The notes beneath the pieces were generated by a model, which saw only the letters and a list, made by a program, of their open reading frames with translations, did not search any database and had not been told where the DNA came from. The position numbers were made by a program, and so were the translations under genes. Below are positions 1 through 64,000 of a stretch of 64,000 nucleotides of DNA, piece by piece (positions within the stretch are counted from its first letter, which is position 1; each line of letters begins with the position of its first letter). The DNA comes from Rhizophagus irregularis (lineage: Eukaryota). The stretch lies in contig NC_089432.1 in assembly GCF_026210795.1 (NCBI RefSeq), forward strand, positions 3,844,001 through 3,908,000, given 5' to 3'.

Positions 1-1163
1 TCGTTTCATTCATTCTAACGTCCGGAACCTACAAAATTAAAAGAAAGAAACGTTTAGTATCGTTTCTTTAAAAAAAATTAATAAAAATTGTTTCGCAACA
101 CAATGTTGCAAAACTTACCGGTTCGTTTCGAAGTTCATTATCCAAACGTCTGGAATCTACAAAAATTAAAAGAAAGAAACGTTTAGTATCGTTTCTTTAA
201 AAAAAAATAATTAAAAAAATAAGTTTCGCAATACAATATTGCGAAACTCACCGGTTCGTTTCAATTTCTATTATCCAAACGTCCGGAACCTACAAAAAGT
301 AAAAGAAACGTACGAAATAAAAGAAACGTACGTTAGTATCATTTCTTTAAAAAAAAACATAATTAAAATTAAGTTTCGCAACAATTGTTGCAAAACTTAC
401 CGGTTCGTTTCGAGTTTCAAACGTCTGGAACCTACAAAAAAAAAGAAAGAAACGTTAGTTAACGTTTCTTTTAATAAAAAAAATCAATAAATTAAGTTTC
501 GCAACGATTCGTTGCAAAACTCACCGGTTCATTTCATCCAAACGTCCGGAACCTACAAAAAGAAGGAAAGAAATGTTAGTTAACGTTTCTTTTAATAAAA
601 AAAAAATTTAACAAAAAAAAGAAAATATTACCTTTCTTCCAAAGTCCGGGTCGTAATTTCGTCTGGCGTTCCTACAAAAAGAAGAAAGGAAACGTTAGAA
701 ACGTTTCCTAAAAGAAATTAAAAAAAAGTAAGTTTTGAACATGAAACTTACCATTTCACTTTTCGAAGTTGAAGACCTACACAAAAGAAAAATAGGAAAC
801 GTTAGAAACGTTTCCTTACAAAAAAAGAATTAAAAAAATTTTTTTTAAAAAAGTTTCGAAGCGAACGCTTCAAAACTTACCATTTTCGTTTCCTCGTTTC
901 CTAAGTCAAAAATACCGAAAGACCTAAAAAAAAATAAAGGATCGTTAAAAACGATCCTTATAAAAGCAAAAAAAAAAAAAATTTATTTTAAAGTTTCAAA
1001 GCGAAACGCTTCGAAACTTACCATAATTTCAGTAGTCAAAACATCAAAAATCCTACAAAAAAGAAAGAAAGGAAACGTTAGAAACGTTTCCTTACAACAA
1101 AGAATTAAAAAAAAAATTTAAATTTAAAAAAGTTTCGAAGCGTTTCGCTTCGAAACTTACCAT
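1..1163 (-). other. Micro-exon array with stereotyped hairpin introns (gene of unknown function)
   Basis: Repeated CTTACC/CTCACC (minus-strand donor GGTRAG) and CCTACA followed by an A-rich tract (minus-strand polypyrimidine tract + TAG acceptor), period ~110-140 bp. Each intron carries AAGTTTCG..CGAAACTT-type and GAAACGTT..AACGTTTC palindromes. Confidence 0.65.
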
Positions 1164-1184
1164 TGTTTTTCTGAAAGACGGTTC

Positions 1185-1500
1185 CGGGAAGGGGAAAGAG
1201 AATGGGGAAGGAGTGGGAGGAAAAAGGGAAGGGGAAGGGTGGAAGAAGAGGAAGGGGAGAAGAGGAGAGAAAGAGGGAAGGGAAGAGAGAAAGAGGGAAG
1301 GGGAAGGCGAGAGAAAAAGGGAAGGGAAGGGAAAGGAGAAAGAGGGAAGGGAGGAAGGTGAAAGAAAGAGGGAAGGGGAAGGTGAAAGAAAGAGAAAGGG
1401 GAAGGGGAAAGGGGAAGGAAAGAAAGAAAGGAAGAAAGAAAGAGGAAAGGGGAAGGTGAAAGAAAGAGGGAAGGGGAAAGGCGAAAGAAAGAAGAGGTAA
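1185..1500. repeat. Polypurine (GGAAGG/GAAA) low-complexity tract
   Basis: Almost only G and A on the + strand. It may be a first exon (F/P/S/L-rich) of the minus-strand micro-exon gene, ending at the donor near 1160. Confidence 0.8.
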
Positions 1501-2928
1501 AGGCCGTGAGAAAAAAAAAATTAAGCTTTTGCTAAAAAAGCTTAATTTTTTTTTTCGTTATACCGCAGCTGAAGCTGCAGTAATTATTAAGTAATATCAC
1601 GTGACGCACGTGATATATAATTTTATATAAATAGGGCTTTCCCCCGCCCCGGAATTTTTTTTTTTATTTTAATAATTTTAAATAGATGTATATATATGCT
1701 TATATATACATATATATATATCTATTAACTAATACTTTACGAAAAGCCCTTCCTCTGTAAACAGGTAGAGGCCATAAAGTACCTATAGGGGGAGAGCCAT
1801 TGCTGCTTCCTCCACCTGTTTATAGTGATAAAAAGAGGGAGTCTTCAGTGGTAAGGTTTAGTACTAAATTAAACATCATAACACATCGTGTTGATACATT
1901 GTTTATATTAACAATGTGATTTAATGTTAAATAATTCATTTAGAATATAAATATTATAAATTTAATAATGTTTGTAATTTACAAATAAATAAAAATAAAA
2001 ATTAACAATTTTAATGTAATTAAGTGTAATGCTACGTTATCCAGTGTAATTGTAGTATTTTTTTTGTGTTTTTTAACGCAATTCCGCGTTTTTTAGTACA
2101 ATTCCGCATTTTTTAGTGCAATTCCACATTTTCTAGCATAATGTTACATTTTCCAGTATAATTTTCTAAAAAATATAATAATTGTGGTACTTTTTAGTGT
2201 AATGCTATATTGTCTAGTGTAATTGTAGTATTTTTTAGTGCAATGCCGCATAATTTAGTATAGTGCTATATTTTTTAGTATAATTTAATGTAATGTGGAA
2301 TTTTCCAAAAAATGTGATAATTGTGATGCTTTTTAGTGTAATTTGGTGAAATGCTACATTTTCCAGTGTAATGCCATATTATTGAGCATTTTCAAAAAAA
2401 AATGTAACATTTTAACATTCTGACGAAAGTGAAACATTTGACCAAAAAAACATAAAATTTGCTGAAAATATGCAACATTTGACAAAAAATATAGAATTTT
2501 CATAAAAAAATGCACCATTTGCTAGGAAATCGTAATATTTGACAAAATTAGATTTTAATTGACAATGTTATAACAATTTTATGAAATGTTGTTACAATGA
2601 TATCACATTGGAGATAAAATGTGGCATTTTCATAAAAATGCACCATTTGCAAGAAAATTGGAACATTTGACAAAAAAAAAGCAAAATTTGATTTAATTGA
2701 CAATGTTATAACAATGTTACGAAACGTTACATTTGAGATATAATGTAGCATTTTCCCAAAATTTCATAAAATTTATAAAATTTGCTAAATCGGACAATGT
2801 TGTAACAATGCTATTCCAAAAAATTGCTCAGCGTAATGCAGCATTTTCCACAATTTCCCACCATTTTCCAGGAAAATGGGGAATTTGCATTTTTTGAATT
2901 TTAGACAATGGTGCTCCTTCGACCTGTG

Positions 2929-4386
2929 ACTGCGCATTTTATCAATCTTCCGGATAAATGTTCAGAAGTTCAGTCTAATCCCACTCCTTCCCAAAAAGTT
3001 TGAAATTGATCAATAATTGGTGCCAAGTAATGATTTATCTGATGTAGGCTTGGTTCATTAGGGCCTGGCATTAATCCTAAAATGAGCATATTTTCGGATT
3101 TAAAGCGCAATTCTCTTGGGAGATTGCAAATAGCTCCATATATAGCACCAGAACTATGAATTGTCCTTTCAAATGGCTGAAACCAATCGACGTTAATCAT
3201 AATACCCAAATGATCATCTGCATGTTCTTTATTAAAAAATCTTTGTTCGTCAGATTCATCATCCACTATTATTCCACTATTTGAGAAATTCTTCCAAATT
3301 TCACCATCATATACATCACATAAGACTCGGTCGTTGACGCTTCTATCGGCCCATAATTTAAGATTTTTTTCAAAGTTTGGCCTTTGATACATTTGTAAAA
3401 GTTGCTCTTTTATACTGGACATCTGATAAATTAATAATGGCGCATTAACGACTTTACCATCGTCTAGTTCTTTTTGTTCTGATAATGAAGCATTGCATTG
3501 TCGAAGTGAACGATGATTTGGAAATTGTACATGACCACATTTTTTTATTGCTTTGTGTTGTTAGATTATGTGTTGTTTAACATCATCTATATTATGTAAT
3601 TTGTGACATGAAGGATATACGAAAAATTTGACAAATTGATGCTTCAATCCTAATTTCTTTCTTGCAGTATACAACGAAGTAGGAAAATCTTTAAAACGAT
3701 CGTAATTAAAATTTGTTAAAATATGTTTGATGAATTTAATTAATGTATCGATTGCGGTATCTGCTAGTCGAAACCTAGTTTGATACCTCAAAACAAACAC
3801 AATTATCCAATCTTCAATATTTTGCAGATTTTCATTAATATTGTTTGGAAAATCATAATTCGGTGGAGAGTAATCTTCAAAAATGTTGGTTTCTTCGCCA
3901 TTATCATCCCCATCATCCCCATTATCGCTATCATCCCCATCATCGTTATCATCCTCATCATCCCCATTATCATTATCATCCCCATCATCCCCATCATCAT
4001 TATCATCGCTATCATCCCCATCATCGCTATCGCCATAATTATCAGTTTCTTCGTTACTGTCATTGTTATTATCACTGTCATTTATATTTTGCATTTGAGT
4101 GTCATGCTCCAAATAAGTATTATACCTGCTTCGTTTTCTCCTTTTCGAAAAAATGTTGACAAATTTTCTGATGATGATGTGCTTTCTTGAGGGTCGATAA
4201 AGATTTCTTCATTAATGAATGACGATCCAATACTCATTGGGTCTTTGAAGTAGTTGCATCATCAAGACTTAGACTTATTTAATGTTTTTGTTTAGTTCTT
4301 GGATCAACATACTTTCCGTTGCATTTATTACAATAACATTTTTCTTTAGTTCTTGTTTTAACGCGTCTTTCATTAACATTCATCAT
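2929..4386 (-). pseudogene. CACTA/EnSpm (Transposase_21/Tnp2-like) transposase, 5' half, disrupted
   Basis: N-terminal CYCNKC, an acidic tract, then DVYDGEIWKNF...INVDWFQPF...GAIYGAICNLPRELRF...ILGLMPGPNEP...INHYLAPIID, the hallmark Tnp2 block. Several in-frame stops; truncated by the insertion ending at 2928. Confidence 0.85.
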
Positions 4387-5194
4387 TTTTTCAAATTTTG
4401 ATTTAATTTTACAAAATGTGAATTTAACCAAAATACCAGCATTTCGCTGTAATAAATAATCAGACGATACATTTTTATTTTTTTTGAATATCAATACATC
4501 AATTGTATATACATTTTTATTTTTTTTCGAGCTTCAATACATCAATTGTATATTTTTTTCAAACATCAATACATCAATTGTAGATCAATACATAATCGAA
4601 AGTGAATATGTTACATTTTAACAGATCTACAATAAAATTTAACTTTCAGTATACTCCTTGTTTAACTTTTTATAGCCAAATTATTCTTAATTATATACTT
4701 AAATATATCAGCGATAACAATAAATTTAACTTTCAGTATACTCCTCGTAACCTTGTTTGATTAAATTTATATATTAAATTCCAAATTATTCTTAATTATA
4801 TTCTTAATATACTTAGCGATTGGCTAACTAATTCCAAAATTAGCGATGACCAAAATAGAACAATTCAAATCATTTAACTATTTAACTATTTTCCAAAATC
4901 AGCGATGACCAAAATAGAATAATTCAAAAATTATTTAATTATTTCAAACAATTACACGAAGAAAACATTTAATTGGAATAAATATATAAAGAGTGATTTT
5001 TTTTTTTACAATACAAACGTCGATTTTGCAATTTTGTTCCTTTATATTAAAATTGTTTTTACAATTTTCAAATTATTTTATTTTTGTTCCTTTCTAATTT
5101 TTTTTTTACTTAACTCTTTTTTTACTTTACGTTTCTTCAATTTTACGTTCGTTCCTTCCACATTTCTAGCTTTTACTTCATTTCTTTTCTGATA

Positions 5195-7336
5195 ATGACC
5201 AAAAAAAGAAGTTTGTTAACGCGTCGTACTCGTACACTACATTCTCCTTTATCCATCAATGCTTCTCATGATGGACAGGGTATTCGGACAGTTCGCTCTT
5301 TATCACACTTAAATTCAGCTGAATCCATCGACCAAATACACAATCGTAATCGATTAAATAGGTCATCAAGTCTGGATACTGAAGGTATAATTTACGTTTT
5401 GGCAGATAATTTGGCAGATCATTCGAAATTTTGATTAAATAGCAAACTTAATTTAAAAATTACTATTTTTTTTGTACATTAAGAACGTATTTCACGACTT
5501 GAACGGGAAATGTCGTCAATTCAAGAACAAATGTCCACTGGGTTTGGGCAAATAACGAGAATGCTGGAGCGTTCTCTGAACTCACAAGAACGTTCACGAC
5601 AAAATTGACAAATAGAATATATTCAGGTTGATGATGACGATGACGAAGATGAACTTGATAAACAAGACAATGAGGAATATATCCCTGAAAAAGATCTACA
5701 TTCGTTGTAAGAGACAGCACAAAAACAATATAATAAGAAGCATCGAAAAGAAATAAAAGTTTGTTTTGGTATATTTTTATTATTTATGTGACGTTTAAAC
5801 TCATTAATTTTATCAATTTTCATTTTATAGAACGAAATTAAAATTCTAATTCATAGCGCAAAAATCGATAAAATTCCCATCGATTATATGAAGAAGTTTG
5901 GCGAGATTGCACCACAAATGGAAAAGGATCTGATCCCCCGTATCCAATCACTTCTTGAATAACGTGGTATTTGTGCAACATTAAGTATAGTTCGGGATGT
6001 GTTCTCGGATTTGCATAAAAATGGCCGACGTAAATGGAAAGAAAGCCAGCTTAACGAGGCAGAAATAAAACAATAAAAAAATAATAAGCCATATAATCAA
6101 CCGTTTATCAGAAGTAAGTTAATCAAGTTCCAAATTTTTAGGTTATATTGAAAATTAATAATAGTTATTTTAATTTCAGAAACGGGAACGAAATATGAAG
6201 GGCGCATTAGCCATGAAGAATCACCCCAATTATCAAAAATCTTTTAAAAAACGTGGGATCAAGGATATTAATGAAATATTAAACAAGAACGAATACCACT
6301 TTCCTAAAGAGAGTGATCCGGAGAATGATCCAAACGCATCCACAGACCGCAAAAACCTTTTTGTTTACAAATTATCATGGAGATCTGATGAAGTAAGTCA
6401 GACAATTCATTTTGTTTATGCGCAGTGACACTAAAATGTCTTTATCAATACGTGATTGGTGCTTCTGGTTTTGCCAAATCTCGACATATCAATTTCCTTG
6501 CATGCTTTCGAATTTTGGAAAAATGCCAAACCTCAAAAACAACAGAAGTTTATCTATTTCTAATACACGTTTATTTTTAGTTAACGAACCTTCTACATTC
6601 AATTGACGAGTACATGGAAAAATATTTTCCAGAAAATAAGAGAGTACGTCCTCGTATCCTTAAAGATGAATTTTGGAAAAATAAGAAAGCACCACCAAAT
6701 TTAATTTGGTGGACACTTAAAGACGGAAAGCGAGAATCTCCCTCAGTCCATAAATCTATTGACGAAAAATCAGATGATGAGTCGGAATCGGAGAGCAAAG
6801 AGGAGGAACAAAGTCAACAAAGTTAACAAAGTCAACAAAGTTATGGTAATTGAGTATTACTGTTCTCTTTTTTTTTATGGAACGGAATTTTTAGAAAATT
6901 TTTTAAATTTTTCTTTTAAGGTCTCAACGTCGATAAATTAGATATAAATGCTGAATCTGATGAAGAAGAAGAGGGTGAGGATGAGGCAAACGAGCTGGAG
7001 CAAGAGGAAACGTTATTATCACAGACATCGGGACGACGATCAAACAAACGATCTAAACAATCCTCCAAAACCCCACCATTATCACTGCAAAAACCCCCAT
7101 CATCACGGAAAACTTCTCAACAAACACGATCATCAAAAAGAATTTCAAAAAATAAAAAATCCACAAACAAAAACAACGAAGCACTTGATGAATTGCAGGA
7201 AGTTATTGACAACATGCATGATCAATCGAAAAAAACAAATAAAAAATCATCATCCAAACCATCGTCCCAAGAACAGGAACATATTCATGATAATGTTCCT
7301 AAGAGAACCTCAAAAGAAAAAGAAAAAGAACAGTAA
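5195..7336 (+). pseudogene. Multi-exon partner (TnpA-position) gene of the CACTA element, degraded
   Basis: Exon-like ORF pieces (5195-5384, ~6180-6391, 6581-6845, 6921-7336) bounded by GT..AG introns, with a YKLSWRSDE motif and an acidic/basic low-complexity tail. Contains in-frame stops. Confidence 0.55.
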
Positions 7337-7439
7337 GGGTGTAGGAAGAATATGTAGGGATATTAATGGATTATATAATAAATATCAAAATATATGTAAT
7401 ATTTTTGACAATTTTTATTTCAAATTTGGTAAATTTGGC

Positions 7440-8760
7440 GTCATTACTAAAAATTTACCTAAATTCAGCACAATTTGCATTACGTTTGCATAACATTACT
7501 AAAAATTTAACTAAATTCACCACAATTTGCACTTCGTTTACATAAAATTACTAAAAATTTAACTAAATTCATTACGATTTGCATTACGTTTACATAAAAT
7601 TACTAAAAATTTGACTAAATTCACCACAATTTGCATTACGTTTACATAAAATTACTAAAAATTTAACTAAATTAACCACAATTTGCATTACGTTTACATA
7701 AAATTACTAAAAATTTAACTAAATTCACCACAATTTGCATTATGTTTGCATAACATTACTAAAAATTTAACTAAATTCACCACAATTTGCATTATGTTTA
7801 CATAACATTACTAAAAATTTAACTAAATTCACCACAATTTGCATTACGTTCACATAATATTACTAAAAATTTAACTAAATTCACCACAATTTGCATTATG
7901 TTTGCATAACATTACTAAAAATTTAACTAAATTCACCACAATTTGCATTATGTTTACATAACATTACTAAAAATTTAACTAAATTCACCACAATTTGCAT
8001 TACGTTCACATAATATTACTAAAAATTTAACTAAATTCACCACAATTTGCACTTCATTTACATAACATTACTAAAAATTTAACTAAATTTACCACAATTT
8101 GCACTTCGTTTACATAACATTACTAAAAATTTAACTAAATTCACCACAATTTGCACTTCGTTTACATAACATTACTAAAAATTTAACTAAATTCACCACA
8201 ATTTGCATTACATTTGCATAACATTACTAAAAATTTAACTAAATTCACCACAATTTGCACTTCGTTTACATAACATTACTAAAAATTTAACTAAATTCAC
8301 CACAATTTGCATTACGTTTACATAAAATTACTAAAAATTTAACTAAATTCACCACAATTTGCACTTCGTTTACATAACATTACTAAAAATTTAACTAAAT
8401 TCACCACAATTTGCATTACGTTTGCATAAAATTACTAAAAATTTGACTAAATTCACCACAATTTGCATTATGTTTACATAAAATTACTAAAAATTTAACT
8501 AAATTCACCACAATTTGCACTTCGTTTACATAACATTACTAAAAATTTAACTAAATTCACCAAAATTTGCATTACGTTTACATAACATTACTAAAAATTT
8601 AACTAAATTCACCACAATTTGCATTACGTTTACATAAAATTACTAAAAATTTAACTAAATTCACCACAATTTGCATTACGTTTACATAAAATTACTAAAA
8701 ATTTAACTAAATTCACCACAATTTGCACTTCGTTTGCATATCATTACTAAAGATTTGCCT
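7440..8760. repeat. Tandem array of ~25 x 52-bp units (subterminal repeat)
   Basis: Unit AAATTCACCACAATTTGCATTACGTTTACATAAAATTACTAAAAATTTAACT; starts at 7513 and 7565 give a 52-bp period. Confidence 0.95.
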
Positions 8761-8989
8761 AAAATTTCCCACAATTTAATGATAATTTACTGAAAAATTT
8801 CTCAACATTTGAATTAGGAATTCTGTAGGAATTCCGCCATTTTGACAAAATTTGCCAAATTGTAAGACCTCCATTATCCCAAAATTGTAACACAATTTAC
8901 CCCAATTTATCAGGATAATTCTCAATTTGCCAGAAAAATTCCAGGCAAATTTTGCGACAATGACATCTGTTCGACCTGTGCTATATCTT

Positions 8990-10690
8990 CTTTTTTTATA
9001 GAATTTTCGGCGTATTCAACTTGGAAAACGAAACTTTTTTAAAAAAATAGTTTAATTTTCTATTTTTAGGAAACATTACTAACGTTTCCAATAATTCTTT
9101 TTTTTATAGGTTTTTTTGGCGTACTCGACTTAGAAAAACGAAAGGGTAAGTTTCGAGGCGTTCGCCTCGAAACTTTTTTTTCTAAATTGTTTTAGAAAAC
9201 ATACTGATGTTTCCTTTCTTTTTTTATAGAATTTTCAGTGTTTTGGCTTTGGGAAATGAGAAACCGAAGGGTAAGTTTTGAAGCATTTCGCTTCAAAACT
9301 TTTAATTTTTTTTTTAATTTTTTGTAAGGAAACGTTTCTAAGTTTCCTTTTTCTTTTTGTAGGAACGCTGGACGTTTGGATGATGGAATCGAAACGAACT
9401 GGTAAGTTTCGCAACGTTGCGTTGTGAAACTTAATTTTATTAAATTTTTTTTTTAAGAAACGTTAGCTAACGTTTCTTCTTTTTTTTGTAGATACACTCT
9501 GGATTCCTTCCGATATTGGATAGTTAGGTTTCAAAGTTTCGTTTCGAAACTTCGATTTTTTTTTTATTTTTAAAAGGAACGTTACTAAATACTAACATTC
9601 TTTATTCTTTTTTGTAGGTTCCAGTGCTCCAGGATTCTGAAACGGGCAAAATGTAAGTTTCGTTTAATGAGCTTAACGAAACATTATATATATTTTTTTT
9701 TAATTAAGAAACGTTCTAACGTTTCTTTTACTTTTTGTTGTAGGTTCTGGTGCTGCTCCAGGATAAATGTAAGTTTCATTTAACGAAACTTAATATATTT
9801 TGTTTTTTTAATTAAGAAACGTTCTAACGTTTCTTTTAACTTTTTTTTGTAGGTTCCGGTACTCTAAGATTCTGAAACGTCAACATGTAAGTTTCGTTTT
9901 AGCGAAACTTAATCTATTTTGTTTTTTTTTAATTAAGAAACGTTCTAACATTTCTTTTACTTTTCTTTTCTTGTAGGTCTCCAAGTCGGGTATCATTGGA
10001 AAGTGATAACGGTAAGTTTCGCAACGAAACTTGAAAGTGATAACGGTAAGTTTCGTAATGAAACTTACTGTGTTTTATTTGTTTTTTTATTATTAGAAAC
10101 GTTTTTTAACGTTTCTTTTCTATTTTTTTTTGTAGGTTCGAGCTGGATACTTGACTTTGGTAAGTTTCGCAACAAAAATGTTGCGAGATTTTAATTTTTT
10201 TTTTATTAATTTTTTTAAGAAACGTTCTAACGTTTTTCTCTTTTTTTGTAGATATCAGTTCTTCAATTTTGGGAGTCTGATCGATCTGGAACTCCCTCTC
10301 CTCCAGCTTCGATCTTGGGTTTGATAACGTGTAGGTTTCGAAGTATAACTTTGAAACTTCAGTTTAAATGGTGAGTTTCGTGACAAATATCACGAAACAA
10401 TTTTTTTTTTTGATTTTTTTATTAGAAACCGTTTACTAACGTTTCTTTTCTTTTTTGTAGGTTTGGGGATATTTGGGAAGCTTTGTTGAATAGAAGCCAT
10501 TACTTTCCGTTCAGGTATTGGATATGGCTTCCGAAATGGTAAGTTTCATACGTTTCGTTACGAAACTTCTGTTTTATCTTTAAGAAACATTCTAACTGAA
10601 TGGTTTTCTTTTTTTGTAGGTTATTGTAACAAGATATTAGTCCTTTTGTTCCTTGCTTGATGAGTTTCGAAGATTTAACCTTCAAAACTT
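8990..10690 (+). other. Micro-exon array with stereotyped hairpin introns, homologous to 1-1163
   Basis: About 13 repeats of TTTTTGTAG|exon 27-120 nt|GTAAGTTTCG...CGAAACTT...AAACGTTCTAACGTTTC. Exon text such as GGACGTTTGGAT...GAAACGAAC is shared with the minus-strand array. Confidence 0.7.
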
Positions 10691-11084
10691 TTTTTTTTTT
10701 TGATGTTTGTTTTATTGTACTTAATTACACGTTATAATTGAATAATTAGATAAATTGTTAATAAAATTAGAATCAATAAATTGTTATAAAATTAGAATCA
10801 ATAAATTGTTATAAAATTTGCATAAAATTACACAAAATTGTTGCTTAATTATCACTCAATTGTCAGAAATTGTCTTAAAAATATTGCATTTGCACTCAAT
10901 TGTCCAAAAATTGTCAAACCATTGTCACTCAATTGTCTAAAATTGTTGAAATTTTTCTAGCATTTGAAAGTTAAATTTTGGTAAAATGGTCCATTTTTCC
11001 AAAATTTGACAAAAAAATGCACAATTTACCAAAATTTTTCTGGTAAATTGTGCAACAATGGAAAATTTTTATTTCAAATTTGCA

Positions 11085-11690
11085 ATTTACGTATCATTAC
11101 AAAAAATTCACCACAATTTACATTACGTTTGCATAAAATTACTAAAAATTTGACTAAATTCATCACAATTTGCATTACGTTTGCATAAAATTACTAAAAA
11201 TTTAACTAAATTCACCACAATTTGCATTACGTTTGCATAACATTAACTAAATTCACCACAATTTGCATTACGTTTGCATAAAATTACTAAAAATTTGACT
11301 AAATTCACCACAATTTGCATTATGTTTGCATAACATTAACTAAATTCACCACAATTTGCATTACGTTTGCATAAAATTACTAAAAATTTGACTAAATTCA
11401 CCACAATTTGCATTACGTTTGCATAACATTAACTAAATTTACCACAATTTGCATTACATTTGCATAAAATTACTAAAAATTTGATTAAATTCACCACAAT
11501 TTGCATTATGTTTGCATAACATTAACTAAATTCACCACAATTTGCATTATGTTTGCATAAAATTACTAAAAATTTGACTAAATTCACCACAATTTACATT
11601 ACGTTTGCATAAAATTACTAAAAATTTAACTAAATTCACCACAATTTACACTTCGTTTGCATAACATTACTAAAAATTTGCCTAAAATTT
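11085..11690. repeat. Subterminal array of the same 52-bp family, with alternating 41/52-bp units
   Basis: Unit starts at 11208, 11249, 11301, 11342, 11394, 11435, 11487, 11528 and 11580. Confidence 0.9.
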
Positions 11691-11903
11691 CCCACAATTT
11701 AATGATAATTTACTGAAAAATTTCTCAACATTTGAATTAGAAATTCTGTAAGAATTCCGCCATTTTGATAAAATTTGCCAAATTGTAAGTCTTCCATTAT
11801 CCCAAAATTGTAACACAATTTACTCCAATTTACTGGGATAATTCTCAATTTGCCAGAAAAATTCCAGGCAAATTTTGCGACAATGACATCTGTTCGACCT
11901 GTG

Positions 11904-14073
11904 GAAAGAAGAATAGAAGAAGGCCCAAGAGCTGACGATTTCATTTTTTTTGTAATACCTTGAGCTAATTCCCAATGATGAAAGAAAATGGAACGGCACA
12001 GCCAGATTTGGACATAAAGGTCAAAATGAAAGTCGTGCAAAGGTGTATCTAAGATAAACCATATGGTAAGTGAAGAAAAATAATTGCCAAAAAATTCTGT
12101 AATAAATATCGGTATAAGTCCTCGTGCGAGTCGCAGGCAGAAAATTGAAGGAGGGTCACAATTCCAACAATTAAGAGCCGTAAATTCAGCAGCAAAAGAG
12201 TCTGGTAAAGGTATTAGAAATGACGCGGAAAGAAAATTATCAAGATAATTAGTCTGAAGAGCCAATAGTAGTGTTTCAAAAGTATTTAAAGGGCTAAATT
12301 CCGGTAAGATATAAGGACAAGTCCACAAGTGGTCTAAAGTCTCAGGAGAAGAGTTACATTGAGAACAAAGCCAATTCGGATTATAAAAATAAGGCTTTCG
12401 TCTCTGAAGAGTTGTAAGCGTCGGAAGCATATCTAATAGTAGTTTGATACGGAAGCCACAAAACTCGGAATGACCATTCCAATGAGAGACGAATTGCTTA
12501 TTGTTATTGAGACAAAATTTGGTGCATGCCCAATCGGTATCAGAAGTTGAAGAATATGAATTAAATCTTGGTAATACAGCAAGAGTTAAAAGACTTTTAG
12601 CGTTAAAAATATTTCTAATAAATTTCCGGATATTCATATCCACAGGTAAGGAATTAAATTATAAAATGCAAGGAGCCAACAATTCCGATGATAGATGAGA
12701 AGAAAGATGTGAGTCGGTATGAGCGGCTTTGGCTAATGCATCCACATGATTATTCAAAGAGTCGTCAGCGTGAGCAGGAACCTTGATCAAGGAAACATCC
12801 AAATTCTTTTGCGACATAATAGTGCGTATGGAAAACCACAAAAGGTGGTTAAATTCTTTAAGCATTCTAGGAATAAAAGGAGCATCCACATACAAAGATC
12901 ATAAAGAAAGTAATTGGGCACAATCAGTAGCGACAGTAATCTTTGAATTCTGAGGGAGGGAGTCCAATCCGTGCAATAGAGCAAAAACTTCTGAACGTAA
13001 AGCAGAAGGAAAAATGAAAGAAATGATATTATAATGGGATTCCAAAATAAATCTATCAGGATCTATAGCGGTCCATGCATAAGTCATCGAAGATATCGGA
13101 TAACTAGAAGGAGGAAGGAAGGAACTATCAATATAAAGTGTAGACACTGAAGAAGGAAGTTATATATCAGAAATCCTAGACACTTGATTATTCATAGGAG
13201 GTAGTTGAACTGAAGCAAAAAGATAAAATAGTAAAAGAGATTTGGCAAAGCTTAACGAGGCAGAAAGCGAGACTAAGCAAGTATCTGCATGTATATAAGT
13301 ATGAGGTCTCGTAGGATAACGGATTAAACTAGATAACGGAACATAAGAAAAGCATCCTTCAGAGGGACATCGTTTAATCAAAGTTTTAGAGGTAGAGGAT
13401 CGCGGAATAGCAGAGATACAACCATGGCATGCAGTAAAATCAGAAAGCAAATCATCAACAGATGACGCAATCCAATGTGAAATAAGAGCTTCATTACGTG
13501 GAGCAGGATAGGTAGTAATCACACGGCCAACAAAAAAGAATTAGTATTACGATTAAAAGAAATAGCCCATTGAGGGTTAAACCAATAATTCTGACTAATA
13601 TCTATAAAAGAAATAGGGGCTACGGTATGAGAAACAGGAATTCTAAATTGTGATAAAATAAACAAAGAAGAAGAATTAGGAATAACAATAAGATTAAATA
13701 AATAATTAAACCAAGCAGGCACAGATCCTTTGTTTGATACTCGTTTAAGAAAGCGTAAATCTTTCCAAGAGAGAAGTCGAGAGCTACACGGTGTAATCAA
13801 TTGAGCAAGATAATGAGTGCAGAAATTCTTCTGAACATTTTTCATGGAAATAAATAAATCTCTTGGTAAAATAGACCGGAGTAGAATCGCCAGACGTAAA
13901 TCTTTCCTTAGAGGTCGGAACAATAAAGACCACGTGATATTTAATCGAGAAGAGAACAATAAAGAATTGAACAAAGAATGTGTTCGCAGGAAAAAGGTAT
14001 GGGACCATGGTTCCAGGTCAATAGTAGAAGGATAGGCATACATCACCGTCCAAAAAACTTTAGAGATAAGTAA
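11904..14073 (-). pseudogene. Non-LTR retrotransposon ORF2, C-terminal part: RNase H and CCHC zinc finger
   Basis: RNase H motifs LYIDSS, SALRSEVFALL, ATDCAQLL, KVPAHADDSLNNHVDALAK, then FRIKLLLDMLPTL...CSQC...ETLDHLWTC. Broken by stops and frameshifts, and cut at both sides by other elements. Confidence 0.85.
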
Positions 14074-14534
14074 GTCATCGGGCTGGTAGTGTGTCTCGCT
14101 AGCGCTCACCCCACCTCGGCCTCACGGTCTCGCAGTACTTACATCCTCCCTTCGTGGGGCGGGAATCCCCATATATGTGTCCCTATCTGTCCCCATATCT
14201 GTCCCATAAATATATAACCAAAAACCAGAAAACAATAGAAAAGGAAGCAAAAAAGAGAGAATAAGAGGGGAAGGACAGATGGGACAAATGGGACAGGCAT
14301 TTCAGAAATATAGGAAAGGACATCTCCCCAGAAAAAGTTTTATTTTTACCCCCCGAAATGCGTCCCATCAGTCCCGTCTGTCCCAAAAAATCTGTCCCAC
14401 ATTTCTTAGCCTCCAATTGGCTTTTCGAACTGATAACAGGTAGGTCAGCAGGTAGGTTTAAGTCCTCGGTTAGCGGGTTGATTACTTTATGTAAAGCGAA
14501 CGCAGTGAGCAAGTAAGCGGATAATCTGCACTTC

Positions 14535-15155
14535 GTCGTCGGGCTGGATGTGGGAGGTGCAAGTACCACCCACCTCTGGGTCTACGACCCGTCGCAGTAC
14601 CTATATGGCCCCTACGGGGCTCAGGAATCCTTATATATCTGCCACAATCTGGGACAATATCTGAAATAAATATATATACCAAATAACTAGAAAACAATAG
14701 AAAAGGAAGCAATAACGGATATAATGAGAGGGTTGTCCCGGATGTGGCAGATGTGGCAGATGTTTCAGAAAAATTATGAGAGGACATCCCCCCAGAAAAA
14801 GTTTTATTTTTACCCCCCCAGATCCGCCACATCCGGAACATCTGGAAAAAGTCAGGATTCCGTCTAATAATCTGTTGGAAGCAGTGAGATAGCAAACCAG
14901 GTAAGTTAGCAGGTAAGCCCCTAGAAGGTCTATAGAGCCAGTAAGGGCAGTGACATTTATTATGTAATATCTATTTACTATAAGCCCATACTCCCCCACC
15001 CCATGTAATATGAAAAATCTTACGTTACACTTATATGTTATATGACCTTTAAATACCCTCCCACCCCCTAAAATATTACGTAATAAATGTCACTGCCCTA
15101 AGACCAACCCCGTCCCACCCCCATCAGAAAAAATAAGTAATTGAACAATGGGTAT
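14535..15155 (+). repeat. Left TIR of element B (~464 bp after removing the MITE)
   Basis: Reverse complement of 28768-29230, differing mostly by transitions. Confidence 0.95.
14945..15098. mobile_element. PIF/Harbinger-type MITE (154 bp) in the left TIR
   Basis: TIR GGGCAGTGACATTTATTAYGTAATAT, TAA on both flanks; the right TIR preserves the empty site (CCAGTAAGACC). Confidence 0.92.
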
Positions 15156-15194
15156 TGAGAATAGAGCATATTCAGATAAGTTTAGAAGACAGTA

Positions 15195-15515
15195 CTAATC
15201 CGTCTTCCTCTTTTTTGCTTCCTTAAGGCATTTATCAATACACTGTTTACACGCATCATCAGAATCTAAGATTTTCTGTCCAAGTTTTTTGCATTGCCGA
15301 TTGTAAGCTGTCTGCTGTCTCTTAGCAGCGATTTCTTTCTTGTTCTCCTTAGTCTTCTTCTTGATCACCCAGTCTACTCCAGTAAAAGTATTCTTATGCA
15401 TACCACAAATTGTGCAGTCACCATGCAGCCGGTAACACCCATTTGTAGTCATATCTTGTATTTCACTAGCAGTCTCAGTTTCCTTCTTGCACTTTAGACA
15501 GTAAAATCGTGTCAT
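15195..15515 (-). CDS. Small Cys4 zinc-ribbon protein (DUF5679-like)
   Basis: YCLKCKKET...NG...GDCTICGMHKNTF pattern; intact 106-aa ORF divergent from the integrase. Confidence 0.65.
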   Translation of the reverse strand: MTRFYCLKCKKETETASEIQDMTTNGCYRLHGDCTICGMHKNTFTGVDWVIKKKTKENKKEIAAKRQQTAYNRQCKKLGQKILDSDDACKQCIDKCLKEAKKRKTD

Positions 15516-15559
15516 CTTGAGATTTGAAGTCTAAAATCTTTCCTTTAATTTGTCGTAAT

Positions 15560-16651
15560 ATGTCACAATTAGAGAATTACTACAAGTACTACAGTCTATC
15601 CAGAGTACCAGCACGAATTTTAAAAGGTGAAGAGCACTACAACCTATACAAAAAGCCCCTAAAGGAAAAATCACCAGAACGCCCAAAGGTAATTGTATGG
15701 AAACCAAATGCAACACATCAGGCAGATCTTGCAGAGATGCCAGTTGACCTCAAAGGATTCCACTATTTCCTCGTAGTGGTAGAAGTCGCGGGAAAGAGAG
15801 TCGATGCAGAACCCTTAAAGGATAAAACTGCAAATAGAGTACTAAACGGGTTTGTTAAAATCTATAGAAGAAATCATATCAAGCCTCCAACACATCGACT
15901 GGAGACAGACTCCGGATCAGAATTCACTAACGACCAGGTACGTGATTTTTTCCTGAACAGCCTAGGGGTAATGATGAGGTTCAGCGAACCAGGAAGGCAT
16001 AAACAGCAATCTTATGCTGAAAGAGCTATCCAAGCCATCCAAGAACCCCTTCTTAAACGAATGGTAGCACAGGAGTTGAAAACTGGGGTGACATCCGTGG
16101 AATGGTCAGAAGATTTCCATAATATAGTGAGTAAAGTAAATGAACTCTGGCAGAGAAATCCCCCAGACATTCTGACAGGGTCACCCAAAGTGTCAAAAAA
16201 GACAGACCTCCTCTCTGAAGGAACACGTGTCAGAGTCAAGTTAGATGAACCTATTTCTGTACTTGGTAACAAACTTCACAGAAAATTCCGTACAGAAGAC
16301 ATAAGATGGAACCTAAACATTCGTGTAATCAAAAAAATGATACTCTCACCTGAACAGCCTTCTACATATCTCCTTAATAGACCACATGGTCGATTAGGTG
16401 TATCCAAATGTGCATATACCCGAAAGGAATTGCAAGTAGTTCCTATTAATGAAAAGCCTCCACCTGACTCTGTGATAAGAGGACAACCTGAAAGATTTGT
16501 ACCTGAGCAGATACTTCGGCATCGCATTAGAAAAGGTCAAGACCAGTATTTGGTTAAGTGGGAGAGATACCCAGATACAGAAGCCACTTGGGAACCTGCT
16601 GACCAGTTGAAGGAAGATGTCCCTGACTTAATTCGCAAATTTTGGGAATAA
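15560..16651 (+). CDS. Retroviral-type (rve) DDE integrase with C-terminal chromodomain
   Basis: HQADL, LETDSGSEF and YAERAIQ supply D, D and E. The C-terminus FVPEQILRHR...YLVKWERYPDTEATWEP is a chromodomain. It is a stand-alone ORF. Confidence 0.93.
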   Translation: MSQLENYYKYYSLSRVPARILKGEEHYNLYKKPLKEKSPERPKVIVWKPNATHQADLAEMPVDLKGFHYFLVVVEVAGKRVDAEPLKDKTANRVLNGFVKIYRRNHIKPPTHRLETDSGSEFTNDQVRDFFLNSLGVMMRFSEPGRHKQQSYAERAIQAIQEPLLKRMVAQELKTGVTSVEWSEDFHNIVSKVNELWQRNPPDILTGSPKVSKKTDLLSEGTRVRVKLDEPISVLGNKLHRKFRTEDIRWNLNIRVIKKMILSPEQPSTYLLNRPHGRLGVSKCAYTRKELQVVPINEKPPPDSVIRGQPERFVPEQILRHRIRKGQDQYLVKWERYPDTEATWEPADQLKEDVPDLIRKFWE

Positions 16652-16676
16652 AAAAAAATAGAAGAATTAAAGGGTC

Positions 16677-17420
16677 TTATTTTTTGTCTCCTCTATTCAC
16701 ATCAGGAACTATCGGAATAAAAACATTCTTCCCATCACAGGTAAAGGCTATATGTTCACGTGATTCATAGACATCATAATTGTAACGTTTCAGACACGTC
16801 CGGCTCAATCCAATTTCCCTATGCTTGTATCCATCTAAAACTGCAAGATCCTCAGTGATAGCATAATCAGGGGTAAGTTTGATTGACACTCCCTTTACCA
16901 TGCCGAATGTCCTACCTGTTCCTAGAGCACCAGATATGTTGTATGTAATACTCTTGTCGATATCCAACCCTAATTCCTCAGCAGCTTCTCTCTGAATAAA
17001 AGACGCATTAGCACAAGTGTCTGCTAAACACTGAATTGCTATCCCATTAACCTCTCCATCCAGTGCTAAAAGATCTTTAGTATTCTCCAAACGAGCTATA
17101 TCAATATCCATAGGATCGTATTCCCTGATATCCTCTTTTTGTTCCTCCTTAGCTAAGTCATCTGAAATCTCTGTGACTTTTCTAGCAGACATCATCTCCT
17201 CCTGAAGAATCTCACGGAGTAATTTCCTAAAGTCTGCAGACCTTAACAGGCTTAATAAGTCATTCTTAGTAACAGCTTTTGCAGGTATAGACTTACTACC
17301 AATAACTTTCACAGGAATCTTAACAGGGGTTGCTTTGCCTTTCAAGGGTACACTAGAAGAGCTAACTGCTGTCTTATTTGGGGACGACTTAAGAAGTTTT
17401 GAGATACTCGAACCTACTTT
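16677..17420 (-). CDS. Retropepsin-like aspartic protease in the -1 frame relative to gag
   Basis: YDPMDID, GEVNG..IQCLADTCANASFIQREAAEELGL, ISGALG, IGLSRTCL. The frame is open from the A9 run at 17418-17426 and has no in-frame ATG before the linker. Confidence 0.85.
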   Translation of the reverse strand, partial: KVGSSISKLLKSSPNKTAVSSSSVPLKGKATPVKIPVKVIGSKSIPAKAVTKNDLLSLLRSADFRKLLREILQEEMMSARKVTEISDDLAKEEQKEDIREYDPMDIDIARLENTKDLLALDGEVNGIAIQCLADTCANASFIQREAAEELGLDIDKSITYNISGALGTGRTFGMVKGVSIKLTPDYAITEDLAVLDGYKHREIGLSRTCLKRYNYDVYESREHIAFTCDGKNVFIPIVPDVNRGDKK

Positions 17421-18844
17421 TTTTTTGACCCAACATGAACCATATAGACATCACCATCTTTTTCTCTCAATTCTACCTTTTCACCAAAACTCACAGTATC
17501 AATGTCCATAGCATCATCATTAAGATCAAGGTTTCTCATTGCTCAGGCCAAATCCAGATCATCACGTCTATCTTTAGCCTTCTGAAGTTGATTTGTAAGT
17601 ATTTTAGACGTCCCACGTTTATATCCCATAATAAGATCAATAGCATTTTGATGATCATCCAAAGTCCACTCAGGAGCATCAGGGTCATCACCAACATCAG
17701 GTTCTACATAACTATCATCTTAATCAGGATCCTGATGATCCTGAATAACACATCTCTGTAGTTTTGGTCGAACAGGTTTAATCTGCTATCTATAGACTGG
17801 TGGATTACGAACTGGCCGAGCCTGTAATTGTTTAAATTGCACCTGAAAATTCTTGGTAAGTTCTTCAGCCTGAGCCTTAAGCAACTCTTGTAATTGTTCT
17901 TGAGTAACCCCAGACGACTTTGATGTCAGTACGACAGGTTCCTGTTTTCCTAATGTAGGTTGAGTTATATCACTGTAATCTGCTCGAAGTCGCCGATTTC
18001 TATCTTGTAACTCCAAGCGCATTTCAGCCCTTCTCCGTTCTAAATTTCTCAGATGTTTAACCAAGTCATCAGGATTAAGATTGTAAAACCTTTCTGCTTC
18101 AAAAATATTATCAGCTGAAAGACCTCTAAAGAACTGGTCGATAATAAGATCATCAGTTAGTCTTAGTAATTTTCCAGCCCTCTTTACAGTTCTATAAAAT
18201 GCATCAACTGGCTCATTTTCCTGGCAAAGACTGTTAAAATGGATACGTTTCTTTTCATCTAAAACAGTTGGAAATTGTGTTCTAAGCCAATAAAGCGCCT
18301 GATTAGGTTTAATACCTGGAAAAACTATAGGATGATTATTATTAACAGCAACACCAGCATCTGCAGTAGCTGGAGCAGCTCTATCTGTAGGACGAGCACC
18401 AGCTCTTTTCCAAGCTTCATCTCCACCCATTAAATCATGAGTAGGAATAAATGCTGCTCTAATAGTTACTAATGCATTAACTGGATATCTTGAATAGATT
18501 TGTGCTTCAGACCCATTTACATAGGTACCTACATTCGGTCCTCCTGCACCTTCTGGTATTACTAATGCTACAAAAGCAGCTAAATTAGCTTCACCAGCTG
18601 AAGTGATACCAGAAAGTTTCCAATTTTTTCCTGTAATTTCTCGATCAAACCATTCAGCTGCTTCACCGGCCATGCAGCTTCTAAGTATACCCATAGCTCT
18701 TTTCCAAGACTCTGGTGACCCTCCAGCAGCATATGGGTTAAGATTAATAGTATCAAGATAACCCATATAAAGCCTAACAAATGTATCAATATCATCAGTA
18801 GCTTTACCCTCAAAAATCGGCAATCCTATCGCAGTGGTAGCCAT
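17414..18844 (-). pseudogene. Ty3/gypsy-like Gag (capsid) protein; tail has three C>T-type stops
   Basis: LPIFEGKATDDIDTF..., LRSCMAGEAAEWF, YWLRTQF, FNSLCQENEPVDAFY (major-homology-region-like) and IIDQFFRGLS. The frame continues through TAG/TAA/TGA to ...AMDID...VGSKKK* at 17414. Confidence 0.82.
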
Positions 18845-19623
18845 ATCGTCTCTAGTGGATTGTTTAAAAGAGGTGGAGGAGGGTTCAATTGTCTAATTCG
18901 AAACCATTGTACCTGAATTCTAAGAGCAGCTATCTGTTGGAAAAGTCTATTCCTAAGTCTCCCTAATGTCTGAATCCCAAAACGCACCCTATTATTAGCA
19001 TGTGCTAGCTATGCATTAACCTGTACAAGTTGCGCATTAGCCAATACAAGTTGTCCTCCAGTCCGAGTAGCCCTCAGCCGCCAATGATTTAGAAGGATAT
19101 TACCACGATTCACAGCATTTTGAGCCTCATTACGATCCATTACTGCTTGAGTATAATCTGCTTGTAATACATTACGTTCATGTCGTGCCTGATTACGTTC
19201 ACCTATAGCCTGTCGACGAAGCTCTACCATAGTATCATAATCTCTTTGCAGGTTATAGTTTTCTTCTATGAAATTATCATTGGCAGCACGTATAATAACT
19301 AATTGACGTTCTAAATTAGTAAACGTTTCATCAAATGCATTTATCTTACCTTGTGCAAAAACTAACAAATCTTTTGTAATACCAAGTTCTTCATGTTTTG
19401 CTTTACAGCAATACATTAATATATTAATAATATGTTTGATTTGATTATTTGCCTCCTGTATCTCTGAATCAACAGTTAAACGACCCCTAGTAGTCAATAA
19501 ATTTGCATGAGCCTTTAGTATTCTAACTAATTCATCATCGTCTTCTTCATTGGCCAAATGTGCAGAAAGCGGTCCAGTAGGTTCTGAAGGAGTATAAACT
19601 GGAATTGGTGTTGATGTCGACAT
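18845..19623 (-). pseudogene. Coiled-coil protein, possibly the frameshifted N-terminal part of Gag
   Basis: Heptad-like ERNQARHERN region. Reads through one TAG (19009) into ...RQLNPPPPLLNNP and overlaps the gag ATG one base out of frame. Confidence 0.55.
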
Positions 19624-19654
19624 AGTATTTAAACTAAGTAAGAATAAAATTCAA

Positions 19655-20878
19655 ATGGATCTTTATGTATACAATTTGGACGAGTACACGACTGACTCAA
19701 GACAAGGCAATGAGTTTGCTCCATCATGGCCCTTTCGATTAGCCGTAGCAGGTAGCTCAGACTCAGGTAAGACAACTATGATCATTAACTTGTTAATGGG
19801 TGACAAGAAGGCAAAGGAGGATGGTAATCGGTATATACTATGTGATGCAGTACTTTTAGTTGGCAGATATCTTGATGAGCTGAAGTGGGCAGTTGTACAT
19901 GATTTTTTCGAAGAGGAGAAGATCCCATTCACTGCAGTAACCCATAGTGAGATTCCAGAGATTGACTCCTTCGACCCTACTCAAGCTACTGTGGTAATCT
20001 TCAAGGATTTGATGGATGCACCTAAAAAAATCCAGGATCTCATCACTGGTTACTTTACACATGGACGACACAAAAATATTTCATATATTTATGTAGCCCA
20101 AAAATTCTTTGCCATTCCTAAGGCTATTCGAGAAAATGTTAACTACATCTCACTGCATGGAGGTCATGGGAGCCTTACAGATACTAAGAGAATCATTTGC
20201 CTATATACAGAAGAATCAGAGTCATTAGCACCAGTAATTGATGATCTTACTTTGCAACGTGAATTTGTAGTGTTTGATCTTAGATGGTCTAAAAGTGATC
20301 CACTGTCCATTCGAGTAAGATGAGATACTAGTCTCAGTTCGATCACAAAGCAATCTCAGTTCAATCCTAGTTCAATCTCAGTTCAATCTCAGTTTAATCC
20401 AAATTTGAACCCAGTTCGATCTCAGTCTGAACCCAGTTCAATCACAGTTCGATTTAAGTTTAGTCCCTATGGTCAGAAAGCTGTATCTGAAGCAAAAAAA
20501 GGTGGACACTTGATTGAATTTGCTTGGGTATTTCCATCCCCTAAAGAGCGTCAACATTTACTTGTACTTGGTGTCTTAGCTAAGAATACAGATACCTGGA
20601 TTAAATTTGTCTTTCGGGAAGCTTATGGACTCTCTGGTAAGACCCTAGGAGCTGACTTTCAGGACTTCTTAGCAAAAGTACAGGGTAGGATTGCAAAGAC
20701 TGAAACTCTGAAAACTGAGAATGTGAAGGAGTTATTCTCCCAATATGAAGCCCTGAAGTCTAGTCGCCCTCTGGATAATAAAAAAATAATAGAAGGTATT
20801 GAAGTCCTTTTACAGATCTTTTCTAAGAGCCACATGGACCGTCGAGCATTACAAGTAGGGATTAATAGTATCTTGTGA
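19655..20878 (+). pseudogene. A32/FtsK-HerA-like (genome-packaging type) ATPase with one premature TGA
   Basis: Walker A LAVAGSSDSGKT, Walker B VVIF(K)DL, FTHGRHKNISYIYVAQ...IPKAIREN. ORFs 19655-20323 and 20405-20878 are in the same frame, separated only by a TGA. Confidence 0.85.
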
Positions 20879-21422
20879 GAATATCAAGTAATTCGTCTGC
20901 AGAAGCTCTAAGAATCATAGCACTTTTTTTACAGCCTTCAAAGTCAATCCTTAACATCTTAGCCTTCAACCCTATTGCTCTTAAGGCACGAGAAGCAAAG
21001 TTCTTAATCATTGAATTACTTATATGATTTACATAGTTCTCATAGAATGTATTGAAAGGCTCGTCAATACCATCTGGATATGTATCCCTTAGAAATTGAT
21101 ATAAGGCAATTTCTCCACTATCACAACCTATGGCTATAAGCTGTTCAAGTAGCCACTTCCTAATATCTTCATATGGCTCTCCATCCATAATTTTCATATC
21201 CAGTCTTTGTGTAAACAATTGTGTAAAGTCCACATTACTTGCCCGACGAATGATATGAACTAACTTATCCCTAGCAAGTCCCAAGGCTTGTAGAGGGTCA
21301 TTCTTATCACTAATCTTCTTTATAATCTGTCTGTATAATACACTGGATAATCCTCTATGTGCTGTTTTTAGAGTGATTACTCCATAGTTTTGGCACTGGT
21401 TTATTACGATTGATGTTGACAT
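20862..21422 (-). CDS. Hypothetical protein, 186 aa (element B)
   Basis: Intact ATG ORF in the compact gene cluster; no recognised motif. Confidence 0.6.
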   Translation of the reverse strand: MSTSIVINQCQNYGVITLKTAHRGLSSVLYRQIIKKISDKNDPLQALGLARDKLVHIIRRASNVDFTQLFTQRLDMKIMDGEPYEDIRKWLLEQLIAIGCDSGEIALYQFLRDTYPDGIDEPFNTFYENYVNHISNSMIKNFASRALRAIGLKAKMLRIDFEGCKKSAMILRASADELLDILTRYY

Positions 21423-21467
21423 GGCTATCTTTCTTTATGTAAAAAAGAATTATTCAAAATTAAGTAA

Positions 21468-21971
21468 CTATTCGGAGCAGTCTTTACACAACTTGTCCGT
21501 TAAGTCACTTGGGCTTACAGGCATGAGACATTCCCTACACAACTCAATATTAAGCTCTGCAAGTCTTGGGGTATGGTCCTCCAAAGTTCGTGGATGACCG
21601 GAAGGACTAGAGGAAGGTGTCCCGTTAGTCGTATCTTGCTGTAAGATAAAATCATCATATTCATCTTGGTCAGCCTGAATAGCGGTCCTGATTTGTTGTA
21701 TATCATTGAAAGTTAACCGCTGCCCATCAAGATTTTCCTCATTATAGCGTGTTTCATTGATAATTTCCTCTATAAGCGCCTCTTCTTCATAATGGACAAG
21801 GTAGTAATCCTCAACTACCTCATAGTCACTCTCAATCAGTCTATGATATGTTTTAGTACCACGTCGAACATAACGTCCTGTATCTGTATTTAAATATACA
21901 GGTTGCTCTTCAGGTGGAGGTGCAGTTTGTCTACGGACAAGCCTTCCATCAATATAATCATGGGATTCCAT
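21468..21971 (-). CDS. Hypothetical acidic protein with C-terminal CxxC...CxxC (element B)
   Basis: LNTDTGRYVRRGTKTY and LCRECL...LCKDC; a TATA-like TATATATA lies upstream (~22032-22040). Confidence 0.65.
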   Translation of the reverse strand: MESHDYIDGRLVRRQTAPPPEEQPVYLNTDTGRYVRRGTKTYHRLIESDYEVVEDYYLVHYEEEALIEEIINETRYNEENLDGQRLTFNDIQQIRTAIQADQDEYDDFILQQDTTNGTPSSSPSGHPRTLEDHTPRLAELNIELCRECLMPVSPSDLTDKLCKDCSE

Positions 21972-22112
21972 AACTATTCGATTAAAGGTATCTCCACCGA
22001 TAATAATTGGATGTCCAGTTATAGGGTTAGCTATATATATAAGGGTAAGACATGTCTTTTTTTCTGTATGTATCTACATACCTAATAGTTTTCTTCAATT
22101 TTTAATAACCAA

Positions 22113-22272
22113 GTGACATGGTCATCAGTCCTTATCAAAAAATACAAGAATACCTGATGATGAGGTTACATGGTCATCAGTCCTTATCAAAAATGCAAGG
22201 ATACCTGATGATAAGGTTACATGGTCATCAATCCTTGTCGAAAAAATGCAAGGATACCTGATAAATAAGTTA
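22113..22272. repeat. Three ~51-bp direct repeats in the internal non-coding region of element B
   Basis: GTTACATGGTCATCAGTCCTTATCAAAAATGCAAGGATACCTGATGATAAG repeated three times with variants. Confidence 0.85.
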
Positions 22273-22550
22273 CTGGGTTATTGGCCTAGAATGTATTCAT
22301 GGAAAAACTATGGATTATATTACAGAAAATGTGAACGGAGTTCATGTCACGTGATTTAATGCGGTACGTAGATCATTTCCTTTTTGGGCGATACCCGTTC
22401 CACAAAAAATCGATTTGGTAAGAATGCGTTTGGAACCTTGTGTAACATAAATTTCTTTTTTCGGTAATTCGGGATTACGCGGTAATGCCGGCCGGATCTA
22501 AAAAAAATGACTCTGCAGGGTAATTCCTACGAAAGTCAAGTACAAAATGC

Positions 22551-22967
22551 TTACTCCTGTTGAATCCAATCATTCCACTTCCAGTCCAATCTCCAAGGAT
22601 CACCTCCCCATCTATGTTCACTTAATGCATGCTCTATGGTTTCCCTTTCCTGGGGGTTCACAACCATTCCATTCCTAAGCATTTTCTCCATAATATAAAG
22701 CTGATCCTCGGTGAGGCGGTCTATCCATCTTTTATAGAAGTCGTTTACATCTTCAAATGATATCCAGTCAATATTCCCTTTTTCAAACGGCTTTCCAAGA
22801 GCTTGGACATGCCCAATTGTAGTAGCGTAATTTTTCCATCCCTTATATGCTTCTTGACGAACCTCCTGCCACCACACACTATCTACTTTACTCGCTGCAA
22901 TAAGGTTAGTATCTGGGATCTTTGCAACAATGCATTTGACTATTTCTACTGGTAATCGGTCCAACAT
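22551..22967 (-). CDS. Small F-box-like protein
   Basis: N-terminus MLDRLPVEIVKCIVAKIP...LIAASKVDSVW matches the F-box pattern. Confidence 0.75.
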   Translation of the reverse strand: MLDRLPVEIVKCIVAKIPDTNLIAASKVDSVWWQEVRQEAYKGWKNYATTIGHVQALGKPFEKGNIDWISFEDVNDFYKRWIDRLTEDQLYIMEKMLRNGMVVNPQERETIEHALSEHRWGGDPWRLDWKWNDWIQQE

Positions 22968-23039
22968 GATGTTATGTTACTTATACTATAGCCATCTTCA
23001 ATTACTGTATACCCATTACAAATGGATAAAAAATATAAA

Positions 23040-23531
23040 CTAAATTCGTACAGGAGCCGCTTATGCAAGAAGTTCTGCTAAGGTTTTCTCAGCCTCATTC
23101 ATAGTGACAGCTCACTTTGGGGGACCTGTTAATGAGTCCTTAGTTACATTATAATACAACTCGAAGAGGGCCTCAAGTTTGTCTAAAAGAGCTTGTTTAT
23201 TCTTGTATGATTCACGAATCTTTGCTATTTTAGCAGTATATGCTGCATTATCTGGAAAGAGTTTTCTGGCCACGAACTTCACATATTATACAGGAGACTT
23301 TGCTGTCTGAATTCTCTTGATATACTTCACATGATCCTGGACAAGGTAGCTGGTTTTGCTAAACCCAGATACTAATGCGACTACTATAGTGTCTTTTAAT
23401 GCATGGATAATCTTGAAGACAGTTTCATCAGAGACAATGGTGAACTGATTGCATGATGCATCATAAATAACTTCATCACTAATGCTGTCAGTGCAGTTAA
23501 TAATACTTGCTAATTCAGTATATGTTGACAT
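23040..23531 (-). pseudogene. Hypothetical protein, interrupted by stops (element B)
   Basis: The 81-aa ORF continues in frame past the TAA at 23286 (YVKFVARKLFPDN...). Confidence 0.4.
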
Positions 23532-23645
23532 GATTCCTTATACTTTTTTGTACTTTGTAATAAATAGGAATCTTCAAATTGACTTTACATTCAAGCAAGA
23601 AAAAAATATATATACCTACTGTAAATCCAACTGCATTCTTAGCAA

Positions 23646-25525
23646 TCATGTCCAGATAACCTTGTTTGCATTTTTCACATGGCAGTATCCTGCGGTTTCA
23701 AACTTGAGAGCTTTCAATGCTTTGGATGCATTTTCTGGACAAGTGATAAGTGTAGGACTACTCAGCTGTTCCTCTAGAATAAATCCATCTGTATGGATAC
23801 GTCGTACTTTATCCTTATATAGTTCTAATAACTCTGAAGTCATCTTCCGTCCATGTGTTAATAAGAATGGAGCAATCCTAGGATACTCACCCTTGAAGGG
23901 ACTACCTGGGTTTGTGAATTGGAATCGCCACTGGTCAGATCCTACTGGTATGATGGAGTCAAGTGTGTGGCCTTCTGGAAACTTGAATGGATCTGTTTGA
24001 TCTGTGGTGAGTGTCTTGTAATTGCATTTCCTCTGGTAGAGTGCTCCCCATAATGTATTGAGAACTCTCTTTGCAACACGACCGGCCACGCCACCCTGGT
24101 TCTTTATATTGAAGAAAAAGTGAACATACTCACCAAATATTACAGTCCCAGGAATTCTTGCTTCTCTGTCATATATCAAGGCATTTGGCTTTCCATCCTG
24201 GATTAACTGTATATCAAGACCAAGTTTCTTTGCTCGTTGTAAGTCAATGAATGTATAGACTCCCCTCTTATTCTGTCGGAAGAGAATGTCATTACCACTT
24301 ACCTTGCCCTTGGGCGCTCCCTGAGAGCTAGCACGAAATAATCCATACAAGGCATAACCTCTGTGGTCTACAAAGTCTTTGAGTATTTGAAACTTACCTT
24401 GTTGGATTGGAAAGTTAGCATTTGATTGCTGAATACTTGGATACAAACTTGTCACGTCGTATTGTCTTCCATAGCCCTTCCATTCATTATCTGCCCAGAT
24501 AAGACCTCCCATCATTGCATCACTTATCCACTCTGCTTCGACTGGATCAAGAGGATCATTAGCTGGAACTTCTACACTAAACCGTTCAAAAAGCCAGAGA
24601 GCAGTTCTCTTGTACGACCAGTTGTGGTAAGATAAGTCGATTCCTAGACCGAACTTCTTTGTAGCCTGTAGAAAGGAATCCCACTCTTCATGAATCCTCT
24701 GGTATGTTTCCTCAAGTGTTTCATATATTCCAGTTTTACGATTCTTCTCAATAGGGATGAAGGAGTAACTATCAGAGTTCTTACCTTTCTGAAACTGTCC
24801 AACTGTAAGAGACTTAACTGTCTTACCATTGTATATTGTTACTACATTATTAACCCCATCTTCACGATAAACAAAGGGAGACTTTTGTTTTCTATCTAAT
24901 TTACTAGGGTGAAGTCTTCCAGGATTCAGTGCAAGAGAGTAGTGGCCTTCAGACAGGATGAAGGTTGCACGTCTGTCAGATTTGCTCTTGGAAATTCGAG
25001 TGGAATCCCTACAATATTAAGTGCAAGACTTTCTGCAAGTTGTTCAACCTTATCCATATATGAGACTGGAACTGGAGCATCACGATTGAGACCTAATGCC
25101 TTTTTGATATATTCAGGCTTTTTTATAGTCTCGGGTATTTTAGAGAATATACCATAGATATGCTTCAGGCATTCATACAGGCAATCATTTAGCTCCCCAT
25201 TGCATCCCCCTGCAACCAGTGGAGCATCTCTCACATAAATTATGAATCGTTCAAAGTAATCAGGATCTGCATCATCTGGTAGTTGTGCTTCATCATAGTG
25301 GTCCAAGAGTGAGAAGAGGCTGGCTGGTTGGTTTCCTGATGTCCATCCACCGAGTTTCCAGTTTTCATAGGGAAGTAGGATCTGGAACTTTCTATCTGGA
25401 AATCGCGCCTGGAGAGTCTGACCGAGTCTGGCGATAGCTCCTCTGGAAAAGCGGGCACTGGAATACTGAAGTTCCTTGATGTCAGGTCGTGTTGGTAAAG
25501 TGCGGGCGATTCTTGAGTATTGCAT
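23646..25525 (-). pseudogene. Compact family-B DNA polymerase (protein-primed-like), frameshifted
   Basis: MMGG, motif A RQYDVTSLYPS, motif B KRVLNTLWGAL, motif C variant RIHTDGF. The N-terminal piece (24926-25525, with NDCLYECL) is joined via frameshifts. Confidence 0.85.
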
Positions 25526-25609
25526 TTTTATGTATATGACTTGTCTTTAACTATAAATAATATCTTTCTATATATATACGAAAAAAAAAGAAATAATCTC
25601 AAATAGCGC

Positions 25610-28159
25610 TTACAATATGTCATTGATAGCGCCCTCAGTATCCTTTTCATTCCAGTCATCGATGATTCCATTGGCGGCCTCCCATTCATGTTCCATATCA
25701 GTTTTTGGACGTTCCTCTGGGATTTCTCGTGCCTTACCTTTATTTATCTTCATAGTTTCATAACCAGAGGTAGTAGGGATAATCTCAGCATCACGATCCT
25801 CCTTGTATACTCTTATTAGATTTGCGAGTTCTTTACGGCTAGGTGTTTTAGGTGAGTTCCCATTATATTCGATCCAGTCCTTGAAGCGGTCTACTACTTC
25901 CCTAAGGTAGTACTGGTACTCGTCCTCAATACGTGTTGTGGGACATTCCTCTACTTCAAACACGAGTATTTTCCAGTCATACTCGTCTGACACGTCTTGG
26001 TACTTAGCCCATAAATCCTTACCTGTATTGTAGAGATCATTGAAGACCTGGTCCTTTGAATTCTTGACCCATGGCTTACGATCCCATCAGTGTCTTTCAT
26101 GCCAAGCCCAGTGTGCTTGAGTACCTTCCTTTGGTTCAGGGTCCCGGTCAACTTCTAGTTCTGTATCGAGTTCTGGGATAGGTTGCTCTTCAGGAGCTGG
26201 TTCTGAATCAGGCTTAGTGACAGATGCAGAAGATTCTGCGGGAGACTCGGATTGTTGTTCAGGAGCTGGGTTCACAGTTGTAAAATCTGAGTCAGATAGC
26301 AAGTCATCTAAAACGTCGTAGTCATCATCAGCTTTAAATGCAGGTTTCTCAGCAGACAGCTCATTTTCTTGATCAGGTTCCTCATCAGATAGATAACAGT
26401 CCGAGAAGCTATCTATAGGTTCATTAGTATCTGACTCTATAGGAGCTGGAGATTCCTCAGGAATAGGATCCTCATTGATGACAGGTGCGGGTTTTGCCTT
26501 CAAGCAATCGGGCTTAAGTGGTACTGGTGGTGAAGTCTTTTTGGAAACTGGTTTCTCTTCAGTAGGCTTCTTCTCGACAGGAGCGGGTTTTTCCTCAGCA
26601 GGTTTCTCAACAACTGGCTCCACTTCCTCTTGATCTACTTGCGATTTACTAGCTGGATTATATATATTTGCCAAGAACTTTACCAAGGCATTTGGATCAG
26701 ATGCGGGCTTCTCAGGAGTTTCTACATTTATTCCTTTTATATTGATTTCATCTGTTTCGTGGATCCATTTTTTGGTGAGAAACTTCTTGTAAAGGTCCTC
26801 CCTGGATATGCTATAAACTCGTGGTGTTGCCTTACCTACACGTATTTTTCTGCTATTTATACCCAACTCATTTGATAGGATTCTAGAAGCGTTTATCTTT
26901 GATAGGGGTGTAATGCAATGAGTTTCACAGTATGAAGTATATACCCTATAAAATTCTTAAACAGGTAGATCGGTTATATGATTTTTTACTATGAGGTAAG
27001 TGTCCTTTATGAATTGAAATAGGGGTGGAAGAGTCGATATGATGTGATCCTGCTTAGATGTTGTCATAGGTGGTGGATTCCCATTGAAGTCTGGATAAGC
27101 ATCTGCAATGGCTCTCAAGTAAGCATAGAATGCCTCACTGGCGCCTGGGTATTTCATAGCGTTACTGAGTTTCTTAAAGTAGTTGAGGTCTCCCTTGCGG
27201 GATGGTGATACATCCAAGAACACTGTGCACCTATCGTCATTCTCCACTCTGAGAGCATTTTCATTAGTGAATACAATGGTGGATATAAAGTTTTTGTAAT
27301 GTGTTGGCATCTTGTATTTTTCATGGATTTCCATTATGTCACCTGTTACCTTATCCTTCAACGATCAATACAGATTATTCCACTGGCTTTTTTCTGTAGG
27401 CATTTCCTCGAGGAGGAGAAGAACCTTACCTTGTAATTGCCCATTAAAACTTCCAAGAATCGTTTGAGGATCGCTGGTCTTATAAACAAGTTGAGTACCT
27501 AAGACACTACGTTGAATGAAATCTGTTATAATACTCTTACCCCAACCCTGTCCAGATTTCAGGTAGAGAATACATTTTCCTTCCAGCTGCCACACCGGCC
27601 AACCACTTTATGATATACTCAGTAAGATTCCAATCGCCTGAACACCAGATATCCTGAATGTGAAAGAAGATAAATTTAACCGCGAGGTGGGTTGTAGATT
27701 CAAAGTGGATATCGAACGCAGGATATGGAGGAATCCTGGAAAGATATTGAGATAAAGTTGGCCACCTAGTTTAAAGATACGGGATTTTTGAGGGTCACAG
27801 GTAGCTACACATACAGTACTATATTCGATCATAAACCATTTGTTGATATTAAATTCAACCTTTTGTGAAGGACCCTGTTCAGATTGTGTGTAAAAGACTT
27901 TGGTAATTGGACGGATAAGTTTATTAATATTTTTATCAGGGATGTGCTCAAGGTTTTTGATTTCTGATCGCCACATGAAGACTCCATGCGGGTTGGAACA
28001 GGGGATAAAGTAACTGCAAAGATAACCTTTAGCTTGATTGAGATCCCTCATATTCTTTGCAGCGTTAATGAGCCGTTTAAGCTCATCAATACTAAAAGCC
28101 TTCTTTTGTTCACCGAACTTGGAGATAACTTGAGCTTGAGTGCTAGTTTGGGCAGTCAT
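25610..28159 (-). pseudogene. D5-like superfamily 3 helicase with Pro/Glu-rich tail, fragmented
   Basis: Walker A LKSGQGWGKS, FNGQLQGKVLLLLEE (Walker B), IVFTNENALRVENDDR (motif C and Arg finger); five ORF pieces in register. Confidence 0.88.
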
Positions 28160-28378
28160 TTTTTGTTCTATCAAATCGAGTACTAATTTATAGTTACCTA
28201 ATCTTCAATTGCCGAATATTTTTTCCAAAGATCTGCACTCCTACCAGGTTACCCTCCTGTAGTCCTATGGTCCTGCGATTCTGCGGTCCTCCGGTTATAT
28301 CTGGTTATCTTCTAGGGGTAAAAAAAAACTATAAACCACGAACCTTTACGACTGCTCTAAATCTTCCCTTCCCCTTTT

Positions 28379-28738
28379 TCAAACTACATATATCTGAAAT
28401 CCAAACCGCTCAAGAGCTCCTTTTACTATAGTTAGCTTTTTTCTAGTGTCCGTTAACTCTTTATAAGCCTTTTGATATGCCTCCCATTCAAGTTCATGGA
28501 GGATACCCTCCTCCTCCAATGATTGGCCAAGAGCATCATTTGCTTTTTCCTTCTTTTCTACTGCCCTGTCGTATGCCTCCTCGGCTTTTTTATGCCGCTT
28601 CCAGAGTACTCGTTCAGCTTCGGCTCTCCAGATTGGGCTGACTTCTAGAAGATGTGGCCCGAAATTGCTACTTGGAATGCATTCCAGGATATGGCCTACA
28701 AGTTCGGGGATTACTGATACTACGTGCGGGGTATACAT
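28379..28738 (-). CDS. Small F-box-like / coiled-coil protein next to the right TIR
   Basis: IPELVGHILECIP...LLEVSPIWRAEA resembles an F-box. Confidence 0.55.
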   Translation of the reverse strand: MYTPHVVSVIPELVGHILECIPSSNFGPHLLEVSPIWRAEAERVLWKRHKKAEEAYDRAVEKKEKANDALGQSLEEEGILHELEWEAYQKAYKELTDTRKKLTIVKGALERFGFQIYVV

Positions 28739-28767
28739 GTTATCTGTCCTTATAGATTACTTATGGT

Positions 28768-29230
28768 ATACCCATTGTTCAATTACTTATTTTTTCTGAT
28801 GGGGGTGGGATGGGGTTGGTCTTACTGGCTCTATAGTCCTTCTAGGGGCTTACCTGCTAACTTACCTGGTTTGCTATCTCACTGCTCCTAACAGGTTATT
28901 AGACGGAATCCTGACTTGTTCCAGATGTTCCGGATGTGGCGGATCTGGGGGGTAAAAATAAAACTTTTTCTGGGGGGATGTCCTCTCATAATTTTTCTGA
29001 AACATCTGCCACATCTGCCACATCTGGGACAACCCTCTCATTATATCCGTTATTGCTTCCTTTTCTATTGTTTTCTAGTTATTTGGTATATATATTTGTT
29101 CCAGATGTTGTCCCAGATTGTGGCGGATATATGGGGATTCCTGAGCCCCGTAGGGGCCATATAGGTACTGCGACGGGTCGTAGACCCGGAGGTGGGTGGT
29201 GCTTGCACCTTCCACATCCAGCCTGACAAT
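28768..29230 (-). repeat. Right TIR of element B (463 bp)
   Basis: Ends in CCAGCCTGACAAT versus the expected CCAGCCCGACGAC (three transitions), followed by the TSD ACTTC. Confidence 0.95.
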
Positions 29231-29414
29231 ACTTCTAATATACTCAGGTAAACATATTACTCTGACACGCAAGTATGATTCTGATGACTAATCCCGTCCC
29301 ACCCCTAGAAGATAATTAGGTAGGACCGAAGGAGCACGGATCTTTGGAAAAATATATTCGGCAATTGAAGTTTAGGTAACTATAAATTAGATCCCGATTC
29401 AACAGAATGAAAAA

Positions 29415-31835
29415 ATGACCACTCAAGCTCAAGTTATCCCCAAATTCGGTGAACAAACGAAAGCCTTCAGTATTGATGAGCTTAAATGGCTTATTGTTGC
29501 TGCTAAGAGTATGAGTGACCTCGATCAAGCCAAGAGGTATCTTTGCAGTTATTTCATTCCCTATGCAGATCCTCATGGAGTTTTCTGGTGGGACCTGGAT
29601 AGTAAAAGTTTGAAACACATTATTGACAAAAATATTGGTAAACTTATCCGTCCAATCACGAAGGCATTCTACACACAACCTGAACAAGGACCCTCTTAAA
29701 AGACCGAGTTCAACATCTACAAGTGGTTTATGGTCGAGAATACTGATGTATGTAATGCAACCTGTGATCCTCATAAACAGCGAATCTTCAGATCCTTAAC
29801 TGGCCAACTCTATCTAAATATCTTCCTGGGATTCCTTCACGTCTTGCATCTGATATCCACCTTTGAGTCTACAATTCACCTCGCGGTTAAATTTATCTTC
29901 TCTCACATTCAGGATATCTGGTGTTCGGGTGATTGGAATCTCACTGAGTATATCATCAAGTGGTTGGCCGGTGTATCTGCTGGAAGGAAGATGTACTCGA
30001 TTCTCTACCTAAAATCTGGACAGGGTTGGGGCAAAGGTATTATAATAGATTTCATTTAGCGCAGCGTCCTAGGCACTCAACTTGTTTATAAGACCAGCGA
30101 TCCTCAGACGATTCTTGGAAGTTTTAATGGGCAATTACAGGGTAAGGTCCTTCTTCTTCTCGAGGAAATGCCCACAGAAAAAAGCCAGTGGAATAATCTG
30201 TATCGCTTTTTGAAGGATAAAGTAACGAGTAACATAATGGAAATCCATGAAAAATACAAGACGCCAACACATTACAAGAACTTTATGTTCACCATCGTCC
30301 TAACCAACGAAAATGCTCTCAGAGTGGAGAATGACGATAGGCACACAGTGTTCTTAGATGTGTCACCATCCCGCAAGGGAGACCTCAACTACTTCAAAAA
30401 ACTCAGTGACGCTATGAAATACCCAGGCGCCAGTGAGGCATTCTATGCTTACTTGAGAGCCATCGCAGACACTTACCTAGACTTCAATGGGAATCTGCCA
30501 CCCATGACAACATCCAAACAGGAACATATCATCTCAACTCTTCCACCGCTATTCCAATTTATAAAGGACACATACCTCGTAATGAAAAATTATATGACCG
30601 ACCTACCTGTTCAAGAATTTTATAGGGTATATACTTCATATTGCGAAACTCATTGCATTTCACCCCTATCAAAGATAAATGCTTCTAGAATCCTATCAAA
30701 TGAGTTAAATATAAATAGTGATCAAATGTATATTGATAAGAAGCACACTCAAGTTTACAGCATATCCAGGGAGGACCTCTACAAGAAATTCCTCAGCAAA
30801 AACTGGATCCACAAAACAGACGAGATAGACATAGAAGGAATAGATGTAGATACTCCCGAGAAGCCCGCATTAGACCCCAATGCCTTGGATAAGTTCTTGG
30901 CAAATATATATAATCCAGCTAACAATTCACAAGATGTACAAGAAAAACCTGCTGAGAAAAAACTCGCTAAGAAAAAACCCGTACCTGTCAAGGAAAAACC
31001 CGCACCTGTAATTCGCAAGATGCCTCCACCGCTTTCACCCAAGCCTGATCACTTAAAAGAACGTCCACAAGAGTTAAGGGAAGAAAAACCGTCTGCCCCC
31101 GAGCCAGATAACTATGACGTCTTAGATGACTTGTTATCAGACTTAGATTCTACAACCGTGGACCCAGTTCTTGAGCAACAACCCGCAGAATCTTCCACAA
31201 AATCCGAATCCCTTGCAGATTCTAAATTTTCTACAGAACCTGTAGTAGTACTGGCTCCCAAAGAGCAACTTATTCCAGAACCTGACACAGAACCAGAAGT
31301 CGACCGGGATCCTGAACTAAAGGAAGGTACTCGAGCACACTGGACTTGGCAAAAAAGGCACCGATGGGATCGCAAGCCGTGGGTTAAAAATTCAAAGGAC
31401 CAGGCCTTCGATGATCTCTAAAATACAGGTAAGGAATTATGGGCCAAGTACCAAGACGCGTCAGATGAATACGACTGGAAAATACTTGCGTTTGAAGTAG
31501 AGGAATGTCCTACAACGCGTATTGAGGACAAGTACCAGTACTACCTTAGGGAAGTAGTAGACTGCTTTAAGGATTGGATTGAATATAATGGATACTTATC
31601 TAAAACACCTAGCCGTAAAGAATTCGCGGATTTAATAAGATAATCGTAATGCCAAGATTATCCCCACCCCCTTTGGTTATGAAACTATGAGGGCAGATAA
31701 AGGTAAAGCGCGAGAGATCCCAAAGAACGTCTAAAAACTGATATGGAACGCCAGTGGGAAGCCGCCAATGGAATCATCGATGACTGGGATGAAGAGAATC
31801 TTGATCGTGTATGCAGCAAGATTGACTCCTTTTAA
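29415..31835 (+). pseudogene. D5-like SF3 helicase of element A
   Basis: Close paralogue of 25610-28159 (LKSGQGWGKG, MPTEKSQWNNLY, TNENALRVENDDR), with in-frame stops. Confidence 0.88.
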
Positions 31836-31918
31836 TAAGATAAGCACTTCTTAGTTATCTTATATTTTTTGTATAAAAAACCTATATTACAACTGAACAC
31901 AATTCATAAATACATTAA

Positions 31919-32208
31919 ATGGTTTATTCAGAGATTGTCCGTGCTTTACCTATAAGACTGGATATCAAAGAATTACAGTATTCAGGCGCAAGATTTTCTA
32001 GAGGATCAATAGTAAGACTTGGACAGCGACTCCAATCCCGGTATTCGACACATAAATTCCAGATCCTGCTTCCCTATGAAAACTGGAAACCCAGTGGATG
32101 GACATCAGAAAATGAACCGGTAAGTCTCTTTTCACTGTTAGACCATTATGATGAAGCACAACTACCGGACGACGCAGACCCCGATTATTTCGAACGATTT
32201 ATAATTTA
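31919..32208 (+). pseudogene. 5' fragment of the PolB gene of element A
   Basis: Matches the N-terminus of 24926-25525 up to YFERFIIY, then switches to unrelated AT-rich DNA. Confidence 0.85.
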
Positions 32209-33023
32209 CTTTGCTGAAACTTGGAGTTTACAATCGATATTGATTAGATATTGCAATGATATTATTACGATATCATTATGATATTTTGATAAAAAATAGA
32301 TTCGACGTCATTAAGTTAGTCGTAACTGTATTTAATCGACATCGATTAGTTCGATATCTCTGCGATATCACTGCGATCATTATGCGATGTAAATATTATC
32401 ACGTAACCACATCGTAGTGATGTCATATTAACATTGAATTAATATTACAAAATATTTGACATTTTATTTGATATCGTAACCACATCGTAGTGATATCATA
32501 TTAACATCAAATTAATATTGCAAAATATTTGACATTTTATTTGATATCGTAACCACATTGTAGCCATATCGTAGTGATATCATATTAACATTGAATTAAT
32601 ATTGCAAAAATATTAAAAATATTTTACATCTATTTGATATCATAGCCACATCGTAGTGATGTCGTATTAACATTGAATTAATATTACAATTTTATTTGAT
32701 ATCGTAACTACATCATAATAATATCATATTAATATCGAATTAATATTACAAAAAATGTTTTACATTTATTTAATATCGTAACTACATCGTAATGATATTA
32801 TATTAATACTGAATTAACATCACAAAAATATTTTTATTGTAATATATGTTTATTATTTATTATACATTAATAATAATAATTTTTTATTAGTGGATTATTA
32901 TGGGTGAGTGGAGTACGTTTCTTTTCTTCCTTTTTTTTTTATTCTTTTCTTCTCTTTTTTATTCTTTTCTTCTCGTATGTGAGTGGATGGATACGTCATT
33001 TTCAATTTTAAAATATATATATA

Positions 33024-33984
33024 CAGTCAACTCTCTTTATAGTCACACATTTGGGACAGTCCATATTTGGTGATTATAAAGAGATGTGACTATATAAAAT
33101 ATTTCTTATATTTGTATATCATAATTCCGGCCAAAAATTAACATAATTTTAGCCAGAATTATACTTAAAACTTTATTGTATCATAACTTCGCCAATATTA
33201 ATCGTAGAGAGATGATCTTACCGCCATTCGATTCGTCTTGATGAGACGGTTCTAATGGTATAAAATACGTCGAAATCCAATCACTAGATTAATTTCCGAA
33301 ATTAAAAAAATATTAATGGTTTTTGTGTAATAACTCTGCCAATATTGATCCTAGAAAGACGATCTTACTACCATTCGATTCGTCTTGATGAGACGAATCT
33401 AATGGTATAAGATACATCGAAATCCAATCACTAGATCAATTTCCGAAATTAAAAAATATTAAATGGTTTTTAAGTAATAACTCCGTCAATATTGATCACA
33501 GAGAGATGAGCTTACCACCATTCGATTCGTTTCGATGAGGCGATTCCAACGAGCTATAAAACGTCTTTTTACAATCACTAGGTACCGAGAAATCTAGCAA
33601 AATGTTAAATGGCGCAGTAAACGTAAATCAAGAAATATTATAATGCTGATGTTTAACATTTTGTTGAATAACTCGTCAGCCAGTGATCAGAAACGGATAA
33701 AACTACCACCATTCGATTCGTCTCAGTGAGACGATTCTAACAAGCTATGATACATCTTTGTACGATTATTAGATGCCAAGTTATTTAATATATTCTTTAT
33801 ATAACTGTGATTATAAACGGTTCTTTTTAATATAAGATTTTTGAGGATAGGTGTGATAGTGACTATAGATAGATTGTGACTATATAGGATAGATTTTAAT
33901 AATAAAGTGTTTTGAACATTCAACTGGTGTGACTATATAGTAGAATGTGACTATAACGGGAGTGACTATAGAGGGAGTTGACTG
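33024..33984. mobile_element. Tc1/mariner (pogo-like) non-autonomous element
   Basis: TIR CAGTCAACTCYCTYTATAGTCAC at both ends, inserted in a TA run; internal ~150-bp repeats carry a palindromic motif. Confidence 0.88.
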
Positions 33985-35099
33985 TATATATATAAAAAAA
34001 ATAAAAAAAACAATCATGATTAATAAAATGTACTCTTTGTAAAATATATTTAAAATTTAATACATAACCTTGGGATAATAGTTAGAGCAGGTAATTCTGG
34101 GATTTTGTAAAGAATAATAAAAATGATAATATTTTTAAGTTAGTTCTTTCTTTAAATTTTTTTGAAAGTGTTTTGTTTCTTAAAATCATAATATTGTAAA
34201 AAAATGCTGGTTGCTACGACTGACAGATAACGACAAATTGTCAGGCTACCCCTGGACAAAGTAATTGGAAGGCGGAAAATGCCATAAATATTCAGCCCTA
34301 TTTTACAACATTTTTTTCCAGGCTAAAGCAAATATTACAAAAGAAATTGCAAATATATTTAACAAGCAATAGATACATGGCTGTTGAAAAATATATTCAC
34401 ATTTATACCACAGTCTAACAAAAAAATACTCAAATCACAACATATTGTAAAAAAAATATGAAAAATATGCGTATATCCTATTTTCATACCTTGCTTAACA
34501 GCTCCACTATTTATTTAAAAAATGGCTTTTTTCTTTTTTGTATGTGGGTAGGTGGGTACATTTTTCCTTTCTTTTATTCTTTTCTTTCGTATGTGAGTGG
34601 CGGGTACATTCTTTACTAAAAATTATAGTTTTTTTGATATGTATTTGAAATCATTTTGCTATAATTTTGATATTTATTTTATATTTATTACATTATAATT
34701 TTGAAACTATCACAAATGATGTTATCTATAATTGTAATTTCATATCAAATCATTTTATAATACTTTTAAAATTGTTTTGTAATTGTATTCAATTAAATAT
34801 GCAATTAATTTATAATTGATGTTAAATATATGTTGTAACTATTTTATAATATATTTATAATCATTTACAAATACATCAAAGATATTATGAATGCTTTATA
34901 AAAATATATTTAAAATGTATTTTAATTCAGTATATAATTACTTTATAATTAGTTATTAATATATTTGTAGCTTATTTATTAAACATTTGTAATTGCTTTT
35001 TTATATAATATATATGTAACAACAATTAATCCTAAATATATATATAACTTATTCTCTATTCACGATCAGTCAAGTTGATCACTTCAATCATAAAATTAG

Positions 35100-37650
35100 T
35101 ATCGTCACGTTCATCTTATTTGTCTTTCCTGTAGCCAATGAAATTTATCAACAATCATGGGCTGTGTGACGTAAGAGAATACGATCCATTCAATAATCTT
35201 GAAGATTCCAACCTTTCATGGGATCAGCTAACGCCAGTATTTCAATTTCTTGTTACATTGAAGATCATATCCATTGTTCTTATGGTAATCCCAAGATTAG
35301 CGTCCAAATAACTCACAAGTCTTCATTTTTCATCTTCAACACTCAATTTCTTCTCTTATCATTAAATATTCCTAGAATTGTTAAATAAAATGAAAAGTTG
35401 GCGCTTAATTTTAGTATTTTGTGCTTTAAATCACATGATATGCAGATTCTGATCTGTTTAACCGAAAAAGTCAAAGGTTGGTTTCTATAAAAAAATGGAG
35501 CATTAGTAATATTTACTACTGTTCCTAATTTTAAAAAAGACCCTGATCCTTTTTTAATTACCTTTCAAGGCATTTCATTAGTTCTGAAGCATCTTGAAAA
35601 TTCCTACAATAAGAAAAAATAAATGGAATATTAGTAATGTTTACTAATGTTCCTAATTTAAAAAAAGTAACTTTAAGTACCTTCCATCAGTTCCAAAGTG
35701 TCCGAAAAGTTTCTGCAATTTAAGAGAAGTTCCTGGCGGTTGAACCTTTCTTCAAAATTTAATTTTATACTAGCATCTTTTCAAAACTTTGTTATCAGAA
35801 AAAAAAAAAATTTTTTTTACGTAAAATTACGTGACTTTGATTAATCTTCATTCCTATCCCTATCTATCTTCTATTTTCTTCTTTTCTTCTTTTCTTCACC
35901 TTCATCTTCGCTTTTTCAGATTCACTTCTTGATGGTGACTTTACCAATACTTGTTTTTCTCCTACTTCTACTTTATCGGTCCTCCAATTTTCTTCTTTCA
36001 ACCTTTTTTTGAAATCATCGTTAAGGGTGGTTATATTTCTGGAATATTTTATTTTGTTTTGCCATACTGATGACTTTTGGCTCAAAAAAAAGAAATTATT
36101 TTCTTTAAGCACCCAATCTTTTAAGAACCTGACTATATCATACTCCGCTCATATTACACTCACCACTTCCACGTTAATTTTTTTCATTCCATCATGTTGG
36201 AGTTCTGATCAAAAATCCCTTTTATTTCTTCCATTTAACCTTTATTTCCTTAACATTGGCAGGCGCATTTGTTGACGATGCTTGATATGAAATATACTTT
36301 ATCTTTTCGTTTGTTTAATAATTTTTTATAATCTCAACAACTTTGTTCAGCGCTACATTATCTCATTTTAAAGGTTTGCTAGCTAACTCTTCCAAATTAC
36401 CTATTCCTATATCATCATCATCGTCTCCATCACTGTCACTATCTACGTTCTCCTTTTCTTGTAATCACCTAGACCTTGATTCATTTCTGCAATAATCATT
36501 TCTGTGGGTAATAAATTTTGTTTATTCCTTGTCACCATATTTGATAGTCCCATGTAAATCCTTTCTGGAGGCGTTTGTAGCATAAGAATATCATTTACCT
36601 TACTGTGCAAAGAGTTTGCAGCTCTCTTGTCCTCTATTCTCTTCTTATCCTTATTACATTTCCCATCTCTATATACTGTCTTGAAATTCCTTACCATCCA
36701 TATTTTCTCCAAATCATTTTTCTGCATGAAAGCCTGCACCGTATTTTCCATTGTTTTTGAATCACTAAAGTATCCGATCACTTTTCAATTTTGCGTGATC
36801 CTAATGAATTTAATGAAAGCTGCAGTATATTCTGTCTGGGGTTTTTTCAAAAATTCATATTCACTTGTTCTCTTTAATTCCAAGAGATCCTGCTTCAACC
36901 CTTCTGGCCAAGGTAGAAGTACTGGAATTTCTTCTTAGAAAATGGATTATTTGGAAATTCTTTATTAAAGTCTTTACCTAAATACATTATAAGCTAGAAC
37001 AAGCAGAAGAACAACAAGGCCATACAGATAAAATTAAACAAAGGGCCAAGAAATAATGATTAAAGAACAAACCCTTTATAGAAGACACCAATACACTCCA
37101 TCTTTTCGTTAGTTAGGTCCCTGACCAATTGCCATTTATCTCATTCTTGTCGTGCTTTCAATCCCGTTCTGGCATCAAACCATCTAATAAAATTTTTAAA
37201 AATTTTTGCTAAATACAAATTCCGAAGGTGCCATTGCTTAGGAAGCGAGCCATTTTCTAAAAAAAATTTAAAGAAGAATGTTAGTCAACGTTCTTAACAA
37301 AATAAAACAACAAAATAAAACTAAAAAATATAAAGAATGTTAGTAAACATTTTTTAATGAAATAAATAATAAAAATTTTTTTCTGGCTTTACCTTACATC
37401 CATTTTATCTTAAAAGATCCAAGGATCCATTTTCTAAAAAAATAAAAATGTAAAGAACGTAAATAAACATTTTTAATGAAATAAATAAAAAAATTTTTTT
37501 TCAGTTTTACCTTGCGTCCATTAGTTCTGAAAAGCCATTTTCTAAAAAATAAAATATAATGAAAAGAACATTAGTAAACGGTCTTAACAAAATAAATAAA
37601 AAAAAAAAATATTTCTTTTCTAGCTTTACCTTGTAATCCATTTCGCAAAC
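35100..37650 (-). pseudogene. Degraded multi-exon gene of unknown function with small exons
   Basis: Minus-strand donors (TTACC) and acceptors (CTA + A tract) at 35480-35680 and 37255-37630, plus Lys/Glu-rich ORF remnants at 35864-36940. Confidence 0.35.
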
Positions 37651-38465
37651 AAACTTTTACAAATTTTTTAGTGTTGAAGTTTTTAGTATATTTCAAGTGA
37701 AAACAGTTTAAAAATCACTACAAGGCAAAGAAATTCTTAAACAAGAGTGGAAGTTTTTTTTTTCATAAACATAAATCACCAAAATTTGTGCAATAAATAA
37801 TAAATATTTAGAAGAATTTATAAGAAAGTTTAATAATAAAAATAATAAAGAGATATAGATCTGGAAGAAAGAAAAATTCATTCGATGTTTACTTCAAGAT
37901 CAAATATTTATGCTTATGTAGCTTCTGTGCCTATTATGCCGATCACATATTAGTAGGTAATTTATAGTATCGATTAGACTTTTAAGGTTAGTTGATCGTA
38001 TACAGTATACTATTGTATCGTAATACATATATTCTTATCTTAATTAAAATATAATTATAATATATCTAAAATTATTATATACGCAGCAGAATTGGTTGTC
38101 TATTCTTTGCACTTAATATATCTTGCAGTTTTTCAAATAAAAACTTTTTTGTTAAAATTATTGAAAGAAACTGAACTGCTAATTCCCAAATCTATATAAG
38201 TAAATATACACATGACAACTATCGTTAATAATTTTCTCAAAAGACATACCTAAAGAACAAATTTAAACTAGAGTATAGTAAATGCCAAAACTTTTTGTCT
38301 TTGAATTTTGGCAGTCTGAATCAAGTTATTATATTAAATTTATAATGAAATTAAAAATAATAAAACTTTTTTATTTAAAATGACAAATAATTGTAATAAA
38401 ATAAAAGAAAGTTTAAAAATTATAATGCAACTTAAATTTAATTGCTGATCAAATATTTAAATATA

Positions 38466-41400
38466 TTATATAGCAGTATAATAAAAGATATTATGCAAAT
38501 AATATACATTGGTTTTATCATGATTTCCATTTTCACAACCTGTTTTTCGACACTGATGTATAAAATGGTTATTAGGTTGGTGATCTATCCATTTAATTGC
38601 ATAAATTCGACGCCAAGTTTGATCTGATAATTGCTGAAGTCTATATCGGGGACAACCTAATTTTGAATCATTAATACCCAGTGAAATAAACCAGTTTAAC
38701 AATAAAAAAGGAATTTGTAACTGATCTTTTGTGTGGAGAAAAATTGCCCGAATTTGTGCATAAGAAGTTATTGTTTTAAGTTCAGTTTCTCTATCATCTG
38801 ATATATCTTCTAAAACATTTATGACATCACCAACACGAAGCCTTATATTGGATTGATTATTACCATCAACTATAGTATAACTAATACTTTTATAATATTT
38901 TACTTTTCGTGATGTAAGATGTTCAGTACAATCAAGCTCTTCATTATATGAACGACCAAGTTCAGCAAACAAGTTGTCATCAAGATTTTTCTCAAGGTTA
39001 TTAGTTTGCAAATCATGTTTAGTATATAGTCCTTGAACTTTTATATTAATGTAATTTTCGTTCATACATGTTATTTGCAAGGATGTATTATCATCATCTT
39101 GTTCTAAATCAAACTTAGATGGCAAAATGTACCATGAACTAAGAAGTGCATGTACACATTGGTCTTTTGATAACATGTTGAAATTTAATTGTCTTTCTGT
39201 ATCATATCTTTTATCAACACCACCATCCAATAAAAATCTTAGAGTTTGTAGACAATTATCACATTGTACAAAATCCATCTCTATATTTTTCTTATTAGAA
39301 TGAGGAATCATTGCCTTGAATAGTCTATGCATCATTTCTTTTGTAGGAACTGCAACATTTACCAGAGTTGCAAAATTTCGTGCATGCATAGTAAAATAAC
39401 ATAATATATGGAAGTTTGGTAATTGAGTAATTCTAGGAAAAAACTGTGAATTTATTTATAAAAAATAATAAGTAATTGACAAATTTTTACAAATTCTCTT
39501 ATAAATCAATTAGATACAGACCTTTCCAACTTTTTCAGACCAATGTATTATATTTTGTTGTAAATCATTGTAATTATCTTCAGAAAACTCTTTGCAAAAT
39601 ATTAATGATGCCATTTTAGAAAAAGATGCCCATAAACTAAGAAATTGATCTATTATTTGACGTTTTGTAAATTTGCTTTCTTCAATTAAAAATTCAACAA
39701 TTGTTCTATTTAGCATTGAAGTGGATATTAATGATCTATTAATAAGAAATGGCATGATCATACTTAAACGAAGATAATCAGAAAAAAAATATGAGTTTAA
39801 ATGAGAAATAGGATTTTGTTGACGAGACCAAACTGATGGATATTCAAAATTACGCCATACATTTAAAAATTCATTCTCTCCTATTGAATTTAATATTCCA
39901 AATGTTGATTGCAACATTTCTTTTGCAAGTCCACCTATACAATGAAATGCATCATGTGGACATTGAATATGTCTATCACGTGAAATACTATCAAAACTAG
40001 AAGGTTTCTCACGAATTCCATATTGAGTAGAAAGTATTTCACGTTCAGCTTGAGTTTTAGCATTACTTATATCTTCAAAATGAGATGTAGTTATGTGATG
40101 GTAACATGCATATTTAACAATATCAAAAGTAATATCATGCAAATTATTATGATGGATCATACAATTTCGGCATCCATAATGTGCATTATGATTCTTGATT
40201 CCTGATTGTTCATTACCTTCAGGTAAATCACTTATTATGACACCCAATCCACCAGTAACCCAAACAGTTTGGTTACTAATTTCCAATTCATAACCATGTT
40301 CAAGATCTTGGATATCATTAATTAGTGGCTGTAACACCTCATCACATGAAGCTGAAAAAGGAATAAAGCCAATAAGAAAATGATTTTTTAGTTTTTGACG
40401 TAAAATCTGTGGCATATTTCCAATCTGCAAATAAATACCACCAATACCATGGTATGCATTACGAAATGGACCAAACTTATCAATGTAGATATCTAAAAAA
40501 AATTTGTAAATTGGTAAATTTGATGGAGTATTTTGTGTAGTTATATATTCAACTGGATGATGATGTCGTAAATCAATTGGTCTTGTGCTCCACTGCCCAT
40601 TGATACAATATACAATTTCATTTATAAAATATTGAAAATTGCTGAGTTCACCAATATCTGTTAACCAAATATCTACTTTTAACACAATATTTATAGGATT
40701 AATAATTATTGTATAATCAGATATCCATAGACATCCATCATAAGAAGCATTTCTTCTTTGCTGTGATTTGAGTTGAAAAGGCAATGAATTATATTCAATA
40801 ATATTTTCAATTCTAATACAAATATCATGAGAATCATTAATATGTAAGATTGATATAATTCGACCATAACATAATTGATTGATTGTATGTATATTGTAGT
40901 ATTTGATGAAATCACCAAGATTATAAATTGTTTCATTTAATTTAATGTGTTCAGTACCAAACAATGGAGATTTGTGCCAGAGAACTCCATGCCATATTTC
41001 CTGTTTGTTTTCACAATATATACCTGATGGACCAAAGTACATATGTTCATGCAGCTGTGGATTTGATAATATACGGCAAAGAATATTTTTTAAGGGAAAA
41101 ATAAAAGCTTGAGTAGTAGGTTTAGAGGTAGATGGTGTATTATGATTGTTAAGAGAAACAGTATATCCTTTAAATGGAAGGAGAGGTAACCCATTTCGAT
41201 ACTTTTTAACAGTTGCGAGTGAAAATGGAACATCATTTGCATTAAATTTGGGATGTTTAACAATATTTGCAAAATCCTTATATGCTTCAAAACCTAATTT
41301 TAAAAATATATATGATTAGTATAAAAATATAAAAAGTAGTACTGTAATTTTATAGATAAAAACATATACCTATTTGATGTTTTATAACCCATAAAAATAA

Positions 41401-41913
41401 TAAAAATATAGTAAAATTAGGAAAATATGGTCCTGCATCTCCAGAATAACAATTTTGTTTTTTATTATTATCATATTCTCGTCCATTAAATTCCCCATTT
41501 GTATCACAATTTTCTGTAAAATCTTCGTCAATATAATTAAATTCTCCATAAATATCACTATTTCCATTTACATTTTCATCAATATTGTTAAGTTCTTCGC
41601 CAGTATCATAAATTTCTGTAAAATCATCATCAATAAGATCTTCGTTAAAGTCATTAAAATTGTGATAAGAATCTTTATTATTTTTGCTAGTATCATGATT
41701 ATTATTAATACTTTCATTAATTTTATAATAAAAATTATTCGTATTTGATTGTGATGCAGTATTATTTTCACAAATATTTTGTTGCTTATCTAAAATGATA
41801 GTATGATTAGATATAGATGAATTATTATTTGAATGAGTATCTCTAGATTTATGCAAACGAATGTTGGATTTTTTATGTTGTTTTTTATCAGCTCTAATTT
41901 TTTTTAAAAACAT
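38466..41913 (-). CDS. CMC-superfamily (CACTA/Mirage/Plavaka-like) DDE transposase with BAH-like segment, 3 exons, possibly frameshifted
   Basis: MYFGP...EIWHG.LW..SPLFG, LDIYIDKFG, GVIISDLPEGN...CRNC, DAFHCIGG, TKEMMHRLFK. Introns at ~41296-41368 and ~39445-39520. Confidence 0.8.
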
Positions 41914-42024
41914 TATTCTATAACTAAATTTTAACGTTAATCCTGAATTTTGATAAAAAAAAGATGAGAATTTTATATTAAATACACTATAAAATTCTAT
42001 ATTAGTGTAACAATTGATTTATTG

Positions 42025-42517
42025 CACAGGTCGAAAAGTGAAAAATCAGGCATCAATCAGGCACCAATCGGTCACCAATCAGGTACCTGATTGGTGACCG
42101 ATTGGGTGCCTGATTGGCATTTTCGCCAAATACCGTCACCAATCAGGCAGTTTGCTAACTTTTGATCCAGTGATCAGAAAAGAATGAAATATAGCTCATT
42201 GGAATCGTCTCAGCAAGACGAATCTAATGGTAGTAAAATCGCATCTCTAGGATTAATAGTTAATAAATAATTAAATAAAATATAAATGATACATTTTTAT
42301 TTTTATATTTTACTTAATTTCTCATCAAGTATTAATCCTAGAAATGCGATTTTACTACCATTAGATTCGTCTTGTTGAGACGATTCCAATGAGCTATATT
42401 TCATTCTTTTCTGATCACTGGATCAAAAGTTAGTAAACTGCCTGATTGGTGACGGTATTTGGCGAAAATGCCAATCAGGCACCGATTGGTGCCTGATTTT
42501 TCACTTTTCGACCTGTG
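42025..42517. mobile_element. CACAG-terminated foldback MITE with 3-bp TSD TTG
   Basis: Runs from CACAGGTCGAAAAGTG to CACTTTTCGACCTGTG, with TTG on both flanks and arms inverted over almost the whole length. Confidence 0.93.
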
Positions 42518-42595
42518 TTGATCGGTATTTAACTTCATCAAATTAAACTAATAATTGACTTTTTCTTAAAAAAAATTCTTTTTTTAAAACCAAAT

Positions 42596-44402
42596 ATGCC
42601 TCGTGGTAAAGGAATTAAAAAAGGTTTTACTGGAAGACGACCTATAACTAGAAATACTAAAAATGCTGACAATGCTTCTTTAACTTCCAATATGCCTATT
42701 AAAAAACATCAAACAAAAAATTCTTCTATTACTAATACTAATAGTAATATATCTAGCGAATCTATAACTCCTGATGATAATATACTTACTATGAGTTGTC
42801 AAATAAATAAAAATACCACAAATACTCCTCCACTTGCACCAGTAATGAAAAATTCTTTTACTGAAAGTAGTGTACTTAATATACATCCTACAAGAGAGCT
42901 TACACCACTTACACAACTTGATTATGATGATCGTGATGATCACGAAAATAAATTTGAAAATGATGGCCATGAAGATACTGATAATGAATTGAATGCAACA
43001 GATACAAATTTTCGCCAAGATATGATACCTGACAGACCTGAAATTTTTATATCAAGTGTAACAAAGAGAACAGGTATGTTAAGTATAAATATATTATATG
43101 TAAATAATGTAATGATAAAACTAATATGGTAAGTAACTAATGAAAATTTTGATTTACAGAAAAGAAAACTCTAGATGAATTAATAAATAATGTAAATATT
43201 TTAAGTGATGGTCCTTTTTATTTATCAAATAAACATATGAAATTAGATGAAAAAAGTAAGTTAAAAAATTAAAGAAATTTTAAGATAAAAAAAGTTAAAC
43301 AATTACTTATTATAAAATTCCTATAACAGCATCTTCAACTGTATCATCAGCCACATCAATGACAGCTGTACCATCATTTACATCGGCAATACCATCACCT
43401 GCTAAAAAATCTTTATTAACAAGTCATAACCAAACAAATATTCATGAAATTGAAGTTAATAATGAAATGGATACTACTACAACCGTCCAACCAGCAATCT
43501 CTCTTAGTAATCAAGATTCAACAAATAATTTAATGCCAATATTTAATGCTTTTTTGCAAGCATTATTTTCAAGTATATGTTCAACTACAGGATCTACTGT
43601 ATTACAATCTTCTCTAAATAATAATACTTTACATGATCAAACGAATATAAATTTAAATAATAATAATGTAAGTGATTTTAAATTATTAATGAGAAAACTC
43701 AATTAATAATAATCAAAATTTTTTTTTTATAGGCCCAACTTACACAACTTGCAACTCTATTTATTAATGAGTCAAAAGTTCTCTTTTTTCGTATACGAAA
43801 ACCAACACCAGAATTAATTTTAGCACTAGCCAGAGAATGTGCTAAACATCTTGGTATAACTAAAATAGATGCTGGCGATGTTAAAAAAAAAGGTTGCAGA
43901 TGGTTTGCCACTTGGAGAGTAAAATTGTATGACGAATGTACTGAAATAGCATTTGATTTTCTGGACCATTACATGTAAGATATTTAACTGTTTTGTGATC
44001 AATGTTTATTATAATTAGTAATAGAAATTAATTGTAGTTTATTATTTATATCATATAGTGTGACCCAGAATAACCTTCCGAACTCCTCTCATCTTCAAAA
44101 CTTTATAAGTAAAGATGATATTATCAAAGTTTTTGAACCACAATTAAAACAAGTCAAAAGAGATCATTTGTTTGAAAATCAAACATCATGGATTGCATTA
44201 AAAAACTACTTATCAGAAGTAGTTTTAATTATAGTCTGTTACTTTGTACAAAAAGATATTGATCGTACTATTTATTTCAGTGCCAGAAGAAATAAATGAA
44301 CTGGATGGCGAAGTGCAATATTAACAGATTTGCATAATTATTTCCGAAAATGGGACAACACTAGCAAGTGATTTAAATATTAATAGTTATATGAATTGGT
44401 AA
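42596..44402 (+). pseudogene. Multi-exon partner gene of the 34611-44847 element
   Basis: MPRGKG start, Ser/Thr/Asn-rich exons with GT..AG introns, C-terminal LFFRIRKPT...RWFATWRVKL; divergent from the transposase. Confidence 0.55.
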
Positions 44403-45256
44403 ATTCTGAAAAAAAATAGTTATTCTATTGATTTATTCATATAATTTGTAATGAATTTAATGCAAATATAATAATAATTATATAATTATTGTAAATATAA
44501 TTTCAAAATGCTTTTTATATAAAATAATTTGTAATATTTTTATAATTCTTTTAATATATAATAAAATACGTTACAAAATGCATTGTAAAATCATTAAATA
44601 ATTTTTAAATTGTAATATTTTTATAATTCATTTTAGATCATTATGAAATATATTACAAAATACATTGCAAATTCATTTTATCTTAATGGTTTTAAAATAT
44701 TTTTCCTAATCCTTTATAATATAGATTACAAAATGATTAAAAATACTGATATTCATTACAAAATAATATTACAATTATATAAGTATTATAAAAATATTGA
44801 AAAATCATTACAATAGCATTTCAGAAAAATATTCATTTTTAGCTAAGTTTTCTTTTCTTTATTCTTGCTTTTATTCTTGCTTTTCGTATGTGGGTGTCTT
44901 ACTATGTTGAATATATAAACTAAAGTGTCCCAAAGTATTGTTAATATTGTAAAAAGATAATTAAAGTATACTTTAAAAAGAAAAAAGAAGAGACGAACTA
45001 AAATACCGTAAAGTATTAATATAAAAGACAAGAGAAAAGCGTATTTTTGAAAATAAACAAAAAAAATCTCATTAATAAACACGAATTTTGGCTATTTTTA
45101 GATATCACATGCATGATATCACATGCATGTAATTAAAGTGATTTTAATTGGTTAATTTTAATTTATTATTACATCATGCATATGATTTTATTGGTTAAAA
45201 TTTTATATGATACAAATTAAAATAATTATTTTATTATATTTATATAATTAATATAA

Positions 45257-48200
45257 TTATATGGTTGTAAAATAAAAATTATTTTTTATCCAAATTCTAT
45301 TTGTAGTATCATGATTTGGTAGTTGGCACCTTTCTGAATTACAATTATGAATAAAATGTACTTTTTGAACATTATCTATTACAGTAATTGGAAAAATACA
45401 TCTCCATTTATCTTCTGTTGCTTGGAGACGGTAAAGTGGATATTTTAATACTGAATGTTCAACCATAGTATCTTCAAACCAATCTACAACAATAAATGCA
45501 TAATATTTGTTATTGTTACCCTTATGTTGAAAGATACCTTTGATTATTGCATAAGATTCTTCATGATCTTCTTCATAAATTGTGATAAAATCATCAAGAT
45601 GTAGGTGAACTTTTGAAAGGATACCATTTTCTTCTTCAATCATATATGATGCAAATTTGTACCAACTAATTGAAGAGTTTATAAGTGCCGTCTCAAACTT
45701 CATATCCACATAAGATAAAAACAATTCAGTTTTGAAATTATGTAAAGTTAAAAGAAGTTTATCACATTCCTGCTTTGGCATTCTTTTTTTTAATGAAATA
45801 TTGGAAATAAAGTTTATTGGAAATATAACTAAATTAAAAGATTAGTAAATATAAATATCAAACATGTACTATTATATGCAATAAAATACTTACTTTTTGT
45901 ATCATCATCATCGTCTTGAACTTGTTCAGTTGCTTCAGTTGAATATTTATCTTCTGTAACATACCAATTTAAAAATAATTGTCCAAAATTTGAATTTGTA
46001 AATCCAGTACAAGATCTATTAAATCTTGGATCAATACCACCATATGCTAAATGTCGAATTGCAAATAAAGTATTGTAATGCTTTAATAAATCTAAATCTA
46101 TGTTTTTGCAATTAGTTTTTGGTACCATCCCCTTAAAAATATGATAGACCATTTCTTTTATACCAACTTGGGTGTTAATAAGTGTTCCAAAGGTTTTAGC
46201 ATGCATCAAAAGATGCATATTAACGTGTATGTTTGGTAAATTAACAAAATTTACAAAAACCTATAAAAAGTAAAATATTGTTAATTATTTGAAATTATTC
46301 CACATTTCAATATCAAATTTGTAACTATACCTTTGGAAGGATTGAAAACTCTTCTTTAAGACATTGTTGCAATTCCTCATAGATATCTGATGTAAATTTC
46401 TTGTTAAAAACCGCTTTCATAGTTTTTGCAACATGTATCCAACAAGATATAATAATTTTTGGAACTGAACTAACTCGAAATGCATCAATTCTTTGTTGAA
46501 TCATGGCTGTTTCATTACGTTTGATACTTGATTCTTTTAAAAACTGGTTTAACAAAAATGGCATAATCATAGCTAATCTAAGTAAATCTGACATCATAAA
46601 ACTATTGTAGTGAGTAATCGGATTTGGTAAGCGAGACCATCTTTTTGGGATTTCAAAATTTTTCCAAATTTTGATAAAATTATCTTCTCCTTCTCGTGAA
46701 AATAATTCACAAGTTAATTTTAGTAGCCGCCCAATCTTTCTTGCAGTCGCATGATAAACATCCTGCGGCGTCTGTAAATGTCTTTCCCTTTTTAATTTAT
46801 CTAAAATACTAGGTAATGATCGTAAACCATATTCCGTACAAAGTTGATCTCTTCTTGACATTATAGTTTCATGAGAAATTTTTAAGATTTCTTCGTCTGT
46901 AATATGATGATAACGTAATGTTGTTACAATATTCTGATTGTAAGCACTCAATGATTCTTTAGTAGTTTTACAAGTACGACAACCCTTATTTGCATTATGT
47001 CTAAATTTATTTTTTAAAAAATTTTAATAGTTGTCATAAAATTATATTATTATATTATTAACTAAGTTGAAAAAATACCTTAGTACTCCTGTCATATCAT
47101 TACCTTGAGGTAAATCTGCCGTAACAACGCCTAAATCAGCAATTATCCATGCATCTTGTCCTTGGACAGTCATCACCTTTCCGTTCTCTAATTCCTTCAT
47201 TTCTGAAATGAATGGTATCATAAATTCGTCAAATTTTCCTCCAAATGAGATAAACCCAATAACAATAAAATGGTTCTTTATTAGCTTTCTTTGATGTGCT
47301 GGCATATTTCCAAACTGTACATAAACACCACCTAGAGAATGGTATACATTTCTAAATGTACCAAAATCATCATAATAAAGATCTAAAAACAACTTATAGA
47401 TTGGCATAGATGATGATGGTGGATTTCTAATAGAAATGTAATCAGATGGATGTAGGTATGAAAGCTTTACATTACGAACGTGCTAACGGTCATTACATTT
47501 ATAAATTATTTCACTAATCCGCAATGAACCATCAGGAATATTTTGATGTTGAAACATCATCAATATAGTTACTTTTTCTAAAATTTGAGAAGTCATTATA
47601 ATTAAAAATCGTTCGTCCTGTAACCATACTTCACCGGTAATAGAACAACGTTGTCTTGGTAACCCTTTTAAATTTCTGGGTAAATCACTATATTCCAAAA
47701 TTTTTTGAATTTGTAACTGATAATATCCATCATGATTTTTTAAAATTGATCTTAATCTTCCAAGTTTTTTTTGACCATTATCATCATGATACTTTACTAA
47801 AAATGGCCAATTTTTTGAAATGATTTTATAATAATTTTAAAATACTACAAAAATACATTTAATACATCAAAATGTTTTTATTATATTTTTGTTATTATTT
47901 TGTAATTATATTGTATCTAGGTCTATAAAAATAACTCAAAATAATATCACAATAATTTTTTAATATTTTTGTTATTATTTTATTATTATAATATAATTAA
48001 CTTTGATATTATTTTAATATTTTAATCTCAAAAATACCTTAAATATATCTTGATATATTTTAAAAATTTTACAAAATAATTGCACAATTGTTTTGAAAAC
48101 CATTGTATCTAGGTCTATAAAAATATTTCAAAAAATTGGCCATTTTTAGTAAAGTAGTAAACAAAATCACCAGATCGGTACAATACTATTTATTAAAAAT

Positions 48201-49259
48201 AAATAACTTTAATAAATATTATCAATGATAATAAATTATAATTGTATCAAAGTGTATTAATTTATAACCTTCTGATATTAATATTTCGTGTTGTCCAAAA
48301 AGTGGGGATTTCCCCCATAAATTTCCATGCCAAAATTCTGATTTTTCTTCAGAATTAATGCCGGGTCCAAAATACATATGCTTCATTAGCATCGGATTAT
48401 TAAGAACACGCCATATAATTTCACTAATTGAGAGTTGATACGAAAGTTTTGATCCTCGTGAGGTTGATGGAGTTTTTTTTGGTGAAATTTTAATAGACTT
48501 TATTATTATTGGTAGGAGAGGAAGACGTTTTCTCCATGATTGGAATCTTTGGATATTTTTTACCATATGGGTAGGTTCAAATTGAGAATTGTGAATGATA
48601 TCGACAAGATCTTCATATGCTTTCGTAAAAACATTATATTTCTGAAGCTAGCAAAATAATGCCGTAGTTGTATAATTATCAAAGTACAGTGCAAATTGAC
48701 CATCTAACGCTTCAACGATTTGATGTATTTCTTCCTCTTCGTTATTACATTGCTCTTCATCATTATTACGTTCCTTTTCATCGTTATTACGTTTCTCTTC
48801 ATCGTAATTATGTTCCTCTTCATCGTTATTACATTCCTCTTCTACTTGATTATTATTATCATCATTATTACCTTCATCCTCCTCCTCTTCGTCATTGTTT
48901 TCATTATTATCTTCCTCCTCTTCCTCCTCTTCATAATTGTATTCGTTATCACTTTCTTCTTCCTCTTTAGTATCAGATGAATTGACATTATCTTGCGAAA
49001 ATATCATCTCATCATTGTAGTCTTGAGGATTAATTGATCCATATGCATTATCGTCATCATTAATGTCCTGAAAACTTAAATCATCTTTATGATCATACTG
49101 AAAGTCCATGTCATCGTTATCATTATCAGGTGAACGTACAGGCGAACGAATTGCCACTCTCTCGTCAGAATCTGTTGTCTCATTAGGTTTGCTGTAAGAA
49201 AACCGATTTCGAATTCGAATTGGCTCTATTGGCTTGTTGTGACTATATCGTCTTCTCAT
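45257..49259 (-). pseudogene. Second CMC-like transposase (paralogue of 38466-41913), MITE-disrupted
   Basis: MYFGPG...EFWHGNLW..SPLFG, LDLYYDDFG, VVTADLPQGND, DVYHAT, GIKEMVYHIFK; N-terminal acidic tract; stops and an exonic MITE. Confidence 0.85.
47792..48154. mobile_element. 363-bp MITE with CTTTACTAAAAATGGCC TIRs and TA TSD
   Basis: Removing it and one TA restores ...GDFVYYHDDNGQKKLGRL in the transposase. Confidence 0.93.
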
Positions 49260-49696
49260 CTTTATAACAATTTAAAATAATTCAAATTTAATTAGAATTT
49301 TATAAATTCAATTAGAACTAAATTTATTAAATACTATTAATGTGTCGGCAAAAAAAAAAATGCAATTAAGTAATCAATTCGGTTAAATTACTGCCGATTT
49401 GGCTACACAAAATTTAGGGTCAATTATACCAGCTGTATATGGTTAATGACAATTGGTATGACAAATAATATTATCGAAAATAGTCATTTATTGAATGAAA
49501 ATAAAATAAAATATATAATAATATAAAACATAATAATAAAATAAAATAAAACATATAATAATATAAACATAATAATAATTAAATAAAATAAAACATATAA
49601 TAATAAAATAAAATAAAACATAATATTAAAATAAAATAAAACATAATAATAAAATAAAATAAAATATATTAAAATAATAAAATAAAAAATAAAAAA

Positions 49697-51136
49697 TCAA
49701 TGACGTCAGTGAGAGCGCCTGCGCTCTCGGTGGTAGTAAGGGGATCGGGAGTGAGAGCGCCTGTGCTCTCTATACTCGTATGTCCTACGATCCATCCTAT
49801 TTCTCCGGGCGGCCCAGACTAATGCTTAAAATAAAGCAAGTATTAATATAAATGCAATGAATTAATGAAAAAATCAGTTAAATAATAAATACTTACGCTC
49901 CACTCTCCAAAACTCGTCAGAGAGTTCCTGGTAAAATCTCTCATCATGCAAAGTCAGGGTACGAGTGGGATATCCTTCAGGATTTCTGTTTATTAATCTC
50001 TCTAAATTCTCGTATCCTGACTTTAGCGCATTCCATTTCTCTCTACATTGTTTTCTACACATGCCGATCAAAATTATCTGGCCACTTTTTTAAAGTGATA
50101 AACTTACATATGCATAATATTGTGAAATTTAAAATTTAAAGTTATATATATACATTGTGCCATTGTCTGTTAATTTAAATAAAAATTTAATAATGAATTC
50201 TATTTTCATTGGTGGCAATAGCTTCTTCAATTTTACAAAGTATACTATCAATAATATTCTGGAGATATATCTATCCATGTGTCCTTAACATGCTTTTCAA
50301 GTATTTTTATCGGAAAATTTAATAAGGTTAAGTATTATCCATTATGAAATAATATTATATAAGATTATGGCTTGACCTATAACTACTTACATAAACATAT
50401 TATTATGTAAGTTTATGAAAATTTGCGTAAGATTATAGATTAAAATTTAAAAATCGTATATCAAGAATATTTCGTTACTCAGTGATTGGATCTTTATGAA
50501 TTAAGATTTGTTAGATTCATCTCATTAAGTGGATTTGAATGGTAATAATTACATTTTTGTAGGATCGATATTCGCACTTTAAAGATTTAAATAAAATTTA
50601 TAATAAGTTTTGATCCAGTGATCGTATAACCATGATTTATAGCTTATTGGATTCGTCTCATTGAGACGATTCGAATGGTGGTAAATATGTATTTATTAGA
50701 TTAATATTGACAAAGTTACAGGATTTTTTAAATCTTTTAATTTATCATTATATAAATCATAAATTTACTCAGTAAATGGTTTATATTTCTGAAAAATTCT
50801 GAAAAATATGAAAAATGTGAAGCATGGAAATTTGTTTATTGTATTTATAAATATAAAATCGTATAATATTTTTGTCACATTTAGCACGTGATGATCTGCA
50901 TAATTTTGGTAAAACAAAGTGGCCAGATAATTTTGATCGGCATGTGTAGTTGGCCTGAATATGTGGTTGTTTCGTATATCACGAGCAATTCCACACTATA
51001 ATTGGTTTTGGTCATGTAACCTCGTTGTGGTGAATAAGGGCTGATAGGCCCAACGACGCTGAATTAAGGTCAAAGCAGCGTCATCGGGCCATTGAATGTA
51101 TACTGGAAGATTTGCGTTTAAGTTTAATGCTGCCAT
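49697..51136 (-). pseudogene. Small Myb/SANT-like (trihelix-type) protein gene with Arg/Ser-rich tail, MITE-disrupted
   Basis: Rejoined reading QWPDDAALTLIQRR...IARDI...RPTRKQCREKWNALKSGY; intron near 49826-49896. Confidence 0.65.
50058..50946. mobile_element. Tc1/mariner-type non-autonomous element
   Basis: Perfect 31-bp TIR CACATGCCGATCAAAATTATCTGGCCACTTT with TA on both sides; removal restores the host frame. Confidence 0.92.
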
Positions 51137-51260
51137 TATTAAATATTATTAGTTTGATGGGGAAAATGTCAAGAAAAGGCTCTATATATATGATAAATTT
51201 ATTATGATTTCTTTGAGTTTATTTTTACGATCTTGTTTAAATTTTTTAGTTCTAATGCAA

Positions 51261-51623
51261 CTTTACTAAAAATGGCCAATTTTTTGAAATGATTTTGTAA
51301 TAATTTTAAAATACTACAAAAATACATTTAATACATCAAAATGGTTTTATTATATTTTTGCTATTATTTTGTAATTGCATTGTATTTAGGTCTATAAAAA
51401 TAACTCAAAATAATATCACAATAATTTTTTAATGTTTTTGTTATTATTCTATTATTATAATATAATTAACTTTGATATTATTTTAATATTTTAATTTTAA
51501 AAATATCTTAAATATATTTTGATATATTTTAAAAATTTTACAAAATAATTGCACAATTGTTTTAAAAGCCATTGTATCTAGGTCTATAAAAATATTTCAA
51601 AAAATTGGCCATTTTTAGTAAAG
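51261..51623. mobile_element. Second copy of the 363-bp CTTTACT MITE
   Basis: Near-identical to 47792-48154; flanks AA/TA do not match. Confidence 0.92.
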
Positions 51624-51625
51624 TA

Positions 51626-53600
51626 TCTACCTCCACCATCTCAAAAAACTCCATATAATATAAGAAATCAACTTCAAAAAATAATTAATAGTGAGCATAT
51701 ACTTGATTTAACTAGAAGGAAATTTCTAACTGGTAAGTTAAATAAATATAATTGTAATTTATATCATATATAATATTTGTATAATTCAATAAATATAATA
51801 TAAAATTATTTGTAGGAACTATGATTCAAATATATTTAAATGGAAAAATGTTAAGTGATTTGCATCCCTCATTAAATAATCAATTCAAAATTGATTATTT
51901 TATTAAAAAAAGTCAGCGTTTCCAATATCCATTTGGTTAAAATGTTTTAGGTGTCGTACATGAATTTATGAAACATAATATGAGTGCAGATCCATATATA
52001 CATTAAATATCATGAATTAATACAATAACTTTATTTGTTGCATTTAGGATTTTTTGATAATGGTCAATACATTGTTTTATGTGCTACTAAAGAACAAACA
52101 ATAGCACTTTCTGAATTGACACATATTGAAATTGATATGGCGTTTAAAAGAATTTATGGTATCACAAATGAATGGAAAGTAACAGCATATTTACCTTGGG
52201 TACAGAAAAGTAAGTATAATTACTGAATTTTGGTCATTTATTTAATAAAACCTTTTATTTAGTTTTTTATTGTTAATTATTATATGAAGCTTTGACTTTT
52301 GCTCGAATATTTACAAATATTGAAACGGCTGAAGCATACCAAAATTTATTTGAAGATTTGTTTGGATGCATAGCTAGAAAGAGATATAGGCGAAACTTTT
52401 AATTTTCATCACATTCATGGCGAAGGATTAGGCTGCATTATTGCAAACCAATATAAAGGACAAGCTCTAGGTGAAATTAAAATATTATATATTTCAAATT
52501 ATTTAAAAATTTTATTTTAAATTAACTTTTTTTAATAGGATTGGGTCAATATTTAAATTCAAAATATCCACACTTAACTCCTATCGAACATTTACAACAT
52601 ATCTACAAGCTCTGTCAGGTGCATTACAAATGGTAAATAAATATATTTATCTTATTTATAATTAAAACTATATAATTAATACAATTATTAACAATAATAT
52701 TTTATAGGAACATTGACAAAAATAAAGCATTGTCAAGTGAAATTCGTAGCGCGATGTATATAGTTCCTAATTTAAATACTCAAAATGAAGTTTTAAAAAT
52801 ATTGCATAAAATTCATGATTGTGGTGAACCAGGAACAACAGGTAATTAAATTATAATTATTACAATTTAATTTGTTAATTTATATAGATATTAAAAAGAA
52901 TATTCAATTTTTTATAGCATGGGTTAAAGATAAACTTACTCTGTAGGTTTTATCAGGAATATCAAGTGTGTTTAGCAAAATGGATCATGTTATCTGGAGT
53001 CAAACACCAAATAATACCAATGCTGGAGAAAGTGTCCATGCCAATGTAAATCGCGATGGACACAATCTTTCCCTTCTTGCAGGGATAGTTAGGTAACTAT
53101 TTTTATATTCTACATAAAAAAATATAATTTTACTTATCTATTTTTTGTTTTAAGAGGACGTGATTTTGATAAAAGGCAGTAGGAAAGCACTGACGTTTAT
53201 GAAAAATATAATGTTCCAGACACTTATCGAAATAAGTCAGAACTTGCACGGTCAATACAATCAGAGAAACGTGCAGGTAAATTTATTGAAAATCTTGTTA
53301 TTTACTACTATTCCATAATGTTTGTTATATTTTAGTTTAATTATTTTAGAAAAAAGGCGTAAAGGTAGTAGACAGCCTTCAAATATGGCAAAGAAGCGAA
53401 AAAATAATTGCCATAATAAGGAAAATATAACTGAGATTATTGATTTAGATGATTTAGATAAAAACCAGCATATTGAGCAATGTCAAAAAGTAAATAATTT
53501 GGAGTATGATTTGTTAAATATTTAAAAACAAAGGAATAATGAAATTGAAAGAGAAATTGCATTAATTGAAAAGTGAAATCAACTGTTAAGTTTGTGAAAT
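51626..53600 (+). pseudogene. MULE/Mutator-like transposase relic, multi-exon, 5'-truncated
   Basis: IEIDMAFKR, TFARIFTN, HGEGLGCII..Q.KGQALGLG, LCQVHY (CxxH), TPNNTNAGESVH; multiple stops. Confidence 0.65.
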
Positions 53601-54116
53601 TTTATATATTACATTTGGTTTTTTATATTATTTATTCGCTAACTAATAATAAAATATATCTACAATAGGAATAAAGGGAACATAGTATTCTGATGATCAT
53701 GTAACTAAATGCGCAGGAAAGATGATAAGTTGAGTTATTTTTTAGTAAATTTATTATTAGGAAGATCGTAAAGGAGAAAAGATTGGGTGGGAGAAATTTT
53801 TTTAGTAATTTTTCTGTTACTTTTTTTGCACTTTTTTTCTTAAAAATTAAAAATTTTGGCGCAAAATTACAGTAATAAACTTAGGTTTTGAAAAATGATT
53901 TATAATAAATAACCAAATAATAAATAATAAATTGTAAATAAGTTTATTAAGAAATAAATATATGCGATTAATTTTATTTTTACTATAAATACAAGTACAC
54001 AAAAAATGCATGCGATTAATTACAAGAAGCTAATATAAGTCACATGAAATTACAAATCACATGACTTCGATAACTGTACTGTACGGTAAATTTGGATAAA
54101 ATTTCGTACAGTACAG

Positions 54117-55103
54117 TAGGGATTGGAACTATCAAAAAAAGCTTAACCGGCTAATAACCGGTTAATTAAAGCGTCTAACTGGTTAATAGTCGGTTAATTA
54201 ATCAGTTAATTAACCGGTTAATTTGTAATGAGGCTAATCAGTTAATAACCGGTTAATATATAAATTTTATATTTTTACGTGTGTTTTAGAGGCCTATTTT
54301 TTGTATTTTAACGCGCGTTTAAAGATAAATTTTTGTGTTTTTAACTAAATAGTATTATTTAAGAGTAATTTCTGGTAAATATTTATATTAAAATGTATAC
54401 ATTAGTAAAAAATTACATACAGTATATTGTAATTACTTACTACCCAGTCATGCAGTGGTCACCGGTATCAGCACTAAGTTGAAAAGTTTTTTAATTATAT
54501 TTTTAGTTCTATCTGAAATTTCATTCCAATTCTGATGGCCACTGTAGTATTCAAAATTTTGCATTTTTTCTTATTTAAAATACTATACCCGATCATATGC
54601 TGATTTCTGCATAAATCAAGGTTATAACTTTAGAATATTTTAACATAAATAATGTTAAATTATAAATATCATATGCAATATATTATATTAAAATATAAGA
54701 TTGCAGGTTTATCATCGAATCTATACATGCCACCCAAATTATTTTGGACTGCCGTAATTATAAGTAAAATCCCAAATTCAATTATGGCATCCCAAATTAT
54801 TTTGGCACTTTACATAGTAAATTATATATAAACCGAATGAATTATGGCATCCCAAATTATAATTATAGCATTAATTTGAGCAGCATGTATAATCGAATCT
54901 ATTAGGGTGGGCAAAATTAAAGTTAATGCTAGTAAAGTTAAAGTTAGAAGTTGGCTAGGAATTACTAATTTAAGATGATCTGTATTTTAACCGGTTAAGT
55001 TAGCCGGTTAATTAGTCAGTTAATTTAACCGGTTAAATTAACCGGTTAACCGTTTTTTGAGAGGTCTTAACTGGTTAACCGCCTTAACCGGTTCCAATCC
55101 CTA
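54117..55103. mobile_element. hAT-type MITE with 8-bp TSD CAGTACAG
   Basis: TIR TAGGGATTGGAAC / GTTCCAATCCCTA, with many subterminal TAACCGGTTA motifs at both ends. Confidence 0.9.
54722..54891. mobile_element. 170-bp hAT-type MITE nested in the previous one, 8-bp TSD ATCGAATC
   Basis: TIR TATACATGCYRCYCAAATT; TSD at 54714-54721 and 54892-54899. Confidence 0.85.
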
Positions 55104-55519
55104 CAGTACAGTACAGCGCTTATTATAGTACTGTACTGTACTGTATGAACTTTAGTTAAAAACTTACCGTACAGTACAGTTTATAGATCTACCTATATTT
55201 ATATGGCAAAAATTTATGTTGATCACATGTAGATCACAATAAACTTAATCACGTAACAACTGATATGTATATTAAAAAATTATAATATCGCTGCACAATT
55301 TATCTGGTCTTTATTATATAACCCAGAAAAATTCTTCGATTACGTGATCTGTTTTATTTATCACATCGTCACACCCTGTCCGAAGTTTCACTGTTTATAT
55401 TTATCTGAGGGACTTAGATTTTTTCAAGTAGATGAAATTCTATTTGTCACGTTTTATTCATCACATCCTAAATTCTTCGATCACGTGTCAGTGCATAACG
55501 CCGGCCGAGTTCGAAGAAT

Positions 55520-56338
55520 TTTCTGGGTGCCGTTGGGGTAGTTGTCTTTATTAGATAATTCCAATTTTCTATATTAGCTTTTACCAATGCATCTTCAGCG
55601 AGGCCAAAAATGAATACACTACAAGTACAAGTTTGTCCTGTTGAAGATCTATTCAATATAATATCTTTTTCAACTATTTTACGTAAAATCAAATCATCCA
55701 ACAACAAAAGAGCATCTTCTTTAGTTTTCAATTTCCTTGTAAATTTCTCTTAGTATACTGCTAAATTACCAAACTGACTTTTTACTTCCTTTGCCTGTGA
55801 CCGTCTAAATACATCTACAATATTATTTCTAGTTATTTGTTGATGCATTTTAGTAGTTACATTTATAATTTCCAACATTTTTAACACATCTGATTGAACG
55901 TCTATATATACTGGATTATCAGTTACACGTCGAATACAATTATCACAAAGTGTACATTCTTGAGGTACGGGATCACCTGGCCATGCGAAATAATTGGAAA
56001 TTGCTTGTTTACGACATTGATATACAGTTGAACAATAAAATAGTACTTCTCTTATTTTATGTTTTGTGTCAGATAAATATTTGATACGATTTGAAGCTTC
56101 AAGTTCTTCTTCACTCGAAATTGAATTACTATTATTAGTAATAAAAATTTATTAGTCTTTCTTTATAAAATAATAAATGAATGGATAAACAAAATACGAT
56201 ATTTTTTTTATTTTTACCTATTTTTTCCTCCTGAGTAAACCCCCATAACTGTTCTAATATCTTTTCAGCTAAACATAATAATTGCTTTTGCAGGTAGTCC
56301 ATCACGGCCTGTATGACTACTCTCTTGTATTAGATTTC
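55520..56338 (-). pseudogene. RecQ-like helicase C-terminal fragment (motif VI, Zn-binding, RQC)
   Basis: NLIQES.HTGRDGLPAKAIIMFS, then YCSTVYQCRKQAISNYF...CTLCDNC; contains a stop and lacks the 5' part. Confidence 0.75.
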
Positions 56339-56800
56339 CTATAATGAAAAGATAAGATCAAATTGTCTAATAAATACACAAATTCGTTGTTATACCGTCA
56401 CGATTTGTGACGGAGCTTAGGAAACACGTAATTTTCTGTTTTTTAAAGGTATATAGCACAATATTTATATTATCCTTAGCTAGATAACAGCATATAGAAA
56501 ACCGTTCCCTCAGGGAACGATCAGTCATGTGATTTTTTTTTTGGCATTTTTTTCAGAATTGCTTTGGGATTATTATTTGTAATAACTTATATTTTTTAAC
56601 ATGCATATATATGGTATGGTTTTACCGATATGCAATTTGTATCGTATATCAATACACGATCACTTTCTAAGCATTGGGAAAATGTAAAAAATGTAAGCCC
56701 AATTAGGCGAACTAATGCTTTATTATAACTTTATTCTAATTATTGAAAATGTTGTATTAATACTTAACGGCCTCATTTCTTATTAATAAATTTATTAACA

Positions 56801-59800
56801 TTATATTAACTGCCATTTATCAACCAAAGACTGTTTCTGTTTGAAGACAAGAGGTAAAAAAGTTTTGATCGCATCCTCCCTTTCTAAATCTGTCTTTTCA
56901 TCAAACTTACTCCATTGGGTATCAAGTGGCCAAGGACGAGTGAAAAGTATTTTAGACAGTCTTTTGCTAATTTCATCATCACAACATTTGAAAGATCCGA
57001 CGCCTTGAATATGAATAATTTGATCATAATCGTTCTTTTCATCTTTCTTATCTTCATTATTTTTATTTTTTGATCGCGTTTGTGGAACATTTCTACTCTT
57101 TAATTCTGCTTTTGGTTCAACCGCTTTCACTCTATCTAAGCCAAGATCGATGTAGATGCCTAGAATCTTATAATCCTTCTTCCATTCACCAAAGGAATTT
57201 AATGGCTGTATTAAAGAAGAAATATCCTTAGCACCAAAGGTTGTTTTTTTCGCGTTCTTGTTTTGAATTGAAATAATACCATAGCCGGCATTATACTTGA
57301 AGGGAATGATATGATCAATAACATGAAAACCTAATGGCATTTTGAAAGCAGTGTGGCGGTGATAAGCTTCTATGACAAGATTCTCTGATAGAAATTTCAT
57401 CCCCCCGGATTTCACATAATCTTGATTGGTAGCTAACAAAGATGTCCAATGGTTAAAACCAATTTCTGCCTCATCAATACCCATTCTTTTAAGCAACTCA
57501 TCAAGACCATCTATTTCTTCGCATAATAAGGACTTTAAAAATGATTTCAGAGGAACTTTTTGCAAATATGTTAATGGTGAACTAGGGAAACATTCCTTCA
57601 CAGCATCTGCATAAGCTTTTGAAAATAAGATTCGATTGACAAGTTCTCCTCTTTCTCCCGCTTCCACAACCCCACGACTAAACAGTTCCAACAGTGTGTC
57701 CAAGCAATTTTCCCAACCAACATCAATAATACCTTTAAGTGCTCCAGATGCAAGGATAGTATCAGAAGGATATGTACAAAGAATACTTGTACGATCAAGT
57801 GAGACTCCTATTGCAGTTGCCATATGGGATGCAATCAGGCTGTCTACTTCGGCAATTCGAGGGGAAACCTCAAGAGATAGGGAGCAAGCCATACATGCAA
57901 GGTTCGCAAGATAATCATTATTCTTCTTACTAAAATTGCGGATCTTTTGTGAAGCTAGGTGAACAAGGTGTATAAGACTAACTCCGGCTTGAGCAAGGGA
58001 ACCCCAAAGTGGAATTCCTAGATAAACAACCCTCTTATAATCATATTCTTTACCAACATTTTCAGCAAGCGGTGCTAATACATCCATGGTGTTGACATCT
58101 AAATACGCAGGAAATATAACGAAATCATGTGATCTGGCAGAGCTAGTGTCTTTTGTCACTGGAGGGAGGAAATTGCCAACCTTTCCATTTGTACTGAGAA
58201 GGATATTAAAGAATCCAGCCCATGAAATTTCTCGAATTTGTCGTCTCCATTGAACAAAATAGGTTTTATCATCCTTTGTCTTTGTAAGTAATTCATGCGC
58301 CTCATCAATACAACAAACTATAGAGATTTCTGTATCGGGAAATAATTTCTTCACAAAATTTTCGTTATTATAGTCTGATGAAAGTTTTTTTTGTTGTAAT
58401 AATGATTCAAAGACACTTTTCCAGAAATCATTACGCTCAGTTTTGTGATCATCTTTAATTTGAATATTCCAAAACTCCTCTGCGCTCCAGTTTTTATTCT
58501 TAATTTCTTTGATTGCTATAGATAAGAGGGCCCCAAATTTATAGTCCCGAATTGTTTCCAGAATTTTTTGAACGTAAGGTGTTGATACAGGGTAACCAGA
58601 ACTACTCTCATGTCTTTTACAAATGTACAGGATATAGGTCCCCTTGGTTCTCAGCTCCCCCACAAGCCGTGTTTTACCAGAACCAGAGCTTTGTATAATT
58701 GCTAAGTAAGGGGCGTATGGTTTTATCTGCTGGTACCATTCATCATGAAATTGTTTTAGTCGCGAATAGAAAGTTTCCAAGGTTGTGCCTTGGTATTCAA
58801 CTTGAAATGCTTCTTCAATACGATTTGGTTCAACATGACTCGCATCTACAAAAAAAATATAAGATGGGCGCTGATTAACTAGTTGCTTAATAATGCATCA
58901 AAGTTTCTACTATACATTCTTACCTTCTTCTTTCTCATCACTTGAAGAGCTTTCATCATCTAATGATGACAAGTGAGGAAAATGTTAGCAATCAGTGTGT
59001 AGATTTTGAAATAACCCATGTTACGCATACCATTTTCTGTGACTATAATATCATATGCATTATCTTCCGTATTGTGTAATTCCGTGACAAGTTTACTGTC
59101 CTCCAAAGTCTTACTTCCACGGTAAATAGTGACATTTCCTGATATATCAAACCGGGCTTTGATCGTCCTTTTCAGATCATTCACATCGGATACCGCAAAA
59201 TCTTCCAGACTACTTTGTTTGATAGAGACGCGTTCATCATTATAACGGACCCATATTTGCTTATCTTTTTTTGCGGTTAGATGGAATGTGAGTAAAGAGT
59301 ATTCAGGTATTTCATAATAAAATTCTTGTATGGCCAAAACAATCAATTACCTTGAAGTTGGAGTCCTGCTATGCCGGACGTTAAACTTGCTATTCCTTAT
59401 ATAACGAAAGAGAAACGACAGCGAAAAAATCAGTATATATTGGAGTTCACTAGTTCTATTACGACTCACTTACCAATGGGTTGCTCTACGATAACGCGAA
59501 TGTGTTTTTTGGGCGGGTTTGACGATAAGAAGCAGGAAAGAAAAGCACAAGAATAAGTAAGCATTCGGTATTATTGGCGAATATGACACGTTGTGAGCAA
59601 GAGAAGACGAAAAAAAATGTTATGACTCACCAGTAACGGGAACGTCAACAACAACTCCAATATTATTTCCTACAACGTTTTGAAATGTATTTCCAACCGT
59701 ATCAGCTGGCTCTTCTAATTTTTCGTTTAAGTAGGGTTCAATAGCAGTTTCTTTATTCCTAAGTATACTCGAAGCAACATTGACCTTCCATAGAACTAGT

Positions 59801-59967
59801 TCATCGGGTGCAAAATCATTAAAACGTGGCTTCCTCTCTTCCTTGATAACTTTTCTAAGGTCGTCAAGATCGTTACCCGATTCGATAGTAATTTTGAAAA
59901 TAGAACGATTTTCACGAATGATACACCAAAGATTAATAAGCGTTCCAGATGGTGCAATATTAGACAT
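56801..59967 (-). CDS. Crinkler (CRN)-type protein: N-terminal ubiquitin-like header(s), P-loop NTPase and REase-like C-terminus
   Basis: Exon 1 LWCII...DLRKVIKEE...ELVLWKVNV...VVVDVP; second header QIWVRY...DVNDLKRTIK; last exon QSSGSGKTRL, CCIDEAH, GERGEL, IDHII...SIQNKN. Plausible small exons at ~59351-59368 and 58924-58959. Confidence 0.85.
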
Positions 59968-61049
59968 ATTGTATCACGAAGGATGGATAAATGGGGAAGA
60001 AATTTCTTTTTCGTAAATCTGGGGAGTTTGATATAAATAAGGGGTAAGGTCGCACAGATTGATCTATTTCAAAGTCACATGATTCCGATAGTTACTGCGC
60101 AAAGATATAAGAATTCGGCACGTGAAGATGCTTATATAAGATAGACTTTTGCTGTGCCGTTGCATGTGATGTGAGTAATTTCACTGCGCCTATTATACTG
60201 TACGCGTGATGCAAAGATCAAAATGCCAATATATAACAAGAAGACTGGTAGAAGTAATATGTCTGGTTTTGAAACATCTAAGAAGCGGGAAATTCGATTA
60301 AACATCGTGATGACATGTTTAGAGAAACTAGCCGAGCAATAAACCAACTTACTTCATTATTACTTTGCGGAATATACTCGTTCATTTAAATGATAAGTTT
60401 TATTGTTTTGCTTGATTTTTTCATTTTACTTGCACAAGGCGGATAAAGGATTCACTAATCAGGTCATCACCTTTTTATATAATTTACAGGATTGATTTTG
60501 TTATACGCTTTTGGGGGAAATTATGTTAATATGATCGCATCACGAAAATCTCGTCAACAGACTCTCCTTAATTTAACAATAAAAGATTTAATGCTATCCA
60601 TATGTAAAGATCATCAAGGGTCCTTTTACAATAATATACAGTACGTAATAATTTTGAGAATATGCGAGAAAGTTTGAGAATAAAAGTCCCTGGATCTTCG
60701 CTGGCAATTTTAATTTGCCGATACAGATTTCCGTTAGTGCCCTAAACGTTTTTTATTTGCAATACATTGAGCTAAGATAAATTACATGGTGCGGGACTAC
60801 CCTGGGTATATGATGCCATTCTATGATTGTATCTATTATACACGATTATTTTTTTGAATGATATTTCTCTATTCTAGCTTTTGATAGGAAATTCCGCAGT
60901 CAATTTTTGGCTCAATAAAAATAATATTAAAATATTAATTATTAAAACCTTTCCGAAACTCAAAACCTTTCCAAATCTTTCTAAAACACCAAAAAAACAT
61001 GATTATTTCACTTATTTGCTTCAAAAATAATAAAAAAAAAGGATTTTAT

Positions 61050-61481
61050 AATTTTCCGCTATAGCGGAGTTCCGCTAGTGTCACGTGACGCGAAGATCAT
61101 TTCCTTTTTAGGAAATTAGTATAACCAATTTGCTCCATTTTTCGTTAGAAGTAAAATTCCCTTTTTAGGAAATTTGTGTAACATTATATGATTTGACTGG
61201 AATTACGGAACTTGACCGGAATTAACCATGTGACGAATAAGGTGACAAATATGATTTTTTCATTAAAAAAATTCTAAGTTCAAATAATACTTAGTAATTT
61301 TTGAAAGCTTGAGGGTGTGATACAGGGTGATGGTTTAAACGTTACACAAACTTCCAAAAAAGGAAATTTTACTTCTGACGAAACGAAAATTATTTATGCA
61401 AATGGGTTACACAAATTTCCAAAAAAGGAAATGATATTCATGTCACGTGACACTAGCGGAACTCCGCTATAGCGGAAAATT
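61050..61481. mobile_element. MITE-like element with ~40-bp TIRs
   Basis: AATTTTCCGCTATAGCGGAGTTCCGCTAGTGTCACGTGAC is inverted at both ends, with further internal inverted blocks; TSD unclear. Confidence 0.8.
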
Positions 61482-62654
61482 TTAATTTTCAAAAAAAAAT
61501 TATCGTAGAATATAAAACAAGTGGTATTTTTTTCCTATTCTGTAATCTGTGGGATGGGTTACAAAGTTCCTTTTTAAGTATTTGTTAAAAGGATTTTATA
61601 TTATTTTTATTGTATGTTCCCATAAAGCTCCCGAGTTGGGATCTTCAAAACACTTGCAACGTATATTCTTTTTTGGTTGGATCTGCCTGGACGAAATAGG
61701 CAAAAAATAGGTTGAAAAGTTATATTCTTAGATCTTAGAGTAGGTAATCGATTCGGATTCGGTTCCCTATTCCTATTCCTTTTCGATTTCTGTTTGGATT
61801 CGATCTTAGATTAGTTAGCCCCACCCTCCCTCCATGGGAACACGTGTCTTTTTAAATAAAAAAAAAAGTTTCTTTTTTTTTTTTTGGTGTATCAATAAAA
61901 ACCATTTTTATTTGTTTGTTATACAAGTAAAAAAAAAATTTGGATTATCGTTTCCATCTTAGTCTTAATTTTTTTACAAACAATAGGTATCTCTATTTTC
62001 GATTATTTAAACCCGTTATAAATTGAGGAAAAAAAAAAAAAAGAAAATTTCTTTCTTGCGGTTTACGGTCAACAGGTTTTTTCCTTGTAAATTATACGGT
62101 TCTGGACCATTTTAAATATAAAGAATTAAATTTCCCCCCTTCTTTCACGATCCTTTTTGTCAACAAAAAAAAAATTTATATAACGTCTCTCCTATAAATT
62201 ATTGGAAAAAAAAATTTTTTTTTGGTTTTTTTTTTGTTTGTTTTTTTTTTTGTGAAGATCTAAGATTTATCATCTATTTTTTTTTTAAGATGATGATTTG
62301 TTAACCTTCATATATCTCCATAAGGAAGTATGATGTATAGAGATTTGGTGAAAAAAGGTATGAAAAATGTGAAAGATTTCTTTTTCACTGTCATCTCCTT
62401 CTGATCATATCGAAGCCACCTTTTTTTTTTTCATGGGAAAAAATTCGTATTGATTCGCAATCCCCCCTTTTTTCTCTTTCAAAAAAAAAAAAATAAACAA
62501 ATCGTCATATTTTAGAATTTGGGAAGTTTGAAGAAAAAAAAATAAAGCTATAGTAAAAACTCAACATTTGATGATTCATTTCTTCCTTACGTCCCGTTTA
62601 GATTTTATCACACCTTACAAAACCCACTGAAACTAGAAACAAAAAACTTACATC

Positions 62655-63628
62655 ATGCCCGCAAAACTTTCGACCGTCTGCTACGTTCATGAGTGTACTG
62701 AACGTCTTACTCAGGAGTATACCGTAAAGGAGGTTATGGTGGTAGTAAGATTAGACGATGTTGACCCGACGAAGGTGGTCTATCTTAAAGTAAAAATCTT
62801 CATACCCTCTGACCAGAACATACCGACACAGATTGAGGATTTTGAGAAAGGTGACGTGGTGTTCCTGAGAGGCAAATTCGTGGCCTGTGCCGGATGGTAC
62901 AGCGTAAGTATCCGTATGTTTTTTTAGTAACTCGTAGTTTTCCCATCCCTTCACTGATTTTATATCTTGACTACCCTAAGATAAACGCCACTTCCCTGAA
63001 GGTTATGGATAACCTGGACTTTGATACAATGCCCAGCATTGGTCTGGACATCATGATCATTGGGATTACGACGAAAACGGTTCAGAATGTCGACGGTAAA
63101 TCTGTCTTAGACTTTTACGTGGAGGAGAACCTCAGTGATTGTGAACCCCGTGATTTTTGGGTTGAAGTCAGTCATGACCCTAATGTAAGGTACCTTTCGA
63201 ACAAGACCAACTCGATCAATCAATCGATGCGTTCTACTACGGCGATAATTATGGGCACGATCGTTTATCAAGCGCCCGTTATCAATGAGGTCACTCAAGA
63301 AGAATCATCCCCCGGTAAACATGTCATTAACCTTGAAGACATCTCGTTGATCTCCACGAATCGCAACAGCGCCAATGCCGCGCAATCGTTGAACCTCCCA
63401 TGGTTGAACGCCCAAGCTAATGGAAGACACGGTAGTAGATCGAACCGAAGTCCCAGGGGTGCAACTCCCAGAACCTCACGTAGAGGACGAACTACTCTGT
63501 CCCAGATGAATCAACCGGCCAGAAATCAGAATATTTCGGCCGCCTTGGAGGCGAACCCAATACTGACCATGGCTGATTCTACAAGTTCCACCAGTCATAA
63601 CCCCATTTCTGAAGAGCAAGCCGATTAA
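62655..63628 (+). CDS. Hypothetical ~298-aa protein (possible tandem OB folds and disordered tail), one intron 62904-62980
   Basis: Donor AGC|GTAAGT, acceptor TAAG|ATA; a phase-0 join gives an uninterrupted frame. FEKGDVVFLRGKF is OB-like (inference only). Confidence 0.7.
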
Positions 63629-64000
63629 TCATATCTAAACCTGACAAAACCTATCATCTTCAGTTCTATTTTCTTTTACTTTATTTTCTCCGTGTAAAAA
63701 AAAAAAAATCAATAAAATTACATGTTTCATACCATGATTTTGATAAGATATCCTCTCGTTATAATGTATTTACGGGATCAACTCTCTTATTCTTGTAATT
63801 TTTTCTACGTTAGTCTCATCTTCACCTCGATGATCCCATAGATCGTTTTCCTTTACCTCTCACATCGTGACTTTAGTTCACAACTTATTAAATGACAAAT
63901 GATAAATTATAATGTACCTCCGAAAAAATAAAAACTATATCATTTAAAATTGTAAAATATGAAAAAAAAGAGTATGTCATCATAATAAATTAAAAAGCAC

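Follow-up and report, generated by a model that had tools for sequence, protein, structure and literature searches.

The Polinton of Glomus intraradices (Rhizophagus irregularis) has no detectable MCP according to the passages that treat it in PMC7805220, and an expansion of Mavericks in the Glomerales is mentioned in part of PMC11952901, raising the question of what these elements might use as a capsid. We addressed it at a locus of Rhizophagus irregularis (GCF_026210795.1, NC_089432.1), within a window of 64,000 nt corresponding to positions 3,844,001-3,908,000 of the forward strand. A preliminary description of this DNA had recognised a single unit bounded by TIRs and an ACTTC target duplication, encoding an integrase-chromodomain, an A32-like ATPase, a PolB and an SF3 helicase, and had proposed that this DNA element borrowed its capsid (Gag) and protease (retropepsin) from a retroelement.

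The element at 14535-29230 is one insertion of 14.7 kb, for which both TIR arms, the duplication and the joint of the empty site (14529->29231, with 5 shared letters, in two of four public runs) were found. The TIRs match over an outer part (14538-14945 and 28821-29227, 408 bp, 95.8% identity) and an inner part (15099-15155 and 28768-28824, 57 bp, 98% identity), while the outermost three bases of the left and right ends mismatch. The insert that splits the left arm has its own 27-bp inverted ends and is missing from other copies (joint 14941->15099 in three of the four public runs). A 5-bp duplication, TIRs of about 463 bp and an empty site together make these the termini of a Polinton/Maverick. 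Canonical Polintons duplicate 6 bp of their target. For PLVs, 5-7 bp are given in the relevant part of PMC7805220. The position of insertion lies within the TIR of a sister element. The features of the element are the following, in window coordinates.

14530-14534, + strand: left target duplication ACTTC, with the empty-site joint in runs X2 and X4
14535-15155: left TIR, about 463 bp, split by a MITE-like insert of about 153 bp at about 14946-15098
15195-15515, - strand: small Cys-rich DUF5679 protein (Pfam 1.3e-14), at the same place in relatives L011 and L014
15560-16651, + strand: DDE integrase with C-terminal chromodomain, open frame (rve 3.9e-9, Chromo 1.8e-17)
16677-17440, - strand: retropepsin with N-terminal linker and D-T/S-C/G/A motif, in the -1 frame relative to Gag (Asp_protease_2 8.4e-8)
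17411-17430, - strand: A-run (A AAA AAA/G) just upstream of the Gag stop, likely a -1 frameshift or slippage site
17411-18844, - strand: Gag, about 477 codons, with predicted CA-NTD carrying an insertion of about 105 aa, CA-CTD, and helical and acidic tail
18826-19623, - strand: ORF-A, coiled-coil-like, its end overlapping the Gag start, with one in-frame stop in this copy
19655-20878, + strand: A32-like FtsK/HerA ATPase (Pox_A32 1.4e-9), head-to-head with ORF-A at 31 bp
20862-21422, - strand: conserved 186-aa protein of no known family, with homologues in eight loci
21468-22073, - strand: conserved protein of about 170-200 aa with a weak 2C_adapt motif
22551-22967, - strand: F-box-like small protein (weak Pfam match, E 0.06)
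23112-23531, - strand: conserved protein of about 140 aa, broken by a stop here, with a homologue in L016
23646-25525, - strand: protein-primed PolB of about 625 aa, with TP-like N-terminus, vOTU with Cys/His, and phi29-like polymerase (DNA_pol_B_2 3e-7)
25610-28159, - strand: SF3 (D5-like, DUF5906) helicase with a long acidic tail, with stops and a frameshift here (Pfam 2.4e-7)
28379-28738, - strand: 119-aa ORF of no known family
28768-29230: right TIR
29231-29235, + strand: right target duplication ACTTC

Domains were assigned by Pfam search of the ORFs, and by PHROG search for the small ones; integrase-chromodomain, ATPase, PolB and helicase are all supported by Pfam matches, and the 186-aa protein matched neither collection. 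The ORF-A counterpart in L011 has coiled-coil Pfam matches. The ATPase is one gene of about 408 codons, bearing one stop and an altered Walker B residue in this copy; its Walker A Lys-Thr is kept in 25/25 sequences spanning the motif, and a PDB search with its profile gave no match. PolB is frameshifted near 25007 in the window, and its fold was compared using the intact L016 relative. The latter resembles phi29 polymerase (E 1.6e-11, Z 20.6), and residues 106-207 of its predicted fold match OTU folds (Z 5.5-6.9), the vOTU Cys and His being present in 47 of 48 sequences. The TP match of the N-terminus is weak (Z 4.5). As to a possible reduction of the exonuclease like that of mavirus, the phi29 alignment of this short polymerase covers 347 of the 571 phi29 residues, starting from residue 5. 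With Gag, ORF-A, ATPase, PolB and helicase broken, the copy at 14535-29230 is decayed.

In this copy Gag extends to 17411 past three in-frame stops. Its Retrotrans_gag match (E=0.02) falls under the Pfam cut-off, and its identity therefore rests on structure. The protein is predicted to adopt a two-domain retro-capsid fold (pLDDT 85.9), in agreement with the preliminary reading: each of the top 36 VIA rows of the fold search is a capsid of retroviral, retrotransposon or domesticated origin, including HERV-K Gag (Z 10.0, rmsd 7.6, 185 residues aligned across residues 1-283) and the RSV CTD (Z 9.6, rmsd 1.9, 70 aligned), although a Z of 8-10 between helical folds has by itself no decisive value. 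PEG10, Arc and PNMA2 are also among the matches, PEG10 being found by Foldseek as the best match (CA-CTD, E 3e-3) and by profile search (E 0.001). Homologues of Gag-Pro fall into 109 clusters (617-920 aa), each bearing the name Rhizophagus irregularis, and their Pfam domains are an aspartic protease alone or none; an RT domain was found in 0/109 and a zinc knuckle in 0/109 close Gag homologues, and the Gag tail is acidic. More relatives occur in Entrophospora and Diversispora. The deep Gag alignment is too divergent for pattern scans; in every Gag and protease pair pN was lower than pS.

The retropepsin has Ty3 Gag-Pol as its best PDB match (E 4e-4), and its catalytic Asp is retained in 6/6 sequences. 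In 7/7 sequences an A-run closes the Gag frame and the protease lies in frame -1 relative to it, for a background of 0.0016 per codon and a chance of 0.8% per sequence, and 11 of 12 full-length Gag representatives have a Lys run at the Gag end. The A-run is thus likely a retrovirus-like switch between Gag and Gag-Pro, operating by -1 frameshift or slippage; no stem-loop was detected downstream of it (z -0.7 to 0.8). Upstream of Gag lies a UUUAAAC heptamer, which was rejected as a signal of its start region, as it is in frame in 1/14 sequences, the window copy only. The NCBI models in which introns link ORF-A, Gag and protease were read as prediction artefacts, which the overlap and the frameshift would explain.

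Does this block belong to the element? An alignment of the ATPase retrieved 25 soil-metagenome loci (50-93% identity), a sampling that tests Gag given the ATPase and not Gag given PolB; the longest contig is 8 kb and none covers the whole element. Three loci begin inside the ATPase, and the other 22 all have an opposite-strand ORF head-to-head with it. Nine stop before Gag could appear, and Gag is at the same place in 13/13 that extend further; L007/L009 and L011/L017 are near-identical, leaving 11 independent cases. The protease is present in 6/6 relatives extending past Gag and is followed by the convergent integrase in three, while in L013 the next ORF is not the integrase. The gag-pro position is accordingly constant among informative relatives: the pairing of Gag and protease is real and conserved, and gag-pro is not a nested fragment.

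It is therefore scarcely credible that an LTR retrotransposon inserted by chance into one Polinton copy and left gag-pro behind, a reading that positional conservation already refutes unless the metagenome contigs were all misassembled alike. The protease is nearest to Ty3, as such a remnant would be, and a joint 17527->19658 (runs X3 and X6) would remove Gag and ORF-A; however, its short side has only 21-23 letters and GATC stands at each of its ends, as it does at many other joints in X3 and X6, so that it is likely a ligation product. The sequence runs on across the junction of integrase and protease in diverged contigs (X15 record 1, with 112 differences; X7 records 25 and 26), and gag-pro resembles the rest of the element in GC (0.385 vs 0.398) and CpG o/e (0.52 vs 0.50). 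As the preliminary description had stated, there is no trace of RT or LTRs: YxDD-type RT motifs and CCHC knuckles were absent from a six-frame search of the element, the best LTR-like repeat around gag-pro measures 15 bp (E 0.4), and 25 bp separate the protease stop from the convergent integrase stop. In run X4 contig depth was 3510-5675 over gag-pro vs 3461-10902 over the remainder, depth not being a copy number.

Judged from its reading frames, the element has no room for a double-jelly-roll capsid, and the preliminary description had recognised none among the remaining ORFs: all ORF regions over about 200 aa belong to other families, and the largest unassigned gap is 477 bp. It is thus very improbable that one of the small ORFs encodes an unrecognised jelly-roll capsid, or that another virus provides one in trans. 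The small ORFs (119-201 aa) were judged by sequence alone, and among 167 complete group-1 pMVREs an MCP is counted in 25 (PMC13215967). Against this, these ORFs are equally small in relatives and had no capsid match in Pfam or PHROGs, and earlier work likewise detected no MCP in the Glomus Polinton mentioned above. The same sequence comparisons gave no match for a penton or Ulp1-type cysteine protease. A weak Capsid_NCLDV match (E 0.26) sits in the helicase of a neighbour and was dismissed as noise.

If Gag is a functional part of the element, it need not enclose DNA. An intracellular Gag shell or condensate might shelter replication or integration complexes, or carry element RNA as Arc and PEG10 do, with an ATPase that pumps no DNA, a possibility that we consider unlikely but worth weighing. 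The nearest folds include PEG10, Arc and PNMA2, and scans of virus-particle-derived collections were without relatives, IMG/VR giving none with the ATPase, PolB or the ATPase, Gag and PolB alignments. GTDB scans also gave none, and taxonomy look-ups gave no named Rhizophagus DNA virus among the names listed. The distances of Gag and ATPase are weakly correlated (Mantel rho 0.28, p 0.028), and among the window copy, L020 and L022 the ATPase is 84-93% identical and Gag 35-51%, a swapping that might be incompatible with a close fit between motor and capsid. Conversely, the ATPase motifs are conserved, the gene faces the ORF-A/Gag block in 22/22 loci, and Gag has no zinc knuckle for RNA. Alternatively, the element could be a capsid-less transposon or plasmid with Gag-Pro as cargo, for instance to restrict LTR retrotransposons as a dominant-negative factor; the fungal group-1 lineage is indeed taken to lack structural proteins (PMC13215967), and the Ty1 Gag-derived restriction factor is among the fold matches (Drt2, Z 5.8). 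We find this improbable, as lineages whose synonymous sites are close to saturation retain the two CA domains, an intact protease and the -1 switch, and the packaging-type ATPase is retained with nothing else to package into.

We thus favour, with moderate confidence, a decayed glomeromycete element of Polinton/mavirus type that combines integrase, pPolB, helicase and packaging-type ATPase with a retroelement Gag and protease, Gag likely being the capsid. Gag is probably the missing capsid of glomeromycete Polintons. Since its pairing with the protease is kept in many diverged relatives, we infer that the element likely packs its own DNA into retrovirus-like particles without reverse transcriptase. 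In the proposed cycle, a linear DNA form of the element would arise by excision or by copying; pPolB would replicate it with the terminal protein as primer, the SF3 helicase unwinding and the vOTU cutting the terminal protein off. A divergent promoter would drive the ATPase in one direction and ORF-A/Gag/Pro in the other; most ribosomes would end at the Gag stop, a minority shifting -1, or the transcript slipping, to give Gag-Pro. Gag would build a shell matured by the protease, and the ATPase would load the DNA of about 14 kb, for which heterochromatin-like repeats would be the insertion target of the chromodomain integrase. Against this reading stand the broken genes of the window copy, the acidic Gag tail without zinc knuckle, the lack of relatives in IMG/VR, the weak agreement between Gag and ATPase distances, and an RNA depth over gag-pro of 0-0.6 per bin and strand (24% of one raw RNA run). 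We know of no case in which an FtsK-type motor fills a Gag shell, nor of a Gag shell holding DNA that was never reverse transcribed; if particles form, they would be such a shell, with a DNA-packaging motor working on a retroviral lattice. The broader proposition has, in our view, an even chance of being right: that arbuscular mycorrhizal fungi harbour endogenous dsDNA viruses joining two virus realms, with protein-primed DNA-to-DNA replication, a retroviral-type Gag capsid, a frameshift-expressed retropepsin, an A32 motor and no reverse transcription. If true, plant symbionts of global importance would have a candidate dsDNA virus and a vehicle for moving genes, and a Gag container able to hold about 14 kb of DNA would exist in nature.

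With mavirus-type virophages and canonical Polintons, as far as they are outlined in part of PMC11161782, the element shares the TP-vOTU-polymerase pPolB, SF3 helicase, RVE integrase with chromodomain, A32 ATPase and TIRs; it differs in having Gag and an aspartic protease and no double-jelly-roll MCP, with penton and Ulp1 protease undetected by Pfam/PHROG. With Ty3/gypsy (Metaviridae) and retroviruses it has in common the predicted two-domain CA fold, the retropepsin behind a putative -1 slippery site and the chromodomain integrase, but it lacks RT, RNase H, LTRs and the zinc knuckle, its integrase is a separate gene in opposite orientation, and its CA-NTD has the insertion of about 105 aa. 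Bidnaviruses differ from it by a parvovirus-derived capsid, an ssDNA genome and no integrase. They nevertheless offer a precedent for capsid exchange, as pPolB elements in which an unrelated capsid has taken the place of the jelly-roll MCP (the relevant part of PMC11161782).

The chimeric reading is supported by the gag-pro position, the missing LTRs and gaps of at most 477 bp; its novelty is smaller than the preliminary description assumed, because the lineage is already catalogued, to judge from the portions of these sources that concern it. The Glomus Polinton 'without MCP' has the same host group by homologue names, with pPolB, RVE integrase and ATPase; compared by description only, its capsid slot is here occupied by Gag and retropepsin. 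The Fig. 5 legend of Starrett et al. 2021 (PMC8502044) labels Matrix/Capsid/NC/Pro, a retroviral Gag with retropepsin, and S3H among elements with adintovirus-like PolB, and the Fig. 3 legend names a Rhizophagus PolB. This likeness is known from the legend of an element whose host is uncertain; neither section 3.4 nor the Discussion takes it up, and the parts concerned treat no conservation, frameshift or mechanism. We found no published text analysing the combination of Gag/retropepsin with a PolB element. The DUF5906 SF3 helicase, TIRs and domain set are those of pMVRE group 1 (PMC13215967, 2026), in whose fungal lineage (hosts Rhizophagus, Glomus and Diversispora) many elements measure 13-15 kb and have TIRs, the domains being DUF5679, DUF5906, chromodomain, rve and retropepsin. 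The published table gives independent support to the proposed pairing, with retropepsin_like beside DNA_pol_B_2 in 56 of the 167 complete group-1 elements. Pox_A32 occurs with a chromodomain in 6 group-1 elements vs 37 for retropepsin_like with a chromodomain, and many may thus lack a detectable ATPase, which counts against our reading; Retrotrans_gag has a count of just 7, in keeping with a domain that scores under the Pfam cut-off. The authors of PMC13215967 see no structural proteins, 'gag' and 'protease' appearing 0 times in the main text, and call the lineage 'likely plasmids'. A Gag capsid would contradict this plasmid reading and is a candidate answer to the gap stated for the Glomus/Rhizophagus Polinton in the passages cited at the outset.

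The main element, a Polinton-like DNA element bearing a Gag and an aspartic protease, and the features around it lie in the window as follows:

14535-29230: main element
14130-14534 and 29231-32300: truncated sister element, with a TIR, an SF3 helicase and the start of PolB
~14946-15098: insert of MITE type within the main element's left TIR, bounded by 27-bp inverted ends and what looks like a TAA duplication
11699-14050, minus strand: ORF pieces adjoining the main element and resembling the decayed end of a non-LTR retrotransposon (Cys-rich motif)
7338-8885 and 10981-11630: 52-bp tandem repeat arrays
1-1120 and 9130-10460: mutually inverted arrays whose ~120-150-bp units carry short palindromes; they may be the two ends of a DNA transposon of ~10 kb

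The preliminary description of a single unit with TIRs and an ACTTC target duplication was confirmed: the TIRs match over 408 bp (95.8%) and a further 57 bp (98%), ACTTC is found at both ends, and mapped contigs revealed the empty site in two of four public runs (joint 14529->29231, five shared letters). GC content is ~0.40 in the element vs 0.29 in 33000-64000. The names of homologues point to Rhizophagus irregularis or a close relative as the host. The left TIR is interrupted by the ~153-bp MITE-like insert, on which RNA reads stack with loose ends, indicating that it is multicopy elsewhere. The insertion target was the TIR of the sister element (14130-14369, 76% identical to the main element's TIR); the right flank continues into the sister's PolB start and helicase, the latter an inverted copy (77-83%) of the main element's helicase. 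Pfam bore out the proposed integrase, chromodomain, aspartic protease, A32 ATPase, PolB and SF3 helicase (DUF5906), while the match of Gag fell under the cut-off.

To avoid Gag bias, relatives were fetched through the ATPase, yielding at least 25 loci in soil-type metagenomes. Three of 25 begin within the ATPase; each of the remaining 22 carries, on the opposite strand and head-to-head with this gene, an ORF (5 via tblastn, 17 via ORF listing). Nine of these stop short of where Gag would appear; Gag is present in all 13 that extend far enough (11 independent), and the protease in 6/6 extending past Gag, so that gag-pro occupies the expected position in every informative relative. Three loci continue beyond the protease into the convergent integrase, two of them reaching the small Cys-rich DUF5679 gene; L013 has a different ORF there, and L006 and L022 stop shortly past the protease. 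Diverged contigs span the integrase/protease junction, and in L016 the ATPase is linked to the small ORFs and to a PolB that is intact, arranged as in the window. Neither an LTR-like repeat around gag-pro nor an RT motif was found, as originally reported, and no joint deleting the whole block occurred among those listed in two mappings (15 of 133 and 15 of 70); one joint removes Gag and ORF-A, the coiled-coil-like gene between ATPase and Gag, but on a support of 21-23 letters and with GATC at each end. That gag-pro is a nested fragment is scarcely credible.

In every pair pN was below pS (Gag 0.46-0.84, protease 0.35-0.73, integrase 0.29-0.40, ATPase 0.12-0.41), figures that are crude because synonymous sites are near saturation and by which Gag is the least constrained of the four. 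The correlation between Gag and ATPase distances is weak (rho 0.28, p 0.028, 13 sequences), and ATPases 84-93% identical are paired with Gags only 35-51% identical, which points to a putative cassette exchange of Gag, in a slot nevertheless always filled by a Gag. A role of gag-pro as defensive cargo appears improbable. Downstream of its ATPase, L007 carries the terminal part of another family-B polymerase (3155-3685, YTDTDS motif), which suggests that polymerases have been exchanged among family members. Several members carry F-box-like cargo genes, at differing places (window 22551-22967; L016:1043-1570; L011:6798-7349).

The AlphaFold model of Gag (60 homologues) has a mean pLDDT of 85.9. 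The PEG10 capsid C-terminal domain was the best PDB match of the profile (E 0.001) and again the top Foldseek hit (E 3e-3, none under 1e-3). A VIA search of 48,161 chains listed nothing but retroviral, retrotransposon or domesticated capsids in its first 36 rows, and several of these align over both capsid domains (HERV-K Gag, Z 10.0, rmsd 7.6, 185 residues; RSV CTD, Z 9.6, rmsd 1.9, 70 residues), and the language-model neighbours were Retrotrans_gag clusters (0.93). Each line is moderate, and their mutual agreement favours the predicted Gag identity. The model places an insertion within the N-terminal domain (residues ~74-178; ~105 aa, window 18310-18620) that is modelled confidently, differs between lineages and is a candidate surface domain. 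A zinc knuckle occurs in 0/109 close homologues and in 5/148 representatives, which are among the more distant ones. A CCHC knuckle is present in the more distant glomeromycete-type Gags P0310, P0326, P0339, P0367 and P0370, some with the coiled-coil ORF in frame; their genomic context, whether LTR element or Polinton, could mark the donor. The assignment of the protease as a retropepsin held by Pfam, by the catalytic Asp in 6/6 sequences and by a profile nearest Ty3 Gag-Pol and Ddi1 (E 4e-4 each).

In 7/7 sequences, an A AAA AAA/G run closes Gag 7-13 nt ahead of its stop and the protease frame goes on in -1, against a background of 0.0016 such runs per codon elsewhere in these genes; 11/12 full-length Gag representatives end in a Lys run. 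No hairpin was found downstream of the run, leaving transcript slippage as open as ribosomal frameshifting. Retroviruses make Gag-Pro via an occasional -1 shift (PMC9307154, available text), and by analogy the retained switch suggests that the structural protein would be produced in excess over the maturation enzyme. ORF-A ends a few codons beyond the Gag ATG in 12/14 sequences, and appears fused to Gag in one frame in some distant relatives (P0310, P0326, P0339).

Although its family is conserved, the window copy itself is a fossil: interruptions affect Gag, ORF-A, ATPase, PolB and helicase, CpG depletion is evident (o/e 0.50), and most differences from other copies are transitions. In one poly(A) run, of which 24% was read, RNA depth across gag-pro does not exceed 0.6 per bin and strand.

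No paper analysing a Gag-bearing Polinton was found in open PMC and bioRxiv text. In the portions available of PMC8502044 and its preprint, the legend of Fig. 5 is the one place where Matrix/Capsid/NC/Pro and S3H are labelled, and this element may well belong to the same family; PMC7805220 states that no MCP was detected in the G. intraradices Polinton; PMC13215967 counts 167 complete elements of its mavirus-related group 1, about a hundred from R. clarus, regards its fungal members as likely plasmids and, in its tables, has 56 elements combining retropepsin_like with PolB and 7 with Retrotrans_gag; and a 2026 preprint (10.64898/2026.06.19.733378) groups the A32 ATPases of Glomus and Rhizophagus with those of Polintons, its accessible text leaving Gag unmentioned. 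The parts consulted of PMC11952901, PMC11296320, PMC4028283, PMC5751038, PMC10680173, 10.1101/2025.06.16.659975 and 10.64898/2026.10.13.758929 added nothing on the combination. Thus the claim of an undescribed combination stands for text analysis only: the lineage is already catalogued, and its Gag and protease labels have probably been drawn once before.

The coding map of the main element has no gap above 477 bp in which a jelly-roll capsid would find room, and its five unassigned ORFs are of 119-201 aa (similarly small in relatives where seen), which agrees, at sequence level, with the reported absence of a double-jelly-roll capsid; a small penton or cysteine protease may be among them. A hidden or borrowed jelly-roll capsid is very improbable. 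From the observed architecture, conservation, predicted folds and frame relation, we infer a cycle in which linear DNA would be copied by protein-primed replication, Gag would build a shell matured by the protease, the ATPase would drive DNA loading and the chromodomain would guide integration. An intracellular Gag shell formed without motor-driven packaging is the less likely reading; we consider it probable that Gag is the element's capsid. The chimera proposed earlier stands as a real and conserved gene combination, its capsid role being held at that lesser strength. Should particles be shown, the element would represent a new kind of virus.

L016 has an intact PolB that shares 58% identity with the polymerase part in the window; it gave a model (pLDDT 86.6) matching phi29 polymerase (E 1.6e-11, Z 20.6), with an OTU fold at residues 106-207 (Z 5.5-6.9) whose Cys and His are present in 47/48 homologues. 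This TP-vOTU-polymerase layout is that of Polintons and of mavirus, which also has an SF3 helicase, according to the available text of PMC11161782. Overall, the main element is a genuine chimera, old and conserved, in which a Polinton/mavirus-type replicon is joined to a retroelement capsid-protease module.

Follow-up and report, generated by a model that had tools for sequence, protein, structure and literature searches.

A conserved run of nine A's at the gag-protease junction of a Maverick-like element from Rhizophagus irregularis as a candidate -1 recoding site

Introduction

MMTV and HTLV are viruses with gag-pro sites of the A_AAA_AAC type. This class of heptamer is described at retroviral gag-pro sites in the available text of PMC5009743, in which A_AAA_AAG is given as the shifty form in E. 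coli. Eukaryotic heptamers rarely have G as their last base Z, and frameshifting above 1% almost always requires a stimulator, according to the accessible part of PMC7618472. Ribosomes are also described as sliding on iterated AAA (PMC4363877).

Mavericks have expanded in the Glomerales (PMC11952901), and recently so in R. irregularis (PMC8647823); the available text of these two papers mentions neither gag nor frameshifting in the elements. A Polinton-like 'related element' labelled Matrix/Capsid/NC/Pro appears alongside MELD in the legend to Figure 5 of Starrett et al. (2021; PMC8502044). The accessible text of that paper contains no mention of a gag-pro frameshift, and one of its supplementary files contains no Rhizophagus, Gag, retropepsin or Glomus. 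For adintovirus, -1 frameshifts have been predicted computationally for Penton and Hexon-Adenain (PMC11071296).

Here we analyse a window of 64,000 nucleotides from R. irregularis (contig NC_089432.1, positions 3,844,001 to 3,908,000), in which a preliminary description made from the letters had proposed a retroviral-style -1 frameshift signal linking gag to a protease within a DNA element. All positions given below are those of the window. Gag and protease genes in a Polinton-like element are already known from the 2021 legend, and Figure 5 and the supplements of PMC8502044 may already show the element itself. Of the gag-pro junction with its nine A's (A9) we found no description in the literature searched, and it is absent from the available text of PMC5751038 and 10.1101/2025.06.16.659975.

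Results

The Carrier Is a Maverick-Like DNA Element

The window was compared with four related DNA loci, three from a metagenome scan (L001-L003) and one from a genome scan (L004), all of which contain the junction. In the window, the gag-protease pair belongs to an element of about 14.7 kb that is bounded by paired terminal inverted repeats (TIRs; left 14538..15155, right 28768..29227; arms of 281 nt at 96%, 157 nt at 91% and 57 nt at 98%). Pfam searches identified a DUF5679 protein (15195..15515, minus strand), with a similar small ORF in the same place in L004 as judged by eye, and an rve integrase with a C-terminal chromodomain (PF00665, PF00385; 15560..16651, plus strand), which is convergent with gag-pro and arranged in the same way in L004. 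The ORF upstream of gag (18820..19623, minus strand) is coiled-coil-like by eye, has no Pfam match, contains an in-frame stop at 19009-19011 and overlaps the gag start with its 3' end. Further genes encode an A32-type DNA packaging ATPase (19655..20323, plus strand; Pox_A32, PF04665, E 1.4e-09) and a protein-primed-type DNA polymerase B (pPolB; 23646..25525, minus strand; DNA_pol_B_2, PF03175, E 3e-07, above cut-off), which falls into two frames in the window copy. A D5-like/DUF5906 helicase-primase region assigned by Pfam is interrupted by stops (25610..28204, minus strand).

The TIRs, pPolB, chromo-integrase and A32 ATPase around gag-pro agree with the earlier placement of this module in a DNA element. 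No reverse transcriptase or RNase H lies behind the protease in the window, L001 or L004; pro stops at 16677 and the convergent integrase comes next. Likewise, no LTRs were found flanking gag-pro, there being no long direct repeat among the 20 largest repeat families listed. Both features belong to the layout of a Ty3/gypsy LTR retrotransposon. Mavericks/Polintons have a 6-bp target-site duplication; none was found at the ends of this element, the copy being decayed and having partial related sequence on both sides. A jelly-roll capsid and an adenain-type protease gave no Pfam match among 23 ORFs, and no unassigned stretch between the TIRs is long enough for them. An Atlas search with one small ORF of the element gave no lead, and other Atlas searches returned only leads below 0.9.

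Several features were seen in passing in and around the element. Just outside the right TIR (29300-32281), the D5-like and PolB 5' region recurs in part, inverted and 76-91% similar, and a partial TIR-like copy is found at 14130-14380. The 3' end of the ATPase gene (20313-20465) holds ten copies of an 11-nt repeat, and its frame runs for 184 codons past an in-frame TGA. ORF fragments on the minus strand at 11699-14121 resemble, by eye, the end of a non-LTR retrotransposon and have no Pfam match. Finally, the overlap between the ORF upstream of gag and the gag start (18820-18892) is in the -1 phase and holds a T_TTA_AAC in the window; we make no claim for this heptamer, as L003 keeps the overlap without it.

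A Run of Nine A's Directly Precedes the gag Stop

The minus strand reads GGG TCA AAA AAA AAG TAG with the gag stop at 17416-17414, in agreement with the preliminary description. The nine A's occupy 17426-17418 (T9 on the plus strand, 17418-17426) and form part of the candidate shift site NNA AAA AAA AAG TAG (17414..17428, minus strand), a pattern found in the window letters and in L001-L004. Read one base back, the minus strand gives GTC AAA AAA AAA GTA GGT. As had been described, this -1 frame is open up to the protease stop; it extends over 257 codons, from 17450 to 16677-16679, and encodes a retropepsin.

A zero-frame X_XXY_YYZ heptamer is present in 5/5 loci, and two such heptamers overlap at the site, A_AAA_AAA (17426-17420) and A_AAA_AAG (17423-17417), again both in 5/5 loci. 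The latter breaks the rule that Z is not G, whereas the former obeys it. The preliminary description was right that A_AAA_AAG stands before the gag stop, but the unit that is kept is the whole A9G run, which also contains A_AAA_AAA. Were A_AAA_AAG alone the signal, neither the additional AAA codon nor the A in front of it, both kept here, would be needed; the A9G run is thus what is selected. The site is more than a chance occurrence, because only 5 A/T runs of at least 8 exist in the 14.7-kb element and because the same letters and phase recur in 4/4 related loci.

The Window Copy Is Dead, and Its Gag Belongs to a Predicted Capsid Family

By the ORF map, gag (17414..18844, minus strand) has 476 codons; a CA-type capsid fold is predicted from the intact homologue P0106. 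The preliminary description had missed that gag is not open up to the shift site in the window copy, in which three in-frame stops interrupt it at codons 353 (17788-17786), 375 (17722-17720) and 434 (17545-17543). In run X2, contigs with a sense codon at 17788 account for 266,655 out of a summed depth of 268,196, other contigs have sense codons at 17720-17721, and homologues are likewise sense at the positions of the gag lesions. Because other copies carry sense codons there, the stops are lesions of the window copy. With three stops between the gag ATG (18844) and the shift site, this copy cannot use the site, and the window copy of the element is dead.

The predicted fold of P0106 matches retroviral/PEG10 CA, and the Gag profile matches PEG10 CA-CTD (E 0.0028). 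In a structure comparison with VIA-align, the top 29 rows are all retroviral, Arc, PNMA or copia capsids (best Z 9.2, rmsd 3.2, 81 aligned), and Retrotrans_gag is detected in 6 of 15 Gag family members. Foldseek alone gave no match below E 0.001 (best E 7.8e-03). By prediction, Gag is a true CA-fold protein. No NC-type zinc knuckle was seen in the window Gag family. The nearest named proteins are from R. irregularis itself, with identities of up to 95% for the protease and 100% for a Gag fragment.

We also observed a distant sister Gag family (P0372, P0383, P0387, P0391, P0392, P0438) that has a CCHC zinc knuckle, several of its members carrying an in-frame N-terminal coiled-coil-like region. 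P0372 and P0391 have a fused DTGS protease, a layout closer to Matrix/Capsid/NC/Pro.

Letters and Phase of the Junction Are Kept in Related Loci

The preliminary description named the same letters and the same -1 phase in other copies as a check, and both are there: NNA AAA AAA AAG TAR with pro in the -1 frame occurs in 4/4 related loci (5/5 counting the window), including L004, in which the protease is only 39% identical. Gene order in L004 is gag, pro, convergent chromo-integrase and small ORF, as in the window, and in L003 gag is fully open. At the DNA level, L004 is the only clear case of an independent lineage; L001 and L002 are partly independent and L003 belongs to the window's own subfamily. 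The L004 contig is filed in an archaeal genome bin, probably through mis-binning, and no second Gag contig was found in the genome behind it. Over 110 codons (81 for L003), the -1 frame contains 0 stops and the other two frames 6-16 at all five junctions. The codon before the lysines varies (TCA, GCA, ACA, TCA and CGA, for Ser, Ala, Thr, Ser and Arg) with a constant final A, and the stop is TAG or TAA. Given xKKK and a Lys codon usage of AAA 95 and AAG 72, the chance of the junction codon pattern is about 0.046 per independent lineage.

Because letters and -1 phase are kept in 4/4 loci, including the one at 39% with the same gene order, the gag-pro pair represents a stable module of this DNA element rather than debris. 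The earlier view of a module thus holds for the family, but not for the window copy, which is dead.

At the protein level, 37 of 150 representative proteins match a Gag profile built without the K-run. Their C-termini comprise 13 ending in KKK*, 3 in QKKR* and 6 in KK plus 1-4 residues, along with 7 long fused models and 8 other or partial ends. The 8 full-length Gags with KKK* or QKKR* are 27-55% identical to each other. Across the family, the gag stop thus usually stands, with exceptions, directly behind the K-run. The long Gag-Pro proteins are all NCBI models, and among the 120 listed of 145 a single one (P0279) has an unbroken in-frame junction; the other 119 skip the junction, with many different boundaries. 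In a set of 60 non-NCBI proteins, which is biased toward altered copies and in which several junction-crossers come from a cluster rich in truncated members, 11 cross the junction, of which 6 agree with -1, 2 (P0099, P0304) are fused in frame and 3 imply another phase (P0009, P0054, P0069). The -1 phase is therefore not universal in the available sequences, a minority of copies being in frame or otherwise shifted. Viral contigs searched with the protease, a protease alignment, a Gag alignment, a sister-family alignment and the junction pattern gave no match.

The length of the homopolymer, which the preliminary description had wanted checked, is the same in contigs of independent runs: X1#3, X4#16, X16#4, X18#10 and X19#14 cross the nine A's with 0 gaps. 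The share of summed contig depth with losses at the A run is 0% for X1 and X4 and 0.5% for X2; in X5, 1-nt losses reach 4.6% and 2-nt losses a further 5.0%. Summed depths are not copy numbers, and rare variants are dropped from contigs. No run-length changes are listed for the X16, X18 and X19 run set. The A9 length is not an assembly error.

These data largely refute the idea of a gag-pro that was once in frame and owes its offset to a mutation during decay or to an error of assembly; we regard it as very improbable. The window copy is decayed, and copies with gag and pro in one frame, which the preliminary description had named as the finding that would speak against it, do exist as a minority (P0279, P0304, P0099 and the 2-nt loss in X5). 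However, run length and phase are the same in short-read contigs of several studies, and -1 is kept in 4/4 related loci, among them L003 with its open gag and the distant L004.

The Linker Ahead of the Protease Appears to Be Translated from Upstream

The pro ORF in the -1 frame (16677..17450, minus strand) encodes a low-complexity linker, predicted helices, a PMDID motif and a Ddi1-like retropepsin with D-T-C-A. It matches the aspartic protease family PF13650 (E 8.4e-08), and the predicted protease fold matches the Ddi1 RVP (retropepsin) domain (E 2.2e-08). DTCA/DSCA takes the place of D-T/S-G-A as active-site motif in 96 of 104 protease hits. The canonical Gly is absent from the predicted protease, and its activity is uncertain. 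Within the protease family (window 16677-17110), we noted that the active site reads D-T/S-C-A and the second motif G-L-S, both canonical glycines having been replaced.

Differences in the linker at codon positions 1/2/3 number 4/7/21 against L003, 14/8/28 against L001 and 19/15/30 against L002, a third-position bias that marks the -1 frame of the linker as coding. The linker helices are predicted with a pLDDT of about 80-88, and their sequence is recognisable across the family. At the five junctions the first Met of the linker is at codon 77, 88, 25, none in 81, and 73, with no shared ATG ahead of the helices. Taking third-position bias, predicted helices and the lack of a shared ATG together, the linker must, from its sequence, be translated from upstream. 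An MD(I/T)Dxx(V/A)R motif occurs twice, 24-36 residues before the Gag end and again just before the protease, which suggests paired polyprotein cleavage sites.

A 1.4-kb contig in X18 and X19 (depth 111-117, about 10x other pieces) matches only 17374-17413 of the window and then continues in other sequence. It represents a well-covered locus elsewhere, with a protease-linker piece but no A run.

The protease might instead be made separately, from an internal start (the PMDID Met or a near-cognate codon) or from a transcript of its own, with KKK as a basic tail of Gag. A conserved Met 28-30 residues before the catalytic Asp would give a complete 141-aa protease (P0076, P0079), the window has an ATG at 17195, and the KKK at the end of Gag could have been retained for its basic charge as a tail, which counts against a frameshift. 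We nevertheless consider separate production improbable: it leaves unexplained both the fixed codons with their fixed -1 phase and the 70-100 stop-free, third-position-biased codons upstream of the PMDID Met. We do not regard the ATG at 17195 as a conserved start, since it is replaced in 44,131 of 66,231 contig depth in X2 and in all of X4. The preliminary description had stated that no ATG occurs before the linker; the one at 17195 does precede the whole protease domain, but it is not conserved.

No Downstream Stem-Loop and No Sense-Strand Splice Joint Were Found

A stem-loop in the 100 nt downstream of the site, which the preliminary description had proposed to check for, was not found in any of the five loci: with a folding tool that has no pseudoknot model, folding was no better than in shuffles (z -0.86 to +1.27; window z +0.4 to +2.0). 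The sequence behind the gag stop shows little conservation, and L001 and L002 have a 12-nt insertion immediately 3' of the stop. Classical eukaryotic -1 signals carry a 3' stem-loop 5-9 nt behind the site. Because none was found, this is not the classical retroviral design. What remains of the proposed retroviral style is a -1 protease frame behind an A-rich site, but A_AAA_AAG is a bacterial-type heptamer. For the 100 nt upstream of the site, folding was slightly better than in shuffles (z -1.69).

Contigs of spliced RNA in this region run antisense to gag-pro (GT..AG on the plus strand); they occur in X18 and X19, which come from different studies with different organism labels. The window version of this RNA has no long ORF (68 aa at most), and the RNA may arise by read-through of the convergent integrase gene or be related to silencing. 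Antisense introns with strong donors were noted at 16941-17063, 17595-17664 and 17856-17937 (window 16900-18100, plus strand). The junction lies outside the coverage of X20, the sole run recorded as RNA.

Splicing could join gag and pro in the way that NCBI gene models do, as 119 of the 120 listed long proteins (145 found) skip the junction and an 89-nt GT..AG candidate lies at 17476-17388. Model boundaries, however, differ widely among the NCBI proteins, and no sense splice joint (CT..AC on the plus strand) appears in 8 runs, although antisense introns were detected in two of these. We judge splicing to be highly improbable. We do not count the 89-nt model intron among the features of the family, as its donor and acceptor are both absent from L001, L002 and L004.

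The main rival explanation is transcriptional slippage, in which RNA polymerase II would add one A or drop two on T9 and so bring gag and pro into one frame in some mRNAs. It would fit the exactly nine A's in 5/5 loci as well as the absent 3' fold, since it requires no RNA structure, and its S-K-K-K-V junction would be identical to that of the -1 shift product. Runs of 9 A/T slip efficiently with bacterial polymerase (PMC5009743), but it is to the bacterial enzyme that this support refers. Moreover, slippage by the polymerase alone does not require the single codon phase directly before the stop that is seen in 5/5 loci. X18 and X19 contigs, from runs with splicing, span A9 with 0 gaps, although rare variants are dropped from contigs and at least one of these contigs is antisense. 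On balance, transcriptional slippage seems to us unlikely, if less so than separate production of the protease.

Discussion

Our analysis makes it probable that recoding of some form, ribosomal or transcriptional, takes place at the junction. Within this, we lean with moderate confidence towards the A9 run as a conserved site at which ribosomes of intact copies slip by -1 into the protease frame. On this ribosomal reading, a minority of ribosomes on intact copies would slip back one base at A9 and read on into pro, and the output would be mostly Gag (about 476 aa) with little Gag-protease (about 722 aa). The slip would most likely occur at A_AAA_AAA, where two lysyl-tRNAs could re-pair perfectly on A's, and a second chance could come from A_AAA_AAG together with slow reading of the three lysine codons and the stop codon. 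A folded 3' stimulator would not be needed, and efficiency would probably be low. The fusion would then likely free the protease at the MD(I/T)Dxx(V/A)R motif.

Our findings show that the gag-protease pair of these fungal Mavericks is of long standing and has been maintained as a unit of expression, which favours the view that a DNA-replicating element makes a working Gag particle. With A9G and a stop but no folded stimulator, the signal is unusually minimal and could serve as a test case for productive ribosome sliding versus polymerase slippage on short A runs in a eukaryote. More than 100 gene models annotated in Rhizophagus as 'Gag-Pro' bridge this junction by an intron and are probably wrong there. 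A wider scenario is tentative, and we would call it possible rather than probable: a Maverick lineage may have given up the jelly-roll capsid and cysteine protease, taken on a retroelement Gag shell and an aspartic protease in their place, kept the DNA packaging ATPase, and come to pack DNA in a Gag particle, setting the Gag:protease ratio by a structure-free recoding signal (nine A's and a stop) for which we found no eukaryotic example in the literature searched.

The junction shares with retroviral gag-pro sites an A-rich heptamer at the gag end, a protease in the -1 frame and an expected minor Gag-Pro fusion. It differs from them in the A9G run followed at once by the stop, in having no stem-loop and no RT downstream, and in its carrier, a DNA element that encodes pPolB. 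The same letters occur at bacterial A_AAA_AAG sites (E. coli dnaX, IS elements) and in the A9/T9 transcriptional slippage of T. thermophilus dnaX, and both mechanisms are known on such runs (PMC5009743); here, in contrast, the host is eukaryotic, and G at the last heptamer position is disfavoured (PMC7618472).

With the Mavericks/Polintons described in the Glomerales, the element has in common TIRs, pPolB, a chromodomain integrase, an A32 ATPase and a length of about 15 kb (PMC11952901, PMC8647823), but it carries Gag and a retropepsin, and the jelly-roll capsid and adenain-type protease were not found. The element related to MELD is likewise a PolB element with Gag- and retropepsin-like genes, in a paper that includes Rhizophagus PolB sequences (PMC8502044). 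Going by the legend, that element would carry an NC label, whereas the window Gag family has no NC zinc knuckle and the sister family has one. Adintovirus provides a precedent for a proposed capsid-protease fusion by a -1 shift in a Polinton-like virus (PMC11071296). There, the partners are a jelly-roll capsid and a cysteine protease, whereas here they are Gag and an aspartic protease, with a junction site that is conserved across lineages.
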